Of a stretch of 64,000 bases of DNA, positions 1-64,000 are shown in pieces. The notes under the pieces are model-generated. The model was not told where the DNA came from. It saw only the letters and a program-made list of their open reading frames with translations, and searched no databases. The translations under genes were made by a program, and so were the position numbers. Source of the DNA: a bacterium (GTDB taxonomy: Bacteria > Patescibacteriota > Minisyncoccia > Phycocordibacterales > UBA12088). How positions within the stretch are numbered: the stretch's first letter is position 1; every line of letters starts with the position of its first letter. The stretch covers positions 24,242-88,241 of the forward strand of contig QKEV01000015.1 in NCBI GenBank assembly GCA_003252295.1. The letters run 5' to 3'.

Positions 1-140
1 ACCAAGGTGATATATTACAAGCTCACCCAGGAATAGATAAGCTTGGGGTCAGTGTTCGTCCATTCTGGAAAGGAAGCTTCCCAGAGTCGACTGATGATAT
101 TGTTGTGATTACAGAGCTTGACGAAAATACCACTTTCTGA
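1..140 (+). CDS. 3' end (about 45 aa) of an upstream gene, partial at window edge; possibly a methionine aminopeptidase C-terminus
   Basis: Frame 3 is open from the window start to TGA at 138-140 (…DDIVVITELDENTTF*). It lies directly upstream of infA, where map is often found. Too short to identify. Confidence 0.3.
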   Translation, partial: QGDILQAHPGIDKLGVSVRPFWKGSFPESTDDIVVITELDENTTF

Positions 141-160
141 TACTCTTTCTTCCACGCTCA

Positions 161-376
161 ATGCAGGATAAAACAGATAAGCAAATTGTAACAGGGACGG
201 TCGAGGAGGCACTCCCGAACGCACTTTTTCGTGTCATTACAGACGATGGTACGGAGGTGCTTGCTTATATTGCCGGCAAGATGCGTCTGCACCGTATTAA
301 AGTTTTAGTTGGAGACACGGTACAGTTACAGCTCGACCCATATGGTGGAAGAGCAAGAATTGTGCGAAGAAGTTAA
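161..376 (+). CDS. infA: translation initiation factor IF-1
   Basis: 71 aa with the S1-like motif KIVTGTVEEALPNALFRV…GKMRLHRIKVLVGD. Canonical position before rpmJ. Confidence 0.9.
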   Translation: MQDKTDKQIVTGTVEEALPNALFRVITDDGTEVLAYIAGKMRLHRIKVLVGDTVQLQLDPYGGRARIVRRS

Positions 377-385
377 AAAGAAGTT

Positions 386-502
386 ATGAAAGTACGTTCA
401 TCAATAAAGAAAAGAAGTCCAGATGACAAGATCGTGCGCAGGCGCGGTCGTTTGTATGTAATTAATAAAAAGCGCCCAAGGAATAAGCAGCGCCAAGGGT
501 AA
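386..502 (+). CDS. rpmJ: 50S ribosomal protein L36
   Basis: 38-aa [41 protein letters not shown], below the ORF-track cutoff. Classic L36 sequence and position between infA and rpsM. Confidence 0.85.
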
Positions 503-513
503 TAGTTTACAGT

Positions 514-897
514 ATGAGAATCGCAGGTATCACACTTCCAGATAATAAGAGAATGGAAATCGGTCTAACAGCCGTATATGGCGTTGGTCGCCCTCTCGCA
601 CAAGAGATATTAACTGAAGCAAAAATTGATTTTGGAAAGAAAGCTTCAGAACTTACTACTGAAGAGGAAAATACCATCAGAGGTATTATCGAAGAGAAGG
701 GGATTCTTATTGAAGGAGAACTTCGTCGTGAAGTTGGTTCACATATCAAACGTTTGAAGGATATTAACAGCTATCGTGGCAGTCGACACAAGAAGCACCT
801 TCCTGCTCGTGGTCAGCGTACCAAAACGAATGCACGTACATTGAAGGGTACAAAGAAGACTATGGGTAGTGGACGAAGGAAGGTTGAAAAGAAATAG
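514..897 (+). CDS. rpsM: 30S ribosomal protein S13
   Basis: MRIAGITLPDNKRMEIGLTAVYGVG…GQRTKTNARTLKG matches the S13 signature. Confidence 0.95.
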   Translation: MRIAGITLPDNKRMEIGLTAVYGVGRPLAQEILTEAKIDFGKKASELTTEEENTIRGIIEEKGILIEGELRREVGSHIKRLKDINSYRGSRHKKHLPARGQRTKTNARTLKGTKKTMGSGRRKVEKK

Positions 898-927
898 TAC
901 TTAATGCAATTGTTTACATAATAGATT

Positions 928-1362
928 ATGGGAAAGAAAAGAATCATAAGAAAACAGGGGACATCAGTAAACGAAGGACTTCGTTCTCGTGCGCTATCTC
1001 GTGCTGCTAAAAAGAAGATCGATAAAGGTACGCTTCATATTCAGGCAACCTACAATAACACTATTGTTACCCTCACCGACAAGCGAGGTAATTCGCTTAT
1101 GGCGAGTTCAAGTGGATGTCTTGGTTTCAAGGGTGCAAAGAAGAGTACACCATTTGCAGCAGCAAAGGTTGGTGAACTTGTTGCTGATAAGGCATTGCAG
1201 ATGGGTATGAAGGAGGTTGATGTTGTTATTCGAGGTGTAGGTGCTGGGCGAGAGGCAAGTATGCGCTCTTTCACAGCAAAGGGAATTTCAATTACCGGTA
1301 TTCGTGATGAGACACCGGTTCCATTTAATGGTCCACGTGCAAGGAAGCCACGTCGAGTTTAG
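928..1362 (+). CDS. rpsK: 30S ribosomal protein S11
   Basis: …ATYNNTIVTLTD…SSSGCLGFKGAKKSTPFAA…RPRR matches S11. Confidence 0.95.
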   Translation: MGKKRIIRKQGTSVNEGLRSRALSRAAKKKIDKGTLHIQATYNNTIVTLTDKRGNSLMASSSGCLGFKGAKKSTPFAAAKVGELVADKALQMGMKEVDVVIRGVGAGREASMRSFTAKGISITGIRDETPVPFNGPRARKPRRV

Positions 1363-1489
1363 TAGTAATAGTAGTAAGAGAGACTTTCAGTATGAAAACA
1401 AAAGCAACATATAAAGTATGTCGACGACTCGGCGCAGGAGTATTTGATAAGCAGGAGTATTTGATAAGTGTCAGACACAGAAGTACACC

Positions 1490-2029
1490 TTGAGTGAGGC
1501 ACGTCATGCAAAGAACGTGCGTGGTCGAGGAAGGAAGAATATTTCTGACTTTGGTAAGCAGCTTTTAGAGAAGCAACGTGTTCGTTTTGCATATGGTATT
1601 TCTGAGCGCCAGTTGAGCAGGTATGTTGAGGAGGCAAACCGTGTTGCTGTACTTGGAATTGATCCAAAGGTCCGATTAGTAGAACAACTTGAGTTACGAC
1701 TCGATAATGTTGTATACAAGCTCGGTTTTGCTCCTACACGTCGAGCAGCACGACAATTGGTGTCACATGGACACGTTGTTATTAATGGTGTTCGAAGTAC
1801 TGTGCCTAGCCATATGACAAAAGAAGGTGATATTATTACCGTTCGAGATCGAACTAAGAACCTTCCAGTCATGGAGCGTGTTAAAACAGGAGTTGAGGAA
1901 GTAGTACTTCCTGCATGGCTCACGTTTAACCTTAAGAAATTTGAGGCAAAAGTTGATGGCAAGCCAAACTTGGAGAATACAGAAATGCCTGGATCAGTTG
2001 CAGCTATTCTTGAGTACTACAGTAGGTAG
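1490..2029 (+). CDS. rpsD: 30S ribosomal protein S4
   Basis: …RQLSRYVEEANR…LESRLDNVVYKLGFA.TRR.ARQLVSHGH..ING matches the S4/S4-domain. The N-terminal start may lie further upstream on an alternative codon. Confidence 0.9.
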   Translation: MSEARHAKNVRGRGRKNISDFGKQLLEKQRVRFAYGISERQLSRYVEEANRVAVLGIDPKVRLVEQLELRLDNVVYKLGFAPTRRAARQLVSHGHVVINGVRSTVPSHMTKEGDIITVRDRTKNLPVMERVKTGVEEVVLPAWLTFNLKKFEAKVDGKPNLENTEMPGSVAAILEYYSR

Positions 2030-2081
2030 TAACATAAATTATTTTATTTTCATTATTAACGCTTAAAGTCATTGTTTTTGT

Positions 2082-3065
2082 ATGGACAACAACGTAGCAT
2101 TACCGTCAAAACCACGAGTCGTTACAGAGTCTGAAACCTCTGCGAGTTTTGAGATTGATGGTCTTTTCCCAGGGTATGGACACACCCTCGGTAACTCACT
2201 CCGAAGGATTATTTTGTCCTCACTTACTGGTGCTGCTGTAACTTCTGTAAAGATAGAGGATGTACCTCACGAGTTCTCAACCATTAGTGGTGTACAGGAG
2301 GACGTTATTACCATTCTTTTGAACCTAAAACGTGTTCGTTTCTCAATGACTGGAAATGAGCCACAGGTGCTCAAGCTTACCAAGAAGGGTACAGGAGTTG
2401 TTACAGCAAAGGATATTGAGACAACAGGACAGGTTGAGATATTAAATCCTGACCAACATATTGCTGAACTTACTGATAAGGGGGCAACACTTTCAATGGA
2501 AATAACGGTAGAGAAGGGACTTGGTTATGTACCACGTGAACTTCGCAGTGAGGAAAAAGCAGAGATTGGTATTATTCAACTTGATGCAACATTTACACCA
2601 ATCAGGCGTGTTAACTATGAAGTAGAAAACATGCGTGTTGGTGATCGAACAGATTTCAACAGACTTCGCATCTTTATTGAGACTGATGGTGCCATTACAC
2701 CACGTGAGGCGCTTGAACGTTCTATTGAGATCATGATTCATCAGCTCAAGGCAATTGTTGGTTTCAAGGATTCTCATGAAGAAGAGGTTGAGGAGAATGC
2801 AGCTGCTGAGATTGAGAAACCTGAACCAGTTCTTACTGCGCCAAAGCAGAAGGAGCAGGTTGATGCTGAGGTACTGAAGACACGTGTTGAATCACTTAAG
2901 CTTTCAACGCGAACGATAAGTGCTCTTGATCAAGCAAACATTCGTACCGTGGGTGGACTTGCTCGAAAGCGTGAAGAGGATATTCTTGCTATCGAGGGAC
3001 TTGGTATCAAGGGATTACAAGAAATAAAACGAGCTCTATCTGAGTTTGGAATAACACTTAGATAG
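2082..3065 (+). CDS. rpoA: DNA-directed RNA polymerase alpha subunit
   Basis: GNSLRRIILSSLTGAAVTSVKIEDVPHEFSTISGVQEDV plus a C-terminal aCTD (LSTRTISALDQANIRTVGGL). Canonical rpsD-rpoA-rplQ order. Confidence 0.95.
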   Translation: MDNNVALPSKPRVVTESETSASFEIDGLFPGYGHTLGNSLRRIILSSLTGAAVTSVKIEDVPHEFSTISGVQEDVITILLNLKRVRFSMTGNEPQVLKLTKKGTGVVTAKDIETTGQVEILNPDQHIAELTDKGATLSMEITVEKGLGYVPRELRSEEKAEIGIIQLDATFTPIRRVNYEVENMRVGDRTDFNRLRIFIETDGAITPREALERSIEIMIHQLKAIVGFKDSHEEEVEENAAAEIEKPEPVLTAPKQKEQVDAEVLKTRVESLKLSTRTISALDQANIRTVGGLARKREEDILAIEGLGIKGLQEIKRALSEFGITLR

Positions 3066-3101
3066 TTGAAAAACGTATAAGAATGAGTATACTCAAAGAC
3101 C

Positions 3102-3455
3102 ATGCTGCATCACAATAAAACAAGAAAATTTGGAAGGAAGCGTAACGTACGTACAGCGCTTATGCGTTCTCTGGCGCACAACCTCATTCTTGAAGAAAAG
3201 ATCATAACTACAGAGGCGAAAGCAAAGTCACTACGTCCGTACGTGGAGAAGCTCGTGACACATGCAAAAACTGACTCTGTCGCAAAACGACGTCTTGTGG
3301 AAGCACAGCTTGGAAATGATGTTGCAGCGACAAAGAAATTGTTTACAACACTTGGACCACGCTATGCTGAGCGGAACGGTGGTTATACACGTATCGTAAA
3401 GGTGGGTGTACGATCTGGGGATGCTGCAGTAAAAGCGTATATTGGATTTGTATAA
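3102..3455 (+). CDS. rplQ: 50S ribosomal protein L17
   Basis: MLHHNKTRKFGRKRNVRTALMRSLAHNLILEEKIITT…GGYTRIVKVG matches L17. Confidence 0.95.
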   Translation: MLHHNKTRKFGRKRNVRTALMRSLAHNLILEEKIITTEAKAKSLRPYVEKLVTHAKTDSVAKRRLVEAQLGNDVAATKKLFTTLGPRYAERNGGYTRIVKVGVRSGDAAVKAYIGFV

Positions 3456-3459
3456 AAGT

Positions 3460-3819
3460 ATGAGTGACATGAAAGAACAACACGTAATAGATGCATCAGG
3501 GAAGCGCCTCGGACGCGTAGCTACTGAAGTAGCAACCATTCTTATGGGTAAACATAAAGCTGATGCTGTAAAGAATACCGTAGCACCTGTTGAGGTGAAG
3601 GTAGAGCATGTGAGTAAGCTCCTTATTGATGAGAAAAAACGCAATGAGAAAGAGTATACGCATTACACTGGTCACCCTGGAGGTCTCCGCAAGATAAGTA
3701 TGCAGAAACTTATTGAGAAGAAAGGTTTTAGTGAAGTATTCAAGAAAGCAGTGTATGGCATGCTTCCAAGCAACCGACTACGTTCACAGCGTATGAAAAA
3801 TCTAATAGTAACAGAGTAG
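3460..3819 (+). CDS. rplM: 50S ribosomal protein L13
   Basis: …HVIDASGKRLGRVATEVATILMGKHK…YTGHPGGLRK matches L13. ATG at 3460 lies 4 nt after the rplQ stop; the ORF-track start at 3442 is TTG and overlaps rplQ. Confidence 0.9.
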   Translation: MSDMKEQHVIDASGKRLGRVATEVATILMGKHKADAVKNTVAPVEVKVEHVSKLLIDEKKRNEKEYTHYTGHPGGLRKISMQKLIEKKGFSEVFKKAVYGMLPSNRLRSQRMKNLIVTE

Positions 3820-3820
3820 T

Positions 3821-4222
3821 ATGGCAGATGATACACGATACATTGAAGCAGTAGGACGACGTAAGACATCAACATGTCGAGCACGTATAGTTCCTGCAAA
3901 AAAGATGGAAATAACTATTAATGGAAAAACTGTTGAAGAGTACTTTCCAACTGACACACTTCGAGCAAAGGTGCTACAACCGTTTAAGGTTGAAGGTCTT
4001 GAGACTGAGTTTACCGTTACTGTGCAGGTAAATGGTGGAGGTATTGCATCACAGTCAGAAGCTGTACGACACAGTATCGCTCGTGCACTTACTAAGTTTG
4101 AGGAGACACTACGAAAGCCACTCAAGGCTGAAGGGTACCTCAAACGTGATCCACGTATGAAGGAACGACGTAAGTTTGGTTTAAAGAAGGCACGACGTGC
4201 ACCACAGTGGAGCAAGCGATAA
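3821..4222 (+). CDS. rpsI: 30S ribosomal protein S9
   Basis: …GRRKTSTCRARIVPAKK…GGGIASQSEAVRHSIARAL…KRDPRMKERRKFGLKKARRAPQWSKR matches S9. Confidence 0.95.
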   Translation: MADDTRYIEAVGRRKTSTCRARIVPAKKMEITINGKTVEEYFPTDTLRAKVLQPFKVEGLETEFTVTVQVNGGGIASQSEAVRHSIARALTKFEETLRKPLKAEGYLKRDPRMKERRKFGLKKARRAPQWSKR

Positions 4223-4240
4223 TCAAATTATAATGCAACA

Positions 4241-4266
4241 AAAAAACCGGTACTGCCGGTTTTTTG
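4241..4266 (+). terminator. rho-independent terminator after rpsI
   Basis: A-run, then a CCGGTACTGCCGG hairpin, then TTTTTTGTT. Confidence 0.7.
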
Positions 4267-4268
4267 TT

Positions 4269-4305
4269 ATAAGTATTCAGGTGATAAATCACCTGAATAC
4301 TTATT
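4269..4305. repeat. perfect 17-bp-arm inverted repeat (ATAAGTATTCAGGTGAT-AA-ATCACCTGAATACTTAT)
   Basis: Read directly from the sequence. It sits between the rpsI terminator and the convergent minus-strand gene ending at 4453. Confidence 0.8.
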
Positions 4306-4452
4306 ATGTTTTTAACATAAATCTTTAATCTTTAGAACTTTCATATCTGAATGAAATTCAAGGCGCAAAGGAGCAAATAAGTGAGTCGTATAAATATACG
4401 GTGAGCTTATGAGCGACTGCAGCAACGATGAAGTTTGTCAGATATGAGAGTT

Positions 4453-5415
4453 CTAATCAAAGAGTTCTATCAAGTACGTATCTATCTCACGCTGTTCAAG
4501 GTCGTAGAAGTACTCATCATTCTTAAAGAGGTATCGTGCAAGATCTTTACCTACAAAACGCCAGTGCCATGGTTCGTACTCGTAGTACTCATTACCCTCA
4601 GGGTACGACATGGTAAAACCATACTTATAAGCATTTTTGAGGAGCCAGTTGTATGCCTCGGTGTTTTCAAAACCATCGAGTGCGCCGTTCAAGCCAGTTA
4701 CGGTAAAGTCTACTGTTGTTCCTAGTTGGTGCTCTGAGTAGCCTTGGTCAGCGGAGAAGGTATTAGCTCCTACACCATAGGTCGAGGTGTACATACCCTT
4801 CAAGGTACTCTGCTCATCGTAGGAGCGGTATCCAGAGAGTACGAGGATATCAACCCTGTCGTCGCGTGCTTCATCAAGAAGATCCTCGAGGTATGGCCAC
4901 ACTTCACTTGAAATACTCACTTCTTTACCGTTGTCATAGATGTACTTATCATCGAGGGCGGTAAGGTCTGCAGGTGCATAGTGTTCGTTGAGGAAGTATA
5001 CCTTAGAGTACTTCTGCAGTAGCTCAGGGTCAGTTGTGCTGAGTTTTTCAAGATCATCTACGCTATCAGTAAGCTTATCAAAGCTGCGATCATATTTTTT
5101 TAATGCATCTTGAATATCCTCTACGTCCTGCTGTCCCGCATAAATAGAGTCAGAAAGTTCAATAATACGTTGTTCAGTCGTTTCTGTGTTGTTTGTTACA
5201 TCAGTTTGAAGACCTGTAAGTATGTTTGAGGTTTCAATATTTGCTGTGTTAAGGGTGGTGATCTTGTCATACATGTAGTACGACGCTCCAAGCTGTGCAA
5301 CAGCAAGTACAGCGAGGGCGTAGAGTAATTTTGAATGTTCCATTGTACCCACTATTGTACCACTCAAGTAGAACGAGAACACCCCTCCTACAAAGTGTAG
5401 AAGGGGTGTTTTCAT
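4453..5415 (-). CDS. VanY-like D-alanyl-D-alanine carboxypeptidase (peptidase M15B), N-terminally membrane-anchored
   Basis: Motifs SGYRSYDEQ, SEHQLGTTVDF and EPWHWRFVG, typical of M15/VanY zinc peptidases. Hydrophobic N-terminus. Confidence 0.75.
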   Translation of the reverse strand: MKTPLLHFVGGVFSFYLSGTIVGTMEHSKLLYALAVLAVAQLGASYYMYDKITTLNTANIETSNILTGLQTDVTNNTETTEQRIIELSDSIYAGQQDVEDIQDALKKYDRSFDKLTDSVDDLEKLSTTDPELLQKYSKVYFLNEHYAPADLTALDDKYIYDNGKEVSISSEVWPYLEDLLDEARDDRVDILVLSGYRSYDEQSTLKGMYTSTYGVGANTFSADQGYSEHQLGTTVDFTVTGLNGALDGFENTEAYNWLLKNAYKYGFTMSYPEGNEYYEYEPWHWRFVGKDLARYLFKNDEYFYDLEQREIDTYLIELFD

Positions 5416-5423
5416 TCATAGTT

Positions 5424-6170
5424 TTACTTGTTGCCCTGTGCCGTCCTAATGTACCTTTCCATTGCACTGCTTCTTATTGTTGCAATAGGTATAAGAACAT
5501 ACTTAAAAGGAAATTTATCAGGATGAACAAGTTCTGACGAATCTTTTGCTGCTGCCATGGCAATAGCAAATGTTTGGTTTCCAACATTAACATTTGCCTC
5601 GTAGAGGAGCTGCATGAAGACTGCTTCCTCTTTGATCTCATCACCAAACTCATTTGCATTTTTGTCTATGTACTTTATCCAATCAGATTTGATTGGCATG
5701 AGGTCATAGAGATTGAGAGGTTTGGGTATGAGTGTTGTAGGCACCATGTAGAACACGTTCTTTACACCAAGTGCTGCACCATAACGGTCTACAATCAGAA
5801 GGTTGTTAACGTCACGTGGGAGCGTATTGAGTATCTCTTGGTGATTGAAAATATCCTCAAGAAAGAAGGGGAATTCACCAACACTGATCGGTGAAATAAA
5901 CATACTTCTTCCAGTTATGTTCATGCGATCTGTCTCTTCAAGAAACCTGATCAGGTTTCGAAGAGTGCCTTCGTCATACACTTCGGCAAGCTTGCCGGCA
6001 AGTACCTCCTTAAGAAAGGCGATGTTGTCTTTTGTTGCTGCTTTTACCTGCTGCTCTCGTGTCTGCTCTACTGTAGTTGCTTGCACATGTCCATCATTTA
6101 CTTGGGCGGTGTGCATGCTCTGACAAGAACACAGAGTAAAGACTAGTACGAGTAAAAGTGTATATTTCAT
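5424..6170 (-). CDS. lipoprotein of unknown function
   Basis: Signal peptide plus lipobox (LVLVFTLCSCQS). Co-directional with, and 9 nt upstream of, the VanY-like gene. Confidence 0.5.
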   Translation of the reverse strand: MKYTLLLVLVFTLCSCQSMHTAQVNDGHVQATTVEQTREQQVKAATKDNIAFLKEVLAGKLAEVYDEGTLRNLIRFLEETDRMNITGRSMFISPISVGEFPFFLEDIFNHQEILNTLPRDVNNLLIVDRYGAALGVKNVFYMVPTTLIPKPLNLYDLMPIKSDWIKYIDKNANEFGDEIKEEAVFMQLLYEANVNVGNQTFAIAMAAAKDSSELVHPDKFPFKYVLIPIATIRSSAMERYIRTAQGNK

Positions 6171-6342
6171 TGAATCTCCTCCTGTATATGTATGAATGAA
6201 ATTGAGAAATAACTGTATTTTGACTTACTATATAATACATTAAAATATGAATATGTCAATGTTACTCAGAGCACACAAGTGTTCATAAGGGAATCTGATT
6301 ATGGCTTAAAACAATGGTATACTGTTCTGATACAGTACGACC

Positions 6343-7431
6343 ATGATGGTAGATTTCATAAAAGTAATCAGCCCCACTGCAATAGCATTCTTCGTAGGGA
6401 TAGCAATCACCCCGATTGTTACGCATTACCTGTACAAGTACAAGTGCTGGAAGAAAAAGTCGGGAAAGGGAGGTGGCCTAGGGGGTGGCAAAACCCCTAT
6501 TTTTGATGAACTTCACAAAAATAAAGAAGTTGGTACACCGAGAATGGGTGGCATTGTTATCTGGGCTAGTGTGTTTATCACAACATTGAGCATCTGGCTC
6601 TTGAACAGGTACGTTGGTGGATCAGTACTTGAGAAGCTTGAGTTTATATCACAAAGTCAGACATGGTTACCACTCTTTGCACTTCTTGTTGGTGCAACTG
6701 TTGGTCTCGTGGATGATTTACTTGAAGTAAATGGGAACGGTAAGTACTTTGCTGGGGGGTTACCACTTTCAAGACGACTTCTTTTGGTGGGTACTTTTTT
6801 TGTGTTTGCTGGATACTGGTTTTACGACAAGCTTGATGTGTCAACAGTGTCAGTACCTTTTGATGGGGTGGTAGACCTTGGAGCATGGTTTATTCCATTC
6901 TTTGTTCTTGTGGGATTAGCAATATACGCAGGGGGTGTCATAGATGGTATTGATGGTCTCTCTGGTGGTGTGTTTGCTATTATCTTTGCATCGTACGGCA
7001 TCATTGCACTTGCACAACAGCAGATCGACCTCGCGACGCTTTGTGCTACAGTCGTTGGTGGTTTACTAGCGTTTCTCTGGTTCAACATTCCTCCTGCACG
7101 GTTTTACATGACGGAGACGGGTGTGATGGGACTCACACTCATGCTCACCATTACTGCTTTTATGACAGACACTATTGTTGATGGAGGGAAGGGGCTTGCA
7201 GTACTTCCAGTTATTGCTTTTCCACTCGTTGTGACTGTTCTTTCAAATATCATACAGGTAGGTTCAAAGAAGTTGAGAAAAGGAAAAAAGGTATTTCTTG
7301 TTGCACCTCTCCATCATCATTTTGAAGCACTCGGTTGGCCTGCATACAAGGTGACCATGCGCTACTGGGTACTTACCGCTGTTACTGCCTTTGTTGGGGT
7401 CACCATTGCACTCGCTGGTTCTCTTTTCTAA
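6343..7431 (+). CDS. mraY: phospho-N-acetylmuramoyl-pentapeptide transferase
   Basis: KKSGKGGG…KNKEVGTPRMGGIVIW, several TM segments, DDLLEV and ends with …PLHHHFE. MraY signature. Confidence 0.9.
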   Translation: MMVDFIKVISPTAIAFFVGIAITPIVTHYLYKYKCWKKKSGKGGGLGGGKTPIFDELHKNKEVGTPRMGGIVIWASVFITTLSIWLLNRYVGGSVLEKLEFISQSQTWLPLFALLVGATVGLVDDLLEVNGNGKYFAGGLPLSRRLLLVGTFFVFAGYWFYDKLDVSTVSVPFDGVVDLGAWFIPFFVLVGLAIYAGGVIDGIDGLSGGVFAIIFASYGIIALAQQQIDLATLCATVVGGLLAFLWFNIPPARFYMTETGVMGLTLMLTITAFMTDTIVDGGKGLAVLPVIAFPLVVTVLSNIIQVGSKKLRKGKKVFLVAPLHHHFEALGWPAYKVTMRYWVLTAVTAFVGVTIALAGSLF

Positions 7432-7432
7432 T

Positions 7433-8542
7433 ATGCCAAGAGCACCAAAAAAAATTGATAGACCGTACCTTTTTGCTGTGATCGCACTTACGGTTACGGG
7501 TATGTTTATTTTTAGTTCTGCCTCACTTGGCCTTATGGTGCGTGGAGGTAAGACATTTTCTGATCTTATTTTTTCTCAGTTTTTTCTTGGACTTGGAGGT
7601 GGTATCATCGCACTTTTAATACTTGTAAATATTCCATACCGTTCCTATCGTGCCGTAGCACCGTACCTCTTTGGTGTGTCACTTTTTTTAACCGCATTGG
7701 TGTTTGTGCCAATAATTGGCGTTGAGGCAAATGGTGCAAGGAGGTGGCTTGATCTCTTTGGTGTTTCCTTTCAACCTGCTGAATTTTTGAAAATCACATT
7801 TGTCCTTGCACTTGCTTGGTACTACAGTATGTACTACAGAAAAATGAACAGCATACAATACTCTCTTGGAGGGCTCTGTGGTGCACTCGGTGTTATGGCT
7901 ATCGTTCTCCTTTTACAACCTGACACAGGAACCTTCCTTATTCTTGCTTCAACAGGAGTAGCGATGGCAATGGGTGCAGGGGTACAGTTCAAGCACCTTG
8001 CACTCTTGGGCGTCGTTCTACTCATCGGTGTTGTACTTTTGGTGCTCATGCGACCATACCTGCTTGAGCGGGTAAAGACACTCATTGATCCCATGGGAGA
8101 TCCTGACGCGAGCTATCAGATAAAGCAATCACTCATTGGTATCGGTTCCGGAGGGTGGTTTGGTAGGGGGTATGGGCAGGGGGTGCAAAAGTTCAAGTAC
8201 CTACCTGAACCAAGTAGTGACTCTATTTTTAGTGTTGCTGCTGAGGAGTTTGGTTTTATGGGCTGTGTATTGTTTATACTTATGTATGCATTTCTTGCTA
8301 TACGGGGACTCTATATAGCGTCATGGGCACCTGACAGGTTTGGTGGACTAACGGTTATTGGAATTGTTATACTTATTGCAACTCAATCATTTATTAATAT
8401 TGGCTCAGTGGTTGGGCTTGTACCGTTTACTGGAGAGCCGTTGACATTTATTAGCCATGGAGGCACTGCACTCTTGTTTACCTTTATTGGAGTTGGGATA
8501 GTGCTTAACATATCGCGCTACAAGACGGTGCGACAAAACTAG
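7433..8542 (+). CDS. ftsW: FtsW/RodA/SpoVE-family peptidoglycan glycosyltransferase
   Basis: Multi-TM protein with GSGGWFGRGYGQGVQKFKYLPEPSSDSIFSVAAEEFGFMG (SEDS family). ATG at 7433 immediately follows the mraY stop; the ORF-track start at 7391 is an in-frame TTG. Confidence 0.85.
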   Translation: MPRAPKKIDRPYLFAVIALTVTGMFIFSSASLGLMVRGGKTFSDLIFSQFFLGLGGGIIALLILVNIPYRSYRAVAPYLFGVSLFLTALVFVPIIGVEANGARRWLDLFGVSFQPAEFLKITFVLALAWYYSMYYRKMNSIQYSLGGLCGALGVMAIVLLLQPDTGTFLILASTGVAMAMGAGVQFKHLALLGVVLLIGVVLLVLMRPYLLERVKTLIDPMGDPDASYQIKQSLIGIGSGGWFGRGYGQGVQKFKYLPEPSSDSIFSVAAEEFGFMGCVLFILMYAFLAIRGLYIASWAPDRFGGLTVIGIVILIATQSFINIGSVVGLVPFTGEPLTFISHGGTALLFTFIGVGIVLNISRYKTVRQN

Positions 8543-8545
8543 TGT

Positions 8546-9679
8546 ATGAAGATTGCATTTACAGGAGGTGGAACAGGTGGTCATTTTTACCCACTTATAG
8601 CAGTAGCAGAGGAGTTGAATGATATTGTTCAAAAGAAGAACCTTATCACTCCGGAGATGTACTATCTCTCCAATATGCCATATGACGAACGTGTACTTTT
8701 CGAAAATAAGATCGAGTATAAGCATGTGACAGCTGGGAAGATGCGTAAGTACTTTTCACTCAAGAATGGCTTTGATTTTTTTAAGACGCTCGTGGGGCTC
8801 CCAAGTGCAGTAGCACTACTGTTCAAAATGTATCCTGACGTCGTGTTTAGCAAAGGTGGGTATGTGTCGGTACCAGTGGTGTTTGCGGCGCGACTTTTAC
8901 GTATCCCCGTGTTCATTCATGATTCTGATGCAATACCAGGCAGAGCAAACCTGTGGGCGGGAAAGTTTGCGGCTCGTGTTGCAGTGAGCTATCCTGATGC
9001 TGCTGATTACTTCAAACATAAAGAACGAGTAGCATACGTAGGTAATCCTGTTCGTAGGAAGATGCAGCTACCTGCAACAACCGAGTCTCATGCACACTTC
9101 AACTTACTGCCTAGTATTCCAACCATACTCGTACTCGGTGGCTCTCAGGGTGCAGAACATATTAATAATACGATGCAGCAAGCACTCAGCGAGCTTCTCA
9201 ATAACTATCAAGTGATACATCAGGTAGGAAAGGCGAACTATGATGTATACAAGAGAATTATTGATATGGAACTACAGGATCATCCAAACATTTCTCGGTA
9301 CAAAGTGGTTCCATTTTTAGAAGAGCTTGACATGCGTAATGCTGCAGGATGTGCAGATCTTATTATTTCTCGTGCTGGGTCAGGATCTATCTTTGAAATG
9401 GCTTGTTGGGCAAAACCTGCGATACTTGTCCCAATACCTGAGAGTGTGAGTCGTGATCAACGTAAGAATGCGTATGCGTATGCGCGTACAGGTGCAGCTG
9501 AGGTGATTGAACAGGAGAACTTCACCCCGCATGTACTTGTCTCAGAGGTGACCAGGTTAATGCAAGATGCAGCGACACGGGAAAAAATGAAGGAGGGTGC
9601 AAAACAGTTTGCTAAACCAGAGGCAGCGCATGTGATAGCACAAGAACTTTTGAAAATGATGCTTGAGCATGAGAAGTAG
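8546..9679 (+). CDS. murG: undecaprenyl-PP-MurNAc-pentapeptide UDP-GlcNAc transferase
   Basis: MKIAFTGGGTGGHFYPLIAVAEEL… plus a C-terminal GT28 domain. Canonical ftsW-murG order. Confidence 0.9.
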   Translation: MKIAFTGGGTGGHFYPLIAVAEELNDIVQKKNLITPEMYYLSNMPYDERVLFENKIEYKHVTAGKMRKYFSLKNGFDFFKTLVGLPSAVALLFKMYPDVVFSKGGYVSVPVVFAARLLRIPVFIHDSDAIPGRANLWAGKFAARVAVSYPDAADYFKHKERVAYVGNPVRRKMQLPATTESHAHFNLLPSIPTILVLGGSQGAEHINNTMQQALSELLNNYQVIHQVGKANYDVYKRIIDMELQDHPNISRYKVVPFLEELDMRNAAGCADLIISRAGSGSIFEMACWAKPAILVPIPESVSRDQRKNAYAYARTGAAEVIEQENFTPHVLVSEVTRLMQDAATREKMKEGAKQFAKPEAAHVIAQELLKMMLEHEK

Positions 9680-9684
9680 TATCA

Positions 9685-10074
9685 GTGAGTAAAGTAGAAA
9701 AAGAATTTATGTCAGAAAAAGTAGCAACACCTATAGTACCGAGTCTAACAAGACTCTTTCACATGGAAACAGCACAAAGTGCACCATTTAACTATTTGTA
9801 TAATAAGAAGCATAGTGGTGAGTTTATTGTGTGTGTTGAAGACACAGATCAAGCACGAAGCAAGAAAGAGTATGAAGATGATTTTACATACGACGTCGTA
9901 AGGGATGCAGTATGGGAGTATGATGAAGAAGTAGGGAAGGGGGATGTGCTCTGGCTACTGCGTGTTGCACTCTCTGGCAAGGAACGTTCCCCTGGCCCAT
10001 TCTTACTTGCTGAGTCACTTGGAAAAGAGGAAACACTGACATGTATTCAAGGAGCAAGAGTGGTGTATAGCTAG
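9685..10074 (+). CDS. GluRS-like 129-aa mini-protein, possibly a gltX remnant
   Basis: N-terminal part resembles the GluRS catalytic start (…FIVCVEDTDQARS compared with FxLRIEDTDxxRS, with a degenerate HIGH region). The C-terminus (LWLLRVALSGKERSPGPFLLAESLGKEETL) resembles the GluRS anticodon-domain tail. The entire middle is absent. Confidence 0.45.
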   Translation: MSKVEKEFMSEKVATPIVPSLTRLFHMETAQSAPFNYLYNKKHSGEFIVCVEDTDQARSKKEYEDDFTYDVVRDAVWEYDEEVGKGDVLWLLRVALSGKERSPGPFLLAESLGKEETLTCIQGARVVYS

Positions 10075-10084
10075 TTAAAAACAT

Positions 10085-11419
10085 ATGTCGTACGTAGTGT
10101 ACAAAAAAATAGCAACACTCATGACACTATTTTCGTTAGTGTGTGTGCTTGCTCTTGGTACTGCGTTGCAGATTGTTGGTGCAGAAGAGAGTGTCAGTGA
10201 GTTACGTGATAAGATCTCTGAGAGTCAAAAGCAGCTCAAGCTCATTGAGGAAGAAATAAAGAAGTATGAGCAACAGTTGAACGAGGTTGGGGCTGAGAAG
10301 GCAACACTGCAGAGTGCTATTCGTGAACTTGACCTCTCTCGTGAGAAAGTGAAAGCAAACATTCGTGCAACCGAGGAAAAGATATCCTCAACGGATCTAG
10401 AGATTGAAGAGCTTGAACGAGAGATTTACATTAAGGAACTTGAGATAACAAAGAACATGGAGGCAGTTGCTGAGACCTTTAGAAGTGTTGATCAGACTGA
10501 GGGGCAGACGATAATAGAGGTGATACTCGGTCATGACTCTATGGCAGAAGTATGGGATGAGCTTGAAGAGCAGACGCTCTTACAAGACTCACTTCGTCAG
10601 TCAGTGCGTATCCTGAATGCTCTTAAGACTGAGTATGAGAAAGCAAAGAACAAATCACTGGTAAAACGAGGTGAGCTTCAGGAGCTGAATAACGAGTTGA
10701 CCGGTGAGCAGAAATCACTCACCAATACGATATATCAAAAAGATACACTGCTTGATCAAACAAAAAATGAAGAGGCGGAGTATCAGCGTGTTCTTGCAGA
10801 AAAGAAAGCTGCAAAGGAGCGATTTGAAAAAGAGATAAGTGATTACGAAGCAAAGCTCAAGTTTATTTTGGATCCATCAACCATACCAGCTGCAGGTAGC
10901 GGTGTTTTGAAGTGGCCGTTTGAGCCGAGTTACATGGCGGACTGTCCAAGCTACGCTTCAGCGCTTGGTAACCAGTACTGTCTAACACAGTACTTTGGTA
11001 ACACTGCATTTGCGCAGTCTGGAGCATACAATGGACAAGGGCATAATGGTGTAGACTTTAGGGCTCAGATTGGTACAAGGGTGAACGCAGCTCTTGGTGG
11101 TACGGTACAGGAAGTGAACTATATCGCAGCGCAGAACTGTCAGTATGGTAAGTGGGTTCTCATAAAGCACGGCAATGGTCTTACAACACTCTATGGACAC
11201 CTTTCATCAGTGAGTGTTTCCAAGGGACAGTCGGTTAGTACAGGACAGCTTATTGGATACAGCGGTAACACTGGCTACTCAACAGGACCACACCTACACT
11301 TTACGGTATATGCATCAGATGCTGTACAGTTCAAAGACTACACCTGTAACAGTGGTCCAACGGTAAAGGTGCCGGTATCTGCTTATACGGGATACTTGAA
11401 CCCACTTAACTACTTGTAA
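10085..11419 (+). CDS. coiled-coil M23 family metallopeptidase (EnvC-like)
   Basis: Signal/TM, roughly 250 aa of coiled coil, then a C-terminal M23 core GHNGVDFRA…LIKHGNGLTTLYGHLS…GNTGYSTGPHLHFTVY. Confidence 0.8.
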   Translation: MSYVVYKKIATLMTLFSLVCVLALGTALQIVGAEESVSELRDKISESQKQLKLIEEEIKKYEQQLNEVGAEKATLQSAIRELDLSREKVKANIRATEEKISSTDLEIEELEREIYIKELEITKNMEAVAETFRSVDQTEGQTIIEVILGHDSMAEVWDELEEQTLLQDSLRQSVRILNALKTEYEKAKNKSLVKRGELQELNNELTGEQKSLTNTIYQKDTLLDQTKNEEAEYQRVLAEKKAAKERFEKEISDYEAKLKFILDPSTIPAAGSGVLKWPFEPSYMADCPSYASALGNQYCLTQYFGNTAFAQSGAYNGQGHNGVDFRAQIGTRVNAALGGTVQEVNYIAAQNCQYGKWVLIKHGNGLTTLYGHLSSVSVSKGQSVSTGQLIGYSGNTGYSTGPHLHFTVYASDAVQFKDYTCNSGPTVKVPVSAYTGYLNPLNYL

Positions 11420-11443
11420 AAAACTTTTATAAGAGTAACGTAA

Positions 11444-11722
11444 TTGTATATGGATAAGGAACAAAAAAACTCACACCAAAATGAGGTGAAGAAAGAAATA
11501 CAAATACAAGTGCCACGTGACATGAAGCCAATGTATGCAAATAGCGTAAAAATAAATGTCACTGATGAAGAAGTGATGTTGCAGTTTGCATACCTTCGTC
11601 CTGATCAAGGTACTGGTGTCTTGGTTGGCGATATGGTGCTTTCGCCAAAGCATGCCATGCGTTTTCAGAAGGCACTTGATGAGACCTTAAAGAAACACTT
11701 TACCAGGCATCTACCTGAATAG
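11444..11722 (+). CDS. DUF3467 family small protein
   Basis: …IQVPRDMKPMYANSVKINVTDEEVMLQFAYLRP…LSPKHAMRFQKALDE matches the DUF3467 pattern known to me. Confidence 0.65.
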   Translation: MYMDKEQKNSHQNEVKKEIQIQVPRDMKPMYANSVKINVTDEEVMLQFAYLRPDQGTGVLVGDMVLSPKHAMRFQKALDETLKKHFTRHLPE

Positions 11723-11750
11723 TCTAAGGTGAACGTACGTACACATAAAG

Positions 11751-11786
11751 ATGAGCAGTGTCATATGTACTCTGCTCATTTTTTTA
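11751..11786 (+). terminator. rho-independent terminator
   Basis: ATGAGCAG…CTGCTCAT hairpin followed by TTTTTTT. Confidence 0.75.
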
Positions 11787-12116
11787 ATGATAAAAAATAG
11801 TTACTAAATATTGTGCGACATTAAAACAGGGGATTAAAAGGGTAGAGCAGAGTAAAACGGAGTAGTGCACTACCTCTAAGGTATGGTGTGGACCTGTTAG
11901 AGGTGTGTCATAGACTGGTGGTGTGATACATGTATGTAGACGTATAAAATATTTTTAAAAAAAGTGATCAAAAATTTCAGTAAAATAATTTTGTATGATT
12001 TTTGTACTGTGGATAACTACAGCACGCTTAGACGAGATATTTGGCTGTATTGTCCACTTTAATTCGTTTTACATATATTGTGCGAACCAATGTATATGCT
12101 ACAATAGCACTACCCT

Positions 12117-13088
12117 ATGAAGATTCATCGTAGTTCAGAGCCAATAATTGAGCACATTATTCCTTTTCTTGACTACTGTGAGGTTGAGAAAGGTCTCTCA
12201 CAAAATACGCAGAAGAATTATCACCAGTACCTCCAACTTTTTACAAAGTGGCTTAGAGAGACTGGTAATGACTCCCTACTCCCCCACCAACTTGAGGGTA
12301 GTCATATTTGGGACTATCGACTATACCTCGCTCGTAAGTATAAGACGTCGAGGGGCGACTATCTTACAAAGAAATCTCAAAACTACTACCTCATTGCTCT
12401 TCGCGCATTACTAACCTACCTCACTGATCGTGACATCGAGACACTACCTCCATCAAAGGTGAAGTTGGCAAAGCAAAAGACTGAGGAGACGATTTCTTTT
12501 CTTGAGGTACGCGACATCGAGAAGATGCTTGCGATACCTGATACAACGACGTCGGTAGGTCTTCGCAATAGAGCTATCATGGAACTGTTCTTCTCGTCTG
12601 GTATGCGTATTTCTGAGCTCGTAGCACTCGATGTGGACCAGGTATCGTTTCTTGGTGATGGTAGTACCACGAGGACCTATGAGCTCTCCATTGTTGGTAA
12701 AGGAAGTCATGTGCGAACTATTTTTATCTCACCTCGTGCTGCTGAGTGGTTGCGTACCTACATCAAGAAAGAACGTCACGATGTACACAGGCCGCTCTTT
12801 ATTAACTTCCGTTCGAACTCAAAGAGTAGACGCCTTACTGCTCGTTCTATACAGAAGATGATCTCTCGCTATGCAATACTGGCTGGGCTCTCAAAGAAAG
12901 TGACGCCACACACCTTGCGACATACCTATGCTACTGACCTACTCTCCCACGGAGCGGACCTGAGGAGCGTACAAGAGCTTTTAGGTCACAAGAATGTCTC
13001 TACTACACAGATTTACACACATGTCACCAACAAACGTCTACGTGACATACATGAAAAGTTCCATGGTGGCAGTGATATGGAGCAGTAA
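12117..13088 (+). CDS. tyrosine site-specific recombinase, XerC/XerD family
   Basis: N-terminal SAM-like domain (…FLDYCEVEKGLSQNTQKNY…) and catalytic R…HxxR…Y motifs (GMRISEL…HTLRHTYATDLL…LGHKNVSTTQIYTHV). Confidence 0.85.
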   Translation: MKIHRSSEPIIEHIIPFLDYCEVEKGLSQNTQKNYHQYLQLFTKWLRETGNDSLLPHQLEGSHIWDYRLYLARKYKTSRGDYLTKKSQNYYLIALRALLTYLTDRDIETLPPSKVKLAKQKTEETISFLEVRDIEKMLAIPDTTTSVGLRNRAIMELFFSSGMRISELVALDVDQVSFLGDGSTTRTYELSIVGKGSHVRTIFISPRAAEWLRTYIKKERHDVHRPLFINFRSNSKSRRLTARSIQKMISRYAILAGLSKKVTPHTLRHTYATDLLSHGADLRSVQELLGHKNVSTTQIYTHVTNKRLRDIHEKFHGGSDMEQ

Positions 13089-13181
13089 TGCTTGAATCCC
13101 CTACTGTTGTTACTAAAACAAATCAACCCCGGGCTGCATGTATGTAGCGCGGGGTTGTATAAAATTTCCTTCTCGTTGCAC

Positions 13182-13958
13182 CTACCAACAGGAGGAGTTT
13201 GTGAGAGTTTTATCAATACATGTAGTAACCATGCTCACATTGATCTCAGAGCGACGATACTCATGGTCTACTTTTGGTATTACTTGGAATATGAAATTCT
13301 TATTTTGCTGATCACAGTACTTTTGTATATCTTCAGGGGTGCAGGTACTGTCATGCTCTCCTGCAAAGACAAATACCGGAACCTGCACTATGTGTGATTC
13401 AAGCAGTATGTCATATCGTGAGAAGTCGAGTGCATATGTGTATGGTACTAAGTACTCTAAACTGTACGTTGGGTTGTTAGGTAGATCTCTATTTGAGACC
13501 TTTACACCCTTTTTCTTCCAAAGAGAAAGGGTGTGCTCTGTCATTGCTCTTTTTACGGAGGGCATGATAGCGATCACTGCTTGTGCCATTCCATATCGTG
13601 CGGCAAAGAGTATTGCACAAGTTCCGCCAAGTGAATGTCCGCCTACGACAAGGTGGGAATACACTCCCCTTGTTTTCATGTACTCAATAATGGAATTGAA
13701 GTCCTGAAGTGTTTGTGTTATTGAGTAGTTATCGATTCTGCCATCACTGCTCCATGTGCCTGTTGGGTCAAATGTGACCACAGTATACTCGTGCTTTCGG
13801 GATATGAGTTCAGCTATTCGTGTGAGTCCCAGGTAGTCTTTTGAGTCAAGGAATCCCGGACAGAGCACCAGTAGCTTGTTCGAGTTTCGCTCTGCAAAGT
13901 AAATCGTAATCCCAATGGTACCGCTGGTTCCAGGAATAGTCTGCTGTTTAATATCCAT
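13182..13958 (-). CDS. alpha/beta-fold hydrolase
   Basis: GHSLGG nucleophile elbow, with downstream D and H residues. Confidence 0.7.
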   Translation of the reverse strand: MDIKQQTIPGTSGTIGITIYFAERNSNKLLVLCPGFLDSKDYLGLTRIAELISRKHEYTVVTFDPTGTWSSDGRIDNYSITQTLQDFNSIIEYMKTRGVYSHLVVGGHSLGGTCAILFAARYGMAQAVIAIMPSVKRAMTEHTLSLWKKKGVKVSNRDLPNNPTYSLEYLVPYTYALDFSRYDILLESHIVQVPVFVFAGEHDSTCTPEDIQKYCDQQNKNFIFQVIPKVDHEYRRSEINVSMVTTCIDKTLTNSSCW

Positions 13959-14115
13959 TATCTCCCCCTTTTTTCTCTGAAGTTAAGAATTTTACTTTTT
14001 ATTATTGAACTAACCATTTATTACAATACAATATTATGTAATTTTGTCTAGTAATACAGTGCCATGATGCACAACAATCCGCCTAAGTAAAACATAGGCG
14101 GATGTTTGTGTAGTG

Positions 14116-14631
14116 CTACGTCGCACTGAGCCGTTTCTGAGATATGATAGTTTTCAGACGGATAAGCGATTGGTCAAACAACTTCTTGTACACTGGTGTC
14201 TTCTCTGTACTCTCAATAAATACAAACTTTGTGTCACCTAATATCAGAAGTTTTTCCAGGGCAATAGATACTTTTCGTTTTTGACCTCTCTTTCCAATAA
14301 ATACCACTTTGCCAGGTACTACATTTCCCCTTTCAAAGTAAGCTTCGCATTGGGACAGGTACCCTTCTAGTGTTGCAGAGTTTTGCTCGAGTACAATTTC
14401 TGCACATGCACCTTCTTGAAAAAGTAACTGGCAGGTGAGATCAGCTGCTGTTCCCGCAAGAGTGTTTCCAGAAACATCTTCTTTCTGCCCATTGAAGACA
14501 ATGTACTTTGTCTCTGCTTCGCTTTTCAGTACCTCCTGTACCGCTAACTTACATCGTTCAATGTGGTCCGCTGTAAGTTTGTTTGAAACGAACGTGTCAC
14601 CATACACAATCACTGCAAGTATCTCTTCCAT
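14116..14631 (-). CDS. DUF218/YdcF-like protein
   Basis: ILAVIVYGD…YIVFNGQ pattern resembles DUF218. This is a weak call. Confidence 0.35.
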   Translation of the reverse strand: MEEILAVIVYGDTFVSNKLTADHIERCKLAVQEVLKSEAETKYIVFNGQKEDVSGNTLAGTAADLTCQLLFQEGACAEIVLEQNSATLEGYLSQCEAYFERGNVVPGKVVFIGKRGQKRKVSIALEKLLILGDTKFVFIESTEKTPVYKKLFDQSLIRLKTIISQKRLSAT

Positions 14632-14701
14632 AGCACACCTCCCCTTTAGAGTGAAAACTATTTACTAGTTTTATAGTAAGACAGTGTTGCTGTTTGTCAA
14701 T

Positions 14702-14722
14702 GCTAGCTATAGGATAGCTAGC
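14702..14722. promoter_or_regulatory. 9-bp-arm palindrome GCTAGCTAT-AGG-ATAGCTAGC between the NUDIX gene and the DUF218 gene
   Basis: Perfect inverted repeat. On the minus strand it is followed by TTGACA…ACTATA/TATAAA promoter-like hexamers 5' of the gene starting at 14631. Confidence 0.4.
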
Positions 14723-15206
14723 TGTTTGTTGTCACCTCAGCACAGCGTACGAGTGAAAAGGTGTTTTCGACAATCCCTCCGTCTTTGCCAAAGAAAAAGG
14801 TTCCCTCAAAGCACTTCCCTTTGAGGAGTTCAGGAAGCCAGTAGATATCATCTGGCCACATGTCGTCATACGGTATGTCATCAACCTTGTACCAAACTGG
14901 TCGCATCTCTTCTGACTCTGTTGGCGTACCGGTGTAGTCTCTGGTGCCAAAAATATGCACCTCGAGGATCTCATCTGGTTTTTCGAGGAACCGAAACTCG
15001 AGTACACCGTGAGCCTTGAGGTTGGCAACAGTAACACCTGCCTCTTCCTCTGTCTCACGTATGGTTGCTTCTTCTATGGTTTCGCCCTCCTCTACCTTGC
15101 CTCCAAAGCCGTTCCATTTTCCCTCTCCGAAGCCACGCTTCTTCATGCCGAGGAGTACTCTATTCTTCTGGTGGAGTATGCATAGTGTGAGCACCCTCTT
15201 TTCCAT
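14718..15206 (-). CDS. NUDIX hydrolase, MTH1/NUDT1-like (oxidized-dNTP pyrophosphatase-like)
   Basis: Nudix box GFGGKVEEGETIEEATIRETEEEAGV. Long collinear similarity to human MTH1 (LLGMKKRGFG.G.WNGFGGKV…EMRP.W…DIPY.DMWPDD.YW.P.LL.K). Confidence 0.8.
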   Translation of the reverse strand: MEKRVLTLCILHQKNRVLLGMKKRGFGEGKWNGFGGKVEEGETIEEATIRETEEEAGVTVANLKAHGVLEFRFLEKPDEILEVHIFGTRDYTGTPTESEEMRPVWYKVDDIPYDDMWPDDIYWLPELLKGKCFEGTFFFGKDGGIVENTFSLVRCAEVTTNS

Positions 15207-15290
15207 ATATACAATGTAGCATTATTTATAAATACAACAAAGGTCTTATCAGTTGTACTGATAAGACCTTTTATTATCTGAAGTAGATAG

Positions 15291-15476
15291 TTATATATTT
15301 TCCCACCAAGGCATAAGGAGAGCTGCAGCACCAGTAAGCGGTAATACTATAGGACCGGAGATGATTCGTACAGGAAGTGATGCATTGGTCCAGAGGGGCC
15401 ATGCGTGATGTGCGGTGATACAAACCGGTACCACAACAACACCTGTCATAAATTTAAATATGATACTCCAGTTCAT
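15291..15476 (-). CDS. small membrane protein (61 aa), hypothetical
   Basis: Two hydrophobic segments. A bidirectional terminator hairpin (15238-15275, 11-bp arms plus T-run) lies just downstream. Confidence 0.3.
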   Translation of the reverse strand: MNWSIIFKFMTGVVVVPVCITAHHAWPLWTNASLPVRIISGPIVLPLTGAAALLMPWWENI

Positions 15477-15580
15477 ACTCGTTTAATGGATAACTAAAAA
15501 AGCACTCTTACGAGTGCTTTTTTAGGGGCTTCCAGCTAACCACTAAAAATACAATCGTGTATCTCTAGTATAGGATGCTT

Positions 15581-16030
15581 TTAGCGCATTGCAAGTAGGT
15601 TGTCGTTCCAACAAGCGCTCGATGCGCTCCATGGTTGCGTTCCCTCTTTTTCGTAAAGGTATCGAGCGTACGCGAGGTTGTCCTCTAGGTTCGTAAGCTC
15701 AAGTCCCATGTTTTCTGCCGTTTGCTCGTGGTAGTACTCATTGATCTGCATAACGCCGACATCTAATGGGTTTACTCTTCCACGAGTTACCAAGCCAGTA
15801 GTAGGATCAATGTGAGTAAAATGTGATTCACATCGAGCTACTTCTGCCATGATCGGTATATCTTCAAAATATGAACGTACTTCTTCTTCTACTGTGAGGT
15901 CTGAGTTAGCAAGTGCTATCCCCTTAACCTTTAGTATTTCTCCTTGTGCTGCGACTGTTTGAGTCTGCACATCAGTGTTTAATTCTATCGCAACAGTTGG
16001 TACCGTTAGAAAGGTTGAAGCTGCTGCCAC
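15581..16030 (-). CDS. lytic transglycosylase (SLT)-like domain protein, secreted
   Basis: AEVARCESHFTH…GVMQINEYYH resembles the SLT catalytic E-S…GLMQI motif. The listed start is GTG; an upstream in-frame signal-peptide-like stretch (IKIRLILGTIIAYGVAAAS) has no ATG, so the true start is uncertain. Confidence 0.45.
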   Translation of the reverse strand: MAAASTFLTVPTVAIELNTDVQTQTVAAQGEILKVKGIALANSDLTVEEEVRSYFEDIPIMAEVARCESHFTHIDPTTGLVTRGRVNPLDVGVMQINEYYHEQTAENMGLELTNLEDNLAYARYLYEKEGTQPWSASSACWNDNLLAMR

Positions 16031-16178
16031 TCCGTAAGCGATAATCGTGCCTAAAATAAGCCGTATCTTAATGGTAAGGACCCTGACGTATCAGGACCGC
16101 TTCAAATACTGTACACACGTTTTTTACCGAAAATAAAAAACTGCAGGTGTACTGCAGAAGCAGACACATTATAGCATT

Positions 16179-16203
16179 TTAACCCTTGACAGTCAAGGGT
16201 TAA
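16179..16203 (-). terminator. terminator hairpin for the minus-strand glucokinase/pgi operon
   Basis: TTAACCCTTGAC-A-GTCAAGGGTTAA perfect palindrome. A second hairpin, CTGCAGGTGTACTGCAG, flanked by an A/T-run sits at 16131-16157. Confidence 0.6.
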
Positions 16204-16262
16204 ATGTGGTGTAATGTTAGAAAATGAAGCGAAAAAAAAGCAAATAAATAGGTTTTAAGCCA

Positions 16263-17111
16263 TTATTTGTCTTTACGGATTTGCTGATTAACGTATACCA
16301 TGGCGCCGTAAAGTCCACCCATGTCCTCAAGTTTTGCTTTTTTTACAGCTGGTTTATCAGGATAAATACAGAGGATGTCATCGAGGTGTTCAGCTATCCT
16401 ATCTACCGGTATTGCAGGGTCACCTACTATCATAGAACCACCAAGAACAACTGAATTTGGTGCCCAATGTACGATAGTGTTGTTGAGCATGAAGGCGAGC
16501 CAACGAGAAAGTTGCTCCCAAACCTCTGGTTCCATCACCTCGTATGCTTTTTTATGAAAACGGTGCTCAGTTGCGGTTCCAGAAAGATAGTCTTGTGCGA
16601 CAACTGAATAGCACTCAGGACATGCAGACTTGTCAAAATCAATGATCTGGTGTCCTGGTTCAAAGTTATGGACACCCTTATCAAGATGTCCGTCAACTAT
16701 TCGTGTACCACCTACTCCTGTTGAGACAGTAATATAGGCCATTATTTTATCACCCTTCCCTGCACCATGATGCGCCTCGCCAAGTCCGACAATAGCAGTA
16801 TCATTGCGCATGTATACTGGGCATCCAAGTTTTGTACTCAGGTCCTGTACGAGTGGTTTCCCAGCCCAGTCTGGAAGATTTGGTGAGTTAATGAGCATGG
16901 TGTGTTCACTATCAACCGGACCGGCCACACCACCTCCTGCAGCTTCTATTGGTGTACCATCAGCGAGTTCCAAAATCTTTTCTGTAACAAGCGCTATACC
17001 TTCGTTATAGTCTTTTGGTGTGTCGAACTTAACAGGATCATCAAAACTGTTGCCATCGAGTGATATGACGACACGTGATTTTGTTCCTCCAATATCAAAA
17101 TATGCAAACAT
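16263..17111 (-). CDS. ROK-family sugar kinase (glucokinase-like)
   Basis: MFAYFDIGGTKSR… N-terminal ATPase motif, GLGEAHHGAG, and a Cys/His zinc motif (CPECYSV…H). Confidence 0.8.
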   Translation of the reverse strand: MFAYFDIGGTKSRVVISLDGNSFDDPVKFDTPKDYNEGIALVTEKILELADGTPIEAAGGGVAGPVDSEHTMLINSPNLPDWAGKPLVQDLSTKLGCPVYMRNDTAIVGLGEAHHGAGKGDKIMAYITVSTGVGGTRIVDGHLDKGVHNFEPGHQIIDFDKSACPECYSVVAQDYLSGTATEHRFHKKAYEVMEPEVWEQLSRWLAFMLNNTIVHWAPNSVVLGGSMIVGDPAIPVDRIAEHLDDILCIYPDKPAVKKAKLEDMGGLYGAMVYVNQQIRKDK

Positions 17112-17116
17112 ACATG

Positions 17117-18415
17117 TTATTTATCGAGTAATCTACGGACCTCTTTTTTATACATTTCAACTGCTGGTTGATCAAAAGCATTTACATCAAATATTTGAGC
17201 AAGGTACATGATAGCTACCATGTGTAGTGCCATGAATGCTCCAAGTTCACGCTCATTTATCTCAGCTAGTTCGATCGAAATGTATGGCAAACCATGGTTT
17301 TCGTATGTTTTTTGTACGCCACGTAGTATAGCGGTCATAACATCACCATCTTGCTTTTCTTCAAGTACTTCAAGCATGAAAGGTGAATCTTTTATGAATG
17401 ACCCACCTTTTTTATTCCAGACACTTGGAGCACTTACAAAGGTAGTAAAGCGATCATTGTGTCCTCCAAACACGAGTTGTCCAACTGAATGTAGGTCTAT
17501 AGAACCGATCTCAACTGTGGGTGTAAAGCCAATCTTGGTACCATCTTTACGCTCCTTACCAATAGATTCGGCAAGTAGTTGGCGGTACCACTTTCCAAGT
17601 GTCTCAAGTTCAGGGTGCCATATGAAGAGTTCGTGTACACGTGAACCTTGCAAGTATGCCTCAAATAGGTACGCTGCTATAACAGCAGCACTGGAAGCTT
17701 TTTCGGGTGCAACAGATGCACTTATGGCACGTTGTGCGCCAAGCATGAATGCTTTTGTGTCAAAGCCAAGTAGAGCGAGTGGTACAAGGCCGACAGCAGT
17801 AAAGACTGAAAAGCGTCCACTAACCATACTTGGGAAGCTGATGACTGATATGTTTTTTTCTGTTGCTGACCTTGCCAGTGGACTTTCTGCATCGGTGATA
17901 ACAATGGTCTGTTCACTAGCTTCTTTGGTGCCATAATGTTGCACCAATATCTCATAGAGTATATTTGCGTTTGCAATGGTTTCGGTTGTGTTTCCTGATT
18001 TACTTATCACAACGAGAGCAATCTCTTTTGGATTCTTGTGTGAGGTGACAACCTCGTTTAAGGCAGCTAGCAGTTTTGGTTCGATAGTATTTGCGGTGAT
18101 GAGTCTTGGTGTTGCCTCACTTGTAATGTCATGATGACCACGAAGTGCATCATATACTGCACGGGTACCCATATCACTTCCACCAATACCAACAAGGAGT
18201 ACTGTTTTTACATCAGATCCAAATCTCTTCAACTCCTCCAGTACCTCGTCGTGCCTTTTGGTGTCAAAAGGAATTCTGAGGGATGCTTCAGGATTTGAGT
18301 AGGTCTCGTCAAGAATGACTTGCTCAAGGTGTTTTTTGTAGGTTTTAAGCATCTGCAGGTGTGCGAGCACCATGTTCTCTGAAGCTTTATCTGCATGTTG
18401 TGTATGTATTTCCAT
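17117..18415 (-). CDS. pgi: glucose-6-phosphate isomerase
   Basis: GIGGSDMG, SKSGNTTET and GGRFSV motifs of the PGI family. Confidence 0.9.
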   Translation of the reverse strand: MEIHTQHADKASENMVLAHLQMLKTYKKHLEQVILDETYSNPEASLRIPFDTKRHDEVLEELKRFGSDVKTVLLVGIGGSDMGTRAVYDALRGHHDITSEATPRLITANTIEPKLLAALNEVVTSHKNPKEIALVVISKSGNTTETIANANILYEILVQHYGTKEASEQTIVITDAESPLARSATEKNISVISFPSMVSGRFSVFTAVGLVPLALLGFDTKAFMLGAQRAISASVAPEKASSAAVIAAYLFEAYLQGSRVHELFIWHPELETLGKWYRQLLAESIGKERKDGTKIGFTPTVEIGSIDLHSVGQLVFGGHNDRFTTFVSAPSVWNKKGGSFIKDSPFMLEVLEEKQDGDVMTAILRGVQKTYENHGLPYISIELAEINERELGAFMALHMVAIMYLAQIFDVNAFDQPAVEMYKKEVRRLLDK

Positions 18416-18428
18416 ACTATACTATCTA

Positions 18429-19199
18429 TTACTTTTCGGTTACCTTGTCTGTATCTTCGTTGTTCCCATTACCGTCAAGTTCTTTTATGAGCTTGTATGC
18501 TTCGTCAGCAGAATCAACAATATGGAAGAGCGCTATATCGTCTTTCCCGATAGTTTTGTGCTCTTCATAGAGTGTGTGTGTAAACCAGTCAATGAGTGGC
18601 TGCCAATACCCTTTTCCGAGGAGAATAATAGGCACTTTAGTTATTTTCCCTGTTTGAATAAGTGTTACCAGTTCAAAGAACTCATCGAGTGTACCAAAGC
18701 CACCTGGGAAGTAGATGTATACTTCGCTAGCAAATGAAAGCATCACCTTTCTTGTAAAGAAGAAGGTAAAAGTTTCAGAATCAGTAACATAGCTGTTGAG
18801 TCTTTGCTCATGTGGCAGCTTAATGTTCAAGCCGACTGAGTGAGCCCCTGCTTCATATGCTCCCTTGTTTGCGGCTCCCATAATACCACCACCACCTCCA
18901 GTAATAATCGTAAAACCATCCTTACCAAGTAGGTAGCCAAGTTTTTGTGACTCTTGGTACCAGTGACTGTCAGGTAGTGAACGTGCTGAACCAAATACGG
19001 TTGCTGCAAGCTTGTATTTTCGTAAAAGGTCAAAACCTGAGACGAACTCAGCCATTATTCTAAAAATTCTCCATGATGTAGCAGATACATCCTCTTCCCC
19101 TTGCTGAAGAAGCTCATGCTCCGGTGAGCGTAGTTTTGTATTTTTTGGATCCATGTAGGTAGAGTATAGCATGGTGTACTGGGTCATTTTTTTCTCCAC
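18429..19199 (-). CDS. LOG-family protein (cytokinin riboside 5'-monophosphate phosphoribohydrolase-like, TIGR00730)
   Basis: TGGGGGIMGAANKGA…PGGFGTLDEFFE signature. Confidence 0.8.
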   Translation of the reverse strand: MEKKMTQYTMLYSTYMDPKNTKLRSPEHELLQQGEEDVSATSWRIFRIMAEFVSGFDLLRKYKLAATVFGSARSLPDSHWYQESQKLGYLLGKDGFTIITGGGGGIMGAANKGAYEAGAHSVGLNIKLPHEQRLNSYVTDSETFTFFFTRKVMLSFASEVYIYFPGGFGTLDEFFELVTLIQTGKITKVPIILLGKGYWQPLIDWFTHTLYEEHKTIGKDDIALFHIVDSADEAYKLIKELDGNGNNEDTDKVTEK

Positions 19200-19325
19200 G
19201 TGTGAGTAATGAGTGCAAAAGCGATGTATTGACAGTATGTATGTATATGTTGTATAAAATTAAGCAGGAAATAGTTTCGACTTTATTAGACAAGACAACA
19301 TTACCTATTACAGGAGGAGAAACAA

Positions 19326-19805
19326 GTGAAAAAAATGACACAAAAGTTATCAGGGCTTTCTCTAAGTGTGTGTATTGTTTTGCTTTTGACCTGCAGTGTG
19401 TATGCAGATGAATGCAAGAGGGTGGAGACACATGCTTGTCTGCAGCAAAAGGTTAAGTACGTTGTACTCATTTTTGATGAAGAACAGCTAGAGACAATGG
19501 CTACCATTAGTCAAATTACGTTGCGATTTCACGCTGACCACCAGAGACCATGTATATGGTATCCATCATGCATCGAACGGTACGACGGTACCCACAACAT
19601 AGTAGCAGATATACGTTTTAACGATATCAATGTTACTGTTAGTGAAATTTGCAACCGTGTTGTTTCTGAAGCCTACAATCACTTAAAGCCAACCAACTGC
19701 GTCGTGGTTTTTCGTAATGAGCAAGAGTATGCTCAAGTGATGAAGGTTTCGGAGTTTGGTCTGAGTAGTGCAGAAGTTTCTGTGCTGAAGGTTGAAATAA
19801 TGTAG
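19326..19805 (+). CDS. secreted Cys-rich hypothetical protein
   Basis: GTG start preceded by a GGAGGAG SD. Signal peptide, then about 8 Cys residues. Confidence 0.5.
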   Translation: MKKMTQKLSGLSLSVCIVLLLTCSVYADECKRVETHACLQQKVKYVVLIFDEEQLETMATISQITLRFHADHQRPCIWYPSCIERYDGTHNIVADIRFNDINVTVSEICNRVVSEAYNHLKPTNCVVVFRNEQEYAQVMKVSEFGLSSAEVSVLKVEIM

Positions 19806-19814
19806 CACAACTTT

Positions 19815-19855
19815 ATGCTGCCAGTTTTACAAAACTGGCAGCATGTTTGTTTTAG
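19815..19855. terminator. bidirectional rho-independent terminator
   Basis: ATGCTGCCAGTTTT-AC-AAAACTGGCAGCAT hairpin with T-runs on both strands, between convergent genes. Confidence 0.8.
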
Positions 19856-20298
19856 CAATTCGTGCAGAGCGTATTCCCTGCACTTACCCATGCACCAATG
19901 CCTCCTTGAAGGTCGACGACGTTGGTGAAGCCAAGTGACTCCATGAACATGAGTGTCTGACCACTCCTGTTTCCTGAACGGCAGTAGATTGCGTAGGGTG
20001 TGTTCTTATTGAGTTGTGAAATCTTGTCGCTAAAGTCTCCGGCATAGAAATCTATATTTTGTGCTCCTGCAATATGTCCCTCAGCGTATTCTTCCGGGGT
20101 ACGAACATCAATAATGGTTCTGTTATTCTTGGTTTCGTTTGCAAAATCAAGTGCTCCAACGCTTGCTATCATGCTCTTTGTTTCGTTAGTGGTGTGTGCT
20201 TGTAATGAGACGGTATCTGTTTTGATGAGGGCGTAACCGATAAAACCTACTGAAAATGCTAATGCTGCTAAGGTGAGTTTCTTTTCCATAGAGTACAA
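19852..20298 (-). CDS. rhodanese-domain sulfurtransferase, membrane-anchored/secreted
   Basis: Active-site loop CRSGNRS. N-terminal hydrophobic segment. Confidence 0.7.
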   Translation of the reverse strand: MYSMEKKLTLAALAFSVGFIGYALIKTDTVSLQAHTTNETKSMIASVGALDFANETKNNRTIIDVRTPEEYAEGHIAGAQNIDFYAGDFSDKISQLNKNTPYAIYCRSGNRSGQTLMFMESLGFTNVVDLQGGIGAWVSAGNTLCTNC

Positions 20299-20303
20299 GT
20301 TGG

Positions 20304-20894
20304 TTATGAAAAGTCTGGCACTTCATGTGCATTGAATTCATCTAGTAATTTTTTCCCATACAGGAGTCGGTGTGCCATTTCTGCATGGTAGAGCGCACCG
20401 GTTAGAGCGTTGTGTGGTTCCGGTTCCTCAGGCATACCGAGGTAGGTTGCTATAGTTTCAATGTTGAGTGCACTGTGTCGTTTGGCAATAGGTACCTCTT
20501 TTCCGTGTAAGACGTAGTGCATGTACGCAAGGGAGTGCGTATCAATGGTGCGGTGTGCAAATGGGTAGTTGTAGCCAGCTCGCAGGCAGGCAGCCTTCAC
20601 ATAGTCACGGTCAAACGACACATTTTGTCCTAAGAACGTTTGGTCTTCAATCCCCTCTGCCCAGGTGAGGAACTGTGCAATGAGCTGTGCTTCCGTTTCC
20701 TTGGTATCATCAGTTGCCTCATCCTCGGTAAAGCCACAAACAGCAATAGCCTCTGGGTCTATGTGTGCACCCTCCCAAGCCTGACATTCAAGATAGATGC
20801 GATTTTTAGGGTTATTAAAATCAAGTGCTCCTAATGAGAGAATGGAGTGTTTTTCGTAGTTGGTGCCGGTGGCTTCAATATCTATAACAATCAT
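20304..20894 (-). CDS. DEDDh 3'-5' exonuclease (DnaQ-like fold)
   Basis: VIDIEATG (Exo I), FDRDYV (Exo II) and H…ALTGA…D (Exo III) motifs. Confidence 0.75.
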   Translation of the reverse strand: MIVIDIEATGTNYEKHSILSLGALDFNNPKNRIYLECQAWEGAHIDPEAIAVCGFTEDEATDDTKETEAQLIAQFLTWAEGIEDQTFLGQNVSFDRDYVKAACLRAGYNYPFAHRTIDTHSLAYMHYVLHGKEVPIAKRHSALNIETIATYLGMPEEPEPHNALTGALYHAEMAHRLLYGKKLLDEFNAHEVPDFS

Positions 20895-20917
20895 GTGCCC
20901 TATTCTAACATATTTAT

Positions 20918-21292
20918 TTACTCTAACCCTTTACAGTTTGCTGCTGGGCGATATCCTGCTTTTTCTGCTTCTTCTTTTGATGCAAACCACACCTTATTCT
21001 CTTCTTTAATGCGTTGTGCTCCTGAGCACCATGGAAAATGGTATACTGAGCCATTTTTACTTGCTACAATAGTTCCTGATGATACTTCATTTATGTCATC
21101 TGAGATGATTGTGTCTGTATTGTAAATGATCGGGGTGGCACTCTCACAAGAAAGTATACTTGCTTTACTGTTTGTTTGAGCAGAAAGTCTACCGAGACCA
21201 AATGACAAGACCCCTAAGAGTGCAATAAGGAGTATGAGAGCAGTATTTATACCCTTGCGCGAGTAGAGTATCTCTGGTATGTTATTGACCAC
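20918..21292 (-). CDS. membrane-anchored protein with a C-terminal Cys/His mini-domain
   Basis: N-terminal TM. C-terminus YHFPWCSGAQRIKEENKVWFASKEEAEKAGYRPAANC has a YH.P.C…GYRP..C pattern that recurs at the C-termini of secreted bacterial proteins. Confidence 0.45.
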   Translation of the reverse strand: MVNNIPEILYSRKGINTALILLIALLGVLSFGLGRLSAQTNSKASILSCESATPIIYNTDTIISDDINEVSSGTIVASKNGSVYHFPWCSGAQRIKEENKVWFASKEEAEKAGYRPAANCKGLE

Positions 21293-21350
21293 GTTAGGGA
21301 TAGTATAGCAGAGTATTGTCTGCTTCCCTGTAATGAAAAGATAAAGACAT

Positions 21351-21623
21351 ATGGCACATAGAAAAGCTGGAGGTTCAGCAAAAAACCTAAAGGATTCAAA
21401 CCCAAAATACTTGGGTACGAAGCTCTACGCTGGACAGAAGGCGAAGGCTGGTTCAGTGATCGTTCGTCAGCGTGGTACCAAGATCATGGCTGGTAAAAAC
21501 ACAGATACTGGCAAAGATCACACAATTTTTGCACTTAAAGAGGGTACTGTTTCTTTCAGGGAGGTAAGAAAGACACGTTTTGACGGAAAGACTTCAATGA
21601 AGAAGGTGGTAGATGTACTCTAA
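21351..21623 (+). CDS. rpmA: 50S ribosomal protein L27
   Basis: [22 protein letters not shown]…[17 protein letters not shown] matches L27. Confidence 0.9.
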
Positions 21624-21635
21624 GGAAAATACATG

Positions 21636-21678
21636 ATTACAATAAAAAAGACGCTTAATGCGTCTTTTTTATTGTAAT
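21636..21678. terminator. bidirectional terminator with a perfect 19-bp-arm inverted repeat
   Basis: ATTACAATAAAAAAGACGC-TTAAT-GCGTCTTTTTTATTGTAAT between convergent rpmA and rplI. Confidence 0.8.
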
Positions 21679-21695
21679 GGGTAGTTTGAGTACCG

Positions 21696-22148
21696 TTAGT
21701 CTTCCTCTTTTGTTACCTCAACAGTAATAGTTGCTTTAATACCTAATACTTCAATGTCTACCTGATGTTCCCCTACTTCTCCAAGTGGTGAATCAAGTAA
21801 AATAGCAGTTTCTGCAAGTTCTATACTGAGTTGCTCTTTGAGAGCTTCAGAAACATCTGCACGATGGAGTTTCTTGTAGAGGTGCCCTTGATCATCACAT
21901 TTGGTTGCGATAGTGACCTTTGCTTCCTCACCAAGTGTCTCAAATTTTTCTTTGAGAGCTGCTACACGTGCCTCCTCTTCTGCACGAAGTGCTTCACGCT
22001 TCTTCTCTAGTTCTGCTACGCGTGCGTCAGTTGCAGGTTCTGCAAGACCTCTCGGGTAGAGAAAATTGTTGGCATAACCATTGGCTACATCCACTACGTC
22101 ATACTGACGTCCAACACGTGGTATATCTTGTGTAAGTATTACTTTCAT
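21696..22148 (-). CDS. rplI: 50S ribosomal protein L9
   Basis: MKVILTQDIPRVGRQYDVVDVANGYANNFLYPRGLA matches the L9 N-domain. Start taken at the internal ATG (22148). Confidence 0.9.
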   Translation of the reverse strand: MKVILTQDIPRVGRQYDVVDVANGYANNFLYPRGLAEPATDARVAELEKKREALRAEEEARVAALKEKFETLGEEAKVTIATKCDDQGHLYKKLHRADVSEALKEQLSIELAETAILLDSPLGEVGEHQVDIEVLGIKATITVEVTKEED

Positions 22149-22175
22149 ACGATCGTTTTTAGTGTGCAAAGCATA

Positions 22176-23480
22176 CTACTCTATTTCGTCCATTGCTTCA
22201 ACTGTTTCCGGTGTCTGAGTTTCTTCTTCAGTTACCGCCTGTATATCAACCTCTTCCCCTTGTGTATCCTGCGTCAGGTCCTCCAGGTTACCGGTGTTGA
22301 GGTAATATACCGCAGCTTCGAGTTGTGGATCTGCTTCTGCTTCAATATCTTCACGTGTTATATCTATCTCAAGATCAGGAGCGAGACCAACTTGAGAAAT
22401 GGAATTGCCGTTTGGTGTAAGCCAGCGTGCAACAGTTATCTTTATTGAGGTATCGTCAGTAACATTGACGAGTTCCTGTACTGAACCTTTGCCAAAGGTG
22501 TTCTTACCGATGAGTACCGCACGGCCGTGTTCACGAAGTGCTCCAGCGAGTATCTCAGAAGCACTTGCTGAACCACCATCTATGAGAACTGCTATCGTGA
22601 AGTCATCTTCAGAGAGATTGTATCCTTTTGAACGATGTGTGTAAGGTTCGGCAGTATCACCGTAGTCTTCAATAACAACTGTTTTGCCGAGTGGTAAAAA
22701 CCAGCTCGCTATTTCAACTGCTGCATCAAGGTAGCCGCCAGGATTACCGCGAAGGTCGAGGAGTAACTTATCTGATCCAGAAGCAACAAAATCTCTGAGT
22801 GCGGTGCGCATTTCCTTTGTCGCAGTAGCGCCAAAGTTGTAAAGTGCAATAGTAAAGATACCATCATCACGAAGTTCAGCGTGAATGGTTGGTATTTCAA
22901 TGGTGTCACGAATGATTTCAATATCAAGGAATTCGTTTTCCCCCTCACGAGCGATGGTGAGTGTAACTGTTGTTCCTACCTCACCTCGTATGATAGCCAC
23001 TGCTTCATCAGTGGACATGTTTTGTGTTGAGATACCATCAACACTTACGATGTAGTCACCAGAGAGGAGACCTGCTTCATCAGCAGGAGTTCCCTTGAGT
23101 GGTGCTATGACAGTAAGTAGTCCATCACGGATACCCATCTCTATACCTATTCCACCAAAGCTTCCCTCTATGTCCTCTTCAAACTGTCGTGATTCTTCAG
23201 GAGGAAAGAAGACGGTGTATGGGTCATCATATGAACTTGCCAACCCTTTGATAATCCCCCATACATGATCTTTGGTTGTGAATGTTTCCGTTGTTGATGC
23301 AGGGACAAATTTTTCTTCAAGAAGTCTCCATGCTTCCCACATTGGTGCAAGGTCAGCATTATACTCATTTGGTGTTACTGTCGATGTTGGTGCCTGTACT
23401 TTTTCTCCTGCAACAAAACCGAGCGTAAAAGAAAATGCAATGACTGCAAGTGTATAGAACCCCTTTTCAGTTGTCTTCAT
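22176..23480 (-). CDS. C-terminal processing peptidase (S41, Ctp/Prc-like) with PDZ domain
   Basis: LDLRGNPGG, GGSASASE and FGKGSVQ motifs. N-terminal TM anchor. Start taken at MKTTEKG. Confidence 0.85.
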   Translation of the reverse strand: MKTTEKGFYTLAVIAFSFTLGFVAGEKVQAPTSTVTPNEYNADLAPMWEAWRLLEEKFVPASTTETFTTKDHVWGIIKGLASSYDDPYTVFFPPEESRQFEEDIEGSFGGIGIEMGIRDGLLTVIAPLKGTPADEAGLLSGDYIVSVDGISTQNMSTDEAVAIIRGEVGTTVTLTIAREGENEFLDIEIIRDTIEIPTIHAELRDDGIFTIALYNFGATATKEMRTALRDFVASGSDKLLLDLRGNPGGYLDAAVEIASWFLPLGKTVVIEDYGDTAEPYTHRSKGYNLSEDDFTIAVLIDGGSASASEILAGALREHGRAVLIGKNTFGKGSVQELVNVTDDTSIKITVARWLTPNGNSISQVGLAPDLEIDITREDIEAEADPQLEAAVYYLNTGNLEDLTQDTQGEEVDIQAVTEEETQTPETVEAMDEIE

Positions 23481-23578
23481 AGGTAATATGGTACCACATA
23501 ATACTCTCAACACTTACTCACATTACTTGTGGGGTAATACCTTAGTCCTTTGGTATACTATATGTAATTAGTTTCAGT

Positions 23579-24496
23579 ATGATTACGAGACAGACACATG
23601 GTGAACTTGTTTGGGTGGACGTAGTTTCTCCAACAGGTGAAGAGGTTCGTGAACTTATGGAAGAGTTCACACTTGATCCGCTCATTGCGGAGGAGCTTAT
23701 GGTTCCTTCCGTACGTAACAGGGTAGATGCACGAGATGACTACTTTTATGCAGTATTTCACTTCCCTACCTTCAAGCATTTGCATGATGTTGCTTCTGAG
23801 CCACTCGAACTTGACTTTATTGTTGGTAAAAAATGGATCATTACTGCGCGCTACGTCAAGATCGACCCATTGCATCAGTTTTCAAAATTATTTGAGATCG
23901 AAACTATTTTGAATCGTAAGGAAATGGGTGAGCATGCTGGAAACGTGTTCTACTACATGTTGAACGAGCTCTACAAGACCCTCTTTGATGAGCTCATGCA
24001 TATAAGTGCTCGTCTTGATGTTGCCGAGGAACGTATTTTTGAAGGGTATGAACAAGAGATGGTGAGAGAACTTTCTAATATCAGTCGTGACCTTTTGAAC
24101 TATAAGCAGGCACTCGATGTGCATGAGGGTATGCTTCACTCACTTGAAACACCGGGTGTTGCCCTCTTTGGGTATGAGTATGCACGCAGTATCCGCAACG
24201 TAGCTGGTGAGTATACGCGTCTTGATAATGCACTTCGAAGTAACACAGCATCTCTTCAAGAGCTACGTGACACGAACAACTCACTCTTGAGTACGAAACA
24301 AAATGAGATAATGCAGATCTTTACCATCATGGCGTTCGTCACCTTCCCTCTTTCCCTCATTGCTTCTGTGTTTGGAATGAACTCAATACACATGCCTATC
24401 ATTGGAAATGAGTGGGATTTTTGGATCATAGTTGGCATCATGTTTGCAGCAGCAACTGCCTTTTTTGCCTTCTTCCGATACAAAAAATGGATTTAG
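23579..24496 (+). CDS. corA: Mg2+/Co2+ transporter CorA
   Basis: Cytoplasmic domain followed by two C-terminal TM segments carrying the GMN motif (…SVFGMNSIHMP…). Confidence 0.85.
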   Translation: MITRQTHGELVWVDVVSPTGEEVRELMEEFTLDPLIAEELMVPSVRNRVDARDDYFYAVFHFPTFKHLHDVASEPLELDFIVGKKWIITARYVKIDPLHQFSKLFEIETILNRKEMGEHAGNVFYYMLNELYKTLFDELMHISARLDVAEERIFEGYEQEMVRELSNISRDLLNYKQALDVHEGMLHSLETPGVALFGYEYARSIRNVAGEYTRLDNALRSNTASLQELRDTNNSLLSTKQNEIMQIFTIMAFVTFPLSLIASVFGMNSIHMPIIGNEWDFWIIVGIMFAAATAFFAFFRYKKWI

Positions 24497-24586
24497 TTGC
24501 TACAAGCTGTTGCTGTTTACACTAAGGACGAAGCACTCCCCTTCTTCCTTTTATTTTTTTATTCCTAGCTATATACTGCACATAAC

Positions 24587-26068
24587 ATGATCCCAATACT
24601 TTTTACAGGTTCGGTAGATGCCACACAGGACGCAAAACCACCTTTGAAACTCTTTAACACCCTTTCTCGAGAAAAGGAGATTTTTACTCCGCTCAAGGAC
24701 GATTATGTACGAATGTACAACTGTGGACCAACAGTGTATGACAGGATACACATTGGGAATCTTCGAGCATTTGTGTTTGCTGATATACTACGCCGCGCTT
24801 TTCTTTTGAATGGGTACAAGGTGATGCAGGTGATGAATATTACTGACGTTGGCCACCTCACCTCAGATGCTGATGAGGGTGATGATAAGATGAGTCTTGC
24901 GGTTAAGCGTTCAGGGAAAGAACTTACACTCGCATCAATGTATGAGGTTGCTACTGAGTTCATGGAGTACTTTCTTGAAGATGTTGATGCGCTCAATATT
25001 AAACGACCGAGTGTTATCCCACGAGCGTCTGAGCATATAACTGGAGACATTGCACTCATTGATACCCTTATGCAAAAAGAATATGCCTATGAGACGAGTG
25101 ATGGAGTGTACTTTGATACCACACGCTTTAAAGAGTACGGGAAGCTTGGTGGAATGGATCTGAAGGGTCAGAAATCAGGAGCACGAGTTGCAGTGAATGA
25201 AGAAAAACGAAATCCTGTTGACTTTGCTCTCTGGAAGAAAAATGATGAACTTGGGTGGGATAGTCCTTGGGGTAAGGGTTTCCCTGGTTGGCATATAGAG
25301 TGTTCTGCGATGGCAATGGAGTATCTCGGTAAGGAGATAGATGTGCATACAGGCGGTATTGATCTTTCAGGAACACATCACAACAATGAGATAGCACAGA
25401 GTGAGTGTGCCACAGGTAGACCGTTTGCGCATTACTGGATGCATAATGAGTATGTGAGTATAGAGGGGTCAAAGATCGGTAAATCACTTGGTAATGCGGT
25501 GGCACTCAAACAGCTTATAGAGCATGGTTACAATCCACTCGCTTACCGGTACTGGCTCTTAACGGGTCACTATCGTACAAAGGTAAACTTTAGCTTTACT
25601 GCTCTTGATGCATCACAGAAAGCACTCACTCGATTGTACCGGTACTTTGCTGAGTATCTTCGCAAGGCGCGTGGTGGAACTATTAGTGAGGAGTACGCTC
25701 TTCGTCTCCTAGAGGCTGTGAACGATGATCTGGATACACCTCGTGCACTTGCACTCCTCTGGGAACTTGTAAAAGATGAAGCGATCATTCCTCAAGATAA
25801 ACGTGCAACACTGCTTCATTTTGACAAGGTGCTTGGTCTTGGTTTACTTGCGCTTGCAAAGAAAGATGCTGAAGCGGTTTCGGTTTCCGTGGAAGGTACC
25901 GTTTCCCTCGACGAGCTTTCTGAAGAGGTACAGCAACTCGTAGAAGATCGTGAGGTGGCAAGAAAAGAGAAAGACTGGAACAGAGCTGATGCACTCCGTG
26001 ATGAACTCAAGGAAAAAGGTTTTGAAGTGAAAGATGGAGAAGACGGTCCTAAGGTAGTGCGGGTCTAG
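24587..26068 (+). CDS. cysS: cysteinyl-tRNA synthetase
   Basis: YNCGPTVYDRIHIGN (HIGH region), KIGKSLGN (KMSKS), and the Cys-binding WHIECS. The true start may be the in-frame TTG at 24644 (LKLFNTLSR…). Confidence 0.9.
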   Translation: MIPILFTGSVDATQDAKPPLKLFNTLSREKEIFTPLKDDYVRMYNCGPTVYDRIHIGNLRAFVFADILRRAFLLNGYKVMQVMNITDVGHLTSDADEGDDKMSLAVKRSGKELTLASMYEVATEFMEYFLEDVDALNIKRPSVIPRASEHITGDIALIDTLMQKEYAYETSDGVYFDTTRFKEYGKLGGMDLKGQKSGARVAVNEEKRNPVDFALWKKNDELGWDSPWGKGFPGWHIECSAMAMEYLGKEIDVHTGGIDLSGTHHNNEIAQSECATGRPFAHYWMHNEYVSIEGSKIGKSLGNAVALKQLIEHGYNPLAYRYWLLTGHYRTKVNFSFTALDASQKALTRLYRYFAEYLRKARGGTISEEYALRLLEAVNDDLDTPRALALLWELVKDEAIIPQDKRATLLHFDKVLGLGLLALAKKDAEAVSVSVEGTVSLDELSEEVQQLVEDREVARKEKDWNRADALRDELKEKGFEVKDGEDGPKVVRV

Positions 26069-26137
26069 CTATTGAATATACCAATGAACATACCTGTGGT
26101 TGTTCATTGGTACTCTGTGTGCTGTATGAAAGGAGTA

Positions 26138-27496
26138 CTACTCCTCCTTCCCTATCTCAAGTCGCTTTGCAAGGAGCGGTGTAAGCGGTGGTTCGATGAT
26201 GAGTGTGTAGAGCATAACCCATACACCGATTGAGAAGATGAGTTCAATGTGGTGTGTAAATCCTGAAGCGAAGATGTAGAGCATAAGCACTGCTGCAATA
26301 GCCCCTGTTTCTCGAATGAATGAGAGAAAGAGCACTTCTCTCCATGAGAGGAGTGAATGTTTAGCGATCATCCATGGCAGAAGTGAAATGTAGACAACAA
26401 GAGGACGGACAAAAAACATAAAGGCGATAGACGCGAAGGTGCCGATGAATATAACATTTGGTTGTGCAAGTGTTGCGAGTGGTACGAGTGCACCAAGGAG
26501 GATGAACACCGTTGGACGCAAGAGTTTTTCCACTAAGCTTTCAAAGAAGAGGTGTACCTCGCGAGCTCGGTGATGTACTTCGTATGTGAGTCCGGCAACA
26601 AATGCAGCGAGAAAACCAGCGCCAGGAATGAGAGAGCCAAGTGCGAGACAAAGTATTGGTACAGAGATAAAGAGCGCAGGATCAGACCAGTGTTTCTTGC
26701 CGACAGTCTCACCCCAAGTTCGTAGTATCCATCCGCCAAGAAGACCAACCATGATACCCCAAACAGTAACCACAGAGAAAAAATCGAGAGCGGTACGTGA
26801 AAATAGTGTAGAAAATTCTTCACTCACTGAGTAGGTTGCAGTTGTTGCGGTGGCACCGAGTGCGGCAATAAGGAAGAAACGTGTAATAACCATACCCACA
26901 ACATCATTCACTGCGCTTTCAGAAACGGCTATATCTTTTAAGAACGGTCGTTTAAAGTGTAGGTGCTCAAGTGTTGGAAGTATGGTTGTTGGGTCTATTG
27001 ATGAGAGAATTGCTGCAATAAGAATGAGAGATATGGCTGATATGTTAAAGCCATATAGTGCAGTAATAACTGAAAGGATCACTGCAAAAATAAGTACACT
27101 GAGCATTGTTCCAAGAAGTGACAGTGTTGCTATTGGTGCAAAATACTTCTTAAAGTTCTTTACCGGGACAGTTATACCAGCAGTAAACAGGATAAATGCA
27201 GCAAATAGTTCAATGAGTACAAGAAGTGCATTTTTATCAGAGAGGAGGTAGTGGAATGGTGTTTGCAGTGCTATACCAAAGAGGATTGCCCATGCAAACA
27301 GTGGCATGGTGACATACTTCTCAATGCGCGTTATTCCTATTGCCACAAGGAGAAGGAGTGAGATTGAAAAGTAAAATCCTGCAGGTGATAGAGCGAGTGT
27401 CTCTGTAAAGAACGGTGAGGTTTTTGTTGCTAAAGAGAGTCCAAACATGAGGACAAGAAGCAGTATTGTTGGGAAGTATTTATTGAGTGTTTTCAT
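26138..27496 (-). CDS. monovalent cation/H+ antiporter (CPA1 Na+/H+ exchanger family)
   Basis: About 12 TM helices. Topology and conserved-Asp region typical of Na+/H+ exchangers. Confidence 0.7.
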   Translation of the reverse strand: MKTLNKYFPTILLLVLMFGLSLATKTSPFFTETLALSPAGFYFSISLLLLVAIGITRIEKYVTMPLFAWAILFGIALQTPFHYLLSDKNALLVLIELFAAFILFTAGITVPVKNFKKYFAPIATLSLLGTMLSVLIFAVILSVITALYGFNISAISLILIAAILSSIDPTTILPTLEHLHFKRPFLKDIAVSESAVNDVVGMVITRFFLIAALGATATTATYSVSEEFSTLFSRTALDFFSVVTVWGIMVGLLGGWILRTWGETVGKKHWSDPALFISVPILCLALGSLIPGAGFLAAFVAGLTYEVHHRAREVHLFFESLVEKLLRPTVFILLGALVPLATLAQPNVIFIGTFASIAFMFFVRPLVVYISLLPWMIAKHSLLSWREVLFLSFIRETGAIAAVLMLYIFASGFTHHIELIFSIGVWVMLYTLIIEPPLTPLLAKRLEIGKEE

Positions 27497-27524
27497 AGGT
27501 ACATAATAATAATTAATGTGCGCT

Positions 27525-30293
27525 CTATCCTATGCCATAGCGCATTTGAACTTGACGTTCAATTTCTGATAATGGTTTTCCATATTTTTGCAGTGACAGC
27601 TGCTTTATGTGTAGGGCACGTTCAGGACTCTTTGCGGGACCAGGTGGCACAAGAATCGAAAATGGTTTTTGTGGTACTCCGTTTGCGAGGATCTTTACAT
27701 AAGCATTACGGTTCTCAATATTCATGATATCTTGGGCAGCAAAAACTGGTTGGAACTGAGTCTGTAAAAATTCTGCATCTTCAGCACCGACACGGAATGT
27801 TGCAAGTGATCCGACGTTACCAAAAATTGAATCACGAATACCTGGGTCGATTTGTGCAATGAACTGGTGAGCTATATTGAGTGAAAGTTTATACTTTCTT
27901 GCCTCAGAAAGTATTGCTGAAATAGAGTCAGTGGTAATGTTTTGAAACTCATCAATGTAGAGATGAAATGCTGGAAGGTCGGTTGCAAGAGCATCAACTC
28001 GGGAAAGTGCAGCCATGAGTATTTTCCCAACGAGTACCATACCAAGAAGGTTTGCGTTTATCTCTCCCAACTTACCTTTACTCAGGTTGACGAGGAGTAT
28101 CTTTCGAGAATCCATCACTTCGCGCATGAGGAAGCTGCTCTTTTGTTGGGCAATGATCGGTCGCATGATGTCGTTTGCGGTGAAGATATCAAATTTATTA
28201 GTGATGTACGGCACCATGTTTTGGAGTGATGCTTCACCTTGTGCCTTTGTTGCAATTTCACGCCAGAATTGATTTACTATCGGATTTTTACTGCGTGCAA
28301 GTTTTACCTCACGGTACTTTGCATCTGCAAGTACTCGGGATATATCAAGCATGGTGCTTCCTGTACTTGGGTCCTCAAGTACGAGAGCAGTTGCATTTCT
28401 GAAGTACTGTTCAAATGCAGGTCCCATACTTTCAGGAGTTCCAGCGTAGAGTTTCTTGAATATAGAAAAAAGCTCGTTAATGACGAAGGTTTTTTGCTCT
28501 GGGTAACGTGCATCATACTCCAGCATGTTGAGACCGATGACGTGTTGTGTGTTTGTTGGATCAAAGTAGATGACATCGTCCATACGATGTTCAGGTATTG
28601 ATGCGAGTACATCTTCTATGTCTGAACCATGTGGGTCGATGAAGCATACTCCATCCCCTGCCTCGATATCCTGCTGTATGAGGTTTTTCATGAAGTATGT
28701 TTTACCAGTACCAGTTTGTCCTATGATGTAGAGATGACGCAAGCGGTCCTCTGGAGTGAGGTATGCTTTTGTTTCAACACCTCTAAAGTGGTTGCTGCCA
28801 AGCAGTGTGCCGCTCGTAGGTAAGCCAATAGGGGCCGGTGCTTCTGCCGTGCGACTTCGTTTCAATTGCGGTGTAGCTGCAAGCGAATGAGATGGGAAAT
28901 GTATGAGTCCAGTAAGTTCAGCAAGGGAAAGTGGCATACTCTGCTTGCTTGAGAATTCACGAAAGGTGTACTGATGTGCAAGCTTCCTTGCTTTGCTACC
29001 TGCCAAACGTTCAAACCGCATGCGGTTACCGTTTGCATTGTAGAACTGATTAAAGGAACTCTCTATATCTCGAAGTATAGTTTCGGATCGTTCCATGGTG
29101 GCGGCACTTGCCACTAGACGAATATTAACCTCAGGTATTGCTGTAGCAAGTTTTTTACGTATCTGCTCAACGAGTGTTTGGTCAACGTGTGGCGGTTCTT
29201 CAGGTGTTTCAGGTTTTTTTTGTGTTGAAAGTATGTCTTTAAAGGTATGTAGCACTTCAGCGGTAAAATCTTTCGGTGTTTCTTTTATTGCTTGAGAAAG
29301 TGATTTTCCTTTTTCGATTTTTTCTAGAACTTTTTGACAGTACTTTTTGTGTCCGCTGCCAACAGGGTTTACGATAAACTGTACAGCAGCTCCCTCTCCG
29401 ACGGTTGCTATTTTGGTGAGTGTGTTCACTAAGGTTGAGAGCGGGTCATGATCAAATTCCGTGTAGTCTTTGAGAGGAAGCAAGTAGGGGTGTTTGAGAG
29501 TTGCATACGAGACTGCATAGGCACCATCATGGAGGAACACATTGTAGTCGTTTGGGGCAAGGTGGGCACGTGCTCGGGGAAATGTTGAAAGCAGCTGTTT
29601 TTCAAACAGGTCCTCCTTGTCTCTCGGTACTGCAAGATAGAAGACAATATCTTCTCGCTCACCTGAAACAGCAACTTCAATGGAAAAGTAACGATCCCCT
29701 TTTGTCTTGAGTTCTGTGTCAACTGAAAACATGCCAAGGTAGAATTGCTCCATTACTGAGATGGTTTCCTTGAGTGTCTTCTGCCCCTCTTCAGGTGTTG
29801 GTTCTGGGAGTGTTACCTCAAAGAGTGTCATATTGAGAACATTCCAGAGCGGTGTTTTTTCCTTGATCTGTGGTGTGTCGTGGTATCTTGCAACGTACTG
29901 CACGAGCGCACGATGAAAATCATCTTCTAGGTGGGGATTTTGCATACGCTCGGCAACGGTGAGTGCATTCTTTATTCCCTTTTCCTCAAGTATTCCCAAA
30001 AGCTCTTCCATCACTTGATCATCCTTGTCTGGACTGAGTTCAAAATCACGAAGGATTGAATCAACCTCATTGTTACTTACTGCATGTGATTCATGGAGCA
30101 CCTCATGACTTGGCTGTTCTTTGTAGTTTTGGAGTTCTTCATAGATGAGTGCATTCTTTTCTGGAGTGTGACCCGCAGTCTTAAGCTGACGCTCTTTCTC
30201 AGCGACTTGGGCACGCAAAAATGCAATCTCCTCAGCAGGTGATGTAAAACGCTTATCACCACGCTCGGGATGTTCTCCGAACGGTTCTGGCAT
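27525..30293 (-). CDS. soluble TraD/TraG/VirD4-like (type IV coupling protein family) P-loop ATPase, 922 aa
   Basis: Walker A IIGQTGTGKTYF, …FIDPHG…, Walker B HLYIDEFQN, and a C-terminal …SLNIAHQFIAQ… block, matching the T4CP/TrwB architecture. There are no N-terminal TM helices and there is a roughly 480-aa N-terminal extension. Confidence 0.55.
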   Translation of the reverse strand: MPEPFGEHPERGDKRFTSPAEEIAFLRAQVAEKERQLKTAGHTPEKNALIYEELQNYKEQPSHEVLHESHAVSNNEVDSILRDFELSPDKDDQVMEELLGILEEKGIKNALTVAERMQNPHLEDDFHRALVQYVARYHDTPQIKEKTPLWNVLNMTLFEVTLPEPTPEEGQKTLKETISVMEQFYLGMFSVDTELKTKGDRYFSIEVAVSGEREDIVFYLAVPRDKEDLFEKQLLSTFPRARAHLAPNDYNVFLHDGAYAVSYATLKHPYLLPLKDYTEFDHDPLSTLVNTLTKIATVGEGAAVQFIVNPVGSGHKKYCQKVLEKIEKGKSLSQAIKETPKDFTAEVLHTFKDILSTQKKPETPEEPPHVDQTLVEQIRKKLATAIPEVNIRLVASAATMERSETILRDIESSFNQFYNANGNRMRFERLAGSKARKLAHQYTFREFSSKQSMPLSLAELTGLIHFPSHSLAATPQLKRSRTAEAPAPIGLPTSGTLLGSNHFRGVETKAYLTPEDRLRHLYIIGQTGTGKTYFMKNLIQQDIEAGDGVCFIDPHGSDIEDVLASIPEHRMDDVIYFDPTNTQHVIGLNMLEYDARYPEQKTFVINELFSIFKKLYAGTPESMGPAFEQYFRNATALVLEDPSTGSTMLDISRVLADAKYREVKLARSKNPIVNQFWREIATKAQGEASLQNMVPYITNKFDIFTANDIMRPIIAQQKSSFLMREVMDSRKILLVNLSKGKLGEINANLLGMVLVGKILMAALSRVDALATDLPAFHLYIDEFQNITTDSISAILSEARKYKLSLNIAHQFIAQIDPGIRDSIFGNVGSLATFRVGAEDAEFLQTQFQPVFAAQDIMNIENRNAYVKILANGVPQKPFSILVPPGPAKSPERALHIKQLSLQKYGKPLSEIERQVQMRYGIG

Positions 30294-30356
30294 ACCACAA
30301 GTATACCAAGAAGAAGTGGTTGATTTTTTTGTTTACAGAGTGGCGTGTGGACACTA

Positions 30357-31367
30357 CTATTTTGCGATCATGCTGCGCTTGTAGGTGTTGAGATGTGTGA
30401 GTGCGATACCGGTACCTCGTGCGACGCACAGTGGTGCATGTTCAGCAAGCGTTGCCCGTACTCCTGCTCTACGGAAGATGAGTTCTGGCAGGTTTCGTAA
30501 CTGACTTGTACCACCGGTCATGATGATACCGCGGTCGATAATGTCTGCAGCAAGTTCAGGTGGTGTCTCCTGCAGTACGTACTTAATAGCATCGATCATT
30601 TCAGTAAGCTCTTTCTTTGTTGCCTTTACTACCTCATTGGTGCCTATTTCCGTTGTTTTTGGTAGTCCTGAGATAACATCACGTCCCTTTACCTCCATGG
30701 TAAGCTCTTCTTCAACTGGCAGTGCTGAACCGACATTTATCTTTATCTCCTCAGCAGTTTTCTCTCCTATTGCCATGTTGTGGGTTTTTTTGACGTAGTC
30801 TTGTATAGCATGATCAAGTCGGTTGCCTGCACACTTCACTGACGTTGATGCAACAATACCACCAAGTGAGATAACAGCTACATCAATGGTGCCGCCGCCA
30901 ATATCGGTTACGATGTGTCCTCGTGGTTCTTGGATAGGAATGCCGGCACCAATAGCTGCAAGTACCGGTTCTTTCACGACGTAGGCGTTCTTTGCGCCGG
31001 CTTTTACTGCTGCTTCTATAACAGCACGTCGTTCCGTTGAGGTGACGCCTGCTGGAACGGAGAGAATAACGTCTGGTTTAAAGTAGTTGAAACGACCAAG
31101 TGCTTTTTTTATGTAGTATGAGAGCATTGCTTCAGTAACACGGTAGTTTGCAATAACGCCATCCTTCATCGGTTTGTAGGCAACAATACTGTCAGGTGTT
31201 TTACCCACCATGATCTTAGCGTCAGCGCCAACCGCAAGAATTTTTTTGTCTTCCAGTGAGACAGCAACCACGGATGGTTCATTCAAGACGACACCCTTCT
31301 CAGGGACGTATACGAGCGTGGTGGTGGTGCCTAGGTCTATGCCAAGTTTTGGTGTGAAGAACGACAT
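30357..31367 (-). CDS. mreB: rod shape-determining protein MreB
   Basis: GIDLGTTTTLVY…DIGGGTIDVAVISLGG…MTGGTSQLRNL actin-fold motifs. Length 336 aa. Confidence 0.9.
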   Translation of the reverse strand: MSFFTPKLGIDLGTTTTLVYVPEKGVVLNEPSVVAVSLEDKKILAVGADAKIMVGKTPDSIVAYKPMKDGVIANYRVTEAMLSYYIKKALGRFNYFKPDVILSVPAGVTSTERRAVIEAAVKAGAKNAYVVKEPVLAAIGAGIPIQEPRGHIVTDIGGGTIDVAVISLGGIVASTSVKCAGNRLDHAIQDYVKKTHNMAIGEKTAEEIKINVGSALPVEEELTMEVKGRDVISGLPKTTEIGTNEVVKATKKELTEMIDAIKYVLQETPPELAADIIDRGIIMTGGTSQLRNLPELIFRRAGVRATLAEHAPLCVARGTGIALTHLNTYKRSMIAK

Positions 31368-31502
31368 GTAGTGTTAGCTAGCATATAGGGAAAATGAAAA
31401 CTAATCCAGTACCTAAGGGAGTAGAGAATCTTGACAAGTGTGTAAAATAACGTGTTTTACTCAATTCTTGACGACTAAGTACTGTTGTGCGATTCACAAT
31501 AG

Positions 31503-32858
31503 ATGACAGGCAACAAATGTGTATGGTGCTACAATAGGTTCATGACGTCACAACAAAAACAAATGATCTTTACCGTTAACGGCGGTAAAAAATTACATGG
31601 TGAGGTGACCGTTGATGGATCAAAGAATGGTTCTGTTGGGTTGCTTGCAGCTTCTTTGTTAAATCGTGCACCAACCACATATACGAATATTCCTAAAATT
31701 GAGGAGGTAAATAGATTACTGGAGGTACTTGAGTCTATCGGGATGAGTTGCGTATGGGAAAATGGTGCTCTTACGTTGGTGCCTCCTCAAAAGTACAATC
31801 TTGATTCACTTAATATTGAGGCTGCAAAAAAAACGCGATCAATACTCATGTTTATTGGTCCTTTGATACATTTGCTTAAGAATTTTTCATTACCGCATTC
31901 CGGTGGTTGCAAACTTGGGAACCGTACCGTGCGTCCGCACTTTTACGCCCTTGAGAGACTCGGTGTAAAGATACACACCGATGATACTGCTTGGCAGGTT
32001 TCAAGAGGTGTTCTCAAACCTGCTGAAATAGTGATGTATGAATCGAGTGATACAGCGACCGAGAATGTCATCATGGCTGCTGCACTTGTTCCTGGAAAAA
32101 CCACCATCAAGTATGCTTCTGCAAACTACATGGTTCAGGAGCTCTGTTTTTTCTTGGAGGATTGCGGTATTAAGATTGAAGGGATTGGTACCACAACACT
32201 TGTGGTACATGGTAAAAAGAGTATCGATAAACCATTGGTTTACAATATTTCCGAAGACCCTATCGTGACCATGATGTATCTTTCGGCAGCTATTGTAACA
32301 AGATCGAGTGTCACCATTAAACGTGCACCAATAGAGTTTCTCGAACAGGAACTTCTCGTTTTGGAGAAAATGGGTTTCAAGTACGAGATACTAAAACGTT
32401 ACACCTCAAAGAATAAACGCACAAAGCTCGTTGACCTTAAGACGAAACCATCCAGACTCACAGCGCCACTTGATAAAGTGCATGCACGACCGTATCCGGG
32501 ACTCAACACGGACAACCTCCCCTTCTTTGCTGCCATTGCAACACAGGCTGAAGGGACGACACTCATCCACGACTGGATATTTGAAAAACGAGCTCTATAC
32601 TTCACCGACCTAGATAAGCTCGGGGCAGATACTATGCTTGCAGATCCACACAGGATTTATATTGAAGGACCTACAGAGTTACGTGCAAATGAGCTTGTTG
32701 CTCCCCCTGCACTACGTCCAGCAGTAGTGCTTCTTGTTGCCATGCTTGCTGCGAAAGGTACATCTATATTACGGAACGTGTATCCGATCAATCGCGGATA
32801 TGAGGATATTGTTGGGAAGCTACGGTCAATTGGGGCAGATATTTCAATTACAAACTAG
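31503..32858 (+). CDS. murA: UDP-N-acetylglucosamine 1-carboxyvinyltransferase
   Basis: EPT-fold motifs (…GSKNGSVGLLAASLL…) and the catalytic Cys region (…LPHSGGCKLGNRTVRPH…). The true start is probably an internal Met (MTSQQ/MIFTVNGG). Confidence 0.9.
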   Translation: MTGNKCVWCYNRFMTSQQKQMIFTVNGGKKLHGEVTVDGSKNGSVGLLAASLLNRAPTTYTNIPKIEEVNRLLEVLESIGMSCVWENGALTLVPPQKYNLDSLNIEAAKKTRSILMFIGPLIHLLKNFSLPHSGGCKLGNRTVRPHFYALERLGVKIHTDDTAWQVSRGVLKPAEIVMYESSDTATENVIMAAALVPGKTTIKYASANYMVQELCFFLEDCGIKIEGIGTTTLVVHGKKSIDKPLVYNISEDPIVTMMYLSAAIVTRSSVTIKRAPIEFLEQELLVLEKMGFKYEILKRYTSKNKRTKLVDLKTKPSRLTAPLDKVHARPYPGLNTDNLPFFAAIATQAEGTTLIHDWIFEKRALYFTDLDKLGADTMLADPHRIYIEGPTELRANELVAPPALRPAVVLLVAMLAAKGTSILRNVYPINRGYEDIVGKLRSIGADISITN

Positions 32859-32906
32859 CAAAACCTCAAGATTTTGAGTACCAAAAAACATGCTACTATG
32901 TGAGCT

Positions 32907-34799
32907 ATGTTTACGGTAACCGTAGTACCAATTTCACGTGGGAGCAACATATCAGAACTCACCTACTACAGCAGTGTGGCGTACCCACAAGGGTCTTTCA
33001 TTTATGTACCAGTTCGTAGCACTGAACGTCTTGCACTCGTTCTTTCGTGTAGTGAGGTAAAAAAGGTAAAAGCAACGTTACGTAATCGATCATTTGCACT
33101 GAAGAAGGTACGGAAACAAAAAAGTAAACAGTTGGTAACGCAAGAATTTGTTCGTGCTGTTGAGACAGTTGCAAAAAAACACGCAGCAAGTGTCGGTGCA
33201 GTACTTTTTTCAGTGGTTCCTAAAGCACTCATGGATTTTGCTGAAAGTATTGGTGAGACGGTGGAAGTAGCAAAACCAAAATTGAGAGGTTACATTGTGC
33301 CACGCCTCTACCAAGGGTTAGCAAAGAGTAGGGTTGAGTTTTACAAAACCTCGATACGTGAGGCGTTTGCTGCAGGTGGTTCAGTGTTTCTCATGGTACC
33401 AACCATTGCTGACGGTGAGCGTGTTCAAAGTGAACTTTGTAACGGTATTGAGAAATACTCTTTTTTCCTTCACGGTGGTGTATCAAAGAAAAAGCAGCAA
33501 ACAATGGTGCAGAATATTTTACAGTCTGAGCACCCAGTACTTGTTATTGCTCCATACCAGTACCTGTCTCTGCCGCGTCACGATCTTGTTACAGTGATCG
33601 TTGAACGTGAAGGTTCTCCGTTATATCGTTCACGTACTCGTCCTTTCGTGGATGCACGAGTATTGGCACATGAACTTGCTGCTGAGATCGGTGGTCAGCT
33701 TTTCTTGGCTGATCTCCCACTTCGTATTGAGAGTGTCTACATGCGTTCACTTGGTGAGTATGAAGAGATCGTAACAGGTGATCATAGGATGCATTTCCCC
33801 ACAAAAGTAGAGCTATTGAACTTACAAGGAACTACCACTTCAAGTGATAAACGTTTTCAAGCAATCGATGGTTCATTGTTTGATAAGATTCGAGACACAG
33901 GTCTTCATGGAGGACGCACCTTTTTGTATGTTGCAAGACGAGGTCTTTCTCCAGTAACACTTTGTCAGGATTGTGGAACAGTGGTGAAGTGTAATGAGTG
34001 TGGTGTCTCAGTGGTACTGCACCATGGAAGCAGTGAGAATCACTTTCTCTGTCATTCGTGTGGTGCACTCCGTCATGCACGAGAGCGGTGCAGTAACTGC
34101 ACAAGCTGGAGACTTGCAGCTTTCGGTATAGGAACAGAGTTGGTGGAGCAAGAGGTAAAAGAAGTACTACCAAAACGTGACGTTTTTGTTATCTCAAGTG
34201 ATACAGTAAAAACCCATAAGCAAGCAGATGCTGTTGTTCAAGAGTTCTACAAGACACCGAAATCAGTGCTCGTTGGTACAGAGATGGCGCTACCTTACCT
34301 CACGAAACATGTCCCCCTTGTTGGTGTTGCTTCGTTGGATTCCCTTCTCTCTCTTGCAAGTTGGAACATATATGAACGCATTGCGGCAACACTAACCCGT
34401 TTGCGCGAGATAGCGGGAGAAGAACTTGTCGTGCAGACGAGGTGTCCAGAAGCAGAAGTGCTCCGTAAGGTGATGAGTGGCAACTTTTCTGGTTTTTATA
34501 AAGATGAATTGGAGGTGCGAAAGATACTCGGCTACCCTCCATATACAGTCCTCTTGAAGGTCTCCTATACGGGTACACAGGAGTTGGTTGAGCAAAAAAT
34601 GAAGGAAGCTGTTGAACATCTAAAACCTTATGAACTCATACTATTTTCTCGTTTTCTTCAAGCTCCAGGTGGTAAGCATACATTGCATGGTTTTCTTAGG
34701 GTTGAGCGTGAGTCATGGCCTGATGCAGGTCTGCTCGACCGTTTACTCTCCTTACCGCCGAGCTATCAGGTCTCTGTTGATCCGGACAGTATCTTGTAG
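32907..34799 (+). CDS. priA: primosomal protein N' (PriA)-like, ATPase motifs degenerate
   Basis: Collinear with PriA, including the Cys-rich zinc-binding insert (CQDCG…CNECG…CHSCG…CSNC). Walker A aligns as QGLAKSRV rather than GxTGSGKT, and Walker B as VIVEREGS rather than VIDEEHD. Confidence 0.7.
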   Translation: MFTVTVVPISRGSNISELTYYSSVAYPQGSFIYVPVRSTERLALVLSCSEVKKVKATLRNRSFALKKVRKQKSKQLVTQEFVRAVETVAKKHAASVGAVLFSVVPKALMDFAESIGETVEVAKPKLRGYIVPRLYQGLAKSRVEFYKTSIREAFAAGGSVFLMVPTIADGERVQSELCNGIEKYSFFLHGGVSKKKQQTMVQNILQSEHPVLVIAPYQYLSLPRHDLVTVIVEREGSPLYRSRTRPFVDARVLAHELAAEIGGQLFLADLPLRIESVYMRSLGEYEEIVTGDHRMHFPTKVELLNLQGTTTSSDKRFQAIDGSLFDKIRDTGLHGGRTFLYVARRGLSPVTLCQDCGTVVKCNECGVSVVLHHGSSENHFLCHSCGALRHARERCSNCTSWRLAAFGIGTELVEQEVKEVLPKRDVFVISSDTVKTHKQADAVVQEFYKTPKSVLVGTEMALPYLTKHVPLVGVASLDSLLSLASWNIYERIAATLTRLREIAGEELVVQTRCPEAEVLRKVMSGNFSGFYKDELEVRKILGYPPYTVLLKVSYTGTQELVEQKMKEAVEHLKPYELILFSRFLQAPGGKHTLHGFLRVERESWPDAGLLDRLLSLPPSYQVSVDPDSIL

Positions 34800-34851
34800 A
34801 AAGTCATGTTTTGTGTTGCCGAAGCAGCAATGAGCGTGTATCATCTCGAAT

Positions 34852-35379
34852 ATGAAGGAAATAGTACAACTTGGCGAGCACGAGGCGCTTCGTATGAAAG
34901 CACAAGACGTGCCTCTTAAAGATATACAGAGTAAAAAAATACAGGACATCATTGCTGACATGAAAGAGACGCTTGAAAAAGAACCTGACGGTGCTGCGCT
35001 TGCTGCACCACAGATCGGTGTACCACTGCGTATTTTCTTACTCGCTGAGAAGGTGTTTGGGGTTGATAGCTCACATAAGGCAGCGAGCAAGGATCCACAT
35101 CTTGTATTTATAAACCCTGTCATTATTAAGCGTTCTGGCAAGAAGGCGCTCATGGATGAAGGATGTCTTTCTCTGCGAGGTAAGTATGGCACAATACAAC
35201 GTTCTACTAATGTGACCGTTGAGGCGTATGATGAGCATGGTAAGAAGTTTACCCGTGGTGCAGGAGGACTGCTTGCACAAGCGTTTCAGCATGAATGTGA
35301 TCACTTTGATGGTGTGCTTTTCTGTGATGGTGCAAAAGAGCTCTGGGATGTTGATATGTCAGAGCAAAAGAAAAATTAG
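34852..35379 (+). CDS. def: peptide deformylase
   Basis: GVPLRIF…EGCLS…HECDHFDG metal-binding motifs. Confidence 0.9.
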   Translation: MKEIVQLGEHEALRMKAQDVPLKDIQSKKIQDIIADMKETLEKEPDGAALAAPQIGVPLRIFLLAEKVFGVDSSHKAASKDPHLVFINPVIIKRSGKKALMDEGCLSLRGKYGTIQRSTNVTVEAYDEHGKKFTRGAGGLLAQAFQHECDHFDGVLFCDGAKELWDVDMSEQKKN

Positions 35380-35385
35380 TTTTGC

Positions 35386-36249
35386 ATGAAAGATATACGA
35401 ATAGCGTTTTTTGGAACACCAGAACTTGCCGTGTATGTGCTCGATGAGTTAAAGCGTGGGGGTATTGCACCTGCGCTTGTAGTTACGGCTCCGGACAGGA
35501 AGGCGGGCAGGAAACTTGTACTCACCCCTCCTCCAGTAAAGGTGTGGGCAGAAGAGTATGACATTGAGGTTTTGCAACCCGAGTCGTTAAAAAATAGTGA
35601 TGAGTTGGAGATACTCAAGAATAGCGAATGGGACCTTTTTATTGTTGCTGCGTACACAATATTTCTTCCAAAATATCTACTGGAACTTCCAAAGTATGGT
35701 GTACTCAACGTACACCCTTCCCTTTTGCCAAAGTTGCGTGGACCTTCACCAATTCGCACTGCTATTCGAGATGATCTTGAAGATGAAACGGGTGTGAGTG
35801 TTATCCTTCTTGATGAGGAAATGGATCATGGACCTATTGTGGCACAAGCTACTGTGGAGCTTCCCGAGTGGCCAGTACAAGGAAGAGTGCTCGATGAACT
35901 TCTCTTTCGTGAGGGAGGGCGTTTATTGCTTGAGGTGATACCAGAGTGGGTGAAGAAAACCATAACACCAGACCCACAGGAGCATGGGCAAGCAACGTAT
36001 ACACAACAGATAGCAAAAGCTGATGGAGAACTGCATCTTGATGGTGATGCGTATGAAAACTACTGTAAGTACTGTGCCTACGATGGTTGGCCTGGTGTCT
36101 TCTTCTTTGAGGAACGAAATGGTAAAACAGTGCGTGTGAAGGTCACAGACGCACTGTTTGAGAATGGTCAATTTTTAATACAGAGAGTTATACCAGAGGG
36201 TAAAAAAGAGATGTCGTACACTGATTGGATGAGAAATGCCGACGACTAG
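35386..36249 (+). CDS. fmt: methionyl-tRNA formyltransferase
   Basis: Follows def. Formyltransferase N-domain (…NVHPSLLPKLRGPSPI…) plus C-domain. Confidence 0.9.
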   Translation: MKDIRIAFFGTPELAVYVLDELKRGGIAPALVVTAPDRKAGRKLVLTPPPVKVWAEEYDIEVLQPESLKNSDELEILKNSEWDLFIVAAYTIFLPKYLLELPKYGVLNVHPSLLPKLRGPSPIRTAIRDDLEDETGVSVILLDEEMDHGPIVAQATVELPEWPVQGRVLDELLFREGGRLLLEVIPEWVKKTITPDPQEHGQATYTQQIAKADGELHLDGDAYENYCKYCAYDGWPGVFFFEERNGKTVRVKVTDALFENGQFLIQRVIPEGKKEMSYTDWMRNADD

Positions 36250-36608
36250 GCGGTTTCGCGAATCATCTTCTTGAGCACACGTGCCCCTCCCCTCTTTTGC
36301 GTTTCGTGCTTTCCCTTGTCTACTTTGAGCGCTTGCAGTATGTCGTCTTTTACTTTGTCGATAGCTTTTTCAAAGGTTGGCTCATCTTTGCTTACTCGGT
36401 ATATTCTACCTTCAGCTTCTAGGGTTACCTCTGCTGTGTACACATCTCCTGTTTGATGCTTTGGGTCTTTGCGAAATTCAACGTAACAAACGGCTGCTTC
36501 AACACTCTTTTCATCAAGTAGCTTTGAAAAAGCTGCTAGTTTGGTTTCTGCGTATGCTTTAAGTTTTTCGTCAGCGTCAGTACCGGTAAACTTTATGTTT
36601 GTTTTCAT
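36246..36608 (-). CDS. hpf: ribosome hibernation promoting factor (HPF/RaiA)
   Basis: MKTNIKFTGTDADEKLKAYAETKL… matches the beta-alpha-beta-beta-beta-alpha HPF pattern. Confidence 0.75.
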   Translation of the reverse strand: MKTNIKFTGTDADEKLKAYAETKLAAFSKLLDEKSVEAAVCYVEFRKDPKHQTGDVYTAEVTLEAEGRIYRVSKDEPTFEKAIDKVKDDILQALKVDKGKHETQKRGGARVLKKMIRETA

Positions 36609-36612
36609 AGTA

Positions 36613-36876
36613 TTAACTATTACTTAATAATTGATACGTCTTTGAAGGTGTTTGTGCTCCTTTTATGAGTCGTAGCATATTGGGCATACATTTGAGCTCT
36701 TGTGCCACGAGTTCACGTACCCGTCTATTTGCAAGTCCTCGTTCTGCTTTTTCTTTTACGGTTATGTAAAAGGTTTCGTTTCTTATGGTAACTGTTTCTC
36801 TCTTTGCATTAGTTACTACGCGTACGTGAAGGTACTTTCTTTCATTCTCTGTGTTTTTAGTTTTGTTGACGTTCAT
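36613..36876 (-). CDS. DUF167 (YggU) family protein
   Basis: …KAERGLANRRVRELVAQELKCMPNMLRLIKGAQTPSK fits the DUF167 C-terminal consensus (KAN..L..FL…V.L..G.TSR.K). Confidence 0.6.
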   Translation of the reverse strand: MNVNKTKNTENERKYLHVRVVTNAKRETVTIRNETFYITVKEKAERGLANRRVRELVAQELKCMPNMLRLIKGAQTPSKTYQLLSNS

Positions 36877-37456
36877 ATGTTCCCATGAGTTCCCCTTGAG
36901 AGAGAATGTGTCCTTTCATGAGCTCCAAAACCTCCTCTTTTGTTGCTCCTTCTTCAAGTCTCAAAATAGTGTCGAGTGCATATACTTTAAAGAAGTAGCG
37001 ATGTTCTCTGTCAGGTGGACATGGTCCAGTATAGGTGAGTCCTTGTGAGGTAGTGATACCTGGAGTTGAAGTTGGTGCTTCGCCTTCACCGATGCGTAGT
37101 GTGTTAGGTGGAATATTGAAAAGTACCCAATGGTTCCACATACCATCTTCTCGAAGGTTTGTAGGAACATCAGGGTCTTCCATGATGAGTGCGAGAGATG
37201 TTGCATTCTCTGGTATGTTATCAATAGCGAGCGGTGGAGAAATGTTCTCACCATCACAGGTGTATTTTTCTGGGATAGTGTGTTCGTTAGCAAAGGCAGG
37301 AGAGCGAATAATAAGGTCGTTCATAGGCAGTACGTTATCGCTAGTAAGAGGTGCTTGTAGACTTTGTTCCTGCTCTTCTGTGTGTTCAAGAGTGTAGTAG
37401 ATGCCGTATATGAGTACTAGGAAGCCAAGTCCTTGTAGCATCCATGCTGTTCGCAT
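36857..37456 (-). CDS. YbhB/YbcL-type PEBP (Raf-kinase-inhibitor-like) protein, membrane-anchored
   Basis: HRYFFKVYALD and surrounding PEBP motifs. Start taken at MRTAWML (37456). Confidence 0.75.
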   Translation of the reverse strand: MRTAWMLQGLGFLVLIYGIYYTLEHTEEQEQSLQAPLTSDNVLPMNDLIIRSPAFANEHTIPEKYTCDGENISPPLAIDNIPENATSLALIMEDPDVPTNLREDGMWNHWVLFNIPPNTLRIGEGEAPTSTPGITTSQGLTYTGPCPPDREHRYFFKVYALDTILRLEEGATKEEVLELMKGHILSQGELMGTYERQQN

Positions 37457-37526
37457 AGTTATAGTATAGCAGAGAAAAATGTAAACCCGAACCATTGCAT
37501 GGCCCGGGTTTATTGTTCTGTAATAT

Positions 37527-37667
37527 CTAACAGATTATGGGAACCTGAATAGATCCTAACTCCCACATACGACGTTCTTCTTCTGCTGAAATTCCTGTGC
37601 AGGCAGTACGTACTTCATCGTCTGTTGTGGGTACTTTCTTCTCTTCTGTTGGTCCTTCTTGCATCAT
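37527..37667 (-). CDS. 46-aa small ORF (MMQEGPTEEKKVPTTDDEVRTACTGISAEEERRMWELGSIQVPIIC)
   Basis: Below the ORF-track cutoff. Very strong SD (AAAGGGGGAA) 5 nt before ATGATG. Protein-like composition. Lies just upstream, on the same strand, of the PEBP gene. Confidence 0.35.
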   Translation of the reverse strand: MMQEGPTEEKKVPTTDDEVRTACTGISAEEERRMWELGSIQVPIIC

Positions 37668-37910
37668 TTCCCCCTTTCATTTCTGTTTTTGTTGAAGATT
37701 TTCTAGTGTTCAGTCCGATGACAACCATACAGTATGTTACATATCATGTCAATGGTTTATCCACAGAAATGTATTGACATATATATAATCAAGTGCTACT
37801 TTATCGCTAGTTCTGTACATTGTTAACAGAATGCTACATTTAGTTTACTTGGACAAAGGTGTCCATTTACTGGCCAAAACTGGTCACAAAAAACGAAACG
37901 GAGGTGCACA

Positions 37911-38969
37911 ATGAAGAGATGGAGGGTGTTTTTTGCAGTAATCCTGTCGCTGTTTCTTACAGCAGGTATGTCGTTTGCAGGTGGGAAAGTGCAGGGACCG
38001 ACCCAGAATGGGTCGATTCACCACAACAATACTACTATTGTAGAAGGTGGTGGTGATATCACAAACACCAACACCACAGATCAGGTTGTTGATGTTGTGA
38101 ATAATGTTGCTACCCCTACCACGGTCAACACTGAGACGAATTTTGGTCTCAATAACGACGTTGAAGGCGGTGATGCGATTAGTCTTGCAGGTGGTGGTGC
38201 AGGTGGTGCAGGTGGTGCAGGTGGAACAGGTGTCGGTTATGCAATCGTGGATCAAAGTGGAAATAAGACGTACTCCGTAAATTTCCCACTTTCACCAGGT
38301 GTTGCGCAATCGATTGCACCAGACATGTACGTTCCGGATACAATTCACTGGAACTTCAGACCACCAACCTTTCAGTTTTACACTGGAGAGACCGGTAGTA
38401 ATACCACCGAGGTTGAAATTGTAGAAAAAAGTGGTGTTTTTTACAACAAGCCACCGGAAAAATGCGATTGGAAAGGAGCTGTGTTTCTTGGAAAAGTGCT
38501 TCTTGAACCTACTTTTGATACTCCCTACGAGCGGATTGCATACATCCCTGTTCCAGGGGCAGCAAAACCGTTGAGTTCAGAGATGATGAGGATGGCCGGT
38601 AAGCATAATGGTCCTGCCGAGCTTGAGATGTTTATTCTCGATATGGCACAAAAGCATTGTGCAAACATTATCCTCAACATTGGTGCAGGTACTCGTAAAG
38701 ATCTTGAGGCCTTTACAACAAGCAAGGCTCTTGGTAACGCCGGCAGTGTTGCTCATGCTGCAGAAACTGCGCTTGGTATGACCGTGACACCTGGTATGGG
38801 TAATGGACATGGTGAGACCATCACCTCATCCGAGTACTATCGTCAGTTCCGGATGTTCCAAGTTCCGGATGATTTTGACTGGAAAACGCTTCAGGTTTTT
38901 GTCATCCAGAAACCTGAAGAGGACAAGGCAGATACAGAAACGGCAGTTGACGTGAAGAAAGTCAAATAA
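37911..38969 (+). CDS. secreted hypothetical protein with a Gly-rich (GGAGGAGGAGGTG) repeat
   Basis: SD-like AACGGAGGTG before the ATG. Signal peptide (AVILSLFLTAGMSFA). Contains a 9-bp DNA repeat (GGTGGTGCA) about 3.5 times at 38191-38228. Confidence 0.55.
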   Translation: MKRWRVFFAVILSLFLTAGMSFAGGKVQGPTQNGSIHHNNTTIVEGGGDITNTNTTDQVVDVVNNVATPTTVNTETNFGLNNDVEGGDAISLAGGGAGGAGGAGGTGVGYAIVDQSGNKTYSVNFPLSPGVAQSIAPDMYVPDTIHWNFRPPTFQFYTGETGSNTTEVEIVEKSGVFYNKPPEKCDWKGAVFLGKVLLEPTFDTPYERIAYIPVPGAAKPLSSEMMRMAGKHNGPAELEMFILDMAQKHCANIILNIGAGTRKDLEAFTTSKALGNAGSVAHAAETALGMTVTPGMGNGHGETITSSEYYRQFRMFQVPDDFDWKTLQVFVIQKPEEDKADTETAVDVKKVK

Positions 38970-39000
38970 TGCCAGGTAAATAAAAACGAGAGGTCATGAA

Positions 39001-39147
39001 ATGGTAAAGAAAACGCTAACAGTACTTATACTCTTTGGAGTACTTCTTTCAGTTGCTGCTTGCGGCCGCCCTTCTGGTGAGATTCATGAAGTGCAAATGC
39101 ATATTCCCGGTAATACGCCGGTAGTACTGCAACCCGTTAATAACTAG
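39001..39147 (+). CDS. 48-aa lipoprotein (MVKKTLTVLILFGVLLSVAACGRPSGEIHEVQMHIPGNTPVVLQPVNN)
   Basis: Below the ORF cutoff. SD GAGAGG. Signal peptide plus lipobox (SVAAC). Strong terminator follows directly. Confidence 0.4.
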   Translation: MVKKTLTVLILFGVLLSVAACGRPSGEIHEVQMHIPGNTPVVLQPVNN

Positions 39148-39166
39148 CACGCATTCTGTTCAGGTG

Positions 39167-39200
39167 CCCCCGATCACGTAGTGGTCGGGGGTTGTTTTTA
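39167..39200 (+). terminator. rho-independent terminator
   Basis: CCCCCGATCACGTAGTGGTCGGGGG hairpin followed by TTGTTTTTA. Confidence 0.8.
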
Positions 39201-39213
39201 ATTAAAATACAAA

Positions 39214-39269
39214 AGAGGTCTAAGATGTCGTAACATCCTAGACCTCTTATTTGGCATTTAAAGCCAAAT
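39214..39269 (-). terminator. tandem hairpins downstream of the minus-strand gene ending at 39298
   Basis: AGAGGTCTA…TAGACCTCT (9-bp arms) and ATTTGGC-ATTTAAA-GCCAAAT (7-bp arms). Confidence 0.5.
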
Positions 39270-39297
39270 TGTGATGCCGGCATTCCAGCGCAATAGA

Positions 39298-39720
39298 TCA
39301 GAAAAAAGAATTAAAGCTTGCCTGTGACGTGGCGATTGCGTTGCCGGTGACAGCAACACTCGTTCCAAGTAAAAACGTTCCACCATCAAAGTCTGCCTGC
39401 ATTGCAGTAGCCGCTTGGGCTGGACCATTTGCCTGTGAAAACGTAAGTGCGTCTATGTAGGCAAGTCCTGCCTTGATGTCGGTAACAGCAAGGGCATTTA
39501 ACGCTGTAGCTGTGCCACCAAGCGAAATACCTCTTGATTCCAGGTCTGCGATGGTGATGGTGTGATCCGTTACAATAGAGCCAAATACGCCAATCTCAAC
39601 TCCGCCTCTGTCAGCAGATATGGAAGTTGTAATAGTACCCACATCTGATGCGAAAGCAGCGACTGCCATGACAGTTGTCATCAGAATCGATGTAAGCAAA
39701 ATATTGATCGTTTTCTTCAT
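39298..39720 (-). CDS. secreted Ala/Gly/Thr-rich small protein, hypothetical
   Basis: Start taken at MKKTINILL (39720) with an AGGAGG SD. Signal peptide. Low-complexity A/G/T-rich mature region. Confidence 0.5.
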   Translation of the reverse strand: MKKTINILLTSILMTTVMAVAAFASDVGTITTSISADRGGVEIGVFGSIVTDHTITIADLESRGISLGGTATALNALAVTDIKAGLAYIDALTFSQANGPAQAATAMQADFDGGTFLLGTSVAVTGNAIATSQASFNSFF

Positions 39721-39996
39721 TTCAAACCTCCTGTGAGAGATGAATTGTGCCACAGCGGCAAGTTGAAGAGGTGCAACTACTTGTTGCACAACCCCTTCCC
39801 AAACGAAAATTCTAAAAAACAAAAACTGTTTGAAATCTACTAAATTTTTTATATTGGTCAATATTGCAATTAATAATTGTTATGTTCTTGTGTTTTCTTG
39901 TATGTATGTACTAAATAAGCCATTTCTCCCAAGTTGTTTTTTAAAAACTTATTGTATTGAAATGTGGACAATAGGTTTGCTGGTTAGTCTAGAAAA

Positions 39997-40020
39997 CCCT
40001 CAGCCAAAAGCGGCTGAGGG
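39997..40020 (-). terminator. terminator for the minus gene 40039-40482
   Basis: CCCTCAGCC-AAAAG-CGGCTGAGGG hairpin with a T-run on the minus strand. Confidence 0.7.
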
Positions 40021-40038
40021 TGTGCTACAGGTTAAGGA

Positions 40039-40482
40039 TTAGTGGAACACTGCATTGACCCATCCGCTAGAGAATGCGGTACCAGAGCCGACAGTATAAG
40101 TACGAGTAATGATGTTGGTAGTAGTGTAAGTGTTTGGTGTGTGGATAAACATGCTGTTTTTACCAAAAGCACTTGCCGCACCAAAACCAGGGTTCACATG
40201 AGTGAAAGCACTGCTTTTTGCTGCGATCATCATGGTGCCGTACCATTCTCCAAAGTATTGCCTGTTGTTGAGCAAACTTTGACCGTTGAGTGCTGACCCA
40301 CAAGATTCCATAAAACCAATAGCGCTCATGTTCGAGGCGCTCAAGCCGGCAACTGACTTAGCGTTTGCAAAGCCAATTCCCCCAATGTTGAGTTCCTGTG
40401 TTGCGGAACCTAATACACCGGCTTGAGCTGATGCAGCCAAGGCGAAAGTCACTCCAATTGCAAACATAAAAGCTTTTTTCAT
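40039..40482 (-). CDS. secreted small protein, hypothetical
   Basis: Signal peptide MKKAFMFAIGVTFALAASAQA. Gly/Ala/Ser-rich. Same style as the 39298-39720 protein, so possibly paralogous. Confidence 0.5.
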   Translation of the reverse strand: MKKAFMFAIGVTFALAASAQAGVLGSATQELNIGGIGFANAKSVAGLSASNMSAIGFMESCGSALNGQSLLNNRQYFGEWYGTMMIAAKSSAFTHVNPGFGAASAFGKNSMFIHTPNTYTTTNIITRTYTVGSGTAFSSGWVNAVFH

Positions 40483-40790
40483 GTGTTTTCTCCATACATT
40501 TTTTTGAGTTAAACTACAATTTATACTTCAAGTTTCGCATGTTGGTTGCCAACCAGTATGGGCAGGTCCCCCCTTCCCTGTGTATTAACGAACAAACCAG
40601 AGGCCATACTACCCGGTATGACTCTATTATGTCAAACAAAACGTGTGTTTTTATGTTGCAGAATATGCCGTGAACATGTACAATCATCCCTAGTTTCGAA
40701 AGAAACAATACGTTCTGCGCCGTGTCCTTCGTGGCCATACATAACTTTAGTGAAGTGGGAGTAAAGAAGGAGTTGCGTAGAAACCAGCAT

Positions 40791-40863
40791 TCCGCGGTAG
40801 CTCAGCTGGTAGAGCGATCGGCTGTTAACCGATTGGTCGCAGGTTCGAGTCCTGCCCGCGGAG
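40791..40863 (+). tRNA. tRNA-Asn (anticodon GTT)
   Basis: Cloverleaf read by hand: acceptor TCCGCGG/CCGCGGA; D-arm GCTC-AGCTGGTA-GAGC; anticodon arm ATCGG-CTGTTAA-CCGAT; variable loop TGGTC; T-arm GCAGG-TTCGAGT-CCTGC; discriminator G. CCA is not encoded. Confidence 0.9.
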
Positions 40864-40867
40864 CAAC

Positions 40868-40916
40868 TAGAAAAGCACTATTCTTAGTGCTTTTCTGCGT
40901 ATAAGGGGAACGGGAA
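40868..40916 (+). repeat. copy 1 of a 49-bp direct repeat (contains terminator hairpin AAAAGCACTATTCTTAGTGCTTTT)
   Basis: TAGAAAAGCACTATTCTTAGTGCTTTTCTGCGTATAAGGGGAACGGGAA recurs at 45903-45951 with 3 mismatches. Confidence 0.85.
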
Positions 40917-40940
40917 TAGAACTTTTGTTATACTTTGCGT

Positions 40941-41489
40941 ATGAAAGCACCAAATATTGAAACAAACTCTTACCTAATAAGACCCTTTAAAACTAGCGAT
41001 GCGGAACTATGGCAGAAGTGGGATATAGACCCAGAAGTTCAGGCATTTATGCCTGAACCATTTAATGAAGTGCAAGATATTGAAGAGCAATACAAATACA
41101 TTGAAGAATGTGAAGCTGATGAAGAAGGGTGCTACTGGTCAATTGAGACTAAAAACGGAACTACTATCGGTACGGTGGCACTTACAGAGATCAATGAGTA
41201 TCACAAAATTGCCAACCTTGGTATAGTGATCGGTGATAAAAACCACTGGGGCAAGGGAGTTGCAACTGAGGTAATTACTGCCATAGTTGCACACGCATTT
41301 GAACAACTACATCTTTGCAGGATCAGTGCTGAAGTTGAAGAAGGGAACGTGGGAATGATAAAGGTTTTTAAAAAGGTTGGGTTTAAACAAGATGGACTTT
41401 TGGAATCAGCACGTCTGAAGAATACAAAACGTATCAATGTCCACCATTTTGGTTTTGTTAAACCTTCATGCAAAGTTAAATCAAAATAA
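40941..41489 (+). CDS. GNAT-family N-acetyltransferase (RimJ/RimL-like)
   Basis: …IGTVALTEINEYHKIANLGIVIGDKNHWGKGVATEVITAIVAHAFEQL… acetyl-CoA binding motifs. ATG at 40941; the ORF-track start is TTG at 40935. Confidence 0.8.
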   Translation: MKAPNIETNSYLIRPFKTSDAELWQKWDIDPEVQAFMPEPFNEVQDIEEQYKYIEECEADEEGCYWSIETKNGTTIGTVALTEINEYHKIANLGIVIGDKNHWGKGVATEVITAIVAHAFEQLHLCRISAEVEEGNVGMIKVFKKVGFKQDGLLESARLKNTKRINVHHFGFVKPSCKVKSK

Positions 41490-41590
41490 TCAGATTACTT
41501 TTCCCTCCATCGCCCGAATGAACATCAACTGATTGTACATGCCCGTCATGTACTTTCCGTCACCCAGAATGCTTATAATAGCGTCATGTT

Positions 41591-41632
41591 CGCGGAGCTT
41601 GATAAAGCACGTTCAGAAATGAACGTGCTTTT
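41591..41632 (+). repeat. tRNA-3'-end-like element (CGCGGAGCTTGATAAA) plus hairpin AAAGCACGTTC-AGAAAT-GAACGTGCTTT
   Basis: Same GCGGAGC core as the tRNA-Asn 3' end, again followed by a hairpin and T-run. GCGGAGCTTGATAAA recurs at 44592-44606. Confidence 0.6.
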
Positions 41633-41646
41633 GGTATAGTTTGGGT

Positions 41647-42441
41647 ATGGAAGCGATACTTATAACAATAGGACTATTTGTCAGAACCATACAACTACTA
41701 TTACCTGGTTTCTCAAAAATTGATGTTGCAAATATCTTTATTGCAATCGTTGCTGGATTATTTCTTGCGGGCAAGGCAGGAGCAATATTAGCTTTTCCAT
41801 TTGGTTTTGCCCTAATTATTGCTTTATTTTATAAAAATAAAATTTTACCAACAATTACCGAAGGGACTTTATTTTTATACGCTGTAGTTGCAACATATAT
41901 TGCTGTCAGGGACATTGAGTCATTTTCAGCACTATCTAGCACTTATTTAATATTGCTTTTGTTTCTTTCACTTTACGTACTTGTGGGTTTTTACCTTTGT
42001 GTAACAAAAACGAAAGTGCCATCCTTTTTGCAAATCATTTTAATGGTATTTTTTCTTTCAAATGCAATTTATATCGCGTACCAAAGTAGTCTAGTGTTTC
42101 TCATTACTGATAGTTCACCTTTAACACATTTATTGATTGGATATTTTGGTCTCTATTTTATAAGTCACATTTTGTATATCCTCGCCTTAATCCCACTTCC
42201 TGGGAAACATCAATCTTTTAAAGATAGGATGAAAGAGGTGAGAAAACACGCTCAATTCCTAGAAAAGAAATATTCGGATAAAGATATCAATATTAAAAAT
42301 ACTCTAGGTCTTGTTGCTGTAATTATATTGGCCTTCTCCTATAATTATTTCTACAATGATTGGATTACTAGTGTTGTATTACTCCTTATTATAGGTGGCT
42401 ACTTAGCCGCACCAAATAATTTTAAGTTATTAAGCAAATAA
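41647..42441 (+). CDS. polytopic membrane protein, hypothetical
   Basis: About 7 predicted TM helices. No confident family match. Confidence 0.5.
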   Translation: MEAILITIGLFVRTIQLLLPGFSKIDVANIFIAIVAGLFLAGKAGAILAFPFGFALIIALFYKNKILPTITEGTLFLYAVVATYIAVRDIESFSALSSTYLILLLFLSLYVLVGFYLCVTKTKVPSFLQIILMVFFLSNAIYIAYQSSLVFLITDSSPLTHLLIGYFGLYFISHILYILALIPLPGKHQSFKDRMKEVRKHAQFLEKKYSDKDINIKNTLGLVAVIILAFSYNYFYNDWITSVVLLLIIGGYLAAPNNFKLLSK

Positions 42442-42477
42442 TTTATTTTACTCAATTCAACCTCTATCTTTTTCCAA

Positions 42478-42549
42478 TTCAGAGTTCTGAACTTGTCCAG
42501 CACGGGAGCAATAAGAAAAAACAGTATCGTCTTGATACTGTTTTTTCTT
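42478..42549 (+). repeat. island repeat unit R1 (TTCAGAGTTCTGAACTTGTCCAGCACGGGAGCAAT) plus perfect 16-bp-arm hairpin
   Basis: AGTTCtGAACT palindrome followed by a degenerate tRNA 3' end (CGGGAGCAA), then AAGAAAAAACAGTATC-GTCTT-GATACTGTTTTTTCTT. Homologous units occur at 43297-43332 and 49373-49404. Confidence 0.75.
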
Positions 42550-42680
42550 ATCTCGCTATCATGGTCACGGACTCGAACCTATGGACCACATTTTCAAGGA
42601 GTGGAGCGACCATGAAAATGTAGGATCTCGACCATAGGGAGAGGCGAGTCCTGCTTGTGCGTCGAAACGAAGTGAAGGAG

Positions 42681-42723
42681 TGCCCGCGGAGCAATTGACA
42701 ATACCACTATCTAGTGGTATTGT
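42681..42723 (+). promoter_or_regulatory. tRNA-3'-end copy (TGCCCGCGGAGCAA) fused to a sigma70-like promoter TTGACA-N17-TATTGT with an embedded operator palindrome
   Basis: -35 TTGACA at 42695-42700, -10 TATTGT at 42718-42723, 17-nt spacer. Perfect IR AATACCACT-ATCT-AGTGGTATT at 42700-42721. The AAGGAGG SD and ATG at 42756 follow. Confidence 0.7.
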
Positions 42724-42755
42724 TTGTTTAGTTAGCCTTTTGAAAAGGAGGAAGG

Positions 42756-43172
42756 ATGGAAACAATATATGCGATACTAAAAACATTAAAAAGTTTTGGG
42801 TCAGCAAAAGATGTTCCTTTTAGAAAAAGGTCACCTCAGGAAATCATCAGCTCGGGAGTATTTAGTGGATGTTCTGATGTAGCACTTGCTTTTGCGTATC
42901 TGTGCAAGAGTTCAGAGATAAGGGTTCATATTGTTGATACTTTTGACAAAATAATGTTCTCCAAAACCCTAGGTATGGAAGGTATAACAGGGCATGTGTA
43001 TTGTCAGGTATTTAATTCCGATGACACCTGGGTCATGGTTGACCCAACAGTAGGTGCCGTTGATGTTGATATCTGCTCGGATGGACGTGTCCCTATTGTG
43101 TCATACCTAGACAACAGTAAGCTCCTTTCATATGAAGAACTGTGTTTTATAAAAAGTACCTTTCAGGACTAG
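42756..43172 (+). CDS. transglutaminase-like (Cys-His-Asp) core mini-protein, 138 aa
   Basis: Cys in SGCSDVALAFAYLCK, His in GHVYCQVF and Asp in WVMVDPT, in the order and spacing of the transglutaminase-like cysteine peptidase core. Confidence 0.5.
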   Translation: METIYAILKTLKSFGSAKDVPFRKRSPQEIISSGVFSGCSDVALAFAYLCKSSEIRVHIVDTFDKIMFSKTLGMEGITGHVYCQVFNSDDTWVMVDPTVGAVDVDICSDGRVPIVSYLDNSKLLSYEELCFIKSTFQD

Positions 43173-43173
43173 C

Positions 43174-43215
43174 CCGCCCACAACGAAAACCGTTGGAGGG
43201 CGGTTTTCTTTTTAT
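43174..43215 (+). terminator. rho-independent terminator
   Basis: CCGCCCACAACG…CGTTGGAGGGCGG hairpin followed by TTTTCTTTTTAT. Confidence 0.7.
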
Positions 43216-43296
43216 GCAAAGGAGTTCTGAACTACTCTATTTTTAAATAACTCAAAAAACATACCTTGTTTCAATTCACGTTGTATTCTCTTCCAG

Positions 43297-43360
43297 TTCA
43301 CAGTTCTGAACTTGTCCAGTACGGGGAGCAATTGACAATACCACTATCTAGTGGTATTGT
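43297..43360 (+). promoter_or_regulatory. island repeat unit R3 plus promoter/operator module (second copy)
   Basis: TTCACAGTTCTGAACTTGTCCAGTACGGGGAGCAAT, then TTGACA (43332-43337), N17 containing AATACCACT-ATCT-AGTGGTATT, then TATTGT (43355-43360). Near-identical to 42681-42723. A further AGTTCTGAACT lies at 43213-43223. Confidence 0.75.
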
Positions 43361-43428
43361 TTTGTTTGGCTAAAGTCTGTTCCTACGGTAATTGAATCAC
43401 AAATCATTTAGCATGCTTGGAGGAATAA

Positions 43429-43938
43429 ATGAAAAGTATAGAATATACTGAAATTGCTGGTCATGATAATCTGAATAAGTTTTTAAACGACAGAAATAAA
43501 ATTATCTTAGAATGCAACGATGCGATTCGTAAAGTTGCTAACAAGTTAATTATCAAAGCGAAAGATGAAAGGATTACACTCTGCCGGTTACCTTTGAAAG
43601 CAGTGTTGTTTCGCACAAAAGAAGACCGTGAAGCTAAACGTAATAACACTTTCATCAACTATGGTGAGTATCATGTGGATGAACTTGAACTGTATTACGT
43701 GGAATTTTTTGTACACAACGAAGCAAGAGTTGCTGGCAATATAGGACTCATTATTTCTGGAAAACAGCCAGATCGAACTACAGGTGATTTTAGTTATATT
43801 TGTGGTTTCGAGGATTTTGATTACGTTGATTTGTCATGGGGAAAGAACTGGTTCTTTTTAAACAAAAATGACTATTTTACGTTTAAGGAAGTAGTCTTGA
43901 ATTTTAAAAAGGAACTACCCTCTTGCGTAGTGCAGTAA
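43429..43938 (+). CDS. hypothetical protein (169 aa), island cargo
   Basis: GGAGG SD. No recognisable family. Confidence 0.45.
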   Translation: MKSIEYTEIAGHDNLNKFLNDRNKIILECNDAIRKVANKLIIKAKDERITLCRLPLKAVLFRTKEDREAKRNNTFINYGEYHVDELELYYVEFFVHNEARVAGNIGLIISGKQPDRTTGDFSYICGFEDFDYVDLSWGKNWFFLNKNDYFTFKEVVLNFKKELPSCVVQ

Positions 43939-43952
43939 AATACGTACAAAAA

Positions 43953-43990
43953 ACCTGTCTAGTAGCCTGTCTCTGGACAGGTTACTTTTT
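43953..43990 (+). terminator. rho-independent terminator
   Basis: ACCTGTC…GACAGGT hairpin followed by TACTTTTTAT. Confidence 0.6.
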
Positions 43991-44015
43991 ATATACACGT
44001 TCGAACATCGTCCCA

Positions 44016-44056
44016 CGCTCGGAGCAATTGACAATACAGTAGTAAAATGACATTGT
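44016..44056 (+). promoter_or_regulatory. island unit R4: CGCTCGGAGCAAT plus TTGACA and a degenerate -10
   Basis: Same GGAGCAATTGACAATAC junction as R2 and R3. The downstream -10 region has diverged (CATTGT/TTGTTA). Confidence 0.5.
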
Positions 44057-44125
44057 TAATTTTGGATAATTTCTGTTTTTTACTATGTAATAAATTTAAA
44101 AAACTTTTGAAAACATGAGGTTGTT

Positions 44126-44296
44126 ATGAATCGACGAAGTGACAAGTTTTGTGCTCCACCACCAACATCTCGTTCCTATCCAGGTAAGGGTAGTTATCAG
44201 ATGGAATGTTTAAGGCGCAACGCAATAATCAAACTTCAGTTTGTTGTTGTAGCAGTTGTCATAGTAGCTATTTTGGTTACCCTGCCTTTTTTGTAA
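44126..44296 (+). CDS. 56-aa small protein with C-terminal TM helix (MNRRSDKFCAPPPTSRSYPGKGSYQMECLRRNAIIKLQFVVVAVVIVAILVTLPFL)
   Basis: Below the ORF cutoff. GAGG SD 5 nt upstream. Tail-anchored topology. Confidence 0.35.
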   Translation: MNRRSDKFCAPPPTSRSYPGKGSYQMECLRRNAIIKLQFVVVAVVIVAILVTLPFL

Positions 44297-44528
44297 GTTT
44301 TGGTCGTTTGTATGTTTGTAGACAGAAACTATTAAGCCGCTTAGGAAGATGTAATCCAAGCGGCTTTAATTTGTAAAATATAACTGAATAATGGGGTCTG
44401 ACCCCGTTTCATAAAAGGTGACTGACCCCTTTTTTCCTTGCTGTTTCTCTCTAACAAGGACCAGGAAAATTTTCTGGCCCTTTTGCGTTACAAGTGTCTT
44501 AGGGGTAAACCGCTTTGTTTAATCAATG

Positions 44529-44584
44529 AATGAACATGCCATGCCTGCCCGGCACCCTTTGTGGTGTCTCGGGGCATGTTCATT
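44529..44584. repeat. perfect 12-bp-arm inverted repeat (AATGAACATGCC…GGCATGTTCATT) with a 32-nt GC-rich loop
   Basis: Lies in the 350-nt non-coding stretch 44297-44647, which also holds hairpins at 44334-44366 and 44393-44436. The tRNA-3'-like TGCGGAGCTTGATAAA follows at 44591. Confidence 0.6.
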
Positions 44585-44647
44585 GGATGCTGCGGAGCTT
44601 GATAAAAAAACATATAAAATAAATGTTATTGGTGTATTATAGGATAT

Positions 44648-44776
44648 ATGAAATTTGAAGAAGTGCATTACCAAGAGCCGGTTCCAGAAATGGAAAGTTT
44701 TGAAAAAGTTGACGACTTTCTTGAAAATGAAGAAGGGGTCCTTGCAACTCTTCGTAAAAAAACAAAAAAGAGGTGA
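44648..44776 (+). CDS. 42-aa acidic small protein (MKFEEVHYQEPVPEMESFEKVDDFLENEEGVLATLRKKTKKR)
   Basis: Protein-like frame. Its stop TGA sits inside the GAGGTGA SD of the next ORF, consistent with translational coupling. Preferred over the overlapping K-rich frame that the ORF track starts at 44655. Confidence 0.35.
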   Translation: MKFEEVHYQEPVPEMESFEKVDDFLENEEGVLATLRKKTKKR

Positions 44777-44780
44777 TAAC

Positions 44781-44948
44781 TTGGAAGCAGTAAATGTAGA
44801 ACACAAAGAAGATTTAGTTCTTGGTTTTGTTGGACCTCTAACTGATGAATTTTCTTCACAGATGCAACCGCACAATGCAGAAAATTTTGGCTGCGTAGAC
44901 TGTATTGATTGTGTATGTGATGTAGGTCCTTGCGATTGCGACACTTAA
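44781..44948 (+). CDS. 55-aa Cys/Asp-rich peptide (…SQMQPHNAENFGCVDCIDCVCDVGPCDCDT), candidate modified-peptide precursor or metal-binding peptide
   Basis: TTG start 5 nt after the GAGGTG SD. Six Cys alternating with Asp in the last 18 residues, preceded by a leader-like region. Confidence 0.4.
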   Translation: MEAVNVEHKEDLVLGFVGPLTDEFSSQMQPHNAENFGCVDCIDCVCDVGPCDCDT

Positions 44949-45032
44949 GTCGCTTAAAAGTTAATCTCAACATACTGGCCATTTTCTTTGGCCAGTATTA
45001 TTTTATAATCAAATAAACATTTTAAAAAGATA

Positions 45033-45722
45033 ATGAGCAAGGTCATATTTGGCACTAATAAAGACAAAGATTTCAGAAACCATCTTATACAGCTGAGATG
45101 GCGAAATAAAACTGGTTTTACGTATTCTCCAGCAGAAAGTGAGTACTTTGATTCTCTGGAGAGATGTAAGGATGAGCTTGAGCAATGGAAGCTGTTTGAA
45201 GATTACTCACGTGAGTATTATTTGGAGGACAATAAACAGACAATTAATTCTGTTTTAAGTTATTTTCAAACATTGTGGAATAATGTTGAAGAAGTGTATG
45301 TTAAAAAAATGGAAGAAATGCACAATAAAGTATTTCCTTACAAAACAGTTTATGGTTATTTGTCTACGTCGCCAGGTGGCTGGGGCTTCAATTTAAATAA
45401 AAAAAACCCTTGGTTTGCATGTCCCAATAAAAAGAATGACAAGTTCCTAAAAGTTGCAATGCATGAACTCATGCATGGTTTTTTTATTGAATATTTTAGA
45501 GATGACTTAAAAGAAAAATACCGTTTAACTGACAACAAACTTTGGGATATTCAAGAGTCATTAACGGTGCTTCTAAATATTGAATTAGGTGATATTCTGC
45601 CTCACAAAGACTTGGGGTATCCACAACACAAAGAGTTACGCGAAGAAGTTAAGTCGGTATGGTTAGAGACAAGTGATATTGATGAGGTCCTGCGACGTGC
45701 AAGTCAATTTACTAAAGGGTAA
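45033..45722 (+). CDS. HExxH-motif protein, putative zinc metallopeptidase-like (229 aa)
   Basis: AMHELMHGFF is the only recognisable motif. No signal peptide. An A8 homopolymer lies in the CDS at 45399-45406. Confidence 0.5.
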   Translation: MSKVIFGTNKDKDFRNHLIQLRWRNKTGFTYSPAESEYFDSLERCKDELEQWKLFEDYSREYYLEDNKQTINSVLSYFQTLWNNVEEVYVKKMEEMHNKVFPYKTVYGYLSTSPGGWGFNLNKKNPWFACPNKKNDKFLKVAMHELMHGFFIEYFRDDLKEKYRLTDNKLWDIQESLTVLLNIELGDILPHKDLGYPQHKELREEVKSVWLETSDIDEVLRRASQFTKG

Positions 45723-45902
45723 TACCTTTGACTATTTTGTTTATACAAACGAAATGTGTTTGTAATTATTAAAAACTAATTTTAGTTGTTCTCTAACGAT
45801 AAATTTTGTTGTTGTAATGCTGATGCAACAGGACTTCTTTCCAGTTTTCTTTCCCATTCTACCCAGTTCACGTTTATAAAGGTGCTTAGGTGTTGGAGCC
45901 CT

Positions 45903-45951
45903 TAGAAAAGCACTATTCTTAGTGCTTTTCTGCGTATAGGGGGAACAGGAT
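45903..45951 (+). repeat. copy 2 of the 49-bp direct repeat
   Basis: 46 of 49 positions identical to 40868-40916. Preceded by a GGAGCC tRNA-end-like remnant. Confidence 0.85.
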
Positions 45952-46059
45952 TTGAACCATACTAAATACTATATAGTAAATATAACAATATTATGCTAAA
46001 ACACAGGTAGAAAAATAAATGACCACAATACCTAATATCAAATATGGAGGTTGTTGCAT

Positions 46060-47232
46060 ATGCAAACTGATCAAGTTTTGTCGGCACTGTACGAGTGTTT
46101 TCGTGGGAAGGGTTGGAGGTTATATACCTGCACTACATGTAATAATCTCATTTTCTCAAAAAATGCGAAAACACTTTGTTGGAGAAGGAAAGAATGTGGG
46201 CAAGAAAAAAAGTTTTTGTCATTACCAAAACAGAAAGCGATGGTAGTTCCGGGGCAAATCAAGGATGTAATAGAAAAAGCTGCTACAAAAAAGGGTTACA
46301 ATCGCGTGGAAAGTATTCCACTTACCGCTAACCATGGGAAAACAGATTTAATTATTGCTGGTGTACAGCTGTATAACGATGTAATTCATGGGAAAGCAAT
46401 ACAATCTTGCTTTCCTGACCGTTGTGTAATATCTCAACCGTGTGTACGGATGCAGTTTGCTGATAAGGTTGGTAAAGTAGATGGTATTTCGACCGCATTT
46501 GTAAACACATGTACCGAGCACGTTGGAGCTACGGTTGTCGAACATGCATTTGCCGTGGATTTTTGGCTAGACGTGCTTTCATGCCTTGGTTTGCATGTGT
46601 GTGATGTGTCGCTGGTATATCGTACAAAGAAACGAAATTGGGGGACAGGTGATTTTCTTTCCCATGATTTATTTTTTATGTATGGTGATTTAGAACTGGG
46701 TGATGCTTCCTATGCAGTTGTCCCAACTAGGTGTGCAGGTGGTTCAGGGGTATTGCAGATTAGTGACGTAGGCTTTGGGGTAGAACGAATCGGATGGGCA
46801 ATCAATAAAACTGATACGTACTATGACGTGTTACAACCATGGGACATGCAGTATACGACAGAAGTTAACGATCTGTACCGTACACTTACGTTACTTGCTA
46901 TGACCGGTGTTAAACCTGGACCAAAAGGTGCAGGGTTACAGTTTCGTCGCCTTGCAAAACAATTATACCTTCTGACTCCAAACATCTTTTCATTTGGTCT
47001 TGTAAGTTACTATTTTCGGTATTGGGGTTCGTTTACGACATGTCTTTGTGGATTAGAAGTTTCTTCTTCTGTAATTTCTCGCGAGTATGATAGGTTGCGT
47101 AACAATGGGATCGCAAGTAACAATAATTGGCCTGCCCCAAAAAATGATGAGAGTACAGAAGAATACCTTGAAAGAATGGTGTATAGTAAAATAGTAACTC
47201 CCAGTGAGTTGCGTAAGATGTACACACCATGA
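46060..47232 (+). CDS. alanyl-tRNA-synthetase catalytic-core paralog (class IIc fold) with N-terminal Cys-rich zinc-ribbon-like segment; lacks tRNA-recognition, editing and C-Ala domains
   Basis: Collinear with the AlaRS N-domain. VIEKAATKKGYNRVESIPL…DLIIAGVQ compares with F…KGH.V.SS.LVP.NDPTLLFTNAGM. SQPCVRMQF compares with TSQ.C.RAGG. ISDVGFGVERIGWAINKTDTYYDVL compares with VDTGMGLERLAAVLQ…SNYD.DLF (motif 3). About 390 aa against about 870 aa for AlaRS. ATG at 46060 with a GGAGG SD. Confidence 0.6.
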   Translation: MQTDQVLSALYECFRGKGWRLYTCTTCNNLIFSKNAKTLCWRRKECGQEKKFLSLPKQKAMVVPGQIKDVIEKAATKKGYNRVESIPLTANHGKTDLIIAGVQLYNDVIHGKAIQSCFPDRCVISQPCVRMQFADKVGKVDGISTAFVNTCTEHVGATVVEHAFAVDFWLDVLSCLGLHVCDVSLVYRTKKRNWGTGDFLSHDLFFMYGDLELGDASYAVVPTRCAGGSGVLQISDVGFGVERIGWAINKTDTYYDVLQPWDMQYTTEVNDLYRTLTLLAMTGVKPGPKGAGLQFRRLAKQLYLLTPNIFSFGLVSYYFRYWGSFTTCLCGLEVSSSVISREYDRLRNNGIASNNNWPAPKNDESTEEYLERMVYSKIVTPSELRKMYTP

Positions 47233-47918
47233 AAAAACAAAAACTAAAGCTATACTTGTCTGGGGGTGGTGACGAAACACAGTCATTCGCCCTCGACAAG
47301 CTTTTTTTTACTTCAATTCCTGAAAATGGAAAGGTTTTGTATATACCTATAGCTTTACGTGGTCACAAACTCTTTTTAAATGCACATATGTGGTTTTCTG
47401 GTGTAGTAAAGAAACATGGTCGTGATGATATACAGGTTGTGCGTTGTGATGATGTTGACACAATAACAATTAAGAAAATATCTCTGTATGATGCTGTGTA
47501 TATAGGTGGAGGAAATACTTGGTCACTTATAAAAGAAGTATCTGAAGCTGGTTTTGATGAAGTGTTAAAAAAATATATAACAGAAGGAGGGGTGGTATAC
47601 GGCGGGAGTGCTGGTGCAATTCTTCTTGGCACTTGTATTGATACAAGTGATGATGAAAATGTTGTGAAATGGAATAATATAAATGGATTAGATCTTATTT
47701 CTCCTTACTCAGTGGTTTGTCACTATACGGAAGTCATGGAGAAACGATATTCTGGTTGGGCAAACAAACATGGACCTATTATTTGCATTCCTGAAAATGC
47801 AGGGATGTACACAGAAGGTAACAGTTTGGTAAATTGTGGTAACGGTATGATAACCGTTTTTGATACTTCTGGAAAAAAAATAGAATACTCTGCAAATGAG
47901 TGCTTAATGTTCGAATAA
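47229..47918 (+). CDS. peptidase S51 family (dipeptidase E / cyanophycinase-like)
   Basis: VYIGGGNTWSLI, GGSAGAILL (Ser nucleophile) and a downstream His, collinear with PepE. Start overlaps the AlaRS-like stop (ATGA). Confidence 0.75.
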   Translation: MKKQKLKLYLSGGGDETQSFALDKLFFTSIPENGKVLYIPIALRGHKLFLNAHMWFSGVVKKHGRDDIQVVRCDDVDTITIKKISLYDAVYIGGGNTWSLIKEVSEAGFDEVLKKYITEGGVVYGGSAGAILLGTCIDTSDDENVVKWNNINGLDLISPYSVVCHYTEVMEKRYSGWANKHGPIICIPENAGMYTEGNSLVNCGNGMITVFDTSGKKIEYSANECLMFE

Positions 47919-47923
47919 ACTGT

Positions 47924-47952
47924 AAAAGCACTTCGGGTATCGAAGTGCTTTT
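47924..47952. terminator. bidirectional terminator
   Basis: AAAAGCACTTCG-GGTAT-CGAAGTGCTTTT between the convergent S51 gene and the SAM-synthetase gene. Confidence 0.8.
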
Positions 47953-47968
47953 ATTGTCAAACCAGTTC

Positions 47969-49225
47969 TCAGTAAAGGATGCATTTACCTTCAATGATTT
48001 CCTGAGAAAGAACAGAAAGGTTTTTCATAGTATCAATGTAAATATCTTTCACTGTATCTTCGTGCCTCCCGAGTAGTTTGGGTCTGTTTATTTCTATAGA
48101 AGCCATCCAAGGATCATCCAGGTTTCTGCCCATCTGGGATGTGATAAACACCTTACATTCTGTGTTTATTGCATTGAATACATTGTCCGCAATTCTTTGT
48201 GCTGCTGCTGTGTACAGTTTTCCAACATGGTAAATAGGATTTTTGCCACAACATGCCTCCATACTCATGTTTCTTGTAAACGGGATAATGCCGTTATGTC
48301 GGTTCCCTCGACCTACCACACCTTCGTCACCGCTTTCGATGGCACTTCCTATGGCAGTTAAGTAAAAATCTTGACGAGCCGCATTATCACGAGTATTTAA
48401 CTCAACTGAGTAGTTGTAGTACGGATACATTGTCTTTGCGTGTCCCAGTATTATCTCTGAAACCTCTTGAAGAGATTTGCGATAAAAAACCAGGGAGTTT
48501 GTATACGCAGCGACAAATGGTATACATGCGGTGATTTTTACGTTTCTGCCATTTCTTACTGACATAACCTTGATGTCAGTACCAACATAAGGATGCTCCT
48601 TTTTAAAACCCTTAAATTCGTTGAGTTGGTTTTCGATAGCAATGGTAAGTAGTTCTATTTCGCTTAACGGAGCATACGCCACAGCAGTTGAAGTGTCGTT
48701 GGAGCGGAGATCATTGTCGTGATAACGGGCAAATTTTATGTTCGGTACTGTAAAAAAATGCCCGCGTTCATTTTTTGTATTACCGTCCTTGCTATGTACA
48801 ACCCCCGGTCCGGGTGCCATATGAGTGTTGTCAATAATTGTTAGCCATTGTTCAACGTCAAGGAGCGGCATTACAGCTTTAAAGTGTTTCTTTGCAGCAT
48901 TGCTCGCGATATCAAGATAAGGTACCTCGCGTCCTTCAAAGTCTTTAGTAAAACGACAGTTCAGGTATAGGTGTATCGGACGTTCCATAAATCCTTTACC
49001 AAACTGAACGTGTGAGGCTCCTCCAGCAAGTGCAATTTTGTCCACCATGTGTCGTAACACCACACCGTGTTCATTAAGAGTGTATTGTGAATATGCCTGT
49101 GAAATTTTTTCAGCAATTGTGTCACAGAGTGTGTCTGGGTGACCTATTCCCTTTCGTTCCACCACCTCAAACGGTGTTTCTGAGCAAAGTGTGTTTTGTT
49201 GAGCAATAACTGTAAAATTGTTCAT
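47969..49225 (-). CDS. S-adenosylmethionine synthetase, archaeal type (MAT)
   Basis: ERKGIGHPDTLCDTIAE N-terminal motif and overall collinearity with the archaeal AdoMet synthetase family, not bacterial MetK. Confidence 0.8.
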   Translation of the reverse strand: MNNFTVIAQQNTLCSETPFEVVERKGIGHPDTLCDTIAEKISQAYSQYTLNEHGVVLRHMVDKIALAGGASHVQFGKGFMERPIHLYLNCRFTKDFEGREVPYLDIASNAAKKHFKAVMPLLDVEQWLTIIDNTHMAPGPGVVHSKDGNTKNERGHFFTVPNIKFARYHDNDLRSNDTSTAVAYAPLSEIELLTIAIENQLNEFKGFKKEHPYVGTDIKVMSVRNGRNVKITACIPFVAAYTNSLVFYRKSLQEVSEIILGHAKTMYPYYNYSVELNTRDNAARQDFYLTAIGSAIESGDEGVVGRGNRHNGIIPFTRNMSMEACCGKNPIYHVGKLYTAAAQRIADNVFNAINTECKVFITSQMGRNLDDPWMASIEINRPKLLGRHEDTVKDIYIDTMKNLSVLSQEIIEGKCILY

Positions 49226-49372
49226 CGTATCTCTCCTTTAGGTTTCCTTGATTGTGAGCTTCTCTTTTCTGCACCTGTAATAACACGTTTATTTTACTAT
49301 TTCAATAGTAGAGCTTTGTCTTCGGTAAGTGCAATACATAAACTTTGTATATTTTTTTGCACTGTCTTTCAC

Positions 49373-49437
49373 TTCACAGTTCTGAACTTGTCCAAGAGTG
49401 GGAGTAAAGAGATTAAGCACCAGAAATGGTGCTTTTT
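49373..49437 (+). repeat. island repeat unit R5 (…TTCACAGTTCTGAACTTGTCCAAGAGTGGGAG…) plus hairpin AGCACCAGAAATGGTGCTTTTT
   Basis: Third full copy of the AGTTCTGAACTTGTCCA element with a degenerate tRNA-end segment, again followed by a terminator-like hairpin. Confidence 0.7.
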
Positions 49438-49463
49438 AATATCAGCTTAAAAATTACGATATA

Positions 49464-49492
49464 TTGACAAAATAGATATTTATGATTATATA
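49464..49492 (+). promoter_or_regulatory. sigma70-like promoter TTGACA-N17-TATATA for lemA
   Basis: Hexamers at 49464-49469 and 49487-49492. About 80 nt upstream of the lemA start. Confidence 0.55.
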
Positions 49493-49571
49493 TCAAAGGT
49501 TTTGTCATGGTGACACTTTCATGGAGATGGTGCACCACTTTTCAAAAAACATATAGAAAAAGGGGAAACAC

Positions 49572-50162
49572 ATGAACAAAGTGCTCGTAGGACTTCTTGT
49601 AATCGTTGCAGTGGTTGTAGTAACCGTTTGGACTGGCTACAATGGCATCGTAACGAAGGATGAGGATGTCAGTAAGTCGTGGAGCGAAGTACAAAATCAG
49701 CTTAAACGGCGGTCAGACCTTATTCCAAATCTTGTTAAGACCGTTGAAGAGTATGCAAAGCATGAGCGCGGTGTGTTCAATGAGGTTACCGAGGCTCGAG
49801 CAAAAGTTTCGCAGGCGATCAACATCAATGCATCAGACCTGGCAAACAACCCTATGTTGCAAAAGCAACTCAGTGAAGCTCAGCAAAGCTTGAATGCTTC
49901 CCTGAGCCGACTCATTGCAGTATCGGAAAACTATCCAGATCTCAAAGCGAACCAAAACTTCCTCAAGCTCCAAGATGAGCTTGCTGGGACGGAAAATAGG
50001 ATTGCGGTTGCACGTGGTCGTGCTATTGATTCGACGAACAGCTACAATGCTTCCCGTCGCCGGTTCCCTGTAAATCTGCTTGCAAACTTCTTTGGTTTCG
50101 GAGCCAAAGAGTATTACAAAGCAGAGGAGAGTGCTCAGGCGGTGCCGGTTGTATTCAACTGA
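49572..50162 (+). CDS. lemA: LemA family protein
   Basis: N-terminal TM, then a LemA-like domain (…WSEVQNQLKRRSDLIPNLV…YNASRRRFP…). Confidence 0.8.
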   Translation: MNKVLVGLLVIVAVVVVTVWTGYNGIVTKDEDVSKSWSEVQNQLKRRSDLIPNLVKTVEEYAKHERGVFNEVTEARAKVSQAININASDLANNPMLQKQLSEAQQSLNASLSRLIAVSENYPDLKANQNFLKLQDELAGTENRIAVARGRAIDSTNSYNASRRRFPVNLLANFFGFGAKEYYKAEESAQAVPVVFN

Positions 50163-50182
50163 ACCACAACAGGAGGGGTGAT

Positions 50183-51028
50183 ATGAAGTTTCGGTCTATT
50201 ATGACGATCGTGATCGCATTTTGCACATTCACGTTCGCTACGGCATCAATTGCTGCATCGGTTCCAAAGCTCACGGGGCACGTAAATGATTACGCTGGTC
50301 TCATGAGTAAGGAGCAACGTGCTGTGCTTGAACAGACGCTGACGGATCTCGAAAAACGTACCACCGCACAGGTTGCCATCCTCACGGTCAAAAACCTTAA
50401 TGGTGAAGACCTTGAGGATTACTCAATCAATGTTGCAAGTACCTGGAAACTCGGTCAAAAGGATGTCGATAATGGCCTCCTTATCCTCTATACGGTACAG
50501 GAAGATAAGTACAGAGTAGAGGTGGGTTACGGACTTGAGGGCGGTATTCCTGACGGTAAGGCGGGTGACATTATCCGTCAAAAGCTACGTGCACATGCTG
50601 ACCCATCAAAAGGTCTTCATGATTTTTCTGCAGGGTTCAATGCTGCTGTGCAGTCAATCTCAGACATAATTACCAAAGAGTACGCTAAAGATCCAACCGG
50701 AAAGAGTCTTGCAAAAGATACTAGTGGTGAAAAATTGATCTTCGTTCTTATTGCCATTGCCCTTGTTGCAAATGTTGTGGGACTACTTACTGGTGAAATA
50801 CCTGGTACGATCATAGGTTGTGGTATAGGGTTCACTGGAGCGTGGCTGCTCGGATATGCTTTGTTTGGATACATTATGTTAGCTTTGCTTGGGGCCATTT
50901 GTGGTTTTGTCGGAAGAGAAGTATCCGTTGTTGATATTGCTCTAAGTAGTAGCTCAGGCGGTGGCGGTTTAGGCGGCGGATTCAGTGGCGGCGGTGGCGG
51001 TTTCGGCGGTGGCGGCGCAAGCGGTTGA
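50183..51028 (+). CDS. TPM-domain (YgcG/TLP18.3-like) protein with C-terminal TM and Gly-rich tail
   Basis: Signal peptide, TPM domain (…GHVNDYAGLMS…AQVAILTV…), TM helices, GGGGFGGGG tail. Classic LemA-TPM pairing. Confidence 0.8.
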   Translation: MKFRSIMTIVIAFCTFTFATASIAASVPKLTGHVNDYAGLMSKEQRAVLEQTLTDLEKRTTAQVAILTVKNLNGEDLEDYSINVASTWKLGQKDVDNGLLILYTVQEDKYRVEVGYGLEGGIPDGKAGDIIRQKLRAHADPSKGLHDFSAGFNAAVQSISDIITKEYAKDPTGKSLAKDTSGEKLIFVLIAIALVANVVGLLTGEIPGTIIGCGIGFTGAWLLGYALFGYIMLALLGAICGFVGREVSVVDIALSSSSGGGGLGGGFSGGGGGFGGGGASG

Positions 51029-51050
51029 TGTTAAATCTTTTTCTTTTTAA

Positions 51051-51080
51051 AAAGGCCAGGAGCATGCTCTTGGCCTTTTA
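51051..51080 (+). terminator. rho-independent terminator
   Basis: AAAGGCCAGG…CTTGGCCTTT hairpin followed by TATGTTTCTTTTTTT. Confidence 0.7.
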
Positions 51081-51569
51081 TGTTTCTTTTTTTAAAAATG
51101 CTATATATCGACAAATAAAACATTGTTGTACATTATCTCCAGGAACCGTAGTTTACATAGCACTTTAAATATTTTTTTGGGAGGATATATGTCTGCCGTA
51201 ACTACAATAATTCGTCTGTCTCAAAACAGTGTCAATGATCTGTTTGCAAGGCAGGAGCGTGTCTTGTCATGAGTAACGATGAAACAACTCTAGATGTTAA
51301 AGTTGATCTTACCAGGTATAGGATTGTTTTTTTTCCACTCTGATGAACTTCATGACAACTTCAGTATGCCAGAAGGAAAATATGACAGGGTAAGGTTGAT
51401 TAAAAAATCTTCAAACAGAAAGCGGTTAGTAAAAGAGACGAGTGATAATGTTATGATGAAGTGATCATTACTAAAAGTAGCGACACAAACCCACTAATAA
51501 GAGCAGTACTCTCATTAGCGGGTTTTCTTTTACGTATGGTTATTTCATGATTAAGACTGTTGATTTTGT

Positions 51570-51941
51570 TTAACTTTTCTTGCTAATAAACAAGAAAAGT
51601 AATGACACTACAATCAGTGGGATACCAACCATAAAGTAGTACACTGAGTATGTTGTGTCTGCTCCAGCAATATCTATGACACCTTGGTACATACTGCCAA
51701 CAGTGAGTGTTGCCACCCCGGCATTGTATAGGTTGTACGAAACTCTTTCATACTCACCTCTGAAGTAGAGTGCTGTGTACACACCTACACCAAGGACAAG
51801 TGGGTACAGAAAAGCAAGTCGCATGCTGTTTGATATGACACCGTGTCCAAGGTACGAGTAGACATTACTAAAAACTATGCAGAAGAGTGTTACTGCTGAG
51901 TACACCATGATTGTTTTTTTAAGTGTCTTCTTTGTGTTCAT
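51570..51941 (-). CDS. small polytopic membrane protein, hypothetical
   Basis: Four predicted TM segments. Upstream of, and co-oriented with, the glycan genes. Confidence 0.45.
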   Translation of the reverse strand: MNTKKTLKKTIMVYSAVTLFCIVFSNVYSYLGHGVISNSMRLAFLYPLVLGVGVYTALYFRGEYERVSYNLYNAGVATLTVGSMYQGVIDIAGADTTYSVYYFMVGIPLIVVSLLFLFISKKS

Positions 51942-51943
51942 GT

Positions 51944-52891
51944 TTAGTATCCGATGTAAATAATGTCACTCACAGCCCGCTCACCTATACCGTGTCCAGA
52001 TGTTGGGTTGTTCACAACCTCACCATTAAAGATCATGGTAGATGAACCACCTCCATCTAAGTTGTACGCAACGGTGCATCCATAATCCTGCATGATTGTC
52101 GCGAGCTCATAGAGTGAAAGACCAGCACTGGCGCTCGTTCGTCCATCAGAGACCACAAATATGTAGTGTTGTGGATCGATCATGCCGATTGCTGTTCTCG
52201 GGTTACTGTTCATGGATCGTGAGGATACCTCTGAGTTGGTGTCCACGGTGAGTTCCCCTTCTACTATGAGACTTGGTCCAAAGGAGTATATCTGTACTGC
52301 TCCATCATTGAGAAGTTCTTCTGCATCAGTACTACTTTCGTCAACAACAGCAAAGCTACCATCGCTATAAATGACCAGATCTTCCGTACCATCACTTTGA
52401 GCTGTGCTTCGATATAGAACGCCATTTCGAAGCACAAAGCCATTGTTTCTAAAGCCGTAGTAGTCTCCATTTATTGCTAAGATGGCATTGTGGTTACTTG
52501 CTATAGTGGAAGTGTGTTCACTGATATTTCTACCGTAGCTATTTTCAGCAAATGCACTCTGCAGGTACTCAACACTGCTCACCTGAACATCAGCAATGTA
52601 CACCTCTGTATCGTACTCATTGACCGTGTGTAGTGTAATCTGTATGTTTTCATCCGCATATGTTGTATCCGTTATTGTTGCTTCATTGGTAGTCACTTCG
52701 GATGTTGCACCTATTGCTGTGCTGTTTGTTGTGTCAGTGTAGGCGAGTGTTTGTGTATTCTCTTTTGACACCTCAACCACTTCGTACCTCTGCACAATCA
52801 CAAAGGTGCTCAATAAGAACCAAACAGTTATTGTTGCAAGGAGTAGTGTGTATGTAATACCAAATATGCTTTTGTATCGTATAGGTTCCAT
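51944..52891 (-). CDS. phosphodiester glycosidase family protein (DUF2233/NAGPA-like), membrane-anchored
   Basis: NGDYYGF…RTAIGM…DGGGSS motifs. N-terminal TM. Confidence 0.65.
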   Translation of the reverse strand: MEPIRYKSIFGITYTLLLATITVWFLLSTFVIVQRYEVVEVSKENTQTLAYTDTTNSTAIGATSEVTTNEATITDTTYADENIQITLHTVNEYDTEVYIADVQVSSVEYLQSAFAENSYGRNISEHTSTIASNHNAILAINGDYYGFRNNGFVLRNGVLYRSTAQSDGTEDLVIYSDGSFAVVDESSTDAEELLNDGAVQIYSFGPSLIVEGELTVDTNSEVSSRSMNSNPRTAIGMIDPQHYIFVVSDGRTSASAGLSLYELATIMQDYGCTVAYNLDGGGSSTMIFNGEVVNNPTSGHGIGERAVSDIIYIGY

Positions 52892-52907
52892 GATGGTTCT
52901 TGTCGTG

Positions 52908-53975
52908 TTAATAAGCTTTTCTGCTGAATACCCAGTTTTTTTGAATCATAAAATTTGTCATAAACAGTACGAGGTCAACAAACATCTTGATGAACAGTAG
53001 TACAAATTTTGATGCACCGAACAATGCATTAAGGAGACTCGTTGCTATACCACTCACAAACATTTGAACACTAAATAGTGCGAAATATTTTTTCGACTCA
53101 GTTCCGGTGTTCTGTGAGTCCTTCTTTTCAAACGTCCATACTTTATTTAGGGTGAAATTGTAAGCACCGGAAAGAAGACGTGCCAAAATAGTTGAGAGGA
53201 TAATCGCATTGCCGACACTGATAACGTTAACCAGAAGGATGAAGAGTGTCACATCAAGAACAGCGGAAGAAAGCGATGAGAACACGTTCCGAAAAAAAGT
53301 TTTGTATATGCTATATGAGTCACTTAAGAACCGGAAGTGTGTCGTCCAGTCGGCATCGTAGATTGTGCTGATATCTACAGTTGTGTACGTAATGTCATGT
53401 TTGCACATGCTCTCTAGGAAGCGCATTTCGTAGTCATACCTGCTTCCTGGAACATTGAGTGCAAATGGGATGTACCTGCTTGGGATACCTCGTAAACCTG
53501 TTTGTGTGTCTTTTAAATCCTTTCCAGTTTTCAGTTTGAAGTACAGTGAAGAAAAAGAGTTCCCTATCTTGCTGGTGACGGGCATATTCTTGTTGTCAAA
53601 TTTTCTGGTACCCAAAACAACAGTGTCATTTTTCAACACTTCTTGCGCAACGTTTTTAATATCTTGTGGTGCATGCTGTCCATCGCCGTCAGCAGTAACA
53701 ATAACAGTGATATTTTTTTGGTTTTCAGAAATACGCTGTATTCCGGTTTTTAAAGCATCTCCCTTACCCCTGTTGACTGGGTGATGAGAAACATCACAGC
53801 CAAGTTCTTCAAGTTCACAAAAAATACTCTCGGAGATGTTGTTTGAGCCATCGTTCACGATGTATATGTTATACATGCCGATATCCATTAGTCGTTTTAC
53901 CAAGGCAACTAGTTTTGTATCTGGGTTTAATGTTGGAATGAGTACTGCTACATTTTTCATAAGCAATGAGAGCAT
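52908..53975 (-). CDS. family-2 glycosyltransferase fused to a GtrA-like C-terminal membrane domain
   Basis: GT2 N-domain (…IPTLNPD…VNDGS…DGDGQH…) followed by 4 TM helices of GtrA type. Confidence 0.8.
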   Translation of the reverse strand: MLSLLMKNVAVLIPTLNPDTKLVALVKRLMDIGMYNIYIVNDGSNNISESIFCELEELGCDVSHHPVNRGKGDALKTGIQRISENQKNITVIVTADGDGQHAPQDIKNVAQEVLKNDTVVLGTRKFDNKNMPVTSKIGNSFSSLYFKLKTGKDLKDTQTGLRGIPSRYIPFALNVPGSRYDYEMRFLESMCKHDITYTTVDISTIYDADWTTHFRFLSDSYSIYKTFFRNVFSSLSSAVLDVTLFILLVNVISVGNAIILSTILARLLSGAYNFTLNKVWTFEKKDSQNTGTESKKYFALFSVQMFVSGIATSLLNALFGASKFVLLFIKMFVDLVLFMTNFMIQKNWVFSRKAY

Positions 53976-54130
53976 ATATCACTGCTCTCATTGCTCTAGT
54001 ACGTACGTTTGCACCACGGTCTTTCATATCAGACTTTAGAAATATTGACTAATATATAAAATATTGTATAAATAAATACGGTACATAGTGAGAATATAGC
54101 TATATTACCCTCAACCAAAGGAGTGTTGAT

Positions 54131-54304
54131 ATGGAATCAAAAGCAATCAAAGAATTTACGGTAAGAGAAGGAAGTGTCGGTACCTACTACAAGATCGAAG
54201 TGTTATTTCGTGGTAAGGTTGTTGATACGTTTTTTAAACCCACTATGAAAGAAGCACAGTCAGCGTTTGAGAATGCTGGATACATAGCGGTTGTAAGTAA
54301 ATGA
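54131..54304 (+). CDS. 57-aa small protein, hypothetical
   Basis: AAGGAG SD 7 nt upstream. Below the ORF cutoff. Protein-like composition. Confidence 0.35.
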   Translation: MESKAIKEFTVREGSVGTYYKIEVLFRGKVVDTFFKPTMKEAQSAFENAGYIAVVSK

Positions 54305-54332
54305 CCCCAGCAAATTCTTGTGGAGAAATTGT

Positions 54333-54530
54333 ATGGATTTTACAGAAAAAATGGCTATAAAAGCCAATACAAGAAGAAAGAAGGGGCGAAGGTGGAAGAG
54401 AAACCCCGGCAGTTGGACCAATGAGGAAAAAGAGTTATTTACCCTGCTTACCGTTGGATATCTGACTGCAAGTGGTTACCGCTGTGAGTACGATATTCAC
54501 GGTTTTACAGGAAATGTATCACCAGCATAA
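54333..54530 (+). CDS. 65-aa small basic protein, hypothetical
   Basis: Start taken at MDFTEKM. Followed by a strong terminator (54534-54581, CCTGCCC…GGGCAGG plus T-run). Confidence 0.3.
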   Translation: MDFTEKMAIKANTRRKKGRRWKRNPGSWTNEEKELFTLLTVGYLTASGYRCEYDIHGFTGNVSPA

Positions 54531-54687
54531 AAACCCTGCCCTGAGACCTGTCTCCGGGCAGGTTTCTTTTTTCACACCCTTGACTATCTTTTTTGAAATT
54601 CTATACTCGGCAAAGTGAGTTTTTTGAAAGTGCTAAACTAAAAGATCTATCAACAATGCATTGCTATCAACTACAGAGAGGTTGCCA

Positions 54688-54996
54688 ATGGAAGAATATT
54701 TTAAAAAAGTGGATGACTGCATACATGAGTTGCTAAACAAGAACCAGTATTGGACACATGAAAAAAAGATACGAGATCAAATAAGGATAATTAAGGGAGG
54801 TAATTTTGTTACAGATGAACTAGTTGAACGTATCTTTAACTATCGATCTGAGTCCGCTCTTGATATTTGGCAATTTCGGAGAGGTCTTGTTGATATCTGC
54901 AATGACTTATCAGTAGAACTTCCCAAGGACCCACACACCTTTGCTGTTTTTGTTGATTATTTGTTCCATATGGAGGATGTTGATGCACTCATTTGA
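54688..54996 (+). CDS. hypothetical protein (about 102 aa)
   Basis: Start taken at MEEYF. No family recognised. Confidence 0.35.
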   Translation: MEEYFKKVDDCIHELLNKNQYWTHEKKIRDQIRIIKGGNFVTDELVERIFNYRSESALDIWQFRRGLVDICNDLSVELPKDPHTFAVFVDYLFHMEDVDALI

Positions 54997-55062
54997 TTTT
55001 TCATGAAAGAGCAAGAGTTTTTAGATAAAGTAGTTTTTATTGAATAGAATGAATAAGTAACA

Positions 55063-55090
55063 GGCGCCAGTTTGAAACTGGCGCCGTTTT
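55063..55090. terminator. bidirectional terminator
   Basis: GGCGCCAGTTTGAAACTGGCGCC hairpin followed by GTTTT, between convergent small genes. Confidence 0.7.
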
Positions 55091-55104
55091 GCTACTTACG
55101 TAGT

Positions 55105-55281
55105 TTAACTTTTTTGTTTTGCCTTTGCACAAGCTTTTTCAAAGGCTTTTTGTGATGCCTCTGGTGTACTACCATGACCGGTATGAACACCATTGGTGGT
55201 TTTATTACCATTCTCAATGTTGAAAATGATAACACCTGACTCTTTGGTTGTGCGGACGTCGTGAGCTTTCTTGTTAGACAT
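55105..55281 (-). CDS. 58-aa small protein (MSNKKAHDVRTTKESGVIIFNIENGNKTTNGVHTGHGSTPEASQKAFEKACAKAKQKS)
   Basis: Below the ORF cutoff. Strong SD AAGGAGACAAAC before the ATG. Terminator downstream. Confidence 0.35.
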   Translation of the reverse strand: MSNKKAHDVRTTKESGVIIFNIENGNKTTNGVHTGHGSTPEASQKAFEKACAKAKQKS

Positions 55282-55619
55282 GTTTGTCTCCTTTCATTGA
55301 GGTTGTACTACTTGATGCAGTATGCCCCATGCAAACTACACCAACCCTGCTTTTTTGACGACTGCATTTGGTGTACTGCTTTTTTTAACGACTCACGATC
55401 GTTCCGACCAAAAATATTAACTATTTATGACACTATCATTGTCATAAATTATGTCAATAATTTTTTAAGTCCCCAACAGAGGTGGGTCGTCGAGGATTTA
55501 TTTTATATTTGCTTTTTTACTGATCAGTAGTTTTAAGTAAGAGTAAAGAGTAGAGACTACCCTTCACTTTTTGTACAAAATAGTCGGTGTGTTGTGGTAA
55601 CACACCGACTATGTAGTTG

Positions 55620-56894
55620 CTATTTAGCTGCCCCCGCAATAAGCCTGTTCTTTCTAAACCAGGTAAACGGAACAACTACAATTCCCTCCTCGGTGACGGT
55701 AAAACCTCTTTCTCGATCACGATCGTGATCGAGACCAATTTCCGTACCTTTTGGTACGATAAGTCGTTGGTGTGGTCTCAGGTACGGGTCACTCACAAGA
55801 ATTGTCTTGTGCAGCGAACAATCAGACTCTATCGTTACCTGTGAGGGTATGATAGATGTAATAACCTTGCAACCCTCTTGCACGTTAACAGATATACCTA
55901 GTGTTGTGTACAACAAGTACGAATCAACAATAATGCATCCGTTTGGCACCATTGAGTTGAGTATTGAACTGCTATCCCTTTTGCCGCTACCAAACTTACT
56001 GGGCGCTGCCATGTAGTCACGAGGTGGTATCCTGAAAATATCGGAATACAAGTTCAGGGATGGGTTGTCAGAGCAAAAATTCTGATGTTCCTCCCAATAT
56101 GCCTTGATTGTTCCAACATCACGCCAGTACGGCTGCTGACCATCGACCATAGTTTCGCTAAACGGAAAGGCGTACACCTTTTTTCCATCAGCGATCATTT
56201 TTGGCACGATATCTTTACCGAAATCATGGTCTGAGGTTGGGTCAGCGGCATCGGCTTTCAGGTATCGTTCAAGTACTTTTTTCTTGAAGCAGTACACACC
56301 CATGGAACAAAATGCATGTCCAGGGTTACCTTGTACTTCAACAGGAACAGAAGGTTTTTCCGTAAAACCATAGATCTTGTTGTTTTGATCTGCTTCAATC
56401 ACACCGAACGCTTTTGCATCCTGAACAGGAACCGTAATTGCCATTACAGAAAGATCAGCACCACGTTCTCTGTGGAATTGCTCAAAGGCACTAAAATCTG
56501 CTTTGTAAATATGATCTCCCGAAACGATCATTACTGTTTCGTATCCGGCTGCATGATGAATGTGCTGCCATACAGCATCGGCAGTACCAGAGAACTCATT
56601 TCTCCCACATCGTCCTTCGGGACACAGTGTTTGAATATACACCCCTCCCCCAGGTCGTCTTGGAAAAACAGCATCAATGTGCTCAGTCAACGAAACGGCA
56701 TTCTTTTGAACAAGAACACCTATGTCTCGCAAACCAGAGTAAAACAGCGACCACATGACGAAGTCAAAAATGACATACACACCCAGAAATGGCACTGCCG
56801 GTTTGGCATACATCTCCGTGAGTGGTGATAGTCTGCTGCCTGCTCCACCTGCAAGTGCAAATGTTTTTACAGTATTCAGTAGCTTGTTGTGCAT
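55620..56894 (-). CDS. glgC: glucose-1-phosphate adenylyltransferase
   Basis: LAGGAGSRL…AKPAVPF nucleotidyl-transferase motif and a C-terminal left-handed beta-helix. Confidence 0.85.
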   Translation of the reverse strand: MHNKLLNTVKTFALAGGAGSRLSPLTEMYAKPAVPFLGVYVIFDFVMWSLFYSGLRDIGVLVQKNAVSLTEHIDAVFPRRPGGGVYIQTLCPEGRCGRNEFSGTADAVWQHIHHAAGYETVMIVSGDHIYKADFSAFEQFHRERGADLSVMAITVPVQDAKAFGVIEADQNNKIYGFTEKPSVPVEVQGNPGHAFCSMGVYCFKKKVLERYLKADAADPTSDHDFGKDIVPKMIADGKKVYAFPFSETMVDGQQPYWRDVGTIKAYWEEHQNFCSDNPSLNLYSDIFRIPPRDYMAAPSKFGSGKRDSSSILNSMVPNGCIIVDSYLLYTTLGISVNVQEGCKVITSIIPSQVTIESDCSLHKTILVSDPYLRPHQRLIVPKGTEIGLDHDRDRERGFTVTEEGIVVVPFTWFRKNRLIAGAAK

Positions 56895-57184
56895 CGTACA
56901 CCCCCTTTTTTTGAATATTATTGCAACTTCTATAAATTACTATGCTGTGAAAATTATACAATTATTTTACAAATAGTCAATTAGTAACAACTACTCTCTT
57001 TAAAAATAAATTAAGTATGGAGGAGTGATCACTAATTCATAAATAGACTTCTCTGTTTAAAAGTTTTGAACAGTGTTCTGAAAATATGACCAAAATACAA
57101 CACAAACTGTACTATACTTGTATATGTACACAAATTTATTAGTTAATATTCCGTAATTTTTTCAATTACGCATAATTACTACTC

Positions 57185-59467
57185 ATGAATAAACTAGCAC
57201 CTCAAAAGATACTTTTTCTTGCTGGTATTGTCAGTGCCCTGATCCTTGTTGGATCTATCGGGTACGTAAATCACGAAAAGGTTAAGCAGCAGGAGTATGT
57301 TGCTTCTGTTATTAACTCACAGTTGGCAAAAGACAAAACAACCTCTGATGACGGGAAGGTATTTCCAACAGTAAGTCTTGAAGGACGGGCACATCTAGAT
57401 GATGCTGTTGCACGTCTTGGTGATAAGTTGCCAGAAGTTGCAGCTTGGTACGGCTACTCACCTGCCAGTCTCAGGACCATGTTAAAAAACGATCACTCAC
57501 TATGGCTTGATAAAGAAGCGCATTTGTATTACGCGGAAGATGTCCCAGAAGGTATAGAAACAGTGAGTTCAGCTACAGAAAGTATAGCGATTGGTTCACT
57601 CTATCCACTTGAGGATACTTTTAAGCTTCACAGTAATCCTGATGCAAAAAATGTTATCTATCTTGATTTTGATGGAATGCTTATTTCAGGCACCATGTGG
57701 AACACAAGTGACAACTCAGGAGAGGATATTGATGCTCCGGCTTGGGATATTGATGGTGATACGTCTACATTTGGTACCACTGAACGTGAGCGCATACAAC
57801 GGATTTGGCAACGAGTTGCTGAAGATTACGCACCGTTTAATGTGGATGTCACAACAGAACAACCTCCTCTTGATAGAATTCAACGGACTTCAACTTCGGA
57901 TGAGTACTACGGTACTGTTGCTCTCATCAGCCCGATTTCTAGCTACTTTGGCAACTACGGAGGTATTGCATATGTTGGTATATACAACATGACAAATAAC
58001 ATCTTTTATCAACCAGCACTAGTTTTTTCTGAGAAACTACAGAACAATGAAAAGTATATTGCGGAGGCTATATCACATGAGGTTGGTCATAATTTTGGTC
58101 TTTCACATGATGGAACAACTGATGGAACTAGTTACTATGGTGGTTCAGGAGTATGGGCGCCTATCATGGGCAGTAGTTACTACAAAAAAATAACTCAATG
58201 GAGTAAGGGAGAGTATCCACTTGCAAACAATACTCAAGATGATATCTCCATCATTGCTTCTAAGGGTCCTTCAGTTCTTGTTGATGATTGCGGCAGCACA
58301 CTTTCATCAGCGTGTATTCTTGGTTACAGTAGTGGTTCTGTGTTTGCAGATGGACTTATCGAACGTGCAGGTGATACTGATTTCTACTCATTTATGAGTG
58401 ATGCAGGATCTATGTCAATCACAGTAACCATGCACCCATCTGCTCCAAACCTAAATGCTCGAGTAAAACTTCTTGATGGAAGTGGAAATACTATTGCGAC
58501 TGCTTCTGATAGCTATACTTCGGTGGTACTTACTGCAACCGTAGAGAGTGGCACCTACTACATATCAGTACAGGGTGTTGCTGGAGCTGATTTTACTAAC
58601 TATGCGAGTTTGGGTCAGTACCAGATAAGTGGTACGGTAAACTACACAGGTAGTATGCCTCCAGTGGCAACAGCATCAGCAAATGTTACCTCAGGAAAAG
58701 CACCACTCACTGTTGATTTTTCAAGTGATGGTTCGTATGATCCTGATGGCCTCATTTCTTCTTACACTTGGTCCTTCGGTGATGGAGCAACTTCAAATGA
58801 AGTGAATCCAACACATATATTTACAGCAAGCGGTACCTACTCTGTGTCGTTAACCGTAACTGATGAGGAAGGTTTCAGTAGCTCAGACTCTGTTACTGTT
58901 TCAGTTACCAACAACGCTCCTGTTGCTGAAGTGACTGCGTCTCCTATACGTGGAAATATTCCTCTTGAAGTAGCTTTCGATGGTACTGACTCATATGACG
59001 TGGATGGAACGATTGTTGCATATGATTGGGTCTTTGGTGATGGTATGCGAGGTTCTGGTATGACGATTACACACACCTATGAAGCAGCAGGAACTTTCGT
59101 AGCGCAGCTTACGGTTACCGATAATGAGGGTGTTTCAAACTCTGCACCAGTAACCATTTCTGTTGTTGACCTGAATGCTGTTGCTGCTCCGACAGACCTG
59201 GCTGCTGTAAATGAAAGAAAGACAAGCAACGTTAACCTTACCTGGACTGACAATGCAGATAACGAGACGAGTTATGAGGTGTACCGTGCACTCTACGTAC
59301 GGAAAGCGACACCGAGCTACACGCTCATGGCTACACTTTCTGCTGACAGTGAGAGCTACAGTGAGACAACTCCGGGCAGTGGAACGTACCTCTACTACGT
59401 ACGTGCTGTGAATGCTACTGCTCAAACTGAAGCAGTGTCTGAAACTGTTAGTGTCAGAATAAAGTAA
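57185..59467 (+). CDS. secreted metzincin-type zinc metalloprotease with tandem PKD domains and a C-terminal FN3-like domain
   Basis: Signal/TM. HEVGHNFGLSHDG (HExxHxxGxxH). Two PKD repeats (…WSFGDGATS…; …WVFGDGMRG…). Terminator at 59491-59520. Confidence 0.8.
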   Translation: MNKLAPQKILFLAGIVSALILVGSIGYVNHEKVKQQEYVASVINSQLAKDKTTSDDGKVFPTVSLEGRAHLDDAVARLGDKLPEVAAWYGYSPASLRTMLKNDHSLWLDKEAHLYYAEDVPEGIETVSSATESIAIGSLYPLEDTFKLHSNPDAKNVIYLDFDGMLISGTMWNTSDNSGEDIDAPAWDIDGDTSTFGTTERERIQRIWQRVAEDYAPFNVDVTTEQPPLDRIQRTSTSDEYYGTVALISPISSYFGNYGGIAYVGIYNMTNNIFYQPALVFSEKLQNNEKYIAEAISHEVGHNFGLSHDGTTDGTSYYGGSGVWAPIMGSSYYKKITQWSKGEYPLANNTQDDISIIASKGPSVLVDDCGSTLSSACILGYSSGSVFADGLIERAGDTDFYSFMSDAGSMSITVTMHPSAPNLNARVKLLDGSGNTIATASDSYTSVVLTATVESGTYYISVQGVAGADFTNYASLGQYQISGTVNYTGSMPPVATASANVTSGKAPLTVDFSSDGSYDPDGLISSYTWSFGDGATSNEVNPTHIFTASGTYSVSLTVTDEEGFSSSDSVTVSVTNNAPVAEVTASPIRGNIPLEVAFDGTDSYDVDGTIVAYDWVFGDGMRGSGMTITHTYEAAGTFVAQLTVTDNEGVSNSAPVTISVVDLNAVAAPTDLAAVNERKTSNVNLTWTDNADNETSYEVYRALYVRKATPSYTLMATLSADSESYSETTPGSGTYLYYVRAVNATAQTEAVSETVSVRIK

Positions 59468-59556
59468 ACAGTACTCGTAAAAAACAAAAACCTCCCGAAA
59501 CATGCGGGAGGTTTTTGTTTGTACCACACACCATGTACTGTGTGTATACTTACCTT

Positions 59557-60057
59557 ATGAAGCACATCATCGTCAATGACTCAATGCAAGAGTACTCATA
59601 CGTGCTTACTGAAAAGGTTGGTACAAACTTTCATCCTGACTTTACACCTCATCTTACCCCTCAGGAAATGCTCGAGCTTGGTGTCTTTGGTGGTCTCTAC
59701 ATGAGTGATGTTCCAGATGAGTTCCCTTCCCTTTGGTTTGAACATGCGAAGTTGTCACGCGATGGGAAACAACATAAGGAACTGAACTATTTTCATGTGC
59801 TAGCCAGTCAACCACTTGCGGTGTGGCGTGCAAAAGGGTGGATACATACTGATGATCCACGAGGGTGGTTCCAATGGTACTGCCGTTACTACCTAGGACG
59901 CAGACATGAGGATGACGATCGACAGATACGGCGGTGGAAAGCGATGCAGAGACATGTGGCGCAAGTGGTTCAAAATTGTCGAGTTGGTGATGAGTTTTGT
60001 AGACCACGGCAACGGCAAGCGTTGCTTCAATGGGCTTATGATTCGCGTAGATTGTAG
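59557..60057 (+). CDS. hypothetical protein (W/R-rich, about 166 aa)
   Basis: Start taken at MKHIIV. Conserved-looking …KGWIHTDDPRGWFQWYCRYYLGRR… block but no family recalled. Confidence 0.4.
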   Translation: MKHIIVNDSMQEYSYVLTEKVGTNFHPDFTPHLTPQEMLELGVFGGLYMSDVPDEFPSLWFEHAKLSRDGKQHKELNYFHVLASQPLAVWRAKGWIHTDDPRGWFQWYCRYYLGRRHEDDDRQIRRWKAMQRHVAQVVQNCRVGDEFCRPRQRQALLQWAYDSRRL

Positions 60058-60146
60058 TTCTACACGTACACTTCTTTACAAGTCATAATAAAAGCTGTAT
60101 TTTCAAAAAAGAGTTACTAAACTTTACTTCTATTGGGAGGTGCGTT

Positions 60147-60569
60147 ATGAGTGCAAACATAGTGCCTGTAGAACATGGAAGGTATTTGGCTGACAAGAAG
60201 GTAGCAATGAGTGATGCAACAGGATTTCTTACACAAACACATGTTGACAACTTTGCATGGCAGGCAAAGTTAGGGTTGAGTGCAGGTTTACAGGGGAGAG
60301 AGTTTTCGAGAAATGATGTAGAGCGGGTAAAAGTGTTCCTTGTAGAGGTGTTTGGTGTACAGGTGACCAATGTCAGCTATGCGAAGGCATTTGGTCAACG
60401 TAACTTTTACTATATCGGTCATGTGCAAGACAATGCAGGGTTGCGGCTTGTGGGAGTTGACCAACGGTTTGAAGATGTTTTTGAACGTGTAAAAAGATTG
60501 GTAGAGATAGGAGAGTTCACAAATAGAGATGCGTCTGAAATGATGATTAATATCTCAAATAACTACTGA
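60147..60569 (+). CDS. hypothetical protein (140 aa)
   Basis: Protein-like composition. No family recognised. Confidence 0.4.
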   Translation: MSANIVPVEHGRYLADKKVAMSDATGFLTQTHVDNFAWQAKLGLSAGLQGREFSRNDVERVKVFLVEVFGVQVTNVSYAKAFGQRNFYYIGHVQDNAGLRLVGVDQRFEDVFERVKRLVEIGEFTNRDASEMMINISNNY

Positions 60570-60679
60570 CATGAAAGGTTGCAATGAATGATGAAGCACG
60601 TTGATGAGCCATCCTGGTTGTACACAGGGTGGCTCATTTTTTAATGAAAGTATGTTGTTATAGTATCGTCTGTAAAACT

Positions 60680-61774
60680 ATGGATAAAGGAAAACAAAAC
60701 ATGGAGGATATTGGTTACAGTGCCTTTTTTGAGACGGAACGTGAGAAGCTGGGTCTTATCGATTTCCCTGTTGCACGAGTTGTTGCTGAACATAGAGAGT
60801 TGTACAGGGTGTTGACTGAGCAGGGTGAGCTAGAGGCACGGGTAACCGGTAAGAGGACTTTTGAGGCAACAGGTAGAGAGGACTTCCCTGCTGTTGGTGA
60901 TTTTGTGGTGCTTGATAAGGTGGAAAATGATAAGGCAGTGATACATGAGATCCTACCGAGGAAGACGGTGCTCAAAAGGAAGCGCGGAAACGGTGAAGTA
61001 CAGGTTATTGCAACAAATGTAGACACTGCTTTTATTGTGGAGTCTTTAAACCGTGACTACAGTGTAAACCGTTTTGAGCGGTACTGCGCTATAGCTCGGG
61101 ATAGCGGTATAGTACCTGTTGCTGTACTCAATAAAACTGACCTCATCTCACTTGAGGACAAAGAAGAAAAGGTTAGAGAGCTAAAAGAACGCTTGGGTGA
61201 AGATGTTATTGTGATATGTACGAGCATTGAAACTGGTGAAGGTGTTAATGAACTTGATGCATGTATTACTGCTGGTGCAACGTACTGTTTCCTTGGTTCA
61301 TCTGGTGTTGGTAAATCCTCACTTATTAACGCACTCATTGGTAAAGATGTGCTGGAGGTGCGAGAGATAGGTGAGCAGACAGGTAGAGGTAAACATACCA
61401 CAGTACAGCGTGAAATGTTTTTCTTAGAACATGGTGGAATCCTTATAGACAATCCAGGGGTGCGAGAAGTGGGGCTCACTGACATGCAAGCAGGTATTGG
61501 AGAACAGTTTGCGGTGCTTGAGCAGCTTGGTAAGAAGTGTAAGTTTGCTGACTGTACCCACAGGCATGAACCGGGATGTAAGCTACGCGGTGCAATGGAA
61601 GCAGGACTCATTAATGAGGGTGAGTATGAAAACTATCTTTCCTTAAGGAAAGAAACTGAGCATTTTAGTATGACTGATCAAGAACGAAGAAAGAAAGATA
61701 AGAAATTCGGTAAGTTTCTACAGGTGACAAAAAAAGATCTAAAGCGGATGCATCACAAAGATTACGATCTCTAG
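60680..61774 (+). CDS. rsgA: ribosome small-subunit-dependent GTPase A
   Basis: OB-fold N-terminus, circularly permuted GTPase (NKTDL…GSSGVGKSSLINAL…DNPG) and a C-terminal C…C.H…C zinc finger. Confidence 0.85.
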   Translation: MDKGKQNMEDIGYSAFFETEREKLGLIDFPVARVVAEHRELYRVLTEQGELEARVTGKRTFEATGREDFPAVGDFVVLDKVENDKAVIHEILPRKTVLKRKRGNGEVQVIATNVDTAFIVESLNRDYSVNRFERYCAIARDSGIVPVAVLNKTDLISLEDKEEKVRELKERLGEDVIVICTSIETGEGVNELDACITAGATYCFLGSSGVGKSSLINALIGKDVLEVREIGEQTGRGKHTTVQREMFFLEHGGILIDNPGVREVGLTDMQAGIGEQFAVLEQLGKKCKFADCTHRHEPGCKLRGAMEAGLINEGEYENYLSLRKETEHFSMTDQERRKKDKKFGKFLQVTKKDLKRMHHKDYDL

Positions 61775-61870
61775 CATCGGTACTACACTCTTGACATATA
61801 GTGAAATCACTTGTACTTTATTGTAAGGAAAAGGGATACTGTTTTCAACTACCAAAAAAGAGGAGGAGTA

Positions 61871-62203
61871 ATGTTAATTATTATCTGCTCAGTAGGTAAC
61901 ATCCAGTCAATGGTTGGAATATTGCAACGTTTACCACGTTCTGGTTGTTGTATCGTGGTATCGCAAGAAGAGCAAACTTCTGAGGCGGTAAAACAGATGG
62001 AACCTATGAATATAGATTTCGTAAGTTCATTATCAGAGTTACCCGATATCTCAGATATGTGTAGGGTAATTTCTGCAGGTGAATCACTACCAGTTGAAAT
62101 CGTTCGTATGACCACTCGAAGACGTTGCTATGTTGATGTAGCAGTGGATTGCTCAGATCCGTTCTTATTTAAGAGGCGAATATTCCGGTATCGCCAGCCA
62201 TAG
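61871..62203 (+). CDS. hypothetical protein (about 110 aa)
   Basis: Very strong SD AAGAGGAGGAGTA directly before the ATG at 61871. Terminator hairpin at 62221-62256. Confidence 0.4.
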   Translation: MLIIICSVGNIQSMVGILQRLPRSGCCIVVSQEEQTSEAVKQMEPMNIDFVSSLSELPDISDMCRVISAGESLPVEIVRMTTRRRCYVDVAVDCSDPFLFKRRIFRYRQP

Positions 62204-62371
62204 TTTTTACCCATTTTTTACAAGACTGCATTCATGCAGTCTTGTCTTGTTTTATGTAATTTTTGTTGACAAGTATGTATACCTGTTGGGGTATATATAA
62301 AACCTGAAAGAAAAGTATGTTCGGTGCGTAGTAATAGGGGCGGTACCCAAGTTAAAAATAACAAACATACA

Positions 62372-62782
62372 ATGAAAACAAAAAACACACTTGCAGTAGG
62401 AGCACTTGCTCTGCCACTACTACTAGGTGCGGGAGCTATGACTGCTTCAGCGTACCAGGGAGATTACACGGTACAAGGACCTATGTACGATGAAGATCGT
62501 CATGAGGCTATGGAAGCGGCATTCGAAAATCTTGATTATGATGCATGGCTTGAGCTCATGGATGGACGTGGACGTATCACGGACATTATTGATAGTGAAG
62601 AGGACTTTGAACTCTTTGCAGAAGCTCATGAGGCAGCTGAAGAGGGTGACTACGATACAGCTGCAGAGATTCGTGAAGAGCTTGGTCTAGGAAATGGAGC
62701 TGGAATGGGTGCAGGATGCACTGGTGAAGGAAATGGTACAAGAGGAGGTCGTGGTATGGGTTACAGACAGAACCAAGGATAG
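62372..62782 (+). CDS. secreted acidic small protein, hypothetical
   Basis: Start taken at MKTKNTLAVGALALPLLLGAGAMTASA (signal peptide). Gly-rich C-terminus. Bidirectional terminator at 62812-62840. Confidence 0.45.
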   Translation: MKTKNTLAVGALALPLLLGAGAMTASAYQGDYTVQGPMYDEDRHEAMEAAFENLDYDAWLELMDGRGRITDIIDSEEDFELFAEAHEAAEEGDYDTAAEIREELGLGNGAGMGAGCTGEGNGTRGGRGMGYRQNQG

Positions 62783-62859
62783 TATCAGTTCATAATCAAA
62801 TACATAAATATAAAAACCTCTCAGAATGAGAGGTTTTTATATGTTTTTTGTGAATTTTC

Positions 62860-63969
62860 CTAGTCTTCAAGTTCTATTTCAACTTCGTTTGAGTAGGTGC
62901 CACACTCAGTACCGCCAATGTACTCACAGACGCGTACGTAGTAGGTACCAGCACCATCAAACGCATCAAGGATAGCATCATCTCTTGAGCTGCTGTCATA
63001 TGAGAGGAGTTCATCACTATCTCGTGTTGGATAGGTTGGGTTTTCGTCCATAGACCAGACCACCTTGAATCCTTTTTTCGCGGTTCCATCGGTTTCCCAT
63101 TCAACCTCATTGTTGCTGTTCCCTACTTCAAGATCGATTGCATCAACGTAAGAAGTGTATTCTGATTCAAGTTCTATTTCAACTTCGTTTGAGTAAGCAC
63201 CACATTTGCTGCTGCCAAGATTTTCACAAACTCGTACGTAGTAAGTGCCTGGACCATCAAAAGCGTAGAGGGTTCTTCCACCACCATCTTTGCTGTAGCT
63301 AAGTAGTGACTTGTCGCCGTCACGTGTTGGATAGGTTGGGTTTTCGTCCATAGACCAGACCACCCTAAACCCCTTTTTAGAAGGTTCACTAGATTCCCAA
63401 GTGATGGTTGCTTCATCCTCATCTTCTACCTGAAGGGTGATTTCGATAGAATCCTCATTTGTATCCTCATCTGCGTCTTCATTGTCATCAGTCTCTTCCT
63501 CATCGTCACTCTTGTTGAGCTGTTCACGTTTTTGCTCCTGTTCTTGCTTTCTAAGTGCTATACAGTTGTGATACTGCTCTTGCATCATTGATCGAGTTTG
63601 TGGACCAACGATACCTACCTGATCAATACCATATTTCTCCTGGTATCGCTTAACCGCCTTTTCAGTGAGAGGACCAAAGTATCCTGTGATCTGCCCCTCA
63701 GGGTAAATACTTAGGTCAGACGCAAGGAATTCCTGAAGTTGTGTTACTTCGTCACCTTGTGATCCGAGTTGCAAAGCATTTTTAAATTGTCCGTATGCGC
63801 AAAGGTTGCCTGTTTCGGTATCACTTGATGTGTCCTCTCCATCCTCATCTTCTTCTTGACCAGCTGCGTACTCACGAGCCAAATCAGCTTTATCTTCTGG
63901 GATAATGTTGAGTGCAACGAGCATTTCAATGAGGCTCGAAATATTCACCGTGTCTGCCCTCGCCTGCAC
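62860..63969 (-). CDS. peptidoglycan-binding (PG_binding_1-like) protein with two tandem roughly 95-aa repeats; N-terminus may extend beyond the window
   Basis: …LQEFLASDLSIYPEGQITGYFGPLTEKAVKRYQ… PG-binding motif. An acidic linker. Two repeats (KKGF[RK]VVWSMDENPTYPTRD…YYVRVCE…CG.YSNEVEIELE). Listed start is GTG; the frame continues open to the window edge. Confidence 0.6.
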   Translation of the reverse strand: MQARADTVNISSLIEMLVALNIIPEDKADLAREYAAGQEEDEDGEDTSSDTETGNLCAYGQFKNALQLGSQGDEVTQLQEFLASDLSIYPEGQITGYFGPLTEKAVKRYQEKYGIDQVGIVGPQTRSMMQEQYHNCIALRKQEQEQKREQLNKSDDEEETDDNEDADEDTNEDSIEITLQVEDEDEATITWESSEPSKKGFRVVWSMDENPTYPTRDGDKSLLSYSKDGGGRTLYAFDGPGTYYVRVCENLGSSKCGAYSNEVEIELESEYTSYVDAIDLEVGNSNNEVEWETDGTAKKGFKVVWSMDENPTYPTRDSDELLSYDSSSRDDAILDAFDGAGTYYVRVCEYIGGTECGTYSNEVEIELED

Positions 63970-64000
63970 GGCACTTGGCTGAAGTGCGTACGTACACGCA

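Follow-up and report, generated by a model that had tools for sequence, protein, structure and literature searches.

The 3' ends of tRNA genes are classical targets of tyrosine integrases, and attL and attR of canonical large serine recombinases (LSRs) are not substrates without a directionality factor. The ZD motif is shifted by 5 bp between the attB and attP sites of LSRs (PMC3783163), and recombinases of the self-splitting type are, according to a 2021 review, exclusively archaeal. Here we describe a 64-kb stretch of bacterial DNA (hereafter the window), in which a block at 40.8-49.4 kb is most probably an accretion array of site-specific insertions by LSR elements targeting the 3' end of tRNA-Asn(GTT) (table 1). 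The block is an array of cassettes that has accreted or decayed, with no LSR in the window, and its repeated 'tRNA ends' appear, as judged from sequence comparison, to be junction scars of mobile elements whose LSR gene splits at each integration. The core idea of the first-pass annotation, i.e. that insertions took place serially and site-specifically at tRNA-Asn or that a cassette array is anchored there, is supported, as is its statement that no recombinase lies inside the island.

The repeats are confined to 40.7-49.5 kb, all on the plus strand and 3' of tRNA-Asn(GTT), and the GC content across 41-48 kb is 0.33-0.38, down from ~0.43-0.46. The units occur nowhere else in the 64 kb, and the observation of the repeats is confirmed. 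The inventory comprises four P-type half-sites, all on the plus strand, one pseudo-tRNA (B-type) site, and two pairs of duplicated core and right-arm repeats flanking modules. The motif AGTTCTGAACTTGTCCAG is found at 42483, 43302 and 49378 with 0-1 mismatch (three copies were reached in 0/100 shuffles), GGAGCAATTGACAATAC at 42688, 43325 and 44021, and exact copies of GCGGAGCTTGATAAA at 41592 and 44592. The copy at 42681, TGCCCGCGGAGCAA, is indeed identical to the tRNA end in 14/14 positions, and the likeness extends further into the hairpin of the trailer (local score 35 versus a shuffle maximum of 23). The tract comprising the tRNA end, the terminator and ~30 nt more recurs at 45895-45957 with 89% identity (alignment score 67 versus a shuffle maximum of 25). 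A hairpin with a T-run follows several copies, as had been noted and as the terminator scan confirms. Of the proposed copies, those at 45895 (GGAGCC) and 49397 (GTGGGAG) share only 5-7 nt with the tRNA and are real solely because they lie inside longer repeats; the P-type site at 43999-44025, the fourth in the window, had been missed. Two copies of AGTGGGAGTAAAGA bracket the tRNA and the entire island.

Table 1. Features of the tRNA-Asn(GTT) island. Positions are those of the window.
Feature	Position	Strand	Evidence and remarks
AGTGGGAGTAAAGA	40754-40767	+	exact 14-mer, repeated at 49397-49410
tRNA-Asn(GTT)	40791-40864	+	ARAGORN and Rfam, 72.7 bits
attB-type (B) left half-site and core GGAGC, GTTCGAGTCCTGCCCGCGGAGC	40843-40864	+	last 22 nt of the tRNA; B-type pattern match
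Core and right arm 'a': tRNA trailer with hairpin (40869-40896), then GGGAATAGAACTTTTGTTATAC	40860-40922	+	repeat family D3, first copy of a 63-nt direct repeat; leads into first cargo gene
GNAT acetyltransferase	40941-41489	+	Pfam PF13302, 1.5e-29
J1: unclassified left arm GAATGAACAT…CATGTTC, GCGGAGCTTGATAAA (41592-41606), hairpin/T-run	41510-41632	+	exact 15-mer shared with 44592
264-aa protein, membrane protein predicted by eye	41647-42441	+	ORF list; no Pfam, NCBIfam or PADLOC match
J2: truncated P arm (antisense LSR 3' tail)	42444-42510	+	nhmmer versus element profile, E=3.6e-14; tblastn to LSR C-termini
J2 P-type half-site, core GGGAGC (42504-42509)	42484-42509	+	pattern match
Right arm between J2 and pseudo-tRNA: perfect 18-bp-stem hairpin and T-run	42511-42551	+	inverted repeat I6, 100% complementary
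U2 pseudo-tRNA element: long-range stem GGACTCG…CGAGTCC around structured insert	42552-42694	+	
Core and right arm 'd', GGAGCAA-TTGACA-N17-TATTGT, palindrome AATACCACTATCTAGTGGTATT in spacer	42688-42724	+	repeat family D1; promoter and terminator scans
138-aa transglutaminase-like protein	42756-43172	+	Pfam PF01841, 1.6e-4, just under cutoff; terminator 43185-43208 (scan)
J4: near full-length P arm, antisense frame …LDKFRTVNWKRIQRELKQGMFFELFKNRVVQNSFA*	43216-43331	+	nhmmer E=1.5e-22, profile positions 23-135
J4 P-type half-site	43303-43329	+	
Core and right arm 'd', second copy	43325-43361	+	family D1, inverted repeat I2; promoter and terminator scans
169-aa protein	43429-43938	+	no family assigned in Pfam search; terminator 43961-43986
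J5: minimal P-type half-site GTTCGAACATCGTCCCACGCTCGGAGC (43999-44025), degenerate right arm 'd' TTGACAATACAG…CATTGT	43999-44060	+	P-type pattern (27-nt spacing, 0 expected in shuffles); third family D1 member
56-aa ORF, hydrophobic C-terminal stretch by eye	44126-44296	+	no family match
J6: long hairpin GAATGAACATGCC…GGCATGTTCATT, then GTTCATTGGATGCTGCGGAGC-TTGATAAA	44520-44606	+	exact 15-mer shared with 41592; otherwise sequence reading only
Three-ORF module: 42-aa ORF, 55-aa Cys-rich ORF (44781-44948), 229-aa protein (45033-45722)	44648-45722	+	internal terminator 44972-44998; HELMH motif in 229-aa protein
J7: core and right arm 'a', second copy (duplicated tRNA trailer)	45895-45957	+	D3 repeat
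Two-gene module: 393-aa AlaRS-catalytic-domain-like protein, 229-aa S51 (PepE/cyanophycinase-like) peptidase	46051-47918	+	bidirectional terminator 47923-47953
Archaeal-type AdoMet synthetase	47969-49225	-	Pfam PF01941
J8: truncated P arm	49333-49405	+	nhmmer E=1.9e-11
J8 P-type half-site, core GGGAGT, then hairpin (49415-49434)	49379-49405	+	pattern match, terminator scan

The long unit shared by several junctions, …AGTTCTGAACTTGTCCA-N4-GGGAGC, had been taken for a regenerated tRNA end. It does resemble the T-arm and the acceptor half, but the unit is an attP left half-site together with the detached 3' end (the last ~36 codons) of an LSR gene in antisense orientation, not a copy of the tRNA. 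Both tblastn (E 4.7e-7 to 2e-4) and nhmmer (E 1e-11 to 1e-22) show the units of the window to be homologous to the sequence encoding the LSR C-terminus, with J4 matching the C-terminal 36-39 aa of the intact LSRs of loci L033, L089 and L045 at E down to 4.7e-7. The LSRs exhibit the domains Resolvase, Recombinase and Zn_ribbon_recom and match the PHROG 'integrase' at 1e-66. In the alignment, the intact open reading frames of the same three loci continue through GGGAGC into …DKFRT…LQN*, and split LSRs (L041, L083, L147, L137) end 2-14 codons past …WL. The exact canonical DKFRT motif is missing in 117 of the 120 closest LSR homologues; most of these stop 0-13 residues past …WL, their final residues being read from the antisense strand of the tRNA (e.g. 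RGQDSNLRPID), and ~10 of the 117 keep a variant intact tail. The distance from the GTTC motif through GGAGC is 22 nt in the tRNA versus 26-27 nt in P, i.e. an outward shift of 4-5 nt, with the inner TCC of both half-sites in the same register by eye. The resemblance of the unit to the tRNA is the usual similarity of attP and attB half-sites, with the outer GTTC motif placed 4-5 bp further outward, and this shift matches that of the ZD motif between LSR attB and attP (PMC3783163).

An integron-type cassette array (CALIN), with attC sites recombined by the IntI tyrosine recombinase, would likewise present cassette-sized, mostly co-oriented single-gene modules with a repeated element of ~60-120 nt between them. 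This reading is hardly conceivable, as it conflicts with the homology between the unit and the LSR gene; the element is not homologous to an imperfect R''-L''/L'-R' palindrome, IntI is absent from the window, promoter-like sequences occur within several modules, and the array is anchored at a tRNA end instead of attI. Very improbable, too, is a non-mobile origin of the repeats as a family of regulatory, terminator or promoter motifs, or through local duplication and gene conversion near the tRNA gene. Good predictions of promoters (TTGACA-17-TATTGT) and terminators do coincide with several copies, but the shared unit occurs in at least 120 unrelated metagenome contigs in a constant relation to tRNA-Asn and LSR genes, and recombination breakpoints fall exactly at the core (exactly after GGGAGC in three pairs of 99-100% identical sequences). 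The spread of the unit, its LSR homology and these breakpoints contradict that explanation.

The related loci clarify how the LSR elements are built. Five complete integrated elements of 6.8-9 kb (L041, L083, L147, L148 in a 1.18-Mb contig, and L151, an NCBI MAG) all begin with the LSR body abutting tRNA-Asn and have the P arm, i.e. the detached tail, at the opposite boundary (5/5), and in five related loci the LSR body adjoins exactly the tRNA-Asn end corresponding to 40843-40864. The P left half-site in these relatives is …GTTCTGAACTTGTCCA-N4-GG, the core GGAGC representing codons W-L-P, ~36 codons before the stop of the LSR gene. Since intact LSRs run through GGGAGC and split ones stand at element ends, the recombinase gene itself contains attP and is split on integration; the gene is intact in a contig of 7.4 kb whose ends overlap by 43 nt. 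Autonomous elements (7-9 kb) carry, besides the LSR and further cargo, an HTH_17 (excisionase-like) gene and genes for restriction-modification or Abi. Integration at the tRNA …GTTCGAnTCCnnCCCGCGGAGC joins the LSR body, in antisense, to the tRNA (attL), whereby the last ~36 codons come to lie at the other end of the element and form a P arm of ~110 nt beside the displaced tRNA trailer (attR). Among the 120 listed loci, Asn(GTT) accounts for 17 of 27 tRNA genes, and the P-cores lie downstream of, and on the same strand as, those tRNA genes in 22 of 22 cases. The tyrosine recombinase at 12117, earlier pointed out as the nearest one, is present and Xer-like, but nothing found implicates it, the linked recombinase being the LSR.

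Arrays resembling that in the window are common, at least two P-cores occurring in 34 of the 120 listed loci (median spacing 1068 bp), with 72% of ORF residues co-oriented with the element. Cargo families are shared with the window: homologues of the GNAT acetyltransferase occur in arrays L101 and L102, of the 229-aa HELMH protein in L132 and L031/L079, and of the S51 peptidase in L061 and L086. The modules of the window hold 1-3 genes each; a terminator-like hairpin comes after most of them, and promoter-like sequence lies ahead of several. It is possible, though we consider it doubtful, that the block is only the decayed residue of several tandem full-length LSR elements whose backbones were removed by ordinary deletion; its small modules would then never have been mobile, nor be so now, and the conserved P half-sites would be young scars. 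Full elements with co-oriented cargo just inside the P arm do exist (L084, L067, L052, L060), so backbone deletion could yield cargo-P-core units; tandem full elements are known (L041, a P-core followed by a second LSR body), and several junctions in the window are degenerate. No circular mini-cassettes were seen among the loci examined, which also counts against insertion of mobile modules. However, random deletion should leave LSR fragments and other backbone genes, whereas an LSR-family ORF occurs in just one of 51 inter-core intervals (L091) and other recognised backbone families in none. Moreover, array P arms are often cut to 60-80 nt with the half-site still intact, very short modules (464-794 bp) lie directly between tRNA-Asn and a P-core in seven loci, and modules in the window, L112, L059, L081 and L056 have a copy of the core and right arm on either side, which looks like insertion of units rather than deletion.

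The direct repeat 42688-42724/43325-43361 flanks the 42756-43172 cassette; its right arm 'd', readable both as a promoter and as a hairpin/T-run, lies directly 3' of a genuine tRNA-Asn in L112. The module of core, hairpin and GAAC seen in right arm 'a' is also found 3' of cores in many loci, and the core-hairpin-U order of 42511-42551 in L056, L143, L132 and L135. The U2 element ends in GAGTCCTGC-[28 nt]-CCCGCGGAGCAA and is therefore B-type; it has no Rfam family and a folding z-score of only -1.1, and its homologue in L055 differs by compensatory changes. The region upstream of tRNA-Asn has no significant similarity to U2. J6 shows, by eye, B-like spacing and may resemble a degenerate tRNA 3' half. 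The left arm of J7 (45863-45894) starts with the P-arm-like CCAGTTCAC, its remainder being unrecognisable; the element profile does not detect the shared unit there, nor is it statistically recognisable. A Logan contig terminates at J7.

The junctions at 41592 and 44592, perhaps also that at 45895, might stem from another integrase system at the same tRNA-Asn hotspot, e.g. a classical tyrosine-integrase island duplicating the tRNA 3' end. The left arms 41510-41591 and 44520-44591 are alike, unlike the LSR tail and without a link to any recombinase found, and both junctions keep GCGGAGC, identical to the tRNA. This mixed origin is nevertheless unlikely, as the sole tyrosine integrase in the window is the Xer-like gene, a search of 5.8 billion proteins gave no homologue of the antisense 36-codon frame of J1 (41510-41606), and the right arms of both junctions resemble the same trailer hairpin family (the likeness of the J1 hairpin/T-run to the tRNA trailer, score 20 versus a shuffle maximum of 22, is by itself not above shuffles).

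Accretion by LSR elements also has observations counting against it. No LSR gene or LSR-body fragment occurs in the 64-kb window, and the left arms at 41592/44592 and 45863 are not tied to the LSR tail. The outermost P arm, J8, is located beyond the AdoMet synthetase gene and would put this housekeeping-type gene within 'inserted' DNA; its nearest relative is only 58-60% identical, leaving no close relative for a presence/absence comparison.

Under the accretion scenario, modules would have been inserted one after another and now be recombinase-less cassettes or remnants, which an LSR supplied in trans would move if they are still mobile. The tRNA-core-right-arm junction left by an insertion may still resemble attB, because the right arms of cassettes resemble the tRNA trailer, and could receive further insertions; we infer that LSR-less cassettes accumulated by this route. 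Given the rule for attL and attR of canonical LSRs, textbook LSR chemistry does not predict repeated insertion at a tRNA that is already occupied, nor does it explain how LSR-less cassettes arise. The self-splitting LSR lifestyle, which according to the present comparison is widespread among ultra-small bacteria (Patescibacteria/CPR), is apparently new to the literature, in which we found no earlier description of such elements.

The small co-oriented ORFs 3′ of tRNA-Asn(GTT) (positions 40791–40864, the sole tRNA gene of the 64-kb window) form a block with a GC content of 0.33–0.38 vs 0.42–0.46 in the flanks. The repeats resembling the tRNA end that the first-pass annotation described are indeed present in the window (table), several being followed by a hairpin and a T-run, and they are specific to the island: shuffling controls and scans of the 64-kb window place all of them within 40.7–49.5 kb. 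The locus thus exhibits the features of a classical tRNA island, i.e. insertion at a tRNA 3′ end, a direct repeat including the tRNA end (D3) and an atypical GC content. As had also been noted, no integrase resides inside; neither a cognate integrase in 40.8–49.5 kb nor the body of a large serine recombinase (LSR) within the 64 kb was found. The only tyrosine recombinase in the window (12117–13088), pointed to as the nearest such enzyme, is Xer-like, lies 28 kb from the island and has no link to the repeat units. An exact 14-mer, AGTGGGAGTAAAGA, occurs just 5′ of tRNA-Asn (40754–40767) and at the outermost junction (49397–49410), bracketing the tRNA and the entire island. Contig ends in Logan at 40836 and ~45900 fit assembly breaks induced by repeats and were not taken to indicate excision. 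The ~300-nt non-coding stretch 5′ of the tRNA (40483–40790) was discarded as a further pseudo-tRNA, the similarity not being significant.

A metagenome scan with the pattern AGTTCTGAACTTGTCCA-N3-6-GGGAG matched at least 120 contigs, so that the unit shared by the repeats is a widespread conserved element and no local oddity. Its minus strand had at one point been taken for a conserved 32-aa peptide gene, (V/L)DKFRT(L/A)NW…LQN*, but LSR ORFs were found to end in this very frame. Clustering of all ORFs identified as the commonest neighbour a 500–600-aa protein, encoded in 29 loci among those listed, with the Resolvase, Recombinase and Zn_ribbon_recom domains of an LSR and a PHROG ‘integrase’ match (1e-66). 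In three related loci (L033, L045 and L089) the LSR ORF reads through GGGAGC (codons W-L-P) and terminates in the ‘DKFRT…LQN’ peptide, and in four others (L041, L083, L147 and L137) an alignment of intact and split C-termini shows a stop 2–14 codons past …WL. The window units give tblastn matches to the C-terminal 36–39 residues of the LSR, and a profile derived from 106 unique elements matches the window at the junctions J4 (E=1.5e-22), J2 and J8 (table). We therefore identify the unit as the 3′ end of an LSR gene, detached and in antisense orientation (~110 nt, the last ~36 codons; hereafter the P arm). LSR genes were encountered in the related loci alone; the 64-kb window holds neither the gene nor a fragment of its body. 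The homology to the LSR gene and the distribution in metagenomes contradict the readings of the unit as an integron attC site, a dif-like Xer module (the gene at 12117 being Xer-like) or a promoter or operator. Two scans of IMG/VR with 17-mers for a viral origin gave chance single matches with dissimilar flanks.

How the tail becomes detached can be seen in five complete integrated elements (L041, L083, L147, L148 on a 1.18-Mb contig, and L151 from the NCBI MAG GCA_040384205.1), which share one geometry: the antisense LSR body adjoins tRNA-Asn, the ORF extending 9–15 nt into the tRNA, and the P arm lies at the opposite end, 6.8–9.0 kb off. An intact gene for a 539-aa LSR is present on the circular or tandem contig L153 (7,412 nt), whose ends overlap by 43 nt. 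Among the 120 closest (at least 70% identical) of more than 1,500 homologous proteins at E≤1e-20, the exact DKFRT motif is absent in 117; most of these terminate directly past …SPNWL with tails (RG*, RR*, RGQDSNLRPID) that are antisense tRNA T-arm sequence, and about ten keep a variant of the intact tail. Judging from these best 120 of the more than 1,500 homologues, databases sample the gene mostly in its split state. In three natural pairs (99–100% identical) the homology breaks off exactly after GGGAGC, being followed by the LSR body in one partner and by a trailer-type arm in the other, and 6 of 28 internal homology breakpoints are at most 25 nt from the core (GGAGC) vs 1.3% expected by chance. 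Exchange at a fixed point, as in an LSR att system, is thus apparent both in these pairs and in the attL and attR sites bounding the five complete elements. Asn(GTT) accounts for 17 of the 27 tRNA genes across the 120 loci listed, and all P-cores in the Asn(GTT) loci (22/22) lie 3′ of the tRNA and share its strand. The LSR gene hence contains the attP site, tRNA-Asn serves as the integration target, and the crossover takes place within or adjoining GGAGC.

The LSR domains recognised by Pfam end near residue 335 of ~500–590, i.e. upstream of the split point, so the integrated, tail-less LSR may still be active. We speculate that the 36-residue tail has a regulatory role, in direction or in stability; once detached, it may act as a natural switch. 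The autonomous elements L148, L151 and L153 carry AbiEii and, one to four genes upstream of the LSR, an excisionase-like HTH_17 gene, whose product is a candidate directionality factor. Their interiors also encode restriction–modification proteins, Dam-type or N6/N4 methyltransferases accompanied by endonucleases of the EcoO109I or Tsp45I type, and two recurrent ~360–430-aa proteins (clusters 1 and 3) without a Pfam or PHROG match. The Patescibacteria contig with L148 has two tRNA-Asn(GTT) genes on the same strand 5.5 kb apart (11534–11609 and 17084–17158), one occupied by the 8.6-kb LSR element and the other seemingly free. In another locus (L122, 8619–10427), a more remote member of the LSR cluster is positioned antisense against tRNA-Ala(TGC) (8700–8773) and not tRNA-Asn, so relatives with other tRNA targets may exist.

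The resemblance of the unit to a tRNA can be considered in terms of half-site geometry. The B-type site, comprising the last 22 nt of the tRNA, is GTTCGAGTCCTGCCCGCGGAGC, and the P-type site (26–27 nt) is GTTCTGAACTTGTCCAGTACGGGGAGC, with the pattern GTTCTGAACTTGTCCA-N4-6-GGAGC. Comparison by eye indicates that an inner TCC is located ~10 nt 5′ of GGAGC in both, whereas an outer GTTC…GAA motif is 4–5 nt further out in P than in B. The attB and attP half-sites of serine integrases have a common inner motif and a ZD motif displaced 5 bp outward in attP (PMC3783163), and the P and B sites appear to differ by just such a shift. The alignment of the unit with the T-arm and acceptor in the first-pass annotation thus captured a genuine similarity, but this would represent the likeness of attP to attB half-sites rather than a regenerated copy of the tRNA.

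Features of the island (window positions unless a locus is named). J, junction; arms ‘a’ and ‘d’, types of repeat 3′ of the core
Feature	Position	Remarks
tRNA-Asn with B-type site and core GGAGC; trailer hairpin as right arm ‘a’	40860–40922	position of core + arm ‘a’
GNAT gene		3′ of arm ‘a’
J1	41592	unclassified left arm
264-aa protein gene		after J1; no family match
J2, truncated P arm	42444–42510	
Perfect hairpin	42511–42551	
U2 pseudo-tRNA	42552–42694	3′ end is the 14/14 tRNA copy; homologue in L055 (100–222)
Right arm ‘d’ (with core)	42688–42724	TTGACA-N17-TATTGT, internal palindrome
Transglutaminase-like gene		between arm ‘d’ and J4
J4, near-full P arm	43216–43331	followed by second copy of arm ‘d’
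169-aa gene		between J4 and J5
J5, minimal P half-site	43999–44025	overlooked in the first-pass annotation; degenerate arm ‘d’ after it
56-aa ORF		between J5 and J6
J6	44592	
Three ORFs after J6	44648–45722	42 aa; 55 aa, Cys-rich C-terminus (…GCVDCIDCVCDVGPCDCDT); 229 aa, HExxH-type motif (HELMH)
J7	45895	second copy of core + arm ‘a’
Overlapping gene pair	46051–47918	393-aa AlaRS-like gene; S51 peptidase (PepE/cyanophycinase-like)
AdoMet synthetase, archaeal-type (PF01941)	47969–49225	minus strand
J8, truncated P arm	49333–49405	outermost; beyond AdoMet synthetase gene
Repeat AGTTCTGAACTTGTCCAG	42483, 43302, 49378	
Repeat GGAGCAATTGACAATAC	42688, 43325, 44021	
Repeat GCGGAGCTTGATAAA	41592, 44592	
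tRNA-end copy, 14/14	42681	similarity reaches into trailer hairpin
Copy of tRNA end + terminator, 63 nt, 89%	45895–45957	D3 repeat; partner 40860–40922
Core + right-arm direct repeats flanking module sets	42688–42724/43325–43361; 40860–40922/45895–45957	
U element copies, other loci	L143 3142–3290, 4374–4505; L056 4909–5041, 5857–5986, 10990–11073; L132 196–333; L135 190–330; L067 4417–4545	
U element copies, U2 subtype	window 42552–42694; L055 100–222	

The window junctions are of the P and B types only, with cargo between them (table). Direct repeats of core and right arm flank two module sets here and modules in four related loci (L112, L059, L081 and L056), arm ‘d’ in L112 being directly 3′ of a genuine tRNA-Asn. 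The second family of left arms (41510–41606 and 44520–44606) matched none of the related loci, and a search of the protein collection with its frame yielded no homologue. J1 and J6 may derive from another integrase system. The left arm at 45863–45894, tried as a P arm, is given no support by the profile. As for the cargo, the 393-aa protein has an alanyl-tRNA-synthetase-like catalytic N-terminus (TIGR03683, 1.8e-10, far below cutoff), and the pair to which it belongs may be a module that combines an amino-acid ligase with a peptidase, while 44648–45722 looks like a small peptide-plus-metalloprotease module. PADLOC gave no match that would indicate a defence function of the window cargo. A scan of genome contigs with the AdoMet synthetase for syntenic relatives was negative, and its nearest database homologue is 58–60% identical, pointing to an isolated lineage. 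The motif TTTTG(G/T)TATA(C/G)TTTG(C/G)GTATG (the D5 repeat; 40918–40943 and 41624–41649) reads as an extended −10-like box 6–7 nt 5′ of the start codon (ATG) in the first two cargo genes, without a Shine–Dalgarno sequence, which suggests leaderless transcripts. D5-like GAACTTTTGTTATA(A/C) boxes follow the cores in many loci.

The arrays also contain a conserved structured ‘pseudo-tRNA’ of ~130–150 nt, the U element (table), situated between the core-hairpin and the promoter and ending in the 3′ sequence of tRNA-Asn. Its predicted fold has acceptor-like and T-stem-like helices and lacks an anticodon arm; a hairpin takes the place of the D arm, and the T loop carries an insertion of two hairpins with a GTAA loop. 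Compensatory changes are seen in 22 of 34 predicted pairs. The element has no Rfam family match; at gathering and permissive thresholds alike, Rfam recognised tRNA alone. In L132, a U element stands in tandem behind a genuine tRNA-Asn.

Arrays are not peculiar to the window, as 34 of the 120 loci listed have at least two co-oriented P-cores. The 51 inter-core intervals have a median spacing of 1,068 bp (interquartile range 678–1,673 bp) and usually hold one or two ORFs, 72% of ORF residues being on the strand of the element; an LSR fragment occurs in only one of them. Seven of the 120 loci listed have a P-core just 464–794 bp 3′ of tRNA-Asn, the P arms of arrays have in many cases been shortened to 60–80 nt with the half-site retained, and homologues of the GNAT, 229-aa and S51 proteins of the window are present in other arrays. 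The short spacing, the scarcity of LSR fragments, the trimmed arms with kept half-sites and the common cargo favour small recombinase-less cassettes over random debris. That the arrays are purely a graveyard of full elements inserted in tandem seems less likely to us, as neither the almost complete lack of backbone fragments nor the duplication of right arms fits it well. No circular mini-cassettes were found among the related loci, the one terminal overlap (L153) belonging to a full element.

Following the cassette interpretation, we infer that the block in the window grew through serial insertion and that its cassettes rely on an LSR supplied in trans. The cassette right arm resembles the tRNA trailer, so the tRNA–core–right-arm junction would still be attB-like after insertion, which would account for the repeated use of the site. 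A caveat to this scenario is that canonical LSRs leave attL or attR unrecombined without a directionality factor. We tentatively propose, as a conjecture we would not bet on, that Patescibacteria have their own LSR-based, integron-like system of gene capture, in which tRNA-Asn and U elements serve as landing pads for serially inserted single-gene cassettes. Each cassette would carry its own promoter and a P half-site of ~30–110 nt, the right arm mimicking the tRNA trailer would restore the landing pad upon each insertion, and the self-splitting LSR of autonomous 7–9-kb elements would act in trans, its C-terminal tail recording or regulating the integrated state.

Site-specific integration into tRNA genes and the accretion of islands in tandem are familiar phenomena. 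Unfamiliar are a serine recombinase with attP in its own gene, which is split upon integration, the arrays in which LSR half-sites delimit cassette-sized modules devoid of a recombinase, and the conserved structured pseudo-tRNA within them. The splitting occurs on a large scale, given the number of homologues and the prevalence of the split state in the 120 whose tails were examined. The arrays suggest a platform for gene capture in organisms that have very small genomes and in which routes of gene gain are poorly understood, and the LSR family is of practical interest in that attB and attP are directly readable from genomes. Full-text literature searches found no description of the system, an absence that is no proof of novelty, and a survey of horizontal gene transfer in Patescibacteria makes no mention of tRNA, integrase or recombinase.

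The closest analogue is provided by the ‘suicidal’ SSV-type integrases of archaeal viruses and plasmids (SSV1, pTN3, pT26-2). In the accounts consulted here, their recombination site is within the recombinase ORF, the integrase gene is cut apart when the element enters a tRNA gene, and captured elements pile up at tRNA genes (PMC8371274; PMC7253208). All these traits recur in our system. However, the SSV-type enzymes are archaeal tyrosine recombinases split into substantial N- and C-terminal parts, whereas here the Pfam domains (Resolvase, Recombinase, Zn_ribbon_recom) are those of a large serine recombinase, only the last ~36 residues are detached, and the host is bacterial: the contigs with the LSR are named Patescibacteria and the gene contexts are bacterial. 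A 2021 review considered self-disrupting recombinases exclusive to archaea (PMC8371274); the present case concerns bacteria and a recombinase superfamily other than that of the tyrosine integrases treated there. The domain architecture of the LSR is that of the A118/LI, Bxb1 and phiC31 integrases, which likewise use short att sites with a common inner motif and an outer motif displaced by ~5 bp (PMC3783163), and the small HTH gene near the LSR, the candidate directionality factor, has its parallel in phage and ICE systems. No attP within the integrase ORF of these types was reported in the LSR literature searched, and, in contrast to the present case, no arrays of single-gene modules devoid of a recombinase are associated with them. 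In the integration-dependent immunity of mycobacteriophage BPs and its relatives, integration shortens the C-terminus of the repressor and alters its behaviour. There the repressor is split and the integrase is a tyrosine recombinase, while here the serine recombinase itself is split; attP of BPs is located, according to the account used here, within the 3′ part of the repressor gene (PMC4557955).

The arrays themselves have a functional resemblance, and no more than that, to SCC and SCCmec, whose CcrAB or CcrC LSRs insert at the 3′ end of rlmH, giving tandem arrays bounded by direct att repeats, with many SCC-like cassettes lacking a recombinase and being mobilised in trans (PMC11470126). Both have in common that an LSR inserts where a conserved gene ends (3′) and that cassettes form tandem arrays, but SCC cassettes are 20–70 kb long, their ccr genes are unsplit and their hosts are Staphylococcus and Enterococcus, whereas here the target is tRNA-Asn instead of rlmH and the cassettes measure 0.5–2 kb. 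With integrons and CALINs the arrays share a fixed chromosomal platform and small, mostly co-oriented cassettes that each end in a recombination site. They differ in having no IntI (the sole tyrosine recombinase being the Xer-like one 28 kb off) and no attC structure, the repeat unit instead being LSR coding sequence with an LSR half-site, and in having a tRNA end as the platform. Finally, integron cassettes are mostly promoterless, whereas here promoter-like sites follow the cores of several cassettes.

Follow-up and report, generated by a model that had tools for sequence, protein, structure and literature searches.

Direct repeats and tRNA-like boundaries downstream of a tRNA-Asn gene suggest repeated insertion at one site in a Parcubacteria lineage

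The window, the whole 64-kb stretch of DNA analysed here, carries an intact tRNA-Asn(GTT) gene on the forward strand at 40791-40864 (ARAGORN; Rfam tRNA, 72.7 bits), which has no encoded CCA, ends in GGAGCAA and anchors the array described below. A promoter-like TTGCAG-17-TACAAT (40656-40684, forward strand), a pattern match with a presumed function, lies 5' of it, and AACATGTACAATCAT is found also upstream of the orthologous tRNA-Asn of a relative, L110, which is at the syntenic position and is 96% identical. Downstream on the same strand are a GNAT acetyltransferase (40941-41489; Pfam Acetyltransf_3, E = 1.5e-29; GC 0.386) and a 266-aa membrane protein (41641-42441; GC 0.318), the cargo of unit 1; a 138-aa transglutaminase-like protein with a terminator at 43185-43208 detected by the terminator scan (unit 3, 42756-43208), whose match to Pfam Transglut_core (E = 1.6e-4) is just below the Pfam cut-off; a 169-aa hypothetical protein with a terminator at 43961-43986 (unit 4, 43429-43986; GC 0.343); and a 56-aa membrane peptide, a 97-aa Cys-rich peptide (44655-44948) and a 229-aa HExxH protein (45033-45722), which form the cargo of unit 5 (44126-45722; GC 0.35-0.40) and had no matches in Pfam, NCBIfam, PADLOC or PHROGs. 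This gene content is as given in the preliminary description: the GNAT assignment is solid, the translations show HELMH and the Cys-rich tail, and the transglutaminase-like match is weak.

These genes are followed by an AlaRS-like gene (46063-47232, forward; GC 0.410), an S51 peptidase (47229-47918, forward; GC 0.358) and an archaeal-type AdoMet synthetase, MetK (47969-49225, reverse; GC 0.414), all identified with Pfam and NCBIfam. Core-level GC resumes from LemA at 49572. The trio (46063-49225) is either unit 6 or resident DNA, and the block is kept in other Patescibacteria in differing contexts. We found no recombinase gene or recognisable pseudogene in 40.8-49.5 kb, and the sole recombinase of the window is Xer-like and located 28 kb from the array.

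The 5 kb between the tRNA and the AlaRS-like gene had been described as bracketed by a near-perfect 49-bp direct repeat, and this is correct: the two 49-mers mismatch at only 40904, 40912 and 40916, and they contain a 36-nt exact core, TAGAAAAGCACTATTCTTAGTGCTTTTCTGCGTATA, at 40868-40903 and 45903-45938. Chance cannot explain an exact repeat of 36 nt within 64 kb. The full similarity is slightly longer, at 63 nt (R1, 40860-40922; R2, 45895-45957; both forward; 56/63 identical), and opens with GGAGC, the final 5 nt of the tRNA-Asn(GTT), followed by a 3-nt mismatch block. The sharper conservation relative to the surroundings was likewise recovered, as identity outside the 63 nt drops to background (6/30 upstream, 10/30 downstream). 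Genes between the two copies have a GC of 0.32-0.40 versus 0.440 +/- 0.020 for 50 other genes, and this DNA is compositionally foreign. R2 precedes the AlaRS-like ORF by about 100-110 nt. Each copy includes the hairpin that had been proposed (40869-40896 in R1, 45904-45931 in R2; 13-15 bp, -18 kcal/mol, z = -6.3), which a simple terminator scan missed because the U-run sits partly within the stem. The tRNA 3' end recurs, inverted and decayed, in the right part of R1 (40897-40922), and the extended R1 palindrome (40836-40925) has a fold of -34.7 kcal/mol (z = -3.65). R2 with its left arm occupies 45855-45957 and consists of a degenerate B-type arm (ATTCT..CCAGTTCAC, 45855-45894), GGAGC at 45895, the hairpin and, at the right end, an inverted tRNA-3'-like piece (reverse complement GGTTCAAATCCTGTTCCCCC); it folds at -31.7 kcal/mol (z = -4.0).

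Seven boundaries between 40.86 and 49.41 kb have the tRNA-terminal GGAGCAA in common (GGAGC at R2, GGAGTAA at E), and their layout is a degenerate copy of the tRNA 3' end (left arm), GGAGCAA, and then a hairpin; the core common to them is only about 7-10 nt. All are given here on the forward strand. Boundary A (42452-42547) has a B-type arm with the palindrome AGTTCTGAACT, GGAGCAA at 42505-42511 and a hairpin at 42515-42547 (repeat family D3). It is followed by a non-coding mini-unit with boundary A' (42548-42694), in which an inverted T-arm, GGACTCGAACC (42569-42579), and then a stem-loop precede A' itself (42644-42694), made of GCGAGTCCTGC, a 26-nt insert and TGCCCGCGGAGCAA, with tRNA matches of 14/14 and 12/12 exact and its tRNA-3'-end-like boundary position at 42688. 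Next is the first copy of a module of repeat family D1 (42695-42744), whose hairpin (42697-42724) overlaps a promoter-like TTGACA-17-TATTGT. Boundary B (43271-43381) combines a B-type arm, 82% identical to arm A ungapped and 76% gapped, with GGAGCAA at 43325-43331 and a second D1 copy (hairpin 43334-43361) that is 92% identical to the first, and boundary C (43996-44077) has ACGTTCGAAC...CGGAGCAA, GGAGCAA at 44021-44027 and a diverged D1 module. The outermost family member, boundary E (49347-49434), has a B-type arm with AGTTCTGAACT that is 80% identical to arm B over 51 nt, GGAGTAA at 49401-49407 and a hairpin at 49415-49434.

Likeness of the left arms to the tRNA 3' half is strongest at A' (p < 6e-5), followed by A (0.002), C (0.002) and B (0.005). 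The left flank of R2 has no likeness to a displaced tRNA 3' end (p = 0.5), its tRNA part being 5 nt only, and any likeness to the tRNA in the R2 and E left arms stems solely from their homology to the B-type arm. Arms are assorted in a mosaic in which the left one is the tRNA, B-type or C-type, the right one is R, D1 or unique, and the switch point is GGAGCAA. The palindrome AGTTCTGAACT was found four times versus 0.09 expected, and it and the B-type, D1 and R copies are all in 40.86-49.41 kb, with none in the other 55 kb.

Relatives retain the synteny CysRS...Def-Fmt...PEBP-tRNA-Asn, with different content 3' of the tRNA in each. In L110 a gene for a 583-aa large serine recombinase (LSR) abuts the tRNA-Asn, as LSR genes also do in L115/L142, L130 and L135, and in L108/L114, L117 and L137/139 there is a direct copy of the tRNA 3' end 127-177 nt downstream. 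The long contigs from L105, L108/L109 (a single relative in independent assemblies), L106 and L154 stop at the equivalent spot after PEBP, 0.2-0.4 kb from the tRNA-Asn where it is present. A trailer composed of a hairpin and an inverted 3'-end copy also occurs in L108, L117, L137, L141 and L144 (self-complementarity 77-94%), R1 and R2 fold like these trailers, and the architecture of the mini-unit and A' recurs 3' of the tRNA-Asn in L108, L117 and L137. These comparisons suggest that the same tRNA-Asn serves as an insertion site in the relatives, and that the R module is probably the usual tRNA-Asn trailer of the lineage, a strong terminator hairpin with an inverted copy of the tRNA 3' end.

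We consider it probable that the tRNA-Asn 3' end acts as a hot spot of site-specific insertion in this Parcubacteria lineage and that the window holds a recombinase-less tandem array of small units. The shared GGAGCAA and the mosaic arms are the pattern expected of repeated site-specific insertion at one site. Each unit would start on its tRNA-proximal side with a hairpin module (R-type, D1-type or unique) and finish at its far end with a degenerate sequence mimicking the T-arm and the acceptor 3' strand of the tRNA, closing in GGAGCAA. The newest insertion would bring the trailer now 3' of the tRNA, so that R1 would be the trailer from the tRNA-adjacent unit (GNAT and membrane protein), and the previous trailer would be displaced downstream and joined to the distal arm of the newcomer. 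R2 may then be an earlier trailer that now lies 5 kb off, fused to the neighbouring unit's distal arm, which has decayed. R1 and R2 are thus better read as the homologous tRNA-proximal ends of two inserted units or, equivalently, as the present and a former trailer of the tRNA, and we propose that they are nearly identical because they share an origin in one element family or at one locus. The joins were presumably made by a recombinase, probably a large serine recombinase that acted in trans or has since been lost, and we read the array as decayed or trans-dependent; the order of events is likewise that which we infer from the arrangement.

Several observations count against accretion: the lack of a recombinase in the array and of an empty site, the short core, the R2 and E arms, and the conserved trio. 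The 94% identity of R1 and R2 is also surprising if several insertion events lie between them. The trio is a conserved Patescibacteria block with a likely essential gene and therefore a poor fit as a mobile unit, so boundary E may require another explanation. The collections searched contained neither an empty site nor a circular junction, and none of the units turned up a second time; the proposed empty site, in which the tRNA is followed by one repeat copy and the AlaRS-like gene, was missing because the locus is not spanned by the assembly of any sufficiently close relative.

The preliminary description read the repeats as candidate attL and attR of one 5-kb segment. Its link between the repeat and recombination at the tRNA stands, given that the repeat starts inside the tRNA 3' end, the DNA within has foreign GC and relatives carry insertions. 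A single-step insertion of one 5.0-kb element (40868-45902), possibly already composite, between the tRNA-Asn and a resident trailer-plus-AlaRS-like operon, with R1 as attL, R2 as attR and the 36-nt identity as common core, is nevertheless unlikely. The exact core is sharp-edged at both sides, GC is low in every gene between the copies, accreted composites are documented to move en bloc (PMC5704250), and the conservation of AlaRS-like/S51/MetK across Patescibacteria makes that block plausibly resident. However, R2 has just the 5 tRNA nt and a left flank that is not tRNA-like, the 5 kb is cut by four like boundaries (42505, 42688, 43325, 44021), another boundary of this family (49401) falls outside the pair, past the trio, and there is no integrase. 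A shared segment of 36-63 nt wholly 3' of the tRNA is also atypical for tRNA-targeting tyrosine integrases and far exceeds the core length of serine recombinases.

It is more doubtful still that the 63-mer is a reused terminator or insulator, copied by duplication or gene conversion and unrelated to site-specific recombination. The hairpin is strong, each copy closes a transcription unit and precedes a gene, and a loosely similar terminator exists at 15495-15521 (83% over 30 nt), but the repeat takes in the 5 terminal nt of the tRNA, an inverted and decayed tRNA 3' end makes up its right half, as in the relatives' trailers, and the window has two copies only, both within the tRNA-linked low-GC array. 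The terminator-plus-leader module that had been suggested loses its leader, since nothing is shared downstream of the 63 nt, and a dispersed or common intergenic terminator family with the R repeat was absent from the 64 kb, JGI metagenome contigs and IMG/VR. Very improbable, in our view, is an assembly artefact in which strain variants were joined at short repeats into an order present in no single cell. When the same run is assembled independently with k = 31, breaks fall within the tRNA (about 40836) and within R2 (about 45909), and relatives' contigs break here too; a de Bruijn graph, however, breaks at any repeat of at least 31 nt, repeats of 36-60 nt are below the k-mers and read lengths usually behind mis-joins in 99-kb contigs, and independent contigs agree with both flanks. 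We give equally little credence to RNA punctuation, with the tRNA-3'-like pieces and hairpins as processing or termination signals splitting a long transcript from the tRNA promoter into mRNAs. The cargo genes share the tRNA orientation (metK excepted), every boundary has a stable hairpin, and by eye an upstream pyrimidine stretch could pair with GGGAG into a minihelix, but the fragments have no 5' acceptor strand and no Rfam match, the mini-unit folds no better than shuffles (z = -1.1), and each cargo gene has its own terminator ahead of the boundary.

An array formed by accretion would belong to a familiar class of genomic islands, although its host is an unfamiliar one. There is precedent for tandem islands with partial t(m)RNA repeats at their borders, for a reverse-strand serine recombinase at attL and for members without an integrase (PMC3146451; bioRxiv 10.1101/2020.12.28.424599; PMC5704250; PMC4383910). 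In the ssrA-specific islands of Dehalococcoides (McMurdie et al. 2011, PMC3146451), several tandem low-GC islands lie 3' of one small-RNA gene and are bounded by short direct repeats of its 3' end; a conserved motif precedes each repeat, cannot be aligned to the gene and is therefore an element arm, as here; an approximately 540-aa serine recombinase is on the reverse strand beside attL (compare L110, L115, L130 and L135); and many islands lack an integration module and are interpreted as cis-mobilizable. Unlike these, the array in the window has a tRNA-Asn rather than tmRNA target, a Parcubacteria host, far smaller units (0.18-3.5 kb), a core of about 7-10 nt rather than 20 bp, no recombinase and proximal arms (R, D1) that are conserved hairpin modules, and its mobility is putative.

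Prochlorococcus tycheposon islands (Hackl et al., bioRxiv 10.1101/2020.12.28.424599) also arise by integration at tRNA genes in streamlined genomes, with newer insertions pushing older ones inward and leaving degenerated remnants and scattered partial tRNAs, but tycheposons rely mostly on tyrosine recombinases and include replication modules, and their partial tRNAs are clear copies, whereas ours are strongly diverged mimics with no mobility genes left. Streptococcal CIMEs (PMC5704250) are att-flanked tandem segments at a tRNA 3' end that lack integrase and transfer genes and are mobile only with help; unlike the single-gene-sized units here, which have no functional partner, they derive from ICEs or IMEs and adjoin a functional element. 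Islander tRNA-gene islands (PMC4383910) share an intact regenerated tRNA at one end, displaced 3' fragments downstream, foreign composition and content that varies among relatives, but carry a tyrosine integrase and a faithful displaced fragment that starts in the anticodon loop or T-loop, in contrast to the 5 tRNA nt of R2. Integron cassette arrays are similar in their co-oriented, mostly single-gene cassettes, in imperfect palindromic sites with halves from different cassettes and in presumed insertion at the proximal site; here, however, there is no adjacent intI, the sites are not organised like attC, a tRNA gene serves as the anchor, and several cassettes come with terminators and promoter-like sequences of their own.

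The repeat copies R1 and R2, which lie just after tRNA-Asn and just before an AlaRS-like gene, contain the same exact core, TAGAAAAGCACTATTCTTAGTGCTTTTCTGCGTATA (40868-40903 and 45903-45938), and their total similarity extends over 63 nt, with 56/63 identical (40860-40922 versus 45895-45957). The first bases of the repeat, GGAGC, are the final five of tRNA-Asn(GTT) (40791-40864), and a 3-nt mismatch block comes next. The preliminary description reported a near-perfect direct repeat that is more conserved than its surroundings, and this is the case: both copies are confirmed in the sequence and are non-random, and flanking identity falls to background directly beyond the 63 nt (6/30 and 10/30). 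The hairpin described in the repeat is also present (-18 kcal/mol, z = -6.3), and because its U run, UUUUCU, belongs to the extended stem, it was not reported by a simple terminator pattern scan. R1 and R2 each fold as an extended palindrome (z = -3.65 and -4.0, respectively), and the reverse complement of R2, GGTTCAAATCCTGTTCCCCC, resembles an inverted tRNA 3' end. A hairpin in both copies might suggest a common intergenic terminator family, dispersed in the manner of REP or MITE elements. Within the sequences searched this explanation does not hold: only two R-type copies occur in the 64 kb, all of the related arms lie inside 8.6 kb of it, and neither an exact nor a degenerate query with the R hairpin had any match in JGI metagenome contigs or IMG/VR viral contigs.

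In a permissive self-comparison, the R1/R2 pair proved to be part of a larger repeat set. GGAGCAA or a variant of it is found on the + strand at seven positions: 40860 (tRNA), 42505 (A), 42688 (A'), 43325 (B), 44021 (C), 45895 (R2, GGAGCCC) and 49401 (E, GGAGTAA). To the left of each is sequence like the T-arm and acceptor 3' strand of the tRNA, and to the right of each is a hairpin module. The left arm of A' contains GCGAGTCCTGC, a 26-nt insert and TGCCCGCGGAGCAA, the last identical to the tRNA at 14/14 nt, and in all A' matches the tRNA at 14/14 plus 10/11 nt; the left arm of C reads ACGTTCGAAC...CGGAGCAA. The left arms of A, B and E are a common "B-type" version (TTCACAGTTCTGAACTTGTCCAG..) with mutual identity of 60-82%, and the left flank of R2 is the outer part of a B-type arm only (ATTCT..CCAGTTCAC). 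To test how closely the left arms resemble the tRNA 3' half, we compared their scores with those of 17,000 random windows drawn from elsewhere in the sequence. The empirical p value is < 6e-5 for A', 0.005 for B and 0.002 for both A and C. R2-left (p = 0.5) and E are not significant alone against the tRNA and are tied in solely via homology to B; R2, the far end of the segment in the preliminary description, retains just the GGAGC of the tRNA. The right arm is of type R at the tRNA and R2, whereas A', B and C have one of type D1 (TTGACAATACCACTATCTAGTGGTATTGTTT) and A and E each have their own, so that left and right arm types combine as a mosaic whose changeover falls at GGAGCAA. The palindrome AGTTCTGAACT has four occurrences, all in 42.4-49.4 kb, versus 0.09 expected, and there are no copies of the array repeat families (R, B-type, D1 and palindrome) in the remaining 55 kb of the window.

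Two details of these arms stand apart. The fourth copy of AGTTCTGAACT (43223-43233), located 79 nt upstream of the one at boundary B and just past the terminator of the transglutaminase-like gene, is explained by none of the models that we considered. The D1 module (42695-42723 and 43332-43360) contains a near-consensus promoter-like sequence, TTGACA-17-(TG)TATTGT, that overlaps its own 12-bp hairpin and lies 30-70 nt upstream of the following ORF.

The coding intervals between boundaries hold one to three co-oriented genes, most of them with their own terminators. From R1 to R2, the groups are a GNAT with a membrane protein, then a transglutaminase-like protein (a weak match), then a 169-aa hypothetical protein, and last a 56-aa membrane peptide together with a Cys-rich 97-aa peptide and an HExxH protein. 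Past R2 is a trio in which genes for an AlaRS-like protein and an S51 peptidase face a convergent one for an archaeal-type AdoMet synthetase (46063-49225). The bracketed DNA is foreign in composition: the GC of its seven genes is 0.318-0.404, versus 0.440 +/- 0.020 for fifty other genes of the window. The trio is also low (0.410, 0.358 and 0.414), and GC is back to 0.47 at LemA (49572). The window is chromosomal, with genes for ribosomal proteins, RpoA, FtsW, MurG, MreB, MurA, Def and Fmt, and the upstream neighbours of the array are secreted hypothetical proteins; for the gene at 40039-40482, just before the tRNA, a search of 5.8 billion proteins gave no homologue but itself. The tRNA-Asn at the array end is intact (72.7 bits), and we found no credible second tRNA or pseudogene in 40-50 kb with relaxed ARAGORN and, at E <= 1 in Rfam, only tRNA-Asn. 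PADLOC found nothing on the array, PHROGs gave a match to the GNAT only, and no ORF of 40.8-49.5 kb has a recombinase domain. The sole recombinase in the window is a XerC/XerD-like tyrosine recombinase (12117-13088), and a tblastn search of the window for remnants of a large serine recombinase (LSR) returned only the antisense of the tRNA (LLRGQDSN) and an insignificant 23-aa match at 44572-44640 (E about 1).

The homologues of Fmt (64-78% identity) are from Parcubacteria/Patescibacteria, and contigs of relatives keep the order CysRS, Na/H exchanger, HerA-like, MreB, MurA, PriA, Def, Fmt, S30AE, PF1765-like and PEBP, with a glutaredoxin in place of the PF1765-like gene in L108/L109 (one relative, assembled independently twice). 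tRNA-Asn is at the matching place in the relatives L105, L108/L109 and L110, where it is 96% identical in L110, and the sequence after GGAGC is different in each of them. In L110, a terminator is followed by a 583-aa LSR gene on the reverse strand that ends against the tRNA. LSR genes of 521-540 aa, with Resolvase and Recombinase domains and in one case a Zn ribbon, likewise adjoin tRNA-Asn on the reverse strand in contigs L115/L142, L130 and L135. In L110, L115, L130 and L135 the open frames run on antisense through the tRNA 3' half (...LLRGQ[D/G]SNL...). The frame in L110 (12251-14002) ends at the TAA of the anticodon loop, and the C-terminus of the recombinase may be encoded by attachment-site/tRNA sequence.

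In L108/L114, L117, L137/L139, L141 and L144, a hairpin stands after tRNA-Asn, and behind it the 3' end of the tRNA recurs in inverted orientation. With the T-arm and acceptor 3' strand of the tRNA, these make up a trailer palindrome that is 55-94 nt long, is 77-94% self-complementary and lies 0-100 nt past the tRNA; the hairpin sequence varies between loci and the pairing is retained. The palindrome may serve in termination, in processing or as a recombination site. The R module of the window is a decayed form of this trailer. In L108/L114, L117 and L137/L139, a structured stem-loop and then a direct copy of the tRNA 3' end, from the T-loop, follow at +127 to +177, the displaced fragment in L108/L109 being GTCGTAGACTTCGAGTCCTGCCCGCGGAGCAAC, 127 nt downstream of tRNA-Asn. 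Window positions 42512-42694 (hairpin, GGACTCGAACC, stem-loop and A') are the same non-coding mini-unit as in these relatives, and we therefore dropped the treatment of A and A' as two separate boundaries.

The contigs L105 (80 kb), L106 (55 kb), L108 (92 kb), L109 (87 kb) and L154 (37 kb) all stop at the equivalent place after PEBP, 0.2-0.4 kb from tRNA-Asn where the tRNA is present, as assemblies do when they run into a repeated or strain-variable region. In the Logan assembly of SRR7216773 (L001 and L002), made independently from k-mers of the same run, one break is in the tRNA (window ~40836) and another in R2 (~45909), and a relative's contig, L111, breaks at the same tRNA position; these breaks are consistent with repeats or co-occurring variants. 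Two GW2011_GWA2_43_11-like assemblies (L154 13648 and L155 7586) are identical until ~350 nt past PEBP and then wholly divergent. There is no tRNA-Asn at that point, and the site past PEBP may vary where the tRNA is lacking as well. We also noted group I introns (Rfam RF00028, about 72 bits) in the tRNA-Asn anticodon loop of several related contigs, L134 (1720-1997) and L137 (939-1233) among them. The tRNA-Asn of L108/L109, which has a 5' fragment upstream, has an anticodon-loop insertion of ~330 nt at the same position (L108 14671-14996) that is below the Rfam threshold. A metagenome scan with the last 23 nt of the tRNA gave 35 loci, and the same intron 3' end (...ATATAGTCC...) is found in many of them.

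The locus is most simply accounted for if site-specific insertion took place repeatedly at the extreme 3' end of tRNA-Asn. Each unit, on arrival, would carry a junction made of a tRNA-3' mimic, GGAGCAA and a hairpin module; after recombination, the incoming hairpin module would sit next to the tRNA and the incoming mimic arm would join to the tRNA's previous downstream sequence. Repeated insertion explains the arm mosaic, the confinement of the repeat families to one stretch and the composition, as well as the derived states common to arms A, B and E; displaced tRNA ends that decayed independently would not have come to share these. The newest unit would then be the one with the GNAT and the membrane protein, with R1 as its proximal end and A as its distal arm, and R2 would be the proximal end of the unit on its right (the trio, with distal arm E) or, equivalently, the tRNA trailer predating the intervening units. 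The 5 kb may have arrived in five steps or all at once, as a block that had accreted beforehand. The earlier proposal that R1 and R2 are attL and attR is a one-step special case of this account; it was partly correct, in that the repeat is a mark of recombination at tRNA-Asn and has foreign DNA between its copies. More probably than the two ends of one element, R1 and R2 are homologous unit ends inside a larger tandem array of recombinase-less units. Weighing against repeated insertion is the 94% identity of R1 and R2, which is high if five events lie between them, and which could come from an origin in one element family, en-bloc insertion or gene conversion. Also weighing against it, the array has no recombinase or remnant of one, and the metagenome and viral contig collections yielded neither an empty site, such as the preliminary description proposed to look for, nor a circle junction, nor any of the units a second time. 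When GTDB genomes were scanned with LemA in search of an empty site, the best match among those listed was 55% identical and no relative was found.

We infer that LSRs are candidate agents of the joins because they occupy exactly this site in relatives, because a short common core suffices for them, as at these boundaries, and because the closest described system, the ssrA islands of Dehalococcoides, has the same layout. The boundaries have ~7-10 nt in common (GGAGCAA), which would fit the short central core of LSR att sites; the 63 nt of R1/R2 exceed such a core and under an LSR model would have to be arm homology. By eye, we saw no convincing dyad symmetry around GGAGCAA of the sort expected of LSR att sites. 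The Dehalococcoides islands are tandem and bounded by 3'-end repeats with a non-aligning motif upstream of each repeat, have a reverse-strand serine recombinase at attL, and include integrase-less members read as cis-mobilizable elements (PMC3146451). In viral contigs, the B-type arm pattern had zero matches and the 15 matches to a D1 17-mer all lie within unrelated coding sequence and are due to chance. Five copies of the tRNA-Asn 3' half in viral contigs, starting from the anticodon loop, are typical att sites of tyrosine integrases from other taxa, with no LSR, and carry no information on this lineage.

Compared with known systems, the locus resembles an Islander-type tRNA-gene island in its intact tRNA at one end, its atypical GC and its differing occupancy among relatives, but such islands have an integrase gene inside and there is none in 40.8-49.5 kb. 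Among candidates for the displaced 3' copy that the "regenerated target plus displaced fragment" rule for tRNA islands (PMC4383910) calls for, A' matches the tRNA at 14/14 + 10/11 nt, A, B and C are degenerate, R2, the far end in the preliminary description, has just GGAGC, and E is tied in via B only. LSR integrative elements have an LSR gene adjoining att, which the window is without, whereas in L110, L115, L130 and L135 one lies against the same tRNA end. The locus is like cis-mobilizable elements and tandem accretion (reviewed with CIMEs in PMC5704250) in that units without recombinases lie between GGAGCAA-type predicted att sites. In tycheposons, too, successive integrations move older elements inward and leave partial tRNAs (bioRxiv 10.1101/2020.12.28.424599). 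The locus is a further example, in a poorly studied phylum, of an already known kind of structure. Some details are unusual: the units are very small, the palindromic trailers are conserved, and the frames of the recombinases extend over the tRNA. It is unlikely, in our view, that it represents instead an integron-like cassette system of Parcubacteria, with common-ended recombinase-less units at tRNA-Asn moved in trans by LSRs that overlap the tRNA antisense. Such units would range from non-coding mini-units of 130-190 nt to about 3.5 kb, with a hairpin and an inverted tRNA-3'-end mimic at one end and a direct mimic closing in GGAGCAA at the other, and the LSRs, their frames antisense through the tRNA 3' half, would insert, stack and exchange them in trans. 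An integron proper we rejected, as there is no intI next to the first cassette and, by eye, neither an attC-like organisation nor a GTTRRRY core at the boundaries.

The trio bears on how far the array extends. Its AlaRS-like protein (389 aa) aligns with AlaRS models (NCBIfam) over no more than their first ~130 residues and has > 120 homologues, all unnamed; its peptidase is S51/PepE-like. Many Patescibacteria have the trio as a conserved block, though among unrelated neighbours (L098, L099/L100 and L101, 41-58% identity), and its metK is probably essential, so the trio may be resident, in which case boundary E needs another explanation. In L099/L100, the trio is 2.3 kb from two tandem tRNA-Asn genes with a degenerate 3' fragment after them, and the linkage of trio and tRNA-Asn may be old.

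Patescibacteria (CPR) have tiny genomes, and their routes of gene acquisition are little known. Our results suggest that, in one lineage of Parcubacteria, foreign DNA has entered repeatedly at the 3' end of tRNA-Asn, with LSRs as the likely agents, and that single-gene recombinase-less units can accumulate there. Given that long contigs of four to five relatives stop at the locus, metagenome-assembled CPR genomes probably under-represent just this flexible gene pool. Should the units still be mobile in trans, their short, well-defined ends and the associated recombinases would form a set of enzymes and sites open to testing; otherwise, the locus is a decayed island of the ordinary sort.

Elsewhere in the window, we noted a 129-aa ORF between murG and an M23 peptidase gene (9685-10074, +) in which ~59 N-terminal catalytic residues of GluRS/GlnRS are joined to the end of the anticodon-binding domain (Pfam tRNA-synt_1c and Anticodon_2), and which looks like an internally deleted or truncated gltX-like gene. 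The ORF at 62860-63969 (-), with a PG_binding_1 domain, contains direct repeats with a 300-bp period that are 78-83% identical (62866-63399) and looks like a repeat-containing cell-wall protein.

Follow-up and report, generated by a model that had tools for sequence, protein, structure and literature searches.

A promoter-like module at tRNA-end junctions in an island of small cassettes behind the tRNA-Asn gene of a Patescibacteriota genome

CPR/Patescibacteria have tiny genomes with few recognisable mobile elements or regulators, and the ways in which they gain genes and express them are poorly understood. In the stretch of 64 000 nt analysed here (the window), a low-GC island of 8.6 kb (40864-49400) separates the tRNA-Asn gene from lemA (49572); its GC content is 0.33-0.38 in most 1-kb bins and at most 0.42 distally, compared with ~0.43 outside. 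Within the island, one and the same -35/-10 arrangement recurs in front of cassette genes, twice with a perfect inverted repeat between its hexamers. The question that this raises is why a promoter-like sequence should be reused in this way, and whether the inverted repeat is an operator, as a first-pass annotation of the DNA had proposed.

Nine junction repeats cut the island into eight units (Table 1), most of which contain a single gene; they measure 0.2-1.3 kb and have the layout promoter, gene, terminator, left arm. Every junction bears a core corresponding to the 3'-end of tRNA-Asn (GGAGC), usually followed by a hairpin, and then a gene, a full junction being composed of a left arm (GTTC-N18-GGAGC), the core, and the right arm of the next cassette. 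Core and hairpin could be aligned at junctions a, b, c, d, f, g and h. Besides the 14-nt repeat at junction c, a core of 7-8 nt is found at eight junctions, always on the + strand and always in an intergenic position. The sequence GGAGCAA occurs five times within 3.2 kb, all on one strand and all intergenic (20 occurrences in the whole window), and a 63-nt copy of junction a, 89% identical (repeat D3), lies at 45895-45957. The left arm, which has five extra nucleotides, resembles the T-loop and 3' half of the tRNA, a likeness seen only if a 5-nt expansion of the T-loop is allowed; when the left arms were scored directly against the 3' half of the resident tRNA they did no better than random GGAGC sites, and an Rfam search across the island at a permissive threshold returned the tRNA only. 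The DNA from junction b to junction c corresponds to a d-type junction split by a gene-less insert flanked by GGAGCAAT, which places the homology breakpoints at the core and not inside the palindrome described below. Within this insert the tRNA T-arm is present in inverted form (GGACTCGAACCT, 42569-42580), and the insert closes with 14 nt that reproduce the tRNA 3'-end exactly (TGCCCGCGGAGCAA, 42681-42694).

Table 1. Positions of the tRNA gene, the junctions and the genes behind the module in the window
Feature	Position	Strand	Description
tRNA-Asn(GTT) gene	40791..40864	+	ARAGORN; Rfam tRNA, 72.7 bits; array anchor; its 3' end ...TGCCCGCGGAGCA gives the repeated core
Junction a	40860..40934	+	Core GGAGCAA; predicted terminator hairpin AGAAAAGCACTA-TTCT-TAGTGCTTTTCT, 40869-40896, -18 kcal/mol
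Junction a, right end	40929-40934	+	TATACT, 6 nt before ATG (40941) of a GNAT gene (Pfam GNAT)
Junction h	41594..41640	+	GCGGAGC-TTGATA; hairpin AAAGCACGTTCA-GAAA-TGAACGTGCTTT, 41604-41631
Junction h, promoter-like end	41635-41640 (-10)	+	TGG-TATAGT; TTCAGA-17-TATAGT with TG; 6 nt before ATG (41647) of a membrane protein gene
Junction b	42452..42551	+	55-nt left arm D2 containing AGTTCTGAACT; core GGAGCAAT, 42505-42512
Junction b, hairpin	42511-42551	+	18-bp perfect hairpin, -24.6 kcal/mol
Gene-less insert	42513..42695	+	183 nt; splits a d-type junction; GGAGCAAT direct repeat on both sides
Junction c (copy 1)	42688..42725	+	Core GGAGCAA; TTGACA, 42695-42700; palindrome, 42698-42723; TG-extended TATTGT, 42718-42723
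Cassette gene 3	42756..43172	+	138 aa, ORFan with weak transglutaminase-core match; RBS AAGGAGG; predicted terminator, 43185-43208
Junction d (copy 2), uninterrupted module	43271..43362	+	Left arm D2 with GTTCTGAAC...GTCC (T-loop-like dyad)
Junction d, right part	43325-43360	+	Core GGAGCAA, 43325-43331; TTGACA, 43332-43337; palindrome, 43335-43360; TATTGT, 43355-43360
Cassette gene 4	43429..43938	+	169 aa, ORFan unrelated to gene 3; RBS GGAGG; predicted terminator, 43961-43986
Junction e (copy 3)	43994..44077	+	Left arm ACACGTTCGAACATCGTCC...; core CGGAGCAA, 44020-44027; TTGACA, 44028-44033; CATTGT, 44051-44056
ORF behind junction e	44126-44296	+	56 aa
Junction i	44594..44647	+	GCGGAGC-TTGATA; degenerate hairpin; TATTAT, 44635-44640; 7 nt before ATG (44648) of a 42-aa ORF
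Junction f	45863..45957	+	D2-like start CCAGTTCAC; core GGAGCC; copy of hairpin a; before AlaRS-like and peptidase S51 genes
Junction g (distal island end)	49347..49434	+	D2 left arm; core GGAGTAA, 49401-49407; hairpin AAGCACCA-GAAA-TGGTGCTT, 49415-49434

The sequence under study, found at junctions c, d and e, represents one subfamily among the nine junction repeats. The first-pass annotation had described two near-identical copies of TTGACA-N17-TATTGT, a perfectly palindromic spacer, and a diverged third copy at 44028. Copies 1 and 2 share the sequence GGAGCAATTGACAATACCACTATCTAGTGGTATTGTTT and are in fact identical at 38 of 38 positions (42688-42725 and 43325-43362); their -35 hexamer begins 2 nt past the core, the spacer is 17 nt long, and a TG preceding TATTGT provides an extended -10. 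Their spacer is palindromic, but the dyad is larger than described: spanning 26 bp in a perfect 12-2-12 arrangement (ACAATACCACTA-TC-TAGTGGTATTGT), it covers the final three -35 bases together with the entire -10. The AATACCACT-N4-AGTGGTATT dyad occurs twice in the window, where shuffled sequences would lead one to expect 0.03 matches. The third copy (44021-44077) retains both hexamers and the 17-nt spacing; compared with copies 1 and 2 it is identical over GGAGCAATTGACAATAC (17/17) and ATTGTT (6/6) but at only 4 of the central 14 nt; its -10 reads CATTGT, its spacer is non-palindromic and it has no dyad. All three copies do lie immediately after the tRNA-end repeat, as had been stated, copy 1 following the 14-nt exact tRNA-Asn 3' end and copies 2 and 3 only the 7-8-nt core. 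A further palindrome, AGTTC-N-GAACT, had been reported upstream and at 43213 and 49378; it exists at 49378 and elsewhere, but the other site is at 43223. In the form AGTTC-T-GAACT it has four matches in the window (42483, 43223, 43302 and 49378) against 0.05 expected, three of which are members of one 55-nt repeat family (D2) and hence not independent.

In silico, there is good support for the promoter reading of this module. The host uses promoters of the canonical -35/-10 type, the best matches window-wide sitting before genes (6259, 14700, 16196, 40635 and 56980); the c/d module (TTGACA-17-TATTGT) equals these at 10/12 plus TG, and the copy at junction e (TTGACA-17-CATTGT) scores 9/12. Each of the three genes that the module would drive is predicted to be insulated by a strong terminator upstream, and no other promoter-like site was found in the intergenic region of any of them. 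The two larger proteins encoded by these genes are mutually unrelated ORFans. In exact-protein look-ups, the products of cassette gene 3 and of the membrane protein gene were absent from the records, and that of cassette gene 4 was recorded for the source strain only. Logan contigs of SRR7216773 end at the repeats, and alternative junctions were not seen among them. Downstream of junction g, a promoter-like TTGACA-17-TATATA precedes lemA.

Similar junctions are present at related loci. In L133, whose LemA is 71% identical, the tRNA-Asn...lemA interval recurs, and no integrase was found in it; its GTTC-N18-GGAGC junctions at 2723, 6054 and 8836 are followed by TTGACG-16-TACAGT, TTGACA-16-TATAAT and ATGACA-16-TGaTATAGT, respectively. 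L132 has GGAGCAACAGT-TTGACA-16-TATAAT before lemA, and in L152 the sequence GTTCGTACATCC...GGCGGAGCAAAGT-TTGACA-17-TAAATA lies between two genes downstream of tRNA-Asn. At these three loci the promoter-like sequence (TTGACA-N16/17-TATAAT type) begins 0-9 nt after the junction, and none of these junction promoters has a palindromic spacer. When a model was built from the L133 and L152 junctions alone, junctions e and i ranked first and second in the window, with weak E-values (0.1 and 0.9). Two further LemA relatives (L128 and L130) showed neither the tRNA nor upstream synteny.

As to the palindrome, the c/d dyad occupies the spot where other tRNA-end copies carry a hairpin. Its c and d copies fold at -18.4 and -19.4 kcal/mol (that of junction c being followed by TTGTTTAGTT), compared with -18 kcal/mol for the terminator of tRNA-Asn itself; 4 of the 12 pairs in the stem-loop are G-C, the T-run is interrupted (TTGTTTAG / TTTTGTTTGG), and a scan flagged the structure as terminator-like. 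Other local terminators are likewise perfect palindromes, of 12-18 bp. Folding of junction e revealed no hairpin (z = -0.5). In a comparison of the c/d hairpin with its counterparts at a/f and g, four of the 12 pairs were found to have changed on both sides and none on one side only, with 91.7% of cells pairing across the three distinct sequences; the centre is 2 nt long in c/d, as against 4 nt in a and g. A one-arm shuffle test of the c/d hairpin against hairpin a gave p ~0.03 only, the homology resting on three distinct sequences. The c/d hairpin follows a tRNA-end relic only, and since both of its copies lie downstream of another predicted strong terminator, a terminator role would at present be redundant.

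It might be argued that the module has no function, being a decaying duplicate of a tRNA end plus terminator in which the promoter match is fortuitous. By our estimate, chance alone would yield ~1.5 sites in 128 kb that combine a perfect -35 with an acceptable -10; the island has 27 promoter-like sites, against 28 expected from shuffles; and copies c and d stem from one duplication, so that c/d and e count as no more than two independent sequences. What renders this explanation quite improbable is that all three copies lie 26-63 nt before the RBS and ATG of genes predicted to be terminator-insulated, that the L133, L132 and L152 junctions carry consensus promoters at the same core offset, and that copy e, despite its diverged centre, conserves the hexamer flanks and the exact spacer length (the probability of this under random mismatches being estimated at ~7e-5). 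If the promoter is accepted, the dyad could still make it a repressor-controlled one, to which a dimeric protein encoded elsewhere would bind, co-regulating cassette genes 3 and 4. Dyads of the TetR, LacI and phage-repressor types lie between or over the -35 and -10, and a perfect, operator-sized dyad over the spacer and -10 of a near-consensus promoter has this textbook geometry. The identity of c and d (38/38, compared with ~82% for the adjacent repeat arms) fits a base-by-base constraint, and is more easily explained by a protein-binding site than by a hairpin or a promoter spacer; the redundancy of the hairpin as a terminator at its present positions also favours an operator. However, no HTH or other regulator was detected with Pfam/NCBIfam in the island, in agreement with the first-pass annotation, nor in any ORF of at least 45 aa in the rest of the 64-kb window. 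Within the window the dyad has no third copy, and no second operator was found; the JGI metagenomes gave no match to it, and the four matches obtained among the GTDB species representatives, in unrelated phyla and with palindromic centres, were taken as chance palindromes. The dyad is dispensable in a sister copy, since junction e retains the promoter without it, and the junction promoters of L133, L132 and L152 likewise lack one. It also resembles the nearby terminator hairpins a and g, from which it differs in half-site spacing (2 instead of 4 nt) and at four arm positions; such changes would be tolerated by an RNA hairpin and not by a fixed dimer, and therefore count against a repressor. 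The operator reading is thus weakly supported and we regard it as unlikely; that the palindrome is the relic of a hairpin is the more likely view. What stands of the original proposal is a reused promoter in front of unrelated cassette genes, not its control by a repressor.

Alternatively, the palindrome may be a recombinase site, either of the serine-invertase/resolvase type (12-2-12) or Xer/dif-like (10-6-10), at which the 637-bp unit would be excised or shuffled. The 12-2-12 arrangement with its asymmetric TC centre fits this idea, having the geometry of hix, gix and res site I; moreover, two identical direct copies (38 nt, perfect) flank one cassette, and a gene for an Xer-family recombinase (12117-13088) is present in the window. 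Yet GGAGCAAT, which lies 3-10 nt before the palindrome, is where the homology breakpoints are located, and not the centre of the dyad, and the hairpins at b, g and h are unrelated or diverged, leaving only the core and left arm common to the junctions. No serine recombinase was found in the window, the Xer-like gene lies 28 kb away among housekeeping genes, and no attC-like long hairpin fold was found at the junction, all of which makes a recombinase site very unlikely. Just upstream of the Xer-like gene there is a half-site match, ACAATAGCACTA; it contains a TACAAT -10 and no dyad, and was rejected as an operator. IS200/IS605-type ends, MITEs and attC sites were also considered and rejected: the left hairpins are unlike the right ones, the cassettes are not bounded by terminal inverted repeats, and no attC fold was seen.

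The explanation that we consider, on balance, to be probable is that the module is the upstream edge of cassettes stacked behind tRNA-Asn, where a recombination scar has become joined to a sigma-70-type promoter that is constitutive. Cassettes would accumulate behind the tRNA gene by recombination at its extreme 3' end (core GGAGCAA), and the right arm of a cassette landing beside the tRNA would become the tRNA trailer. A terminator-type hairpin in that arm would end the tRNA transcript, and a promoter there would drive the cassette gene. In the c/d module both parts would overlap, the hairpin filling the 17-nt spacer and its 3' arm forming the TG-extended -10 (TGGTATTGT). The palindrome would then either derive from the tRNA-Asn terminator or be patterned on it, and would act at most as an insulator against read-through and not as a repressor site; this comes close to an alternative that the first-pass annotation had itself offered, namely that the dyad is part of a repeated mobile-element end. 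The recombinase would act in trans: a search of 40864-49400 revealed no integrase, and the Xer-like gene is the only recombinase gene in the 64 kb. We infer promoter activity, terminator activity and the history of site-specific recombination from the sequence. More tentatively, the tRNA-Asn-lemA interval of this clade might represent a novel kind of gene-capture locus resembling an integron, a proposal that we judge possible rather than probable. Its single-gene cassettes would each have their own promoter fused to the recombination core and a 3' site (a GTTCGAAC-type dyad-N14-GGAGC) mimicking the T-loop and 3' half of a tRNA, and would be inserted serially at the tRNA 3' end by a trans-acting, possibly Xer-like recombinase; the c/d module would be a 38-nt element that both ends the tRNA transcript and starts that of the cassette.

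Chromosomal superintegrons contain near-identical attC repeats (VCRs), and integron cassettes are mostly promoterless. The present locus shares with integron arrays its small, ORFan-rich, single-gene units in the same orientation, and repeats of ~100 nt whose mutual similarity far exceeds that of the genes between them. It differs from them in having no intI, attI or Pc, in being anchored at a tRNA gene, in repeats that lack an attC fold and R/L boxes, and in a predicted promoter for each unit. When junctions d, e and L133:6054 were folded as DNA, only local hairpins or no structure at all appeared, and the Xer-like protein scored 104 bits on an integron-integrase model with a cut-off of 265.

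Islands linked to tRNA genes and grown by serial site-specific integration, in which partial copies of the tRNA are dispersed, have been described in Prochlorococcus (islands/tycheposons; bioRxiv 10.1101/2020.12.28.424599), in a model in which older insertions are displaced from the tRNA by more recent ones; the ssrA islands of Dehalococcoides provide another tRNA-linked example (PMC3146451). The island studied here begins, as those do, at a tRNA 3' end, has a lower GC content and strain- or lineage-specific cargo, and uses direct repeats of the tRNA 3' end as unit boundaries. In contrast to them, its units are tiny and mostly one-gene, it contains no integrase or integrase fragment, its left arms form a conserved family of their own, 5 nt longer than the real tRNA, and a promoter abuts the core. 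It thus appears to be an island of the tRNA-linked type, set apart by its built-in promoter and single-gene units. The putative mobile promoters, or promoter reuse, of Matus-Garcia et al. (PMC3488235, PMC3575422) are comparable in that a highly similar promoter-bearing sequence lies upstream of non-homologous genes in one genome; the present case differs in that the vehicle is identifiable, the promoter lying within a recombination junction, and in that the design recurs with other sequences in other genomes.

If the preferred explanation is correct, stacks of self-promoted single-gene cassettes anchored at a tRNA, which occur with unrelated cargo in three or more genomes of a single clade, would constitute a compact route of gene acquisition, and the motif GTTC-N18-GGAGC followed by TTGACA-N17-TATAAT would help in finding such loci and the missing recombinase. 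The case also calls for caution in annotation, a perfect dyad between -35 and -10 being insufficient for an operator call where the terminator hairpin of a scar is to be expected. The core plus hexamers had no match in the JGI metagenome scan; viral contigs gave chance matches only to a pattern of 15 specified bases and none to the 18-base cross-genome junction pattern. The arrangement 'GGAGC then promoter' was not enriched over all fetched loci (17/3086), most of which come from unrelated organisms, nor was GTTC-N18-GGAGY in 120 metagenome loci, from which we take the phenomenon to be clade-specific. Segments laid out like the 183-nt insert follow tRNA-Asn in L152, L174, L186 and L229, and the arrays of L133 and L152 have a gene content entirely different from that of the island in the window.

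We favour reading the TTGACA-N17-TATTGT module as a recombination junction that bears a promoter, within an array of cassettes anchored at a tRNA gene; such an array would be a variant of the known tRNA-linked island. Two copies of it, GGAGCAATTGACAATACCACTATCTAGTGGTATTGTTT, lie at junctions c and d (two of the tRNA-Asn 3′-end repeats listed in the table) and are identical over all 38 nt, which goes beyond the near-identity claimed in the first-pass annotation. In each, 17 nt separate TTGACA from TATTGT, and a TG stands two bases ahead of the –10. The dyad previously placed in the spacer is present but had been undersized at 17 nt, since the perfect palindrome, ACAATACCACTA-TC-TAGTGGTATTGT, spans 26 bp; it has two matches in the window versus 0.03 expected. 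The diverged third copy was also recovered (copy e, 44021–44077). It shares GGAGCAATTGACAATAC (17/17) and ATTGTT (6/6) with the other two, and its centre (4 of 14 nt identical) is non-palindromic and of exactly the same length; the hexamer flanks and spacing are kept while the dyad is gone. A second palindrome, AGTTCTGAACT, recurs as had been noted (four occurrences, at 42483, 43223, 43302 and 49378, versus 0.05 expected), although the site given as 43213 was found at 43223.

In a window-wide scan the best canonical promoter matches (at 6259, 14700, 16196, 40635 and 56980) lay just upstream of gene starts, which shows canonical promoter use by this organism at the level of sequence. The module, at 10/12 plus the TG, is on a par with these. 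Cassette genes 3 and 4 and the 56-aa ORF are each preceded by a strong terminator, and no other candidate promoter was found ahead of the RBS of any of the three. In copy e, conservation is confined to the flanks that hold the hexamers and to the 17-nt distance between the hexamers. One half of the earlier proposal of a repressor-controlled promoter, namely that a (putative) promoter is reused, is supported in silico. At some other genes –10 boxes lie 6–11 nt ahead of the ATG with no Shine-Dalgarno sequence, which suggests that their mRNAs may be leaderless or near-leaderless; cassettes 3–5, by contrast, have leaders with a GGAGG RBS.

Coordinates of the tRNA, junctions and neighbouring features
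Feature	Position	Strand	Remark
tRNA-Asn(GTT)	40791–40864		
Junction a	40860	+	the tRNA itself
Junction h	41594	+	
Junction b	42505	+	
Junction c	42688	+	
Junction d	43325	+	
Junction e	44021	+	
Junction i	44594	+	
Junction f	45895	+	
Junction g	49401	+	
Strong terminator	42511–42551		5′ of cassette gene 3
Strong terminator	43185–43208		5′ of cassette gene 4
Strong terminator	43961–43986		5′ of 56-aa ORF
–10 box	40929–40943		TATACT-6-ATG
–10 box	41632–41649		TGgTATAGT-6-ATG
–10 box	44635–44650		TATTAT-7-ATG
–10 box	12100–12119		TACAAT-11-ATG
HerA/VirD4/TraD-like ATPase	27525–30293	-	922 aa
Xer-like recombinase gene	12117–13088		

When the intergenic regions were read and aligned, the tRNA 3′-end core GGAGC was found at nine places, all intergenic and on the same strand; GGAGCAA occurs five times within 3.2 kb of the island versus 20 times in the whole window. 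Junction c contains an exact 14-nt copy of the tRNA end. A strong hairpin (–14 to –25 kcal/mol) directly adjoins the core on its 3′ side in a, b, c, d, f, g and h. Three types of right arm, the part 3′ of the core, are used repeatedly: a/f (63 nt, 89% identical), h/i and c/d/e. The left arms of b, d and g have in common a 55-nt repeat that contains AGTTCTGAACT, so this palindrome belongs to the left arm. The pattern GTTC-N18-GGAGY has three matches in the window, all at junctions (d, e and g), versus 0.61 expected. On sequence, the left arm reads like a tRNA T-loop and 3′ half with five added nucleotides: left arm e is GTTCGA[ACATC]GTCC...CGGAGCAA and its tRNA counterpart GTTCGAGTCC...CGGAGCAA. 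Scored against the tRNA without the five-nucleotide expansion, left arms were not significantly tRNA-like. Taken together, b and c amount to one junction of the d type, interrupted by a 183-nt insert between copies of GGAGCAAT; the exchange point would therefore be at the core and thus 5′ of the palindrome.

The other half of the earlier proposal, the palindrome as an operator, is not supported and seems the less likely reading. The 38/38 identity of c and d, beside adjoining left arms that are 82% identical, would be in keeping with binding by a protein or with gene conversion. A search of all ORFs in the window, short ones as well, found no regulator; for the island itself, the first reading had already noted no obvious DNA-binding one. 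The c/d palindrome sits where other junctions and the real tRNA carry a hairpin, and it has the layout of the local terminators (A-rich outer arm, short G+C core, 4-nt effective loop, T-rich outer arm), which are perfect 12–18-bp palindromes too. When c/d was aligned with the hairpins of a/f and g, a comparison of three distinct sequences, 4 of 12 pairs differed on both sides and none on one side, and 91.7% of cells paired, versus 31–74% in slid controls; a shuffle test of one hairpin arm gave P of only ∼0.03. The palindrome centre is 2 nt in c/d versus 4 nt in a and g, a change tolerable to an RNA hairpin but not to a fixed-spacing dimer site. The departures of TATTGT from TATAAT are exactly the bases needed to pair with ACAATA, which starts within TTGACA. 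Because copy e retains ATTGT without the dyad, its sequence suggests that the palindromic form is ancestral in the c/d/e subfamily.

The junction anatomy recurs in other genomes. In locus L133 (GCA_964607655.1, LemA 71% identical), tRNA-Asn likewise precedes lemA, the two being separated by 8 kb of unrelated genes, and there are four matches to GTTC-N18-GGAGY versus 0.41 expected, three of which lie on the tRNA strand within that interval. These three are followed, 5–9 nt on, by TTGACG-16-TACAGT, TTGACA-16-TATAAT (12/12) and ATGACA-16-TGaTATAGT. Two units of one gene each, of 560 and 543 bp, are bounded by such junctions in L133, where two blocks are also reused: a 47-nt lemA-promoter block (8248 and 9804, 83% identical) and a block made up of a terminator and a junction (6523 and 9373, 90% identical). 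Locus L132 (LemA 71% identical) carries GGAGCAACAGT-TTGACA-16-TATAAT ahead of lemA. In L152, a metagenome contig retrieved via the tRNA 3′ half, the order is tRNA-Asn, an a-type hairpin, a ∼190-nt insert, a 232-aa gene, the junction GTTCGTACATCC...GGCGGAGCAAAGT-TTGACA-17-TAAATA and the next gene. The palindromic spacer is in none of the junction promoters of these three loci. A model trained on sequence only, with the L133 and L152 junctions as its sole input, ranked junction e first (E ∼0.1) and junction i second (E ∼0.9) of all positions in the window; these E-values are weak, yet chance is unlikely to have put two of nine predefined 40-nt sites in the top two ranks of 128 kb. GTTC-N18-GGAGY was not enriched in 120 mostly unrelated metagenome loci, and the pattern is therefore clade-specific.

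The sequences themselves establish the anatomy of the junctions and its recurrence; we infer recombination, promoter activity and terminator activity there. Cassettes would recombine at the extreme 3′ end of tRNA-Asn, and the right arm of an incoming cassette would become the tRNA trailer and bring with it both a terminator-type hairpin and the promoter of the cassette (superimposed inside 38 nt in c/d); older units would be displaced towards lemA. The growth model proposed here is the same as that described for the tRNA-linked islands of Prochlorococcus, in which partial tRNAs lie between adjacent elements and scattered throughout (bioRxiv 10.1101/2020.12.28.424599). No recombinase is encoded in the island or in the tRNA-lemA interval of L133, and the sole one in the window is Xer-like. 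A 400-nt non-coding gap upstream of its gene (11723–12116) has no Rfam match. An attC identity of the junctions was rejected, as those folded (d, e and the one at 6054 in L133) gave no attC-like fold.

From the tRNA to lemA (49572), GC falls from ∼0.43 to 0.33–0.38 in most 1-kb bins, two distal bins being at 0.41–0.42. Genes of the window include ribosomal-protein, cell-wall and replication genes, with scores under equivalog cut-offs, and the nearest named homologue of LemA is from Candidatus Moranbacteria (66% identity), which together make a CPR/Patescibacteria bacterium the probable host. Genes of the island include those for a GNAT and a membrane protein, small ORFs and two mutually unrelated ORFans of 138 and 169 aa, which have no homologues except themselves among 5.8 billion proteins. 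The genes in the distal part of the island (44648–49225) form an odd set, possibly a cluster for peptide or aminoacyl modification: an ORF for a 42-aa acidic/basic peptide, a 229-aa HExxH-like protein, a 393-aa AlaRS-like protein with only the N-terminal catalytic-core signature, and peptidase S51 plus a convergent archaeal-type methionine adenosyltransferase. Between 44300 and 44500, four terminator-like hairpins (AAGCCGCTT...AAGCGGCTT; GGGGTC..GACCCC; one ending in GACCCC and a T-run; GGACCAGG..CCTGGCCC) stand in series with no gene in between, and may be the remains of cassettes whose genes were lost.

A gene-less segment of ∼150–190 nt directly follows tRNA-Asn or a copy of its end in five different organisms (window 42513–42695, L152:232–425, and loci L174, L186 and L229). 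It consists of a terminator hairpin, an inverted T-arm copy (AGGACTCGAAC) and, 70–90 nt on, a direct partial tRNA 3′ end, and may represent either a small conserved element or RNA or a scar that integration leaves recurrently. ARAGORN reported no tRNA in the four comparison loci because group I introns (Rfam RF00028) interrupt their tRNA-Asn genes (L229:3568–3813, 80.8 bits; L152:1–185, L174:5228–5478 and L186:1207–1419, just under the gathering score); that of the window is intron-free. The 14-mer AGTGGGAGTAAAGA is found both 36 nt 5′ of the tRNA (40754–40767) and at junction g (49397–49410), bracketing tRNA and island (8.6 kb). With ∼0.2 such repeats expected by chance in this 10-kb region, the repeat may be coincidence, or else a larger inserted segment may include the tRNA as well. 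The HerA/VirD4/TraD-like ATPase is surrounded by the housekeeping genes mreB, murA and priA, with no other conjugation genes nearby. In a 129-aa ORF (9685–10074), the catalytic domain of a class I Glu/Gln-tRNA synthetase is represented by its first ∼60 residues, which are joined directly to the end of the anticodon-binding domain; the ORF is either a remnant of gltX, truncated or internally deleted, or a gene with a frameshift.
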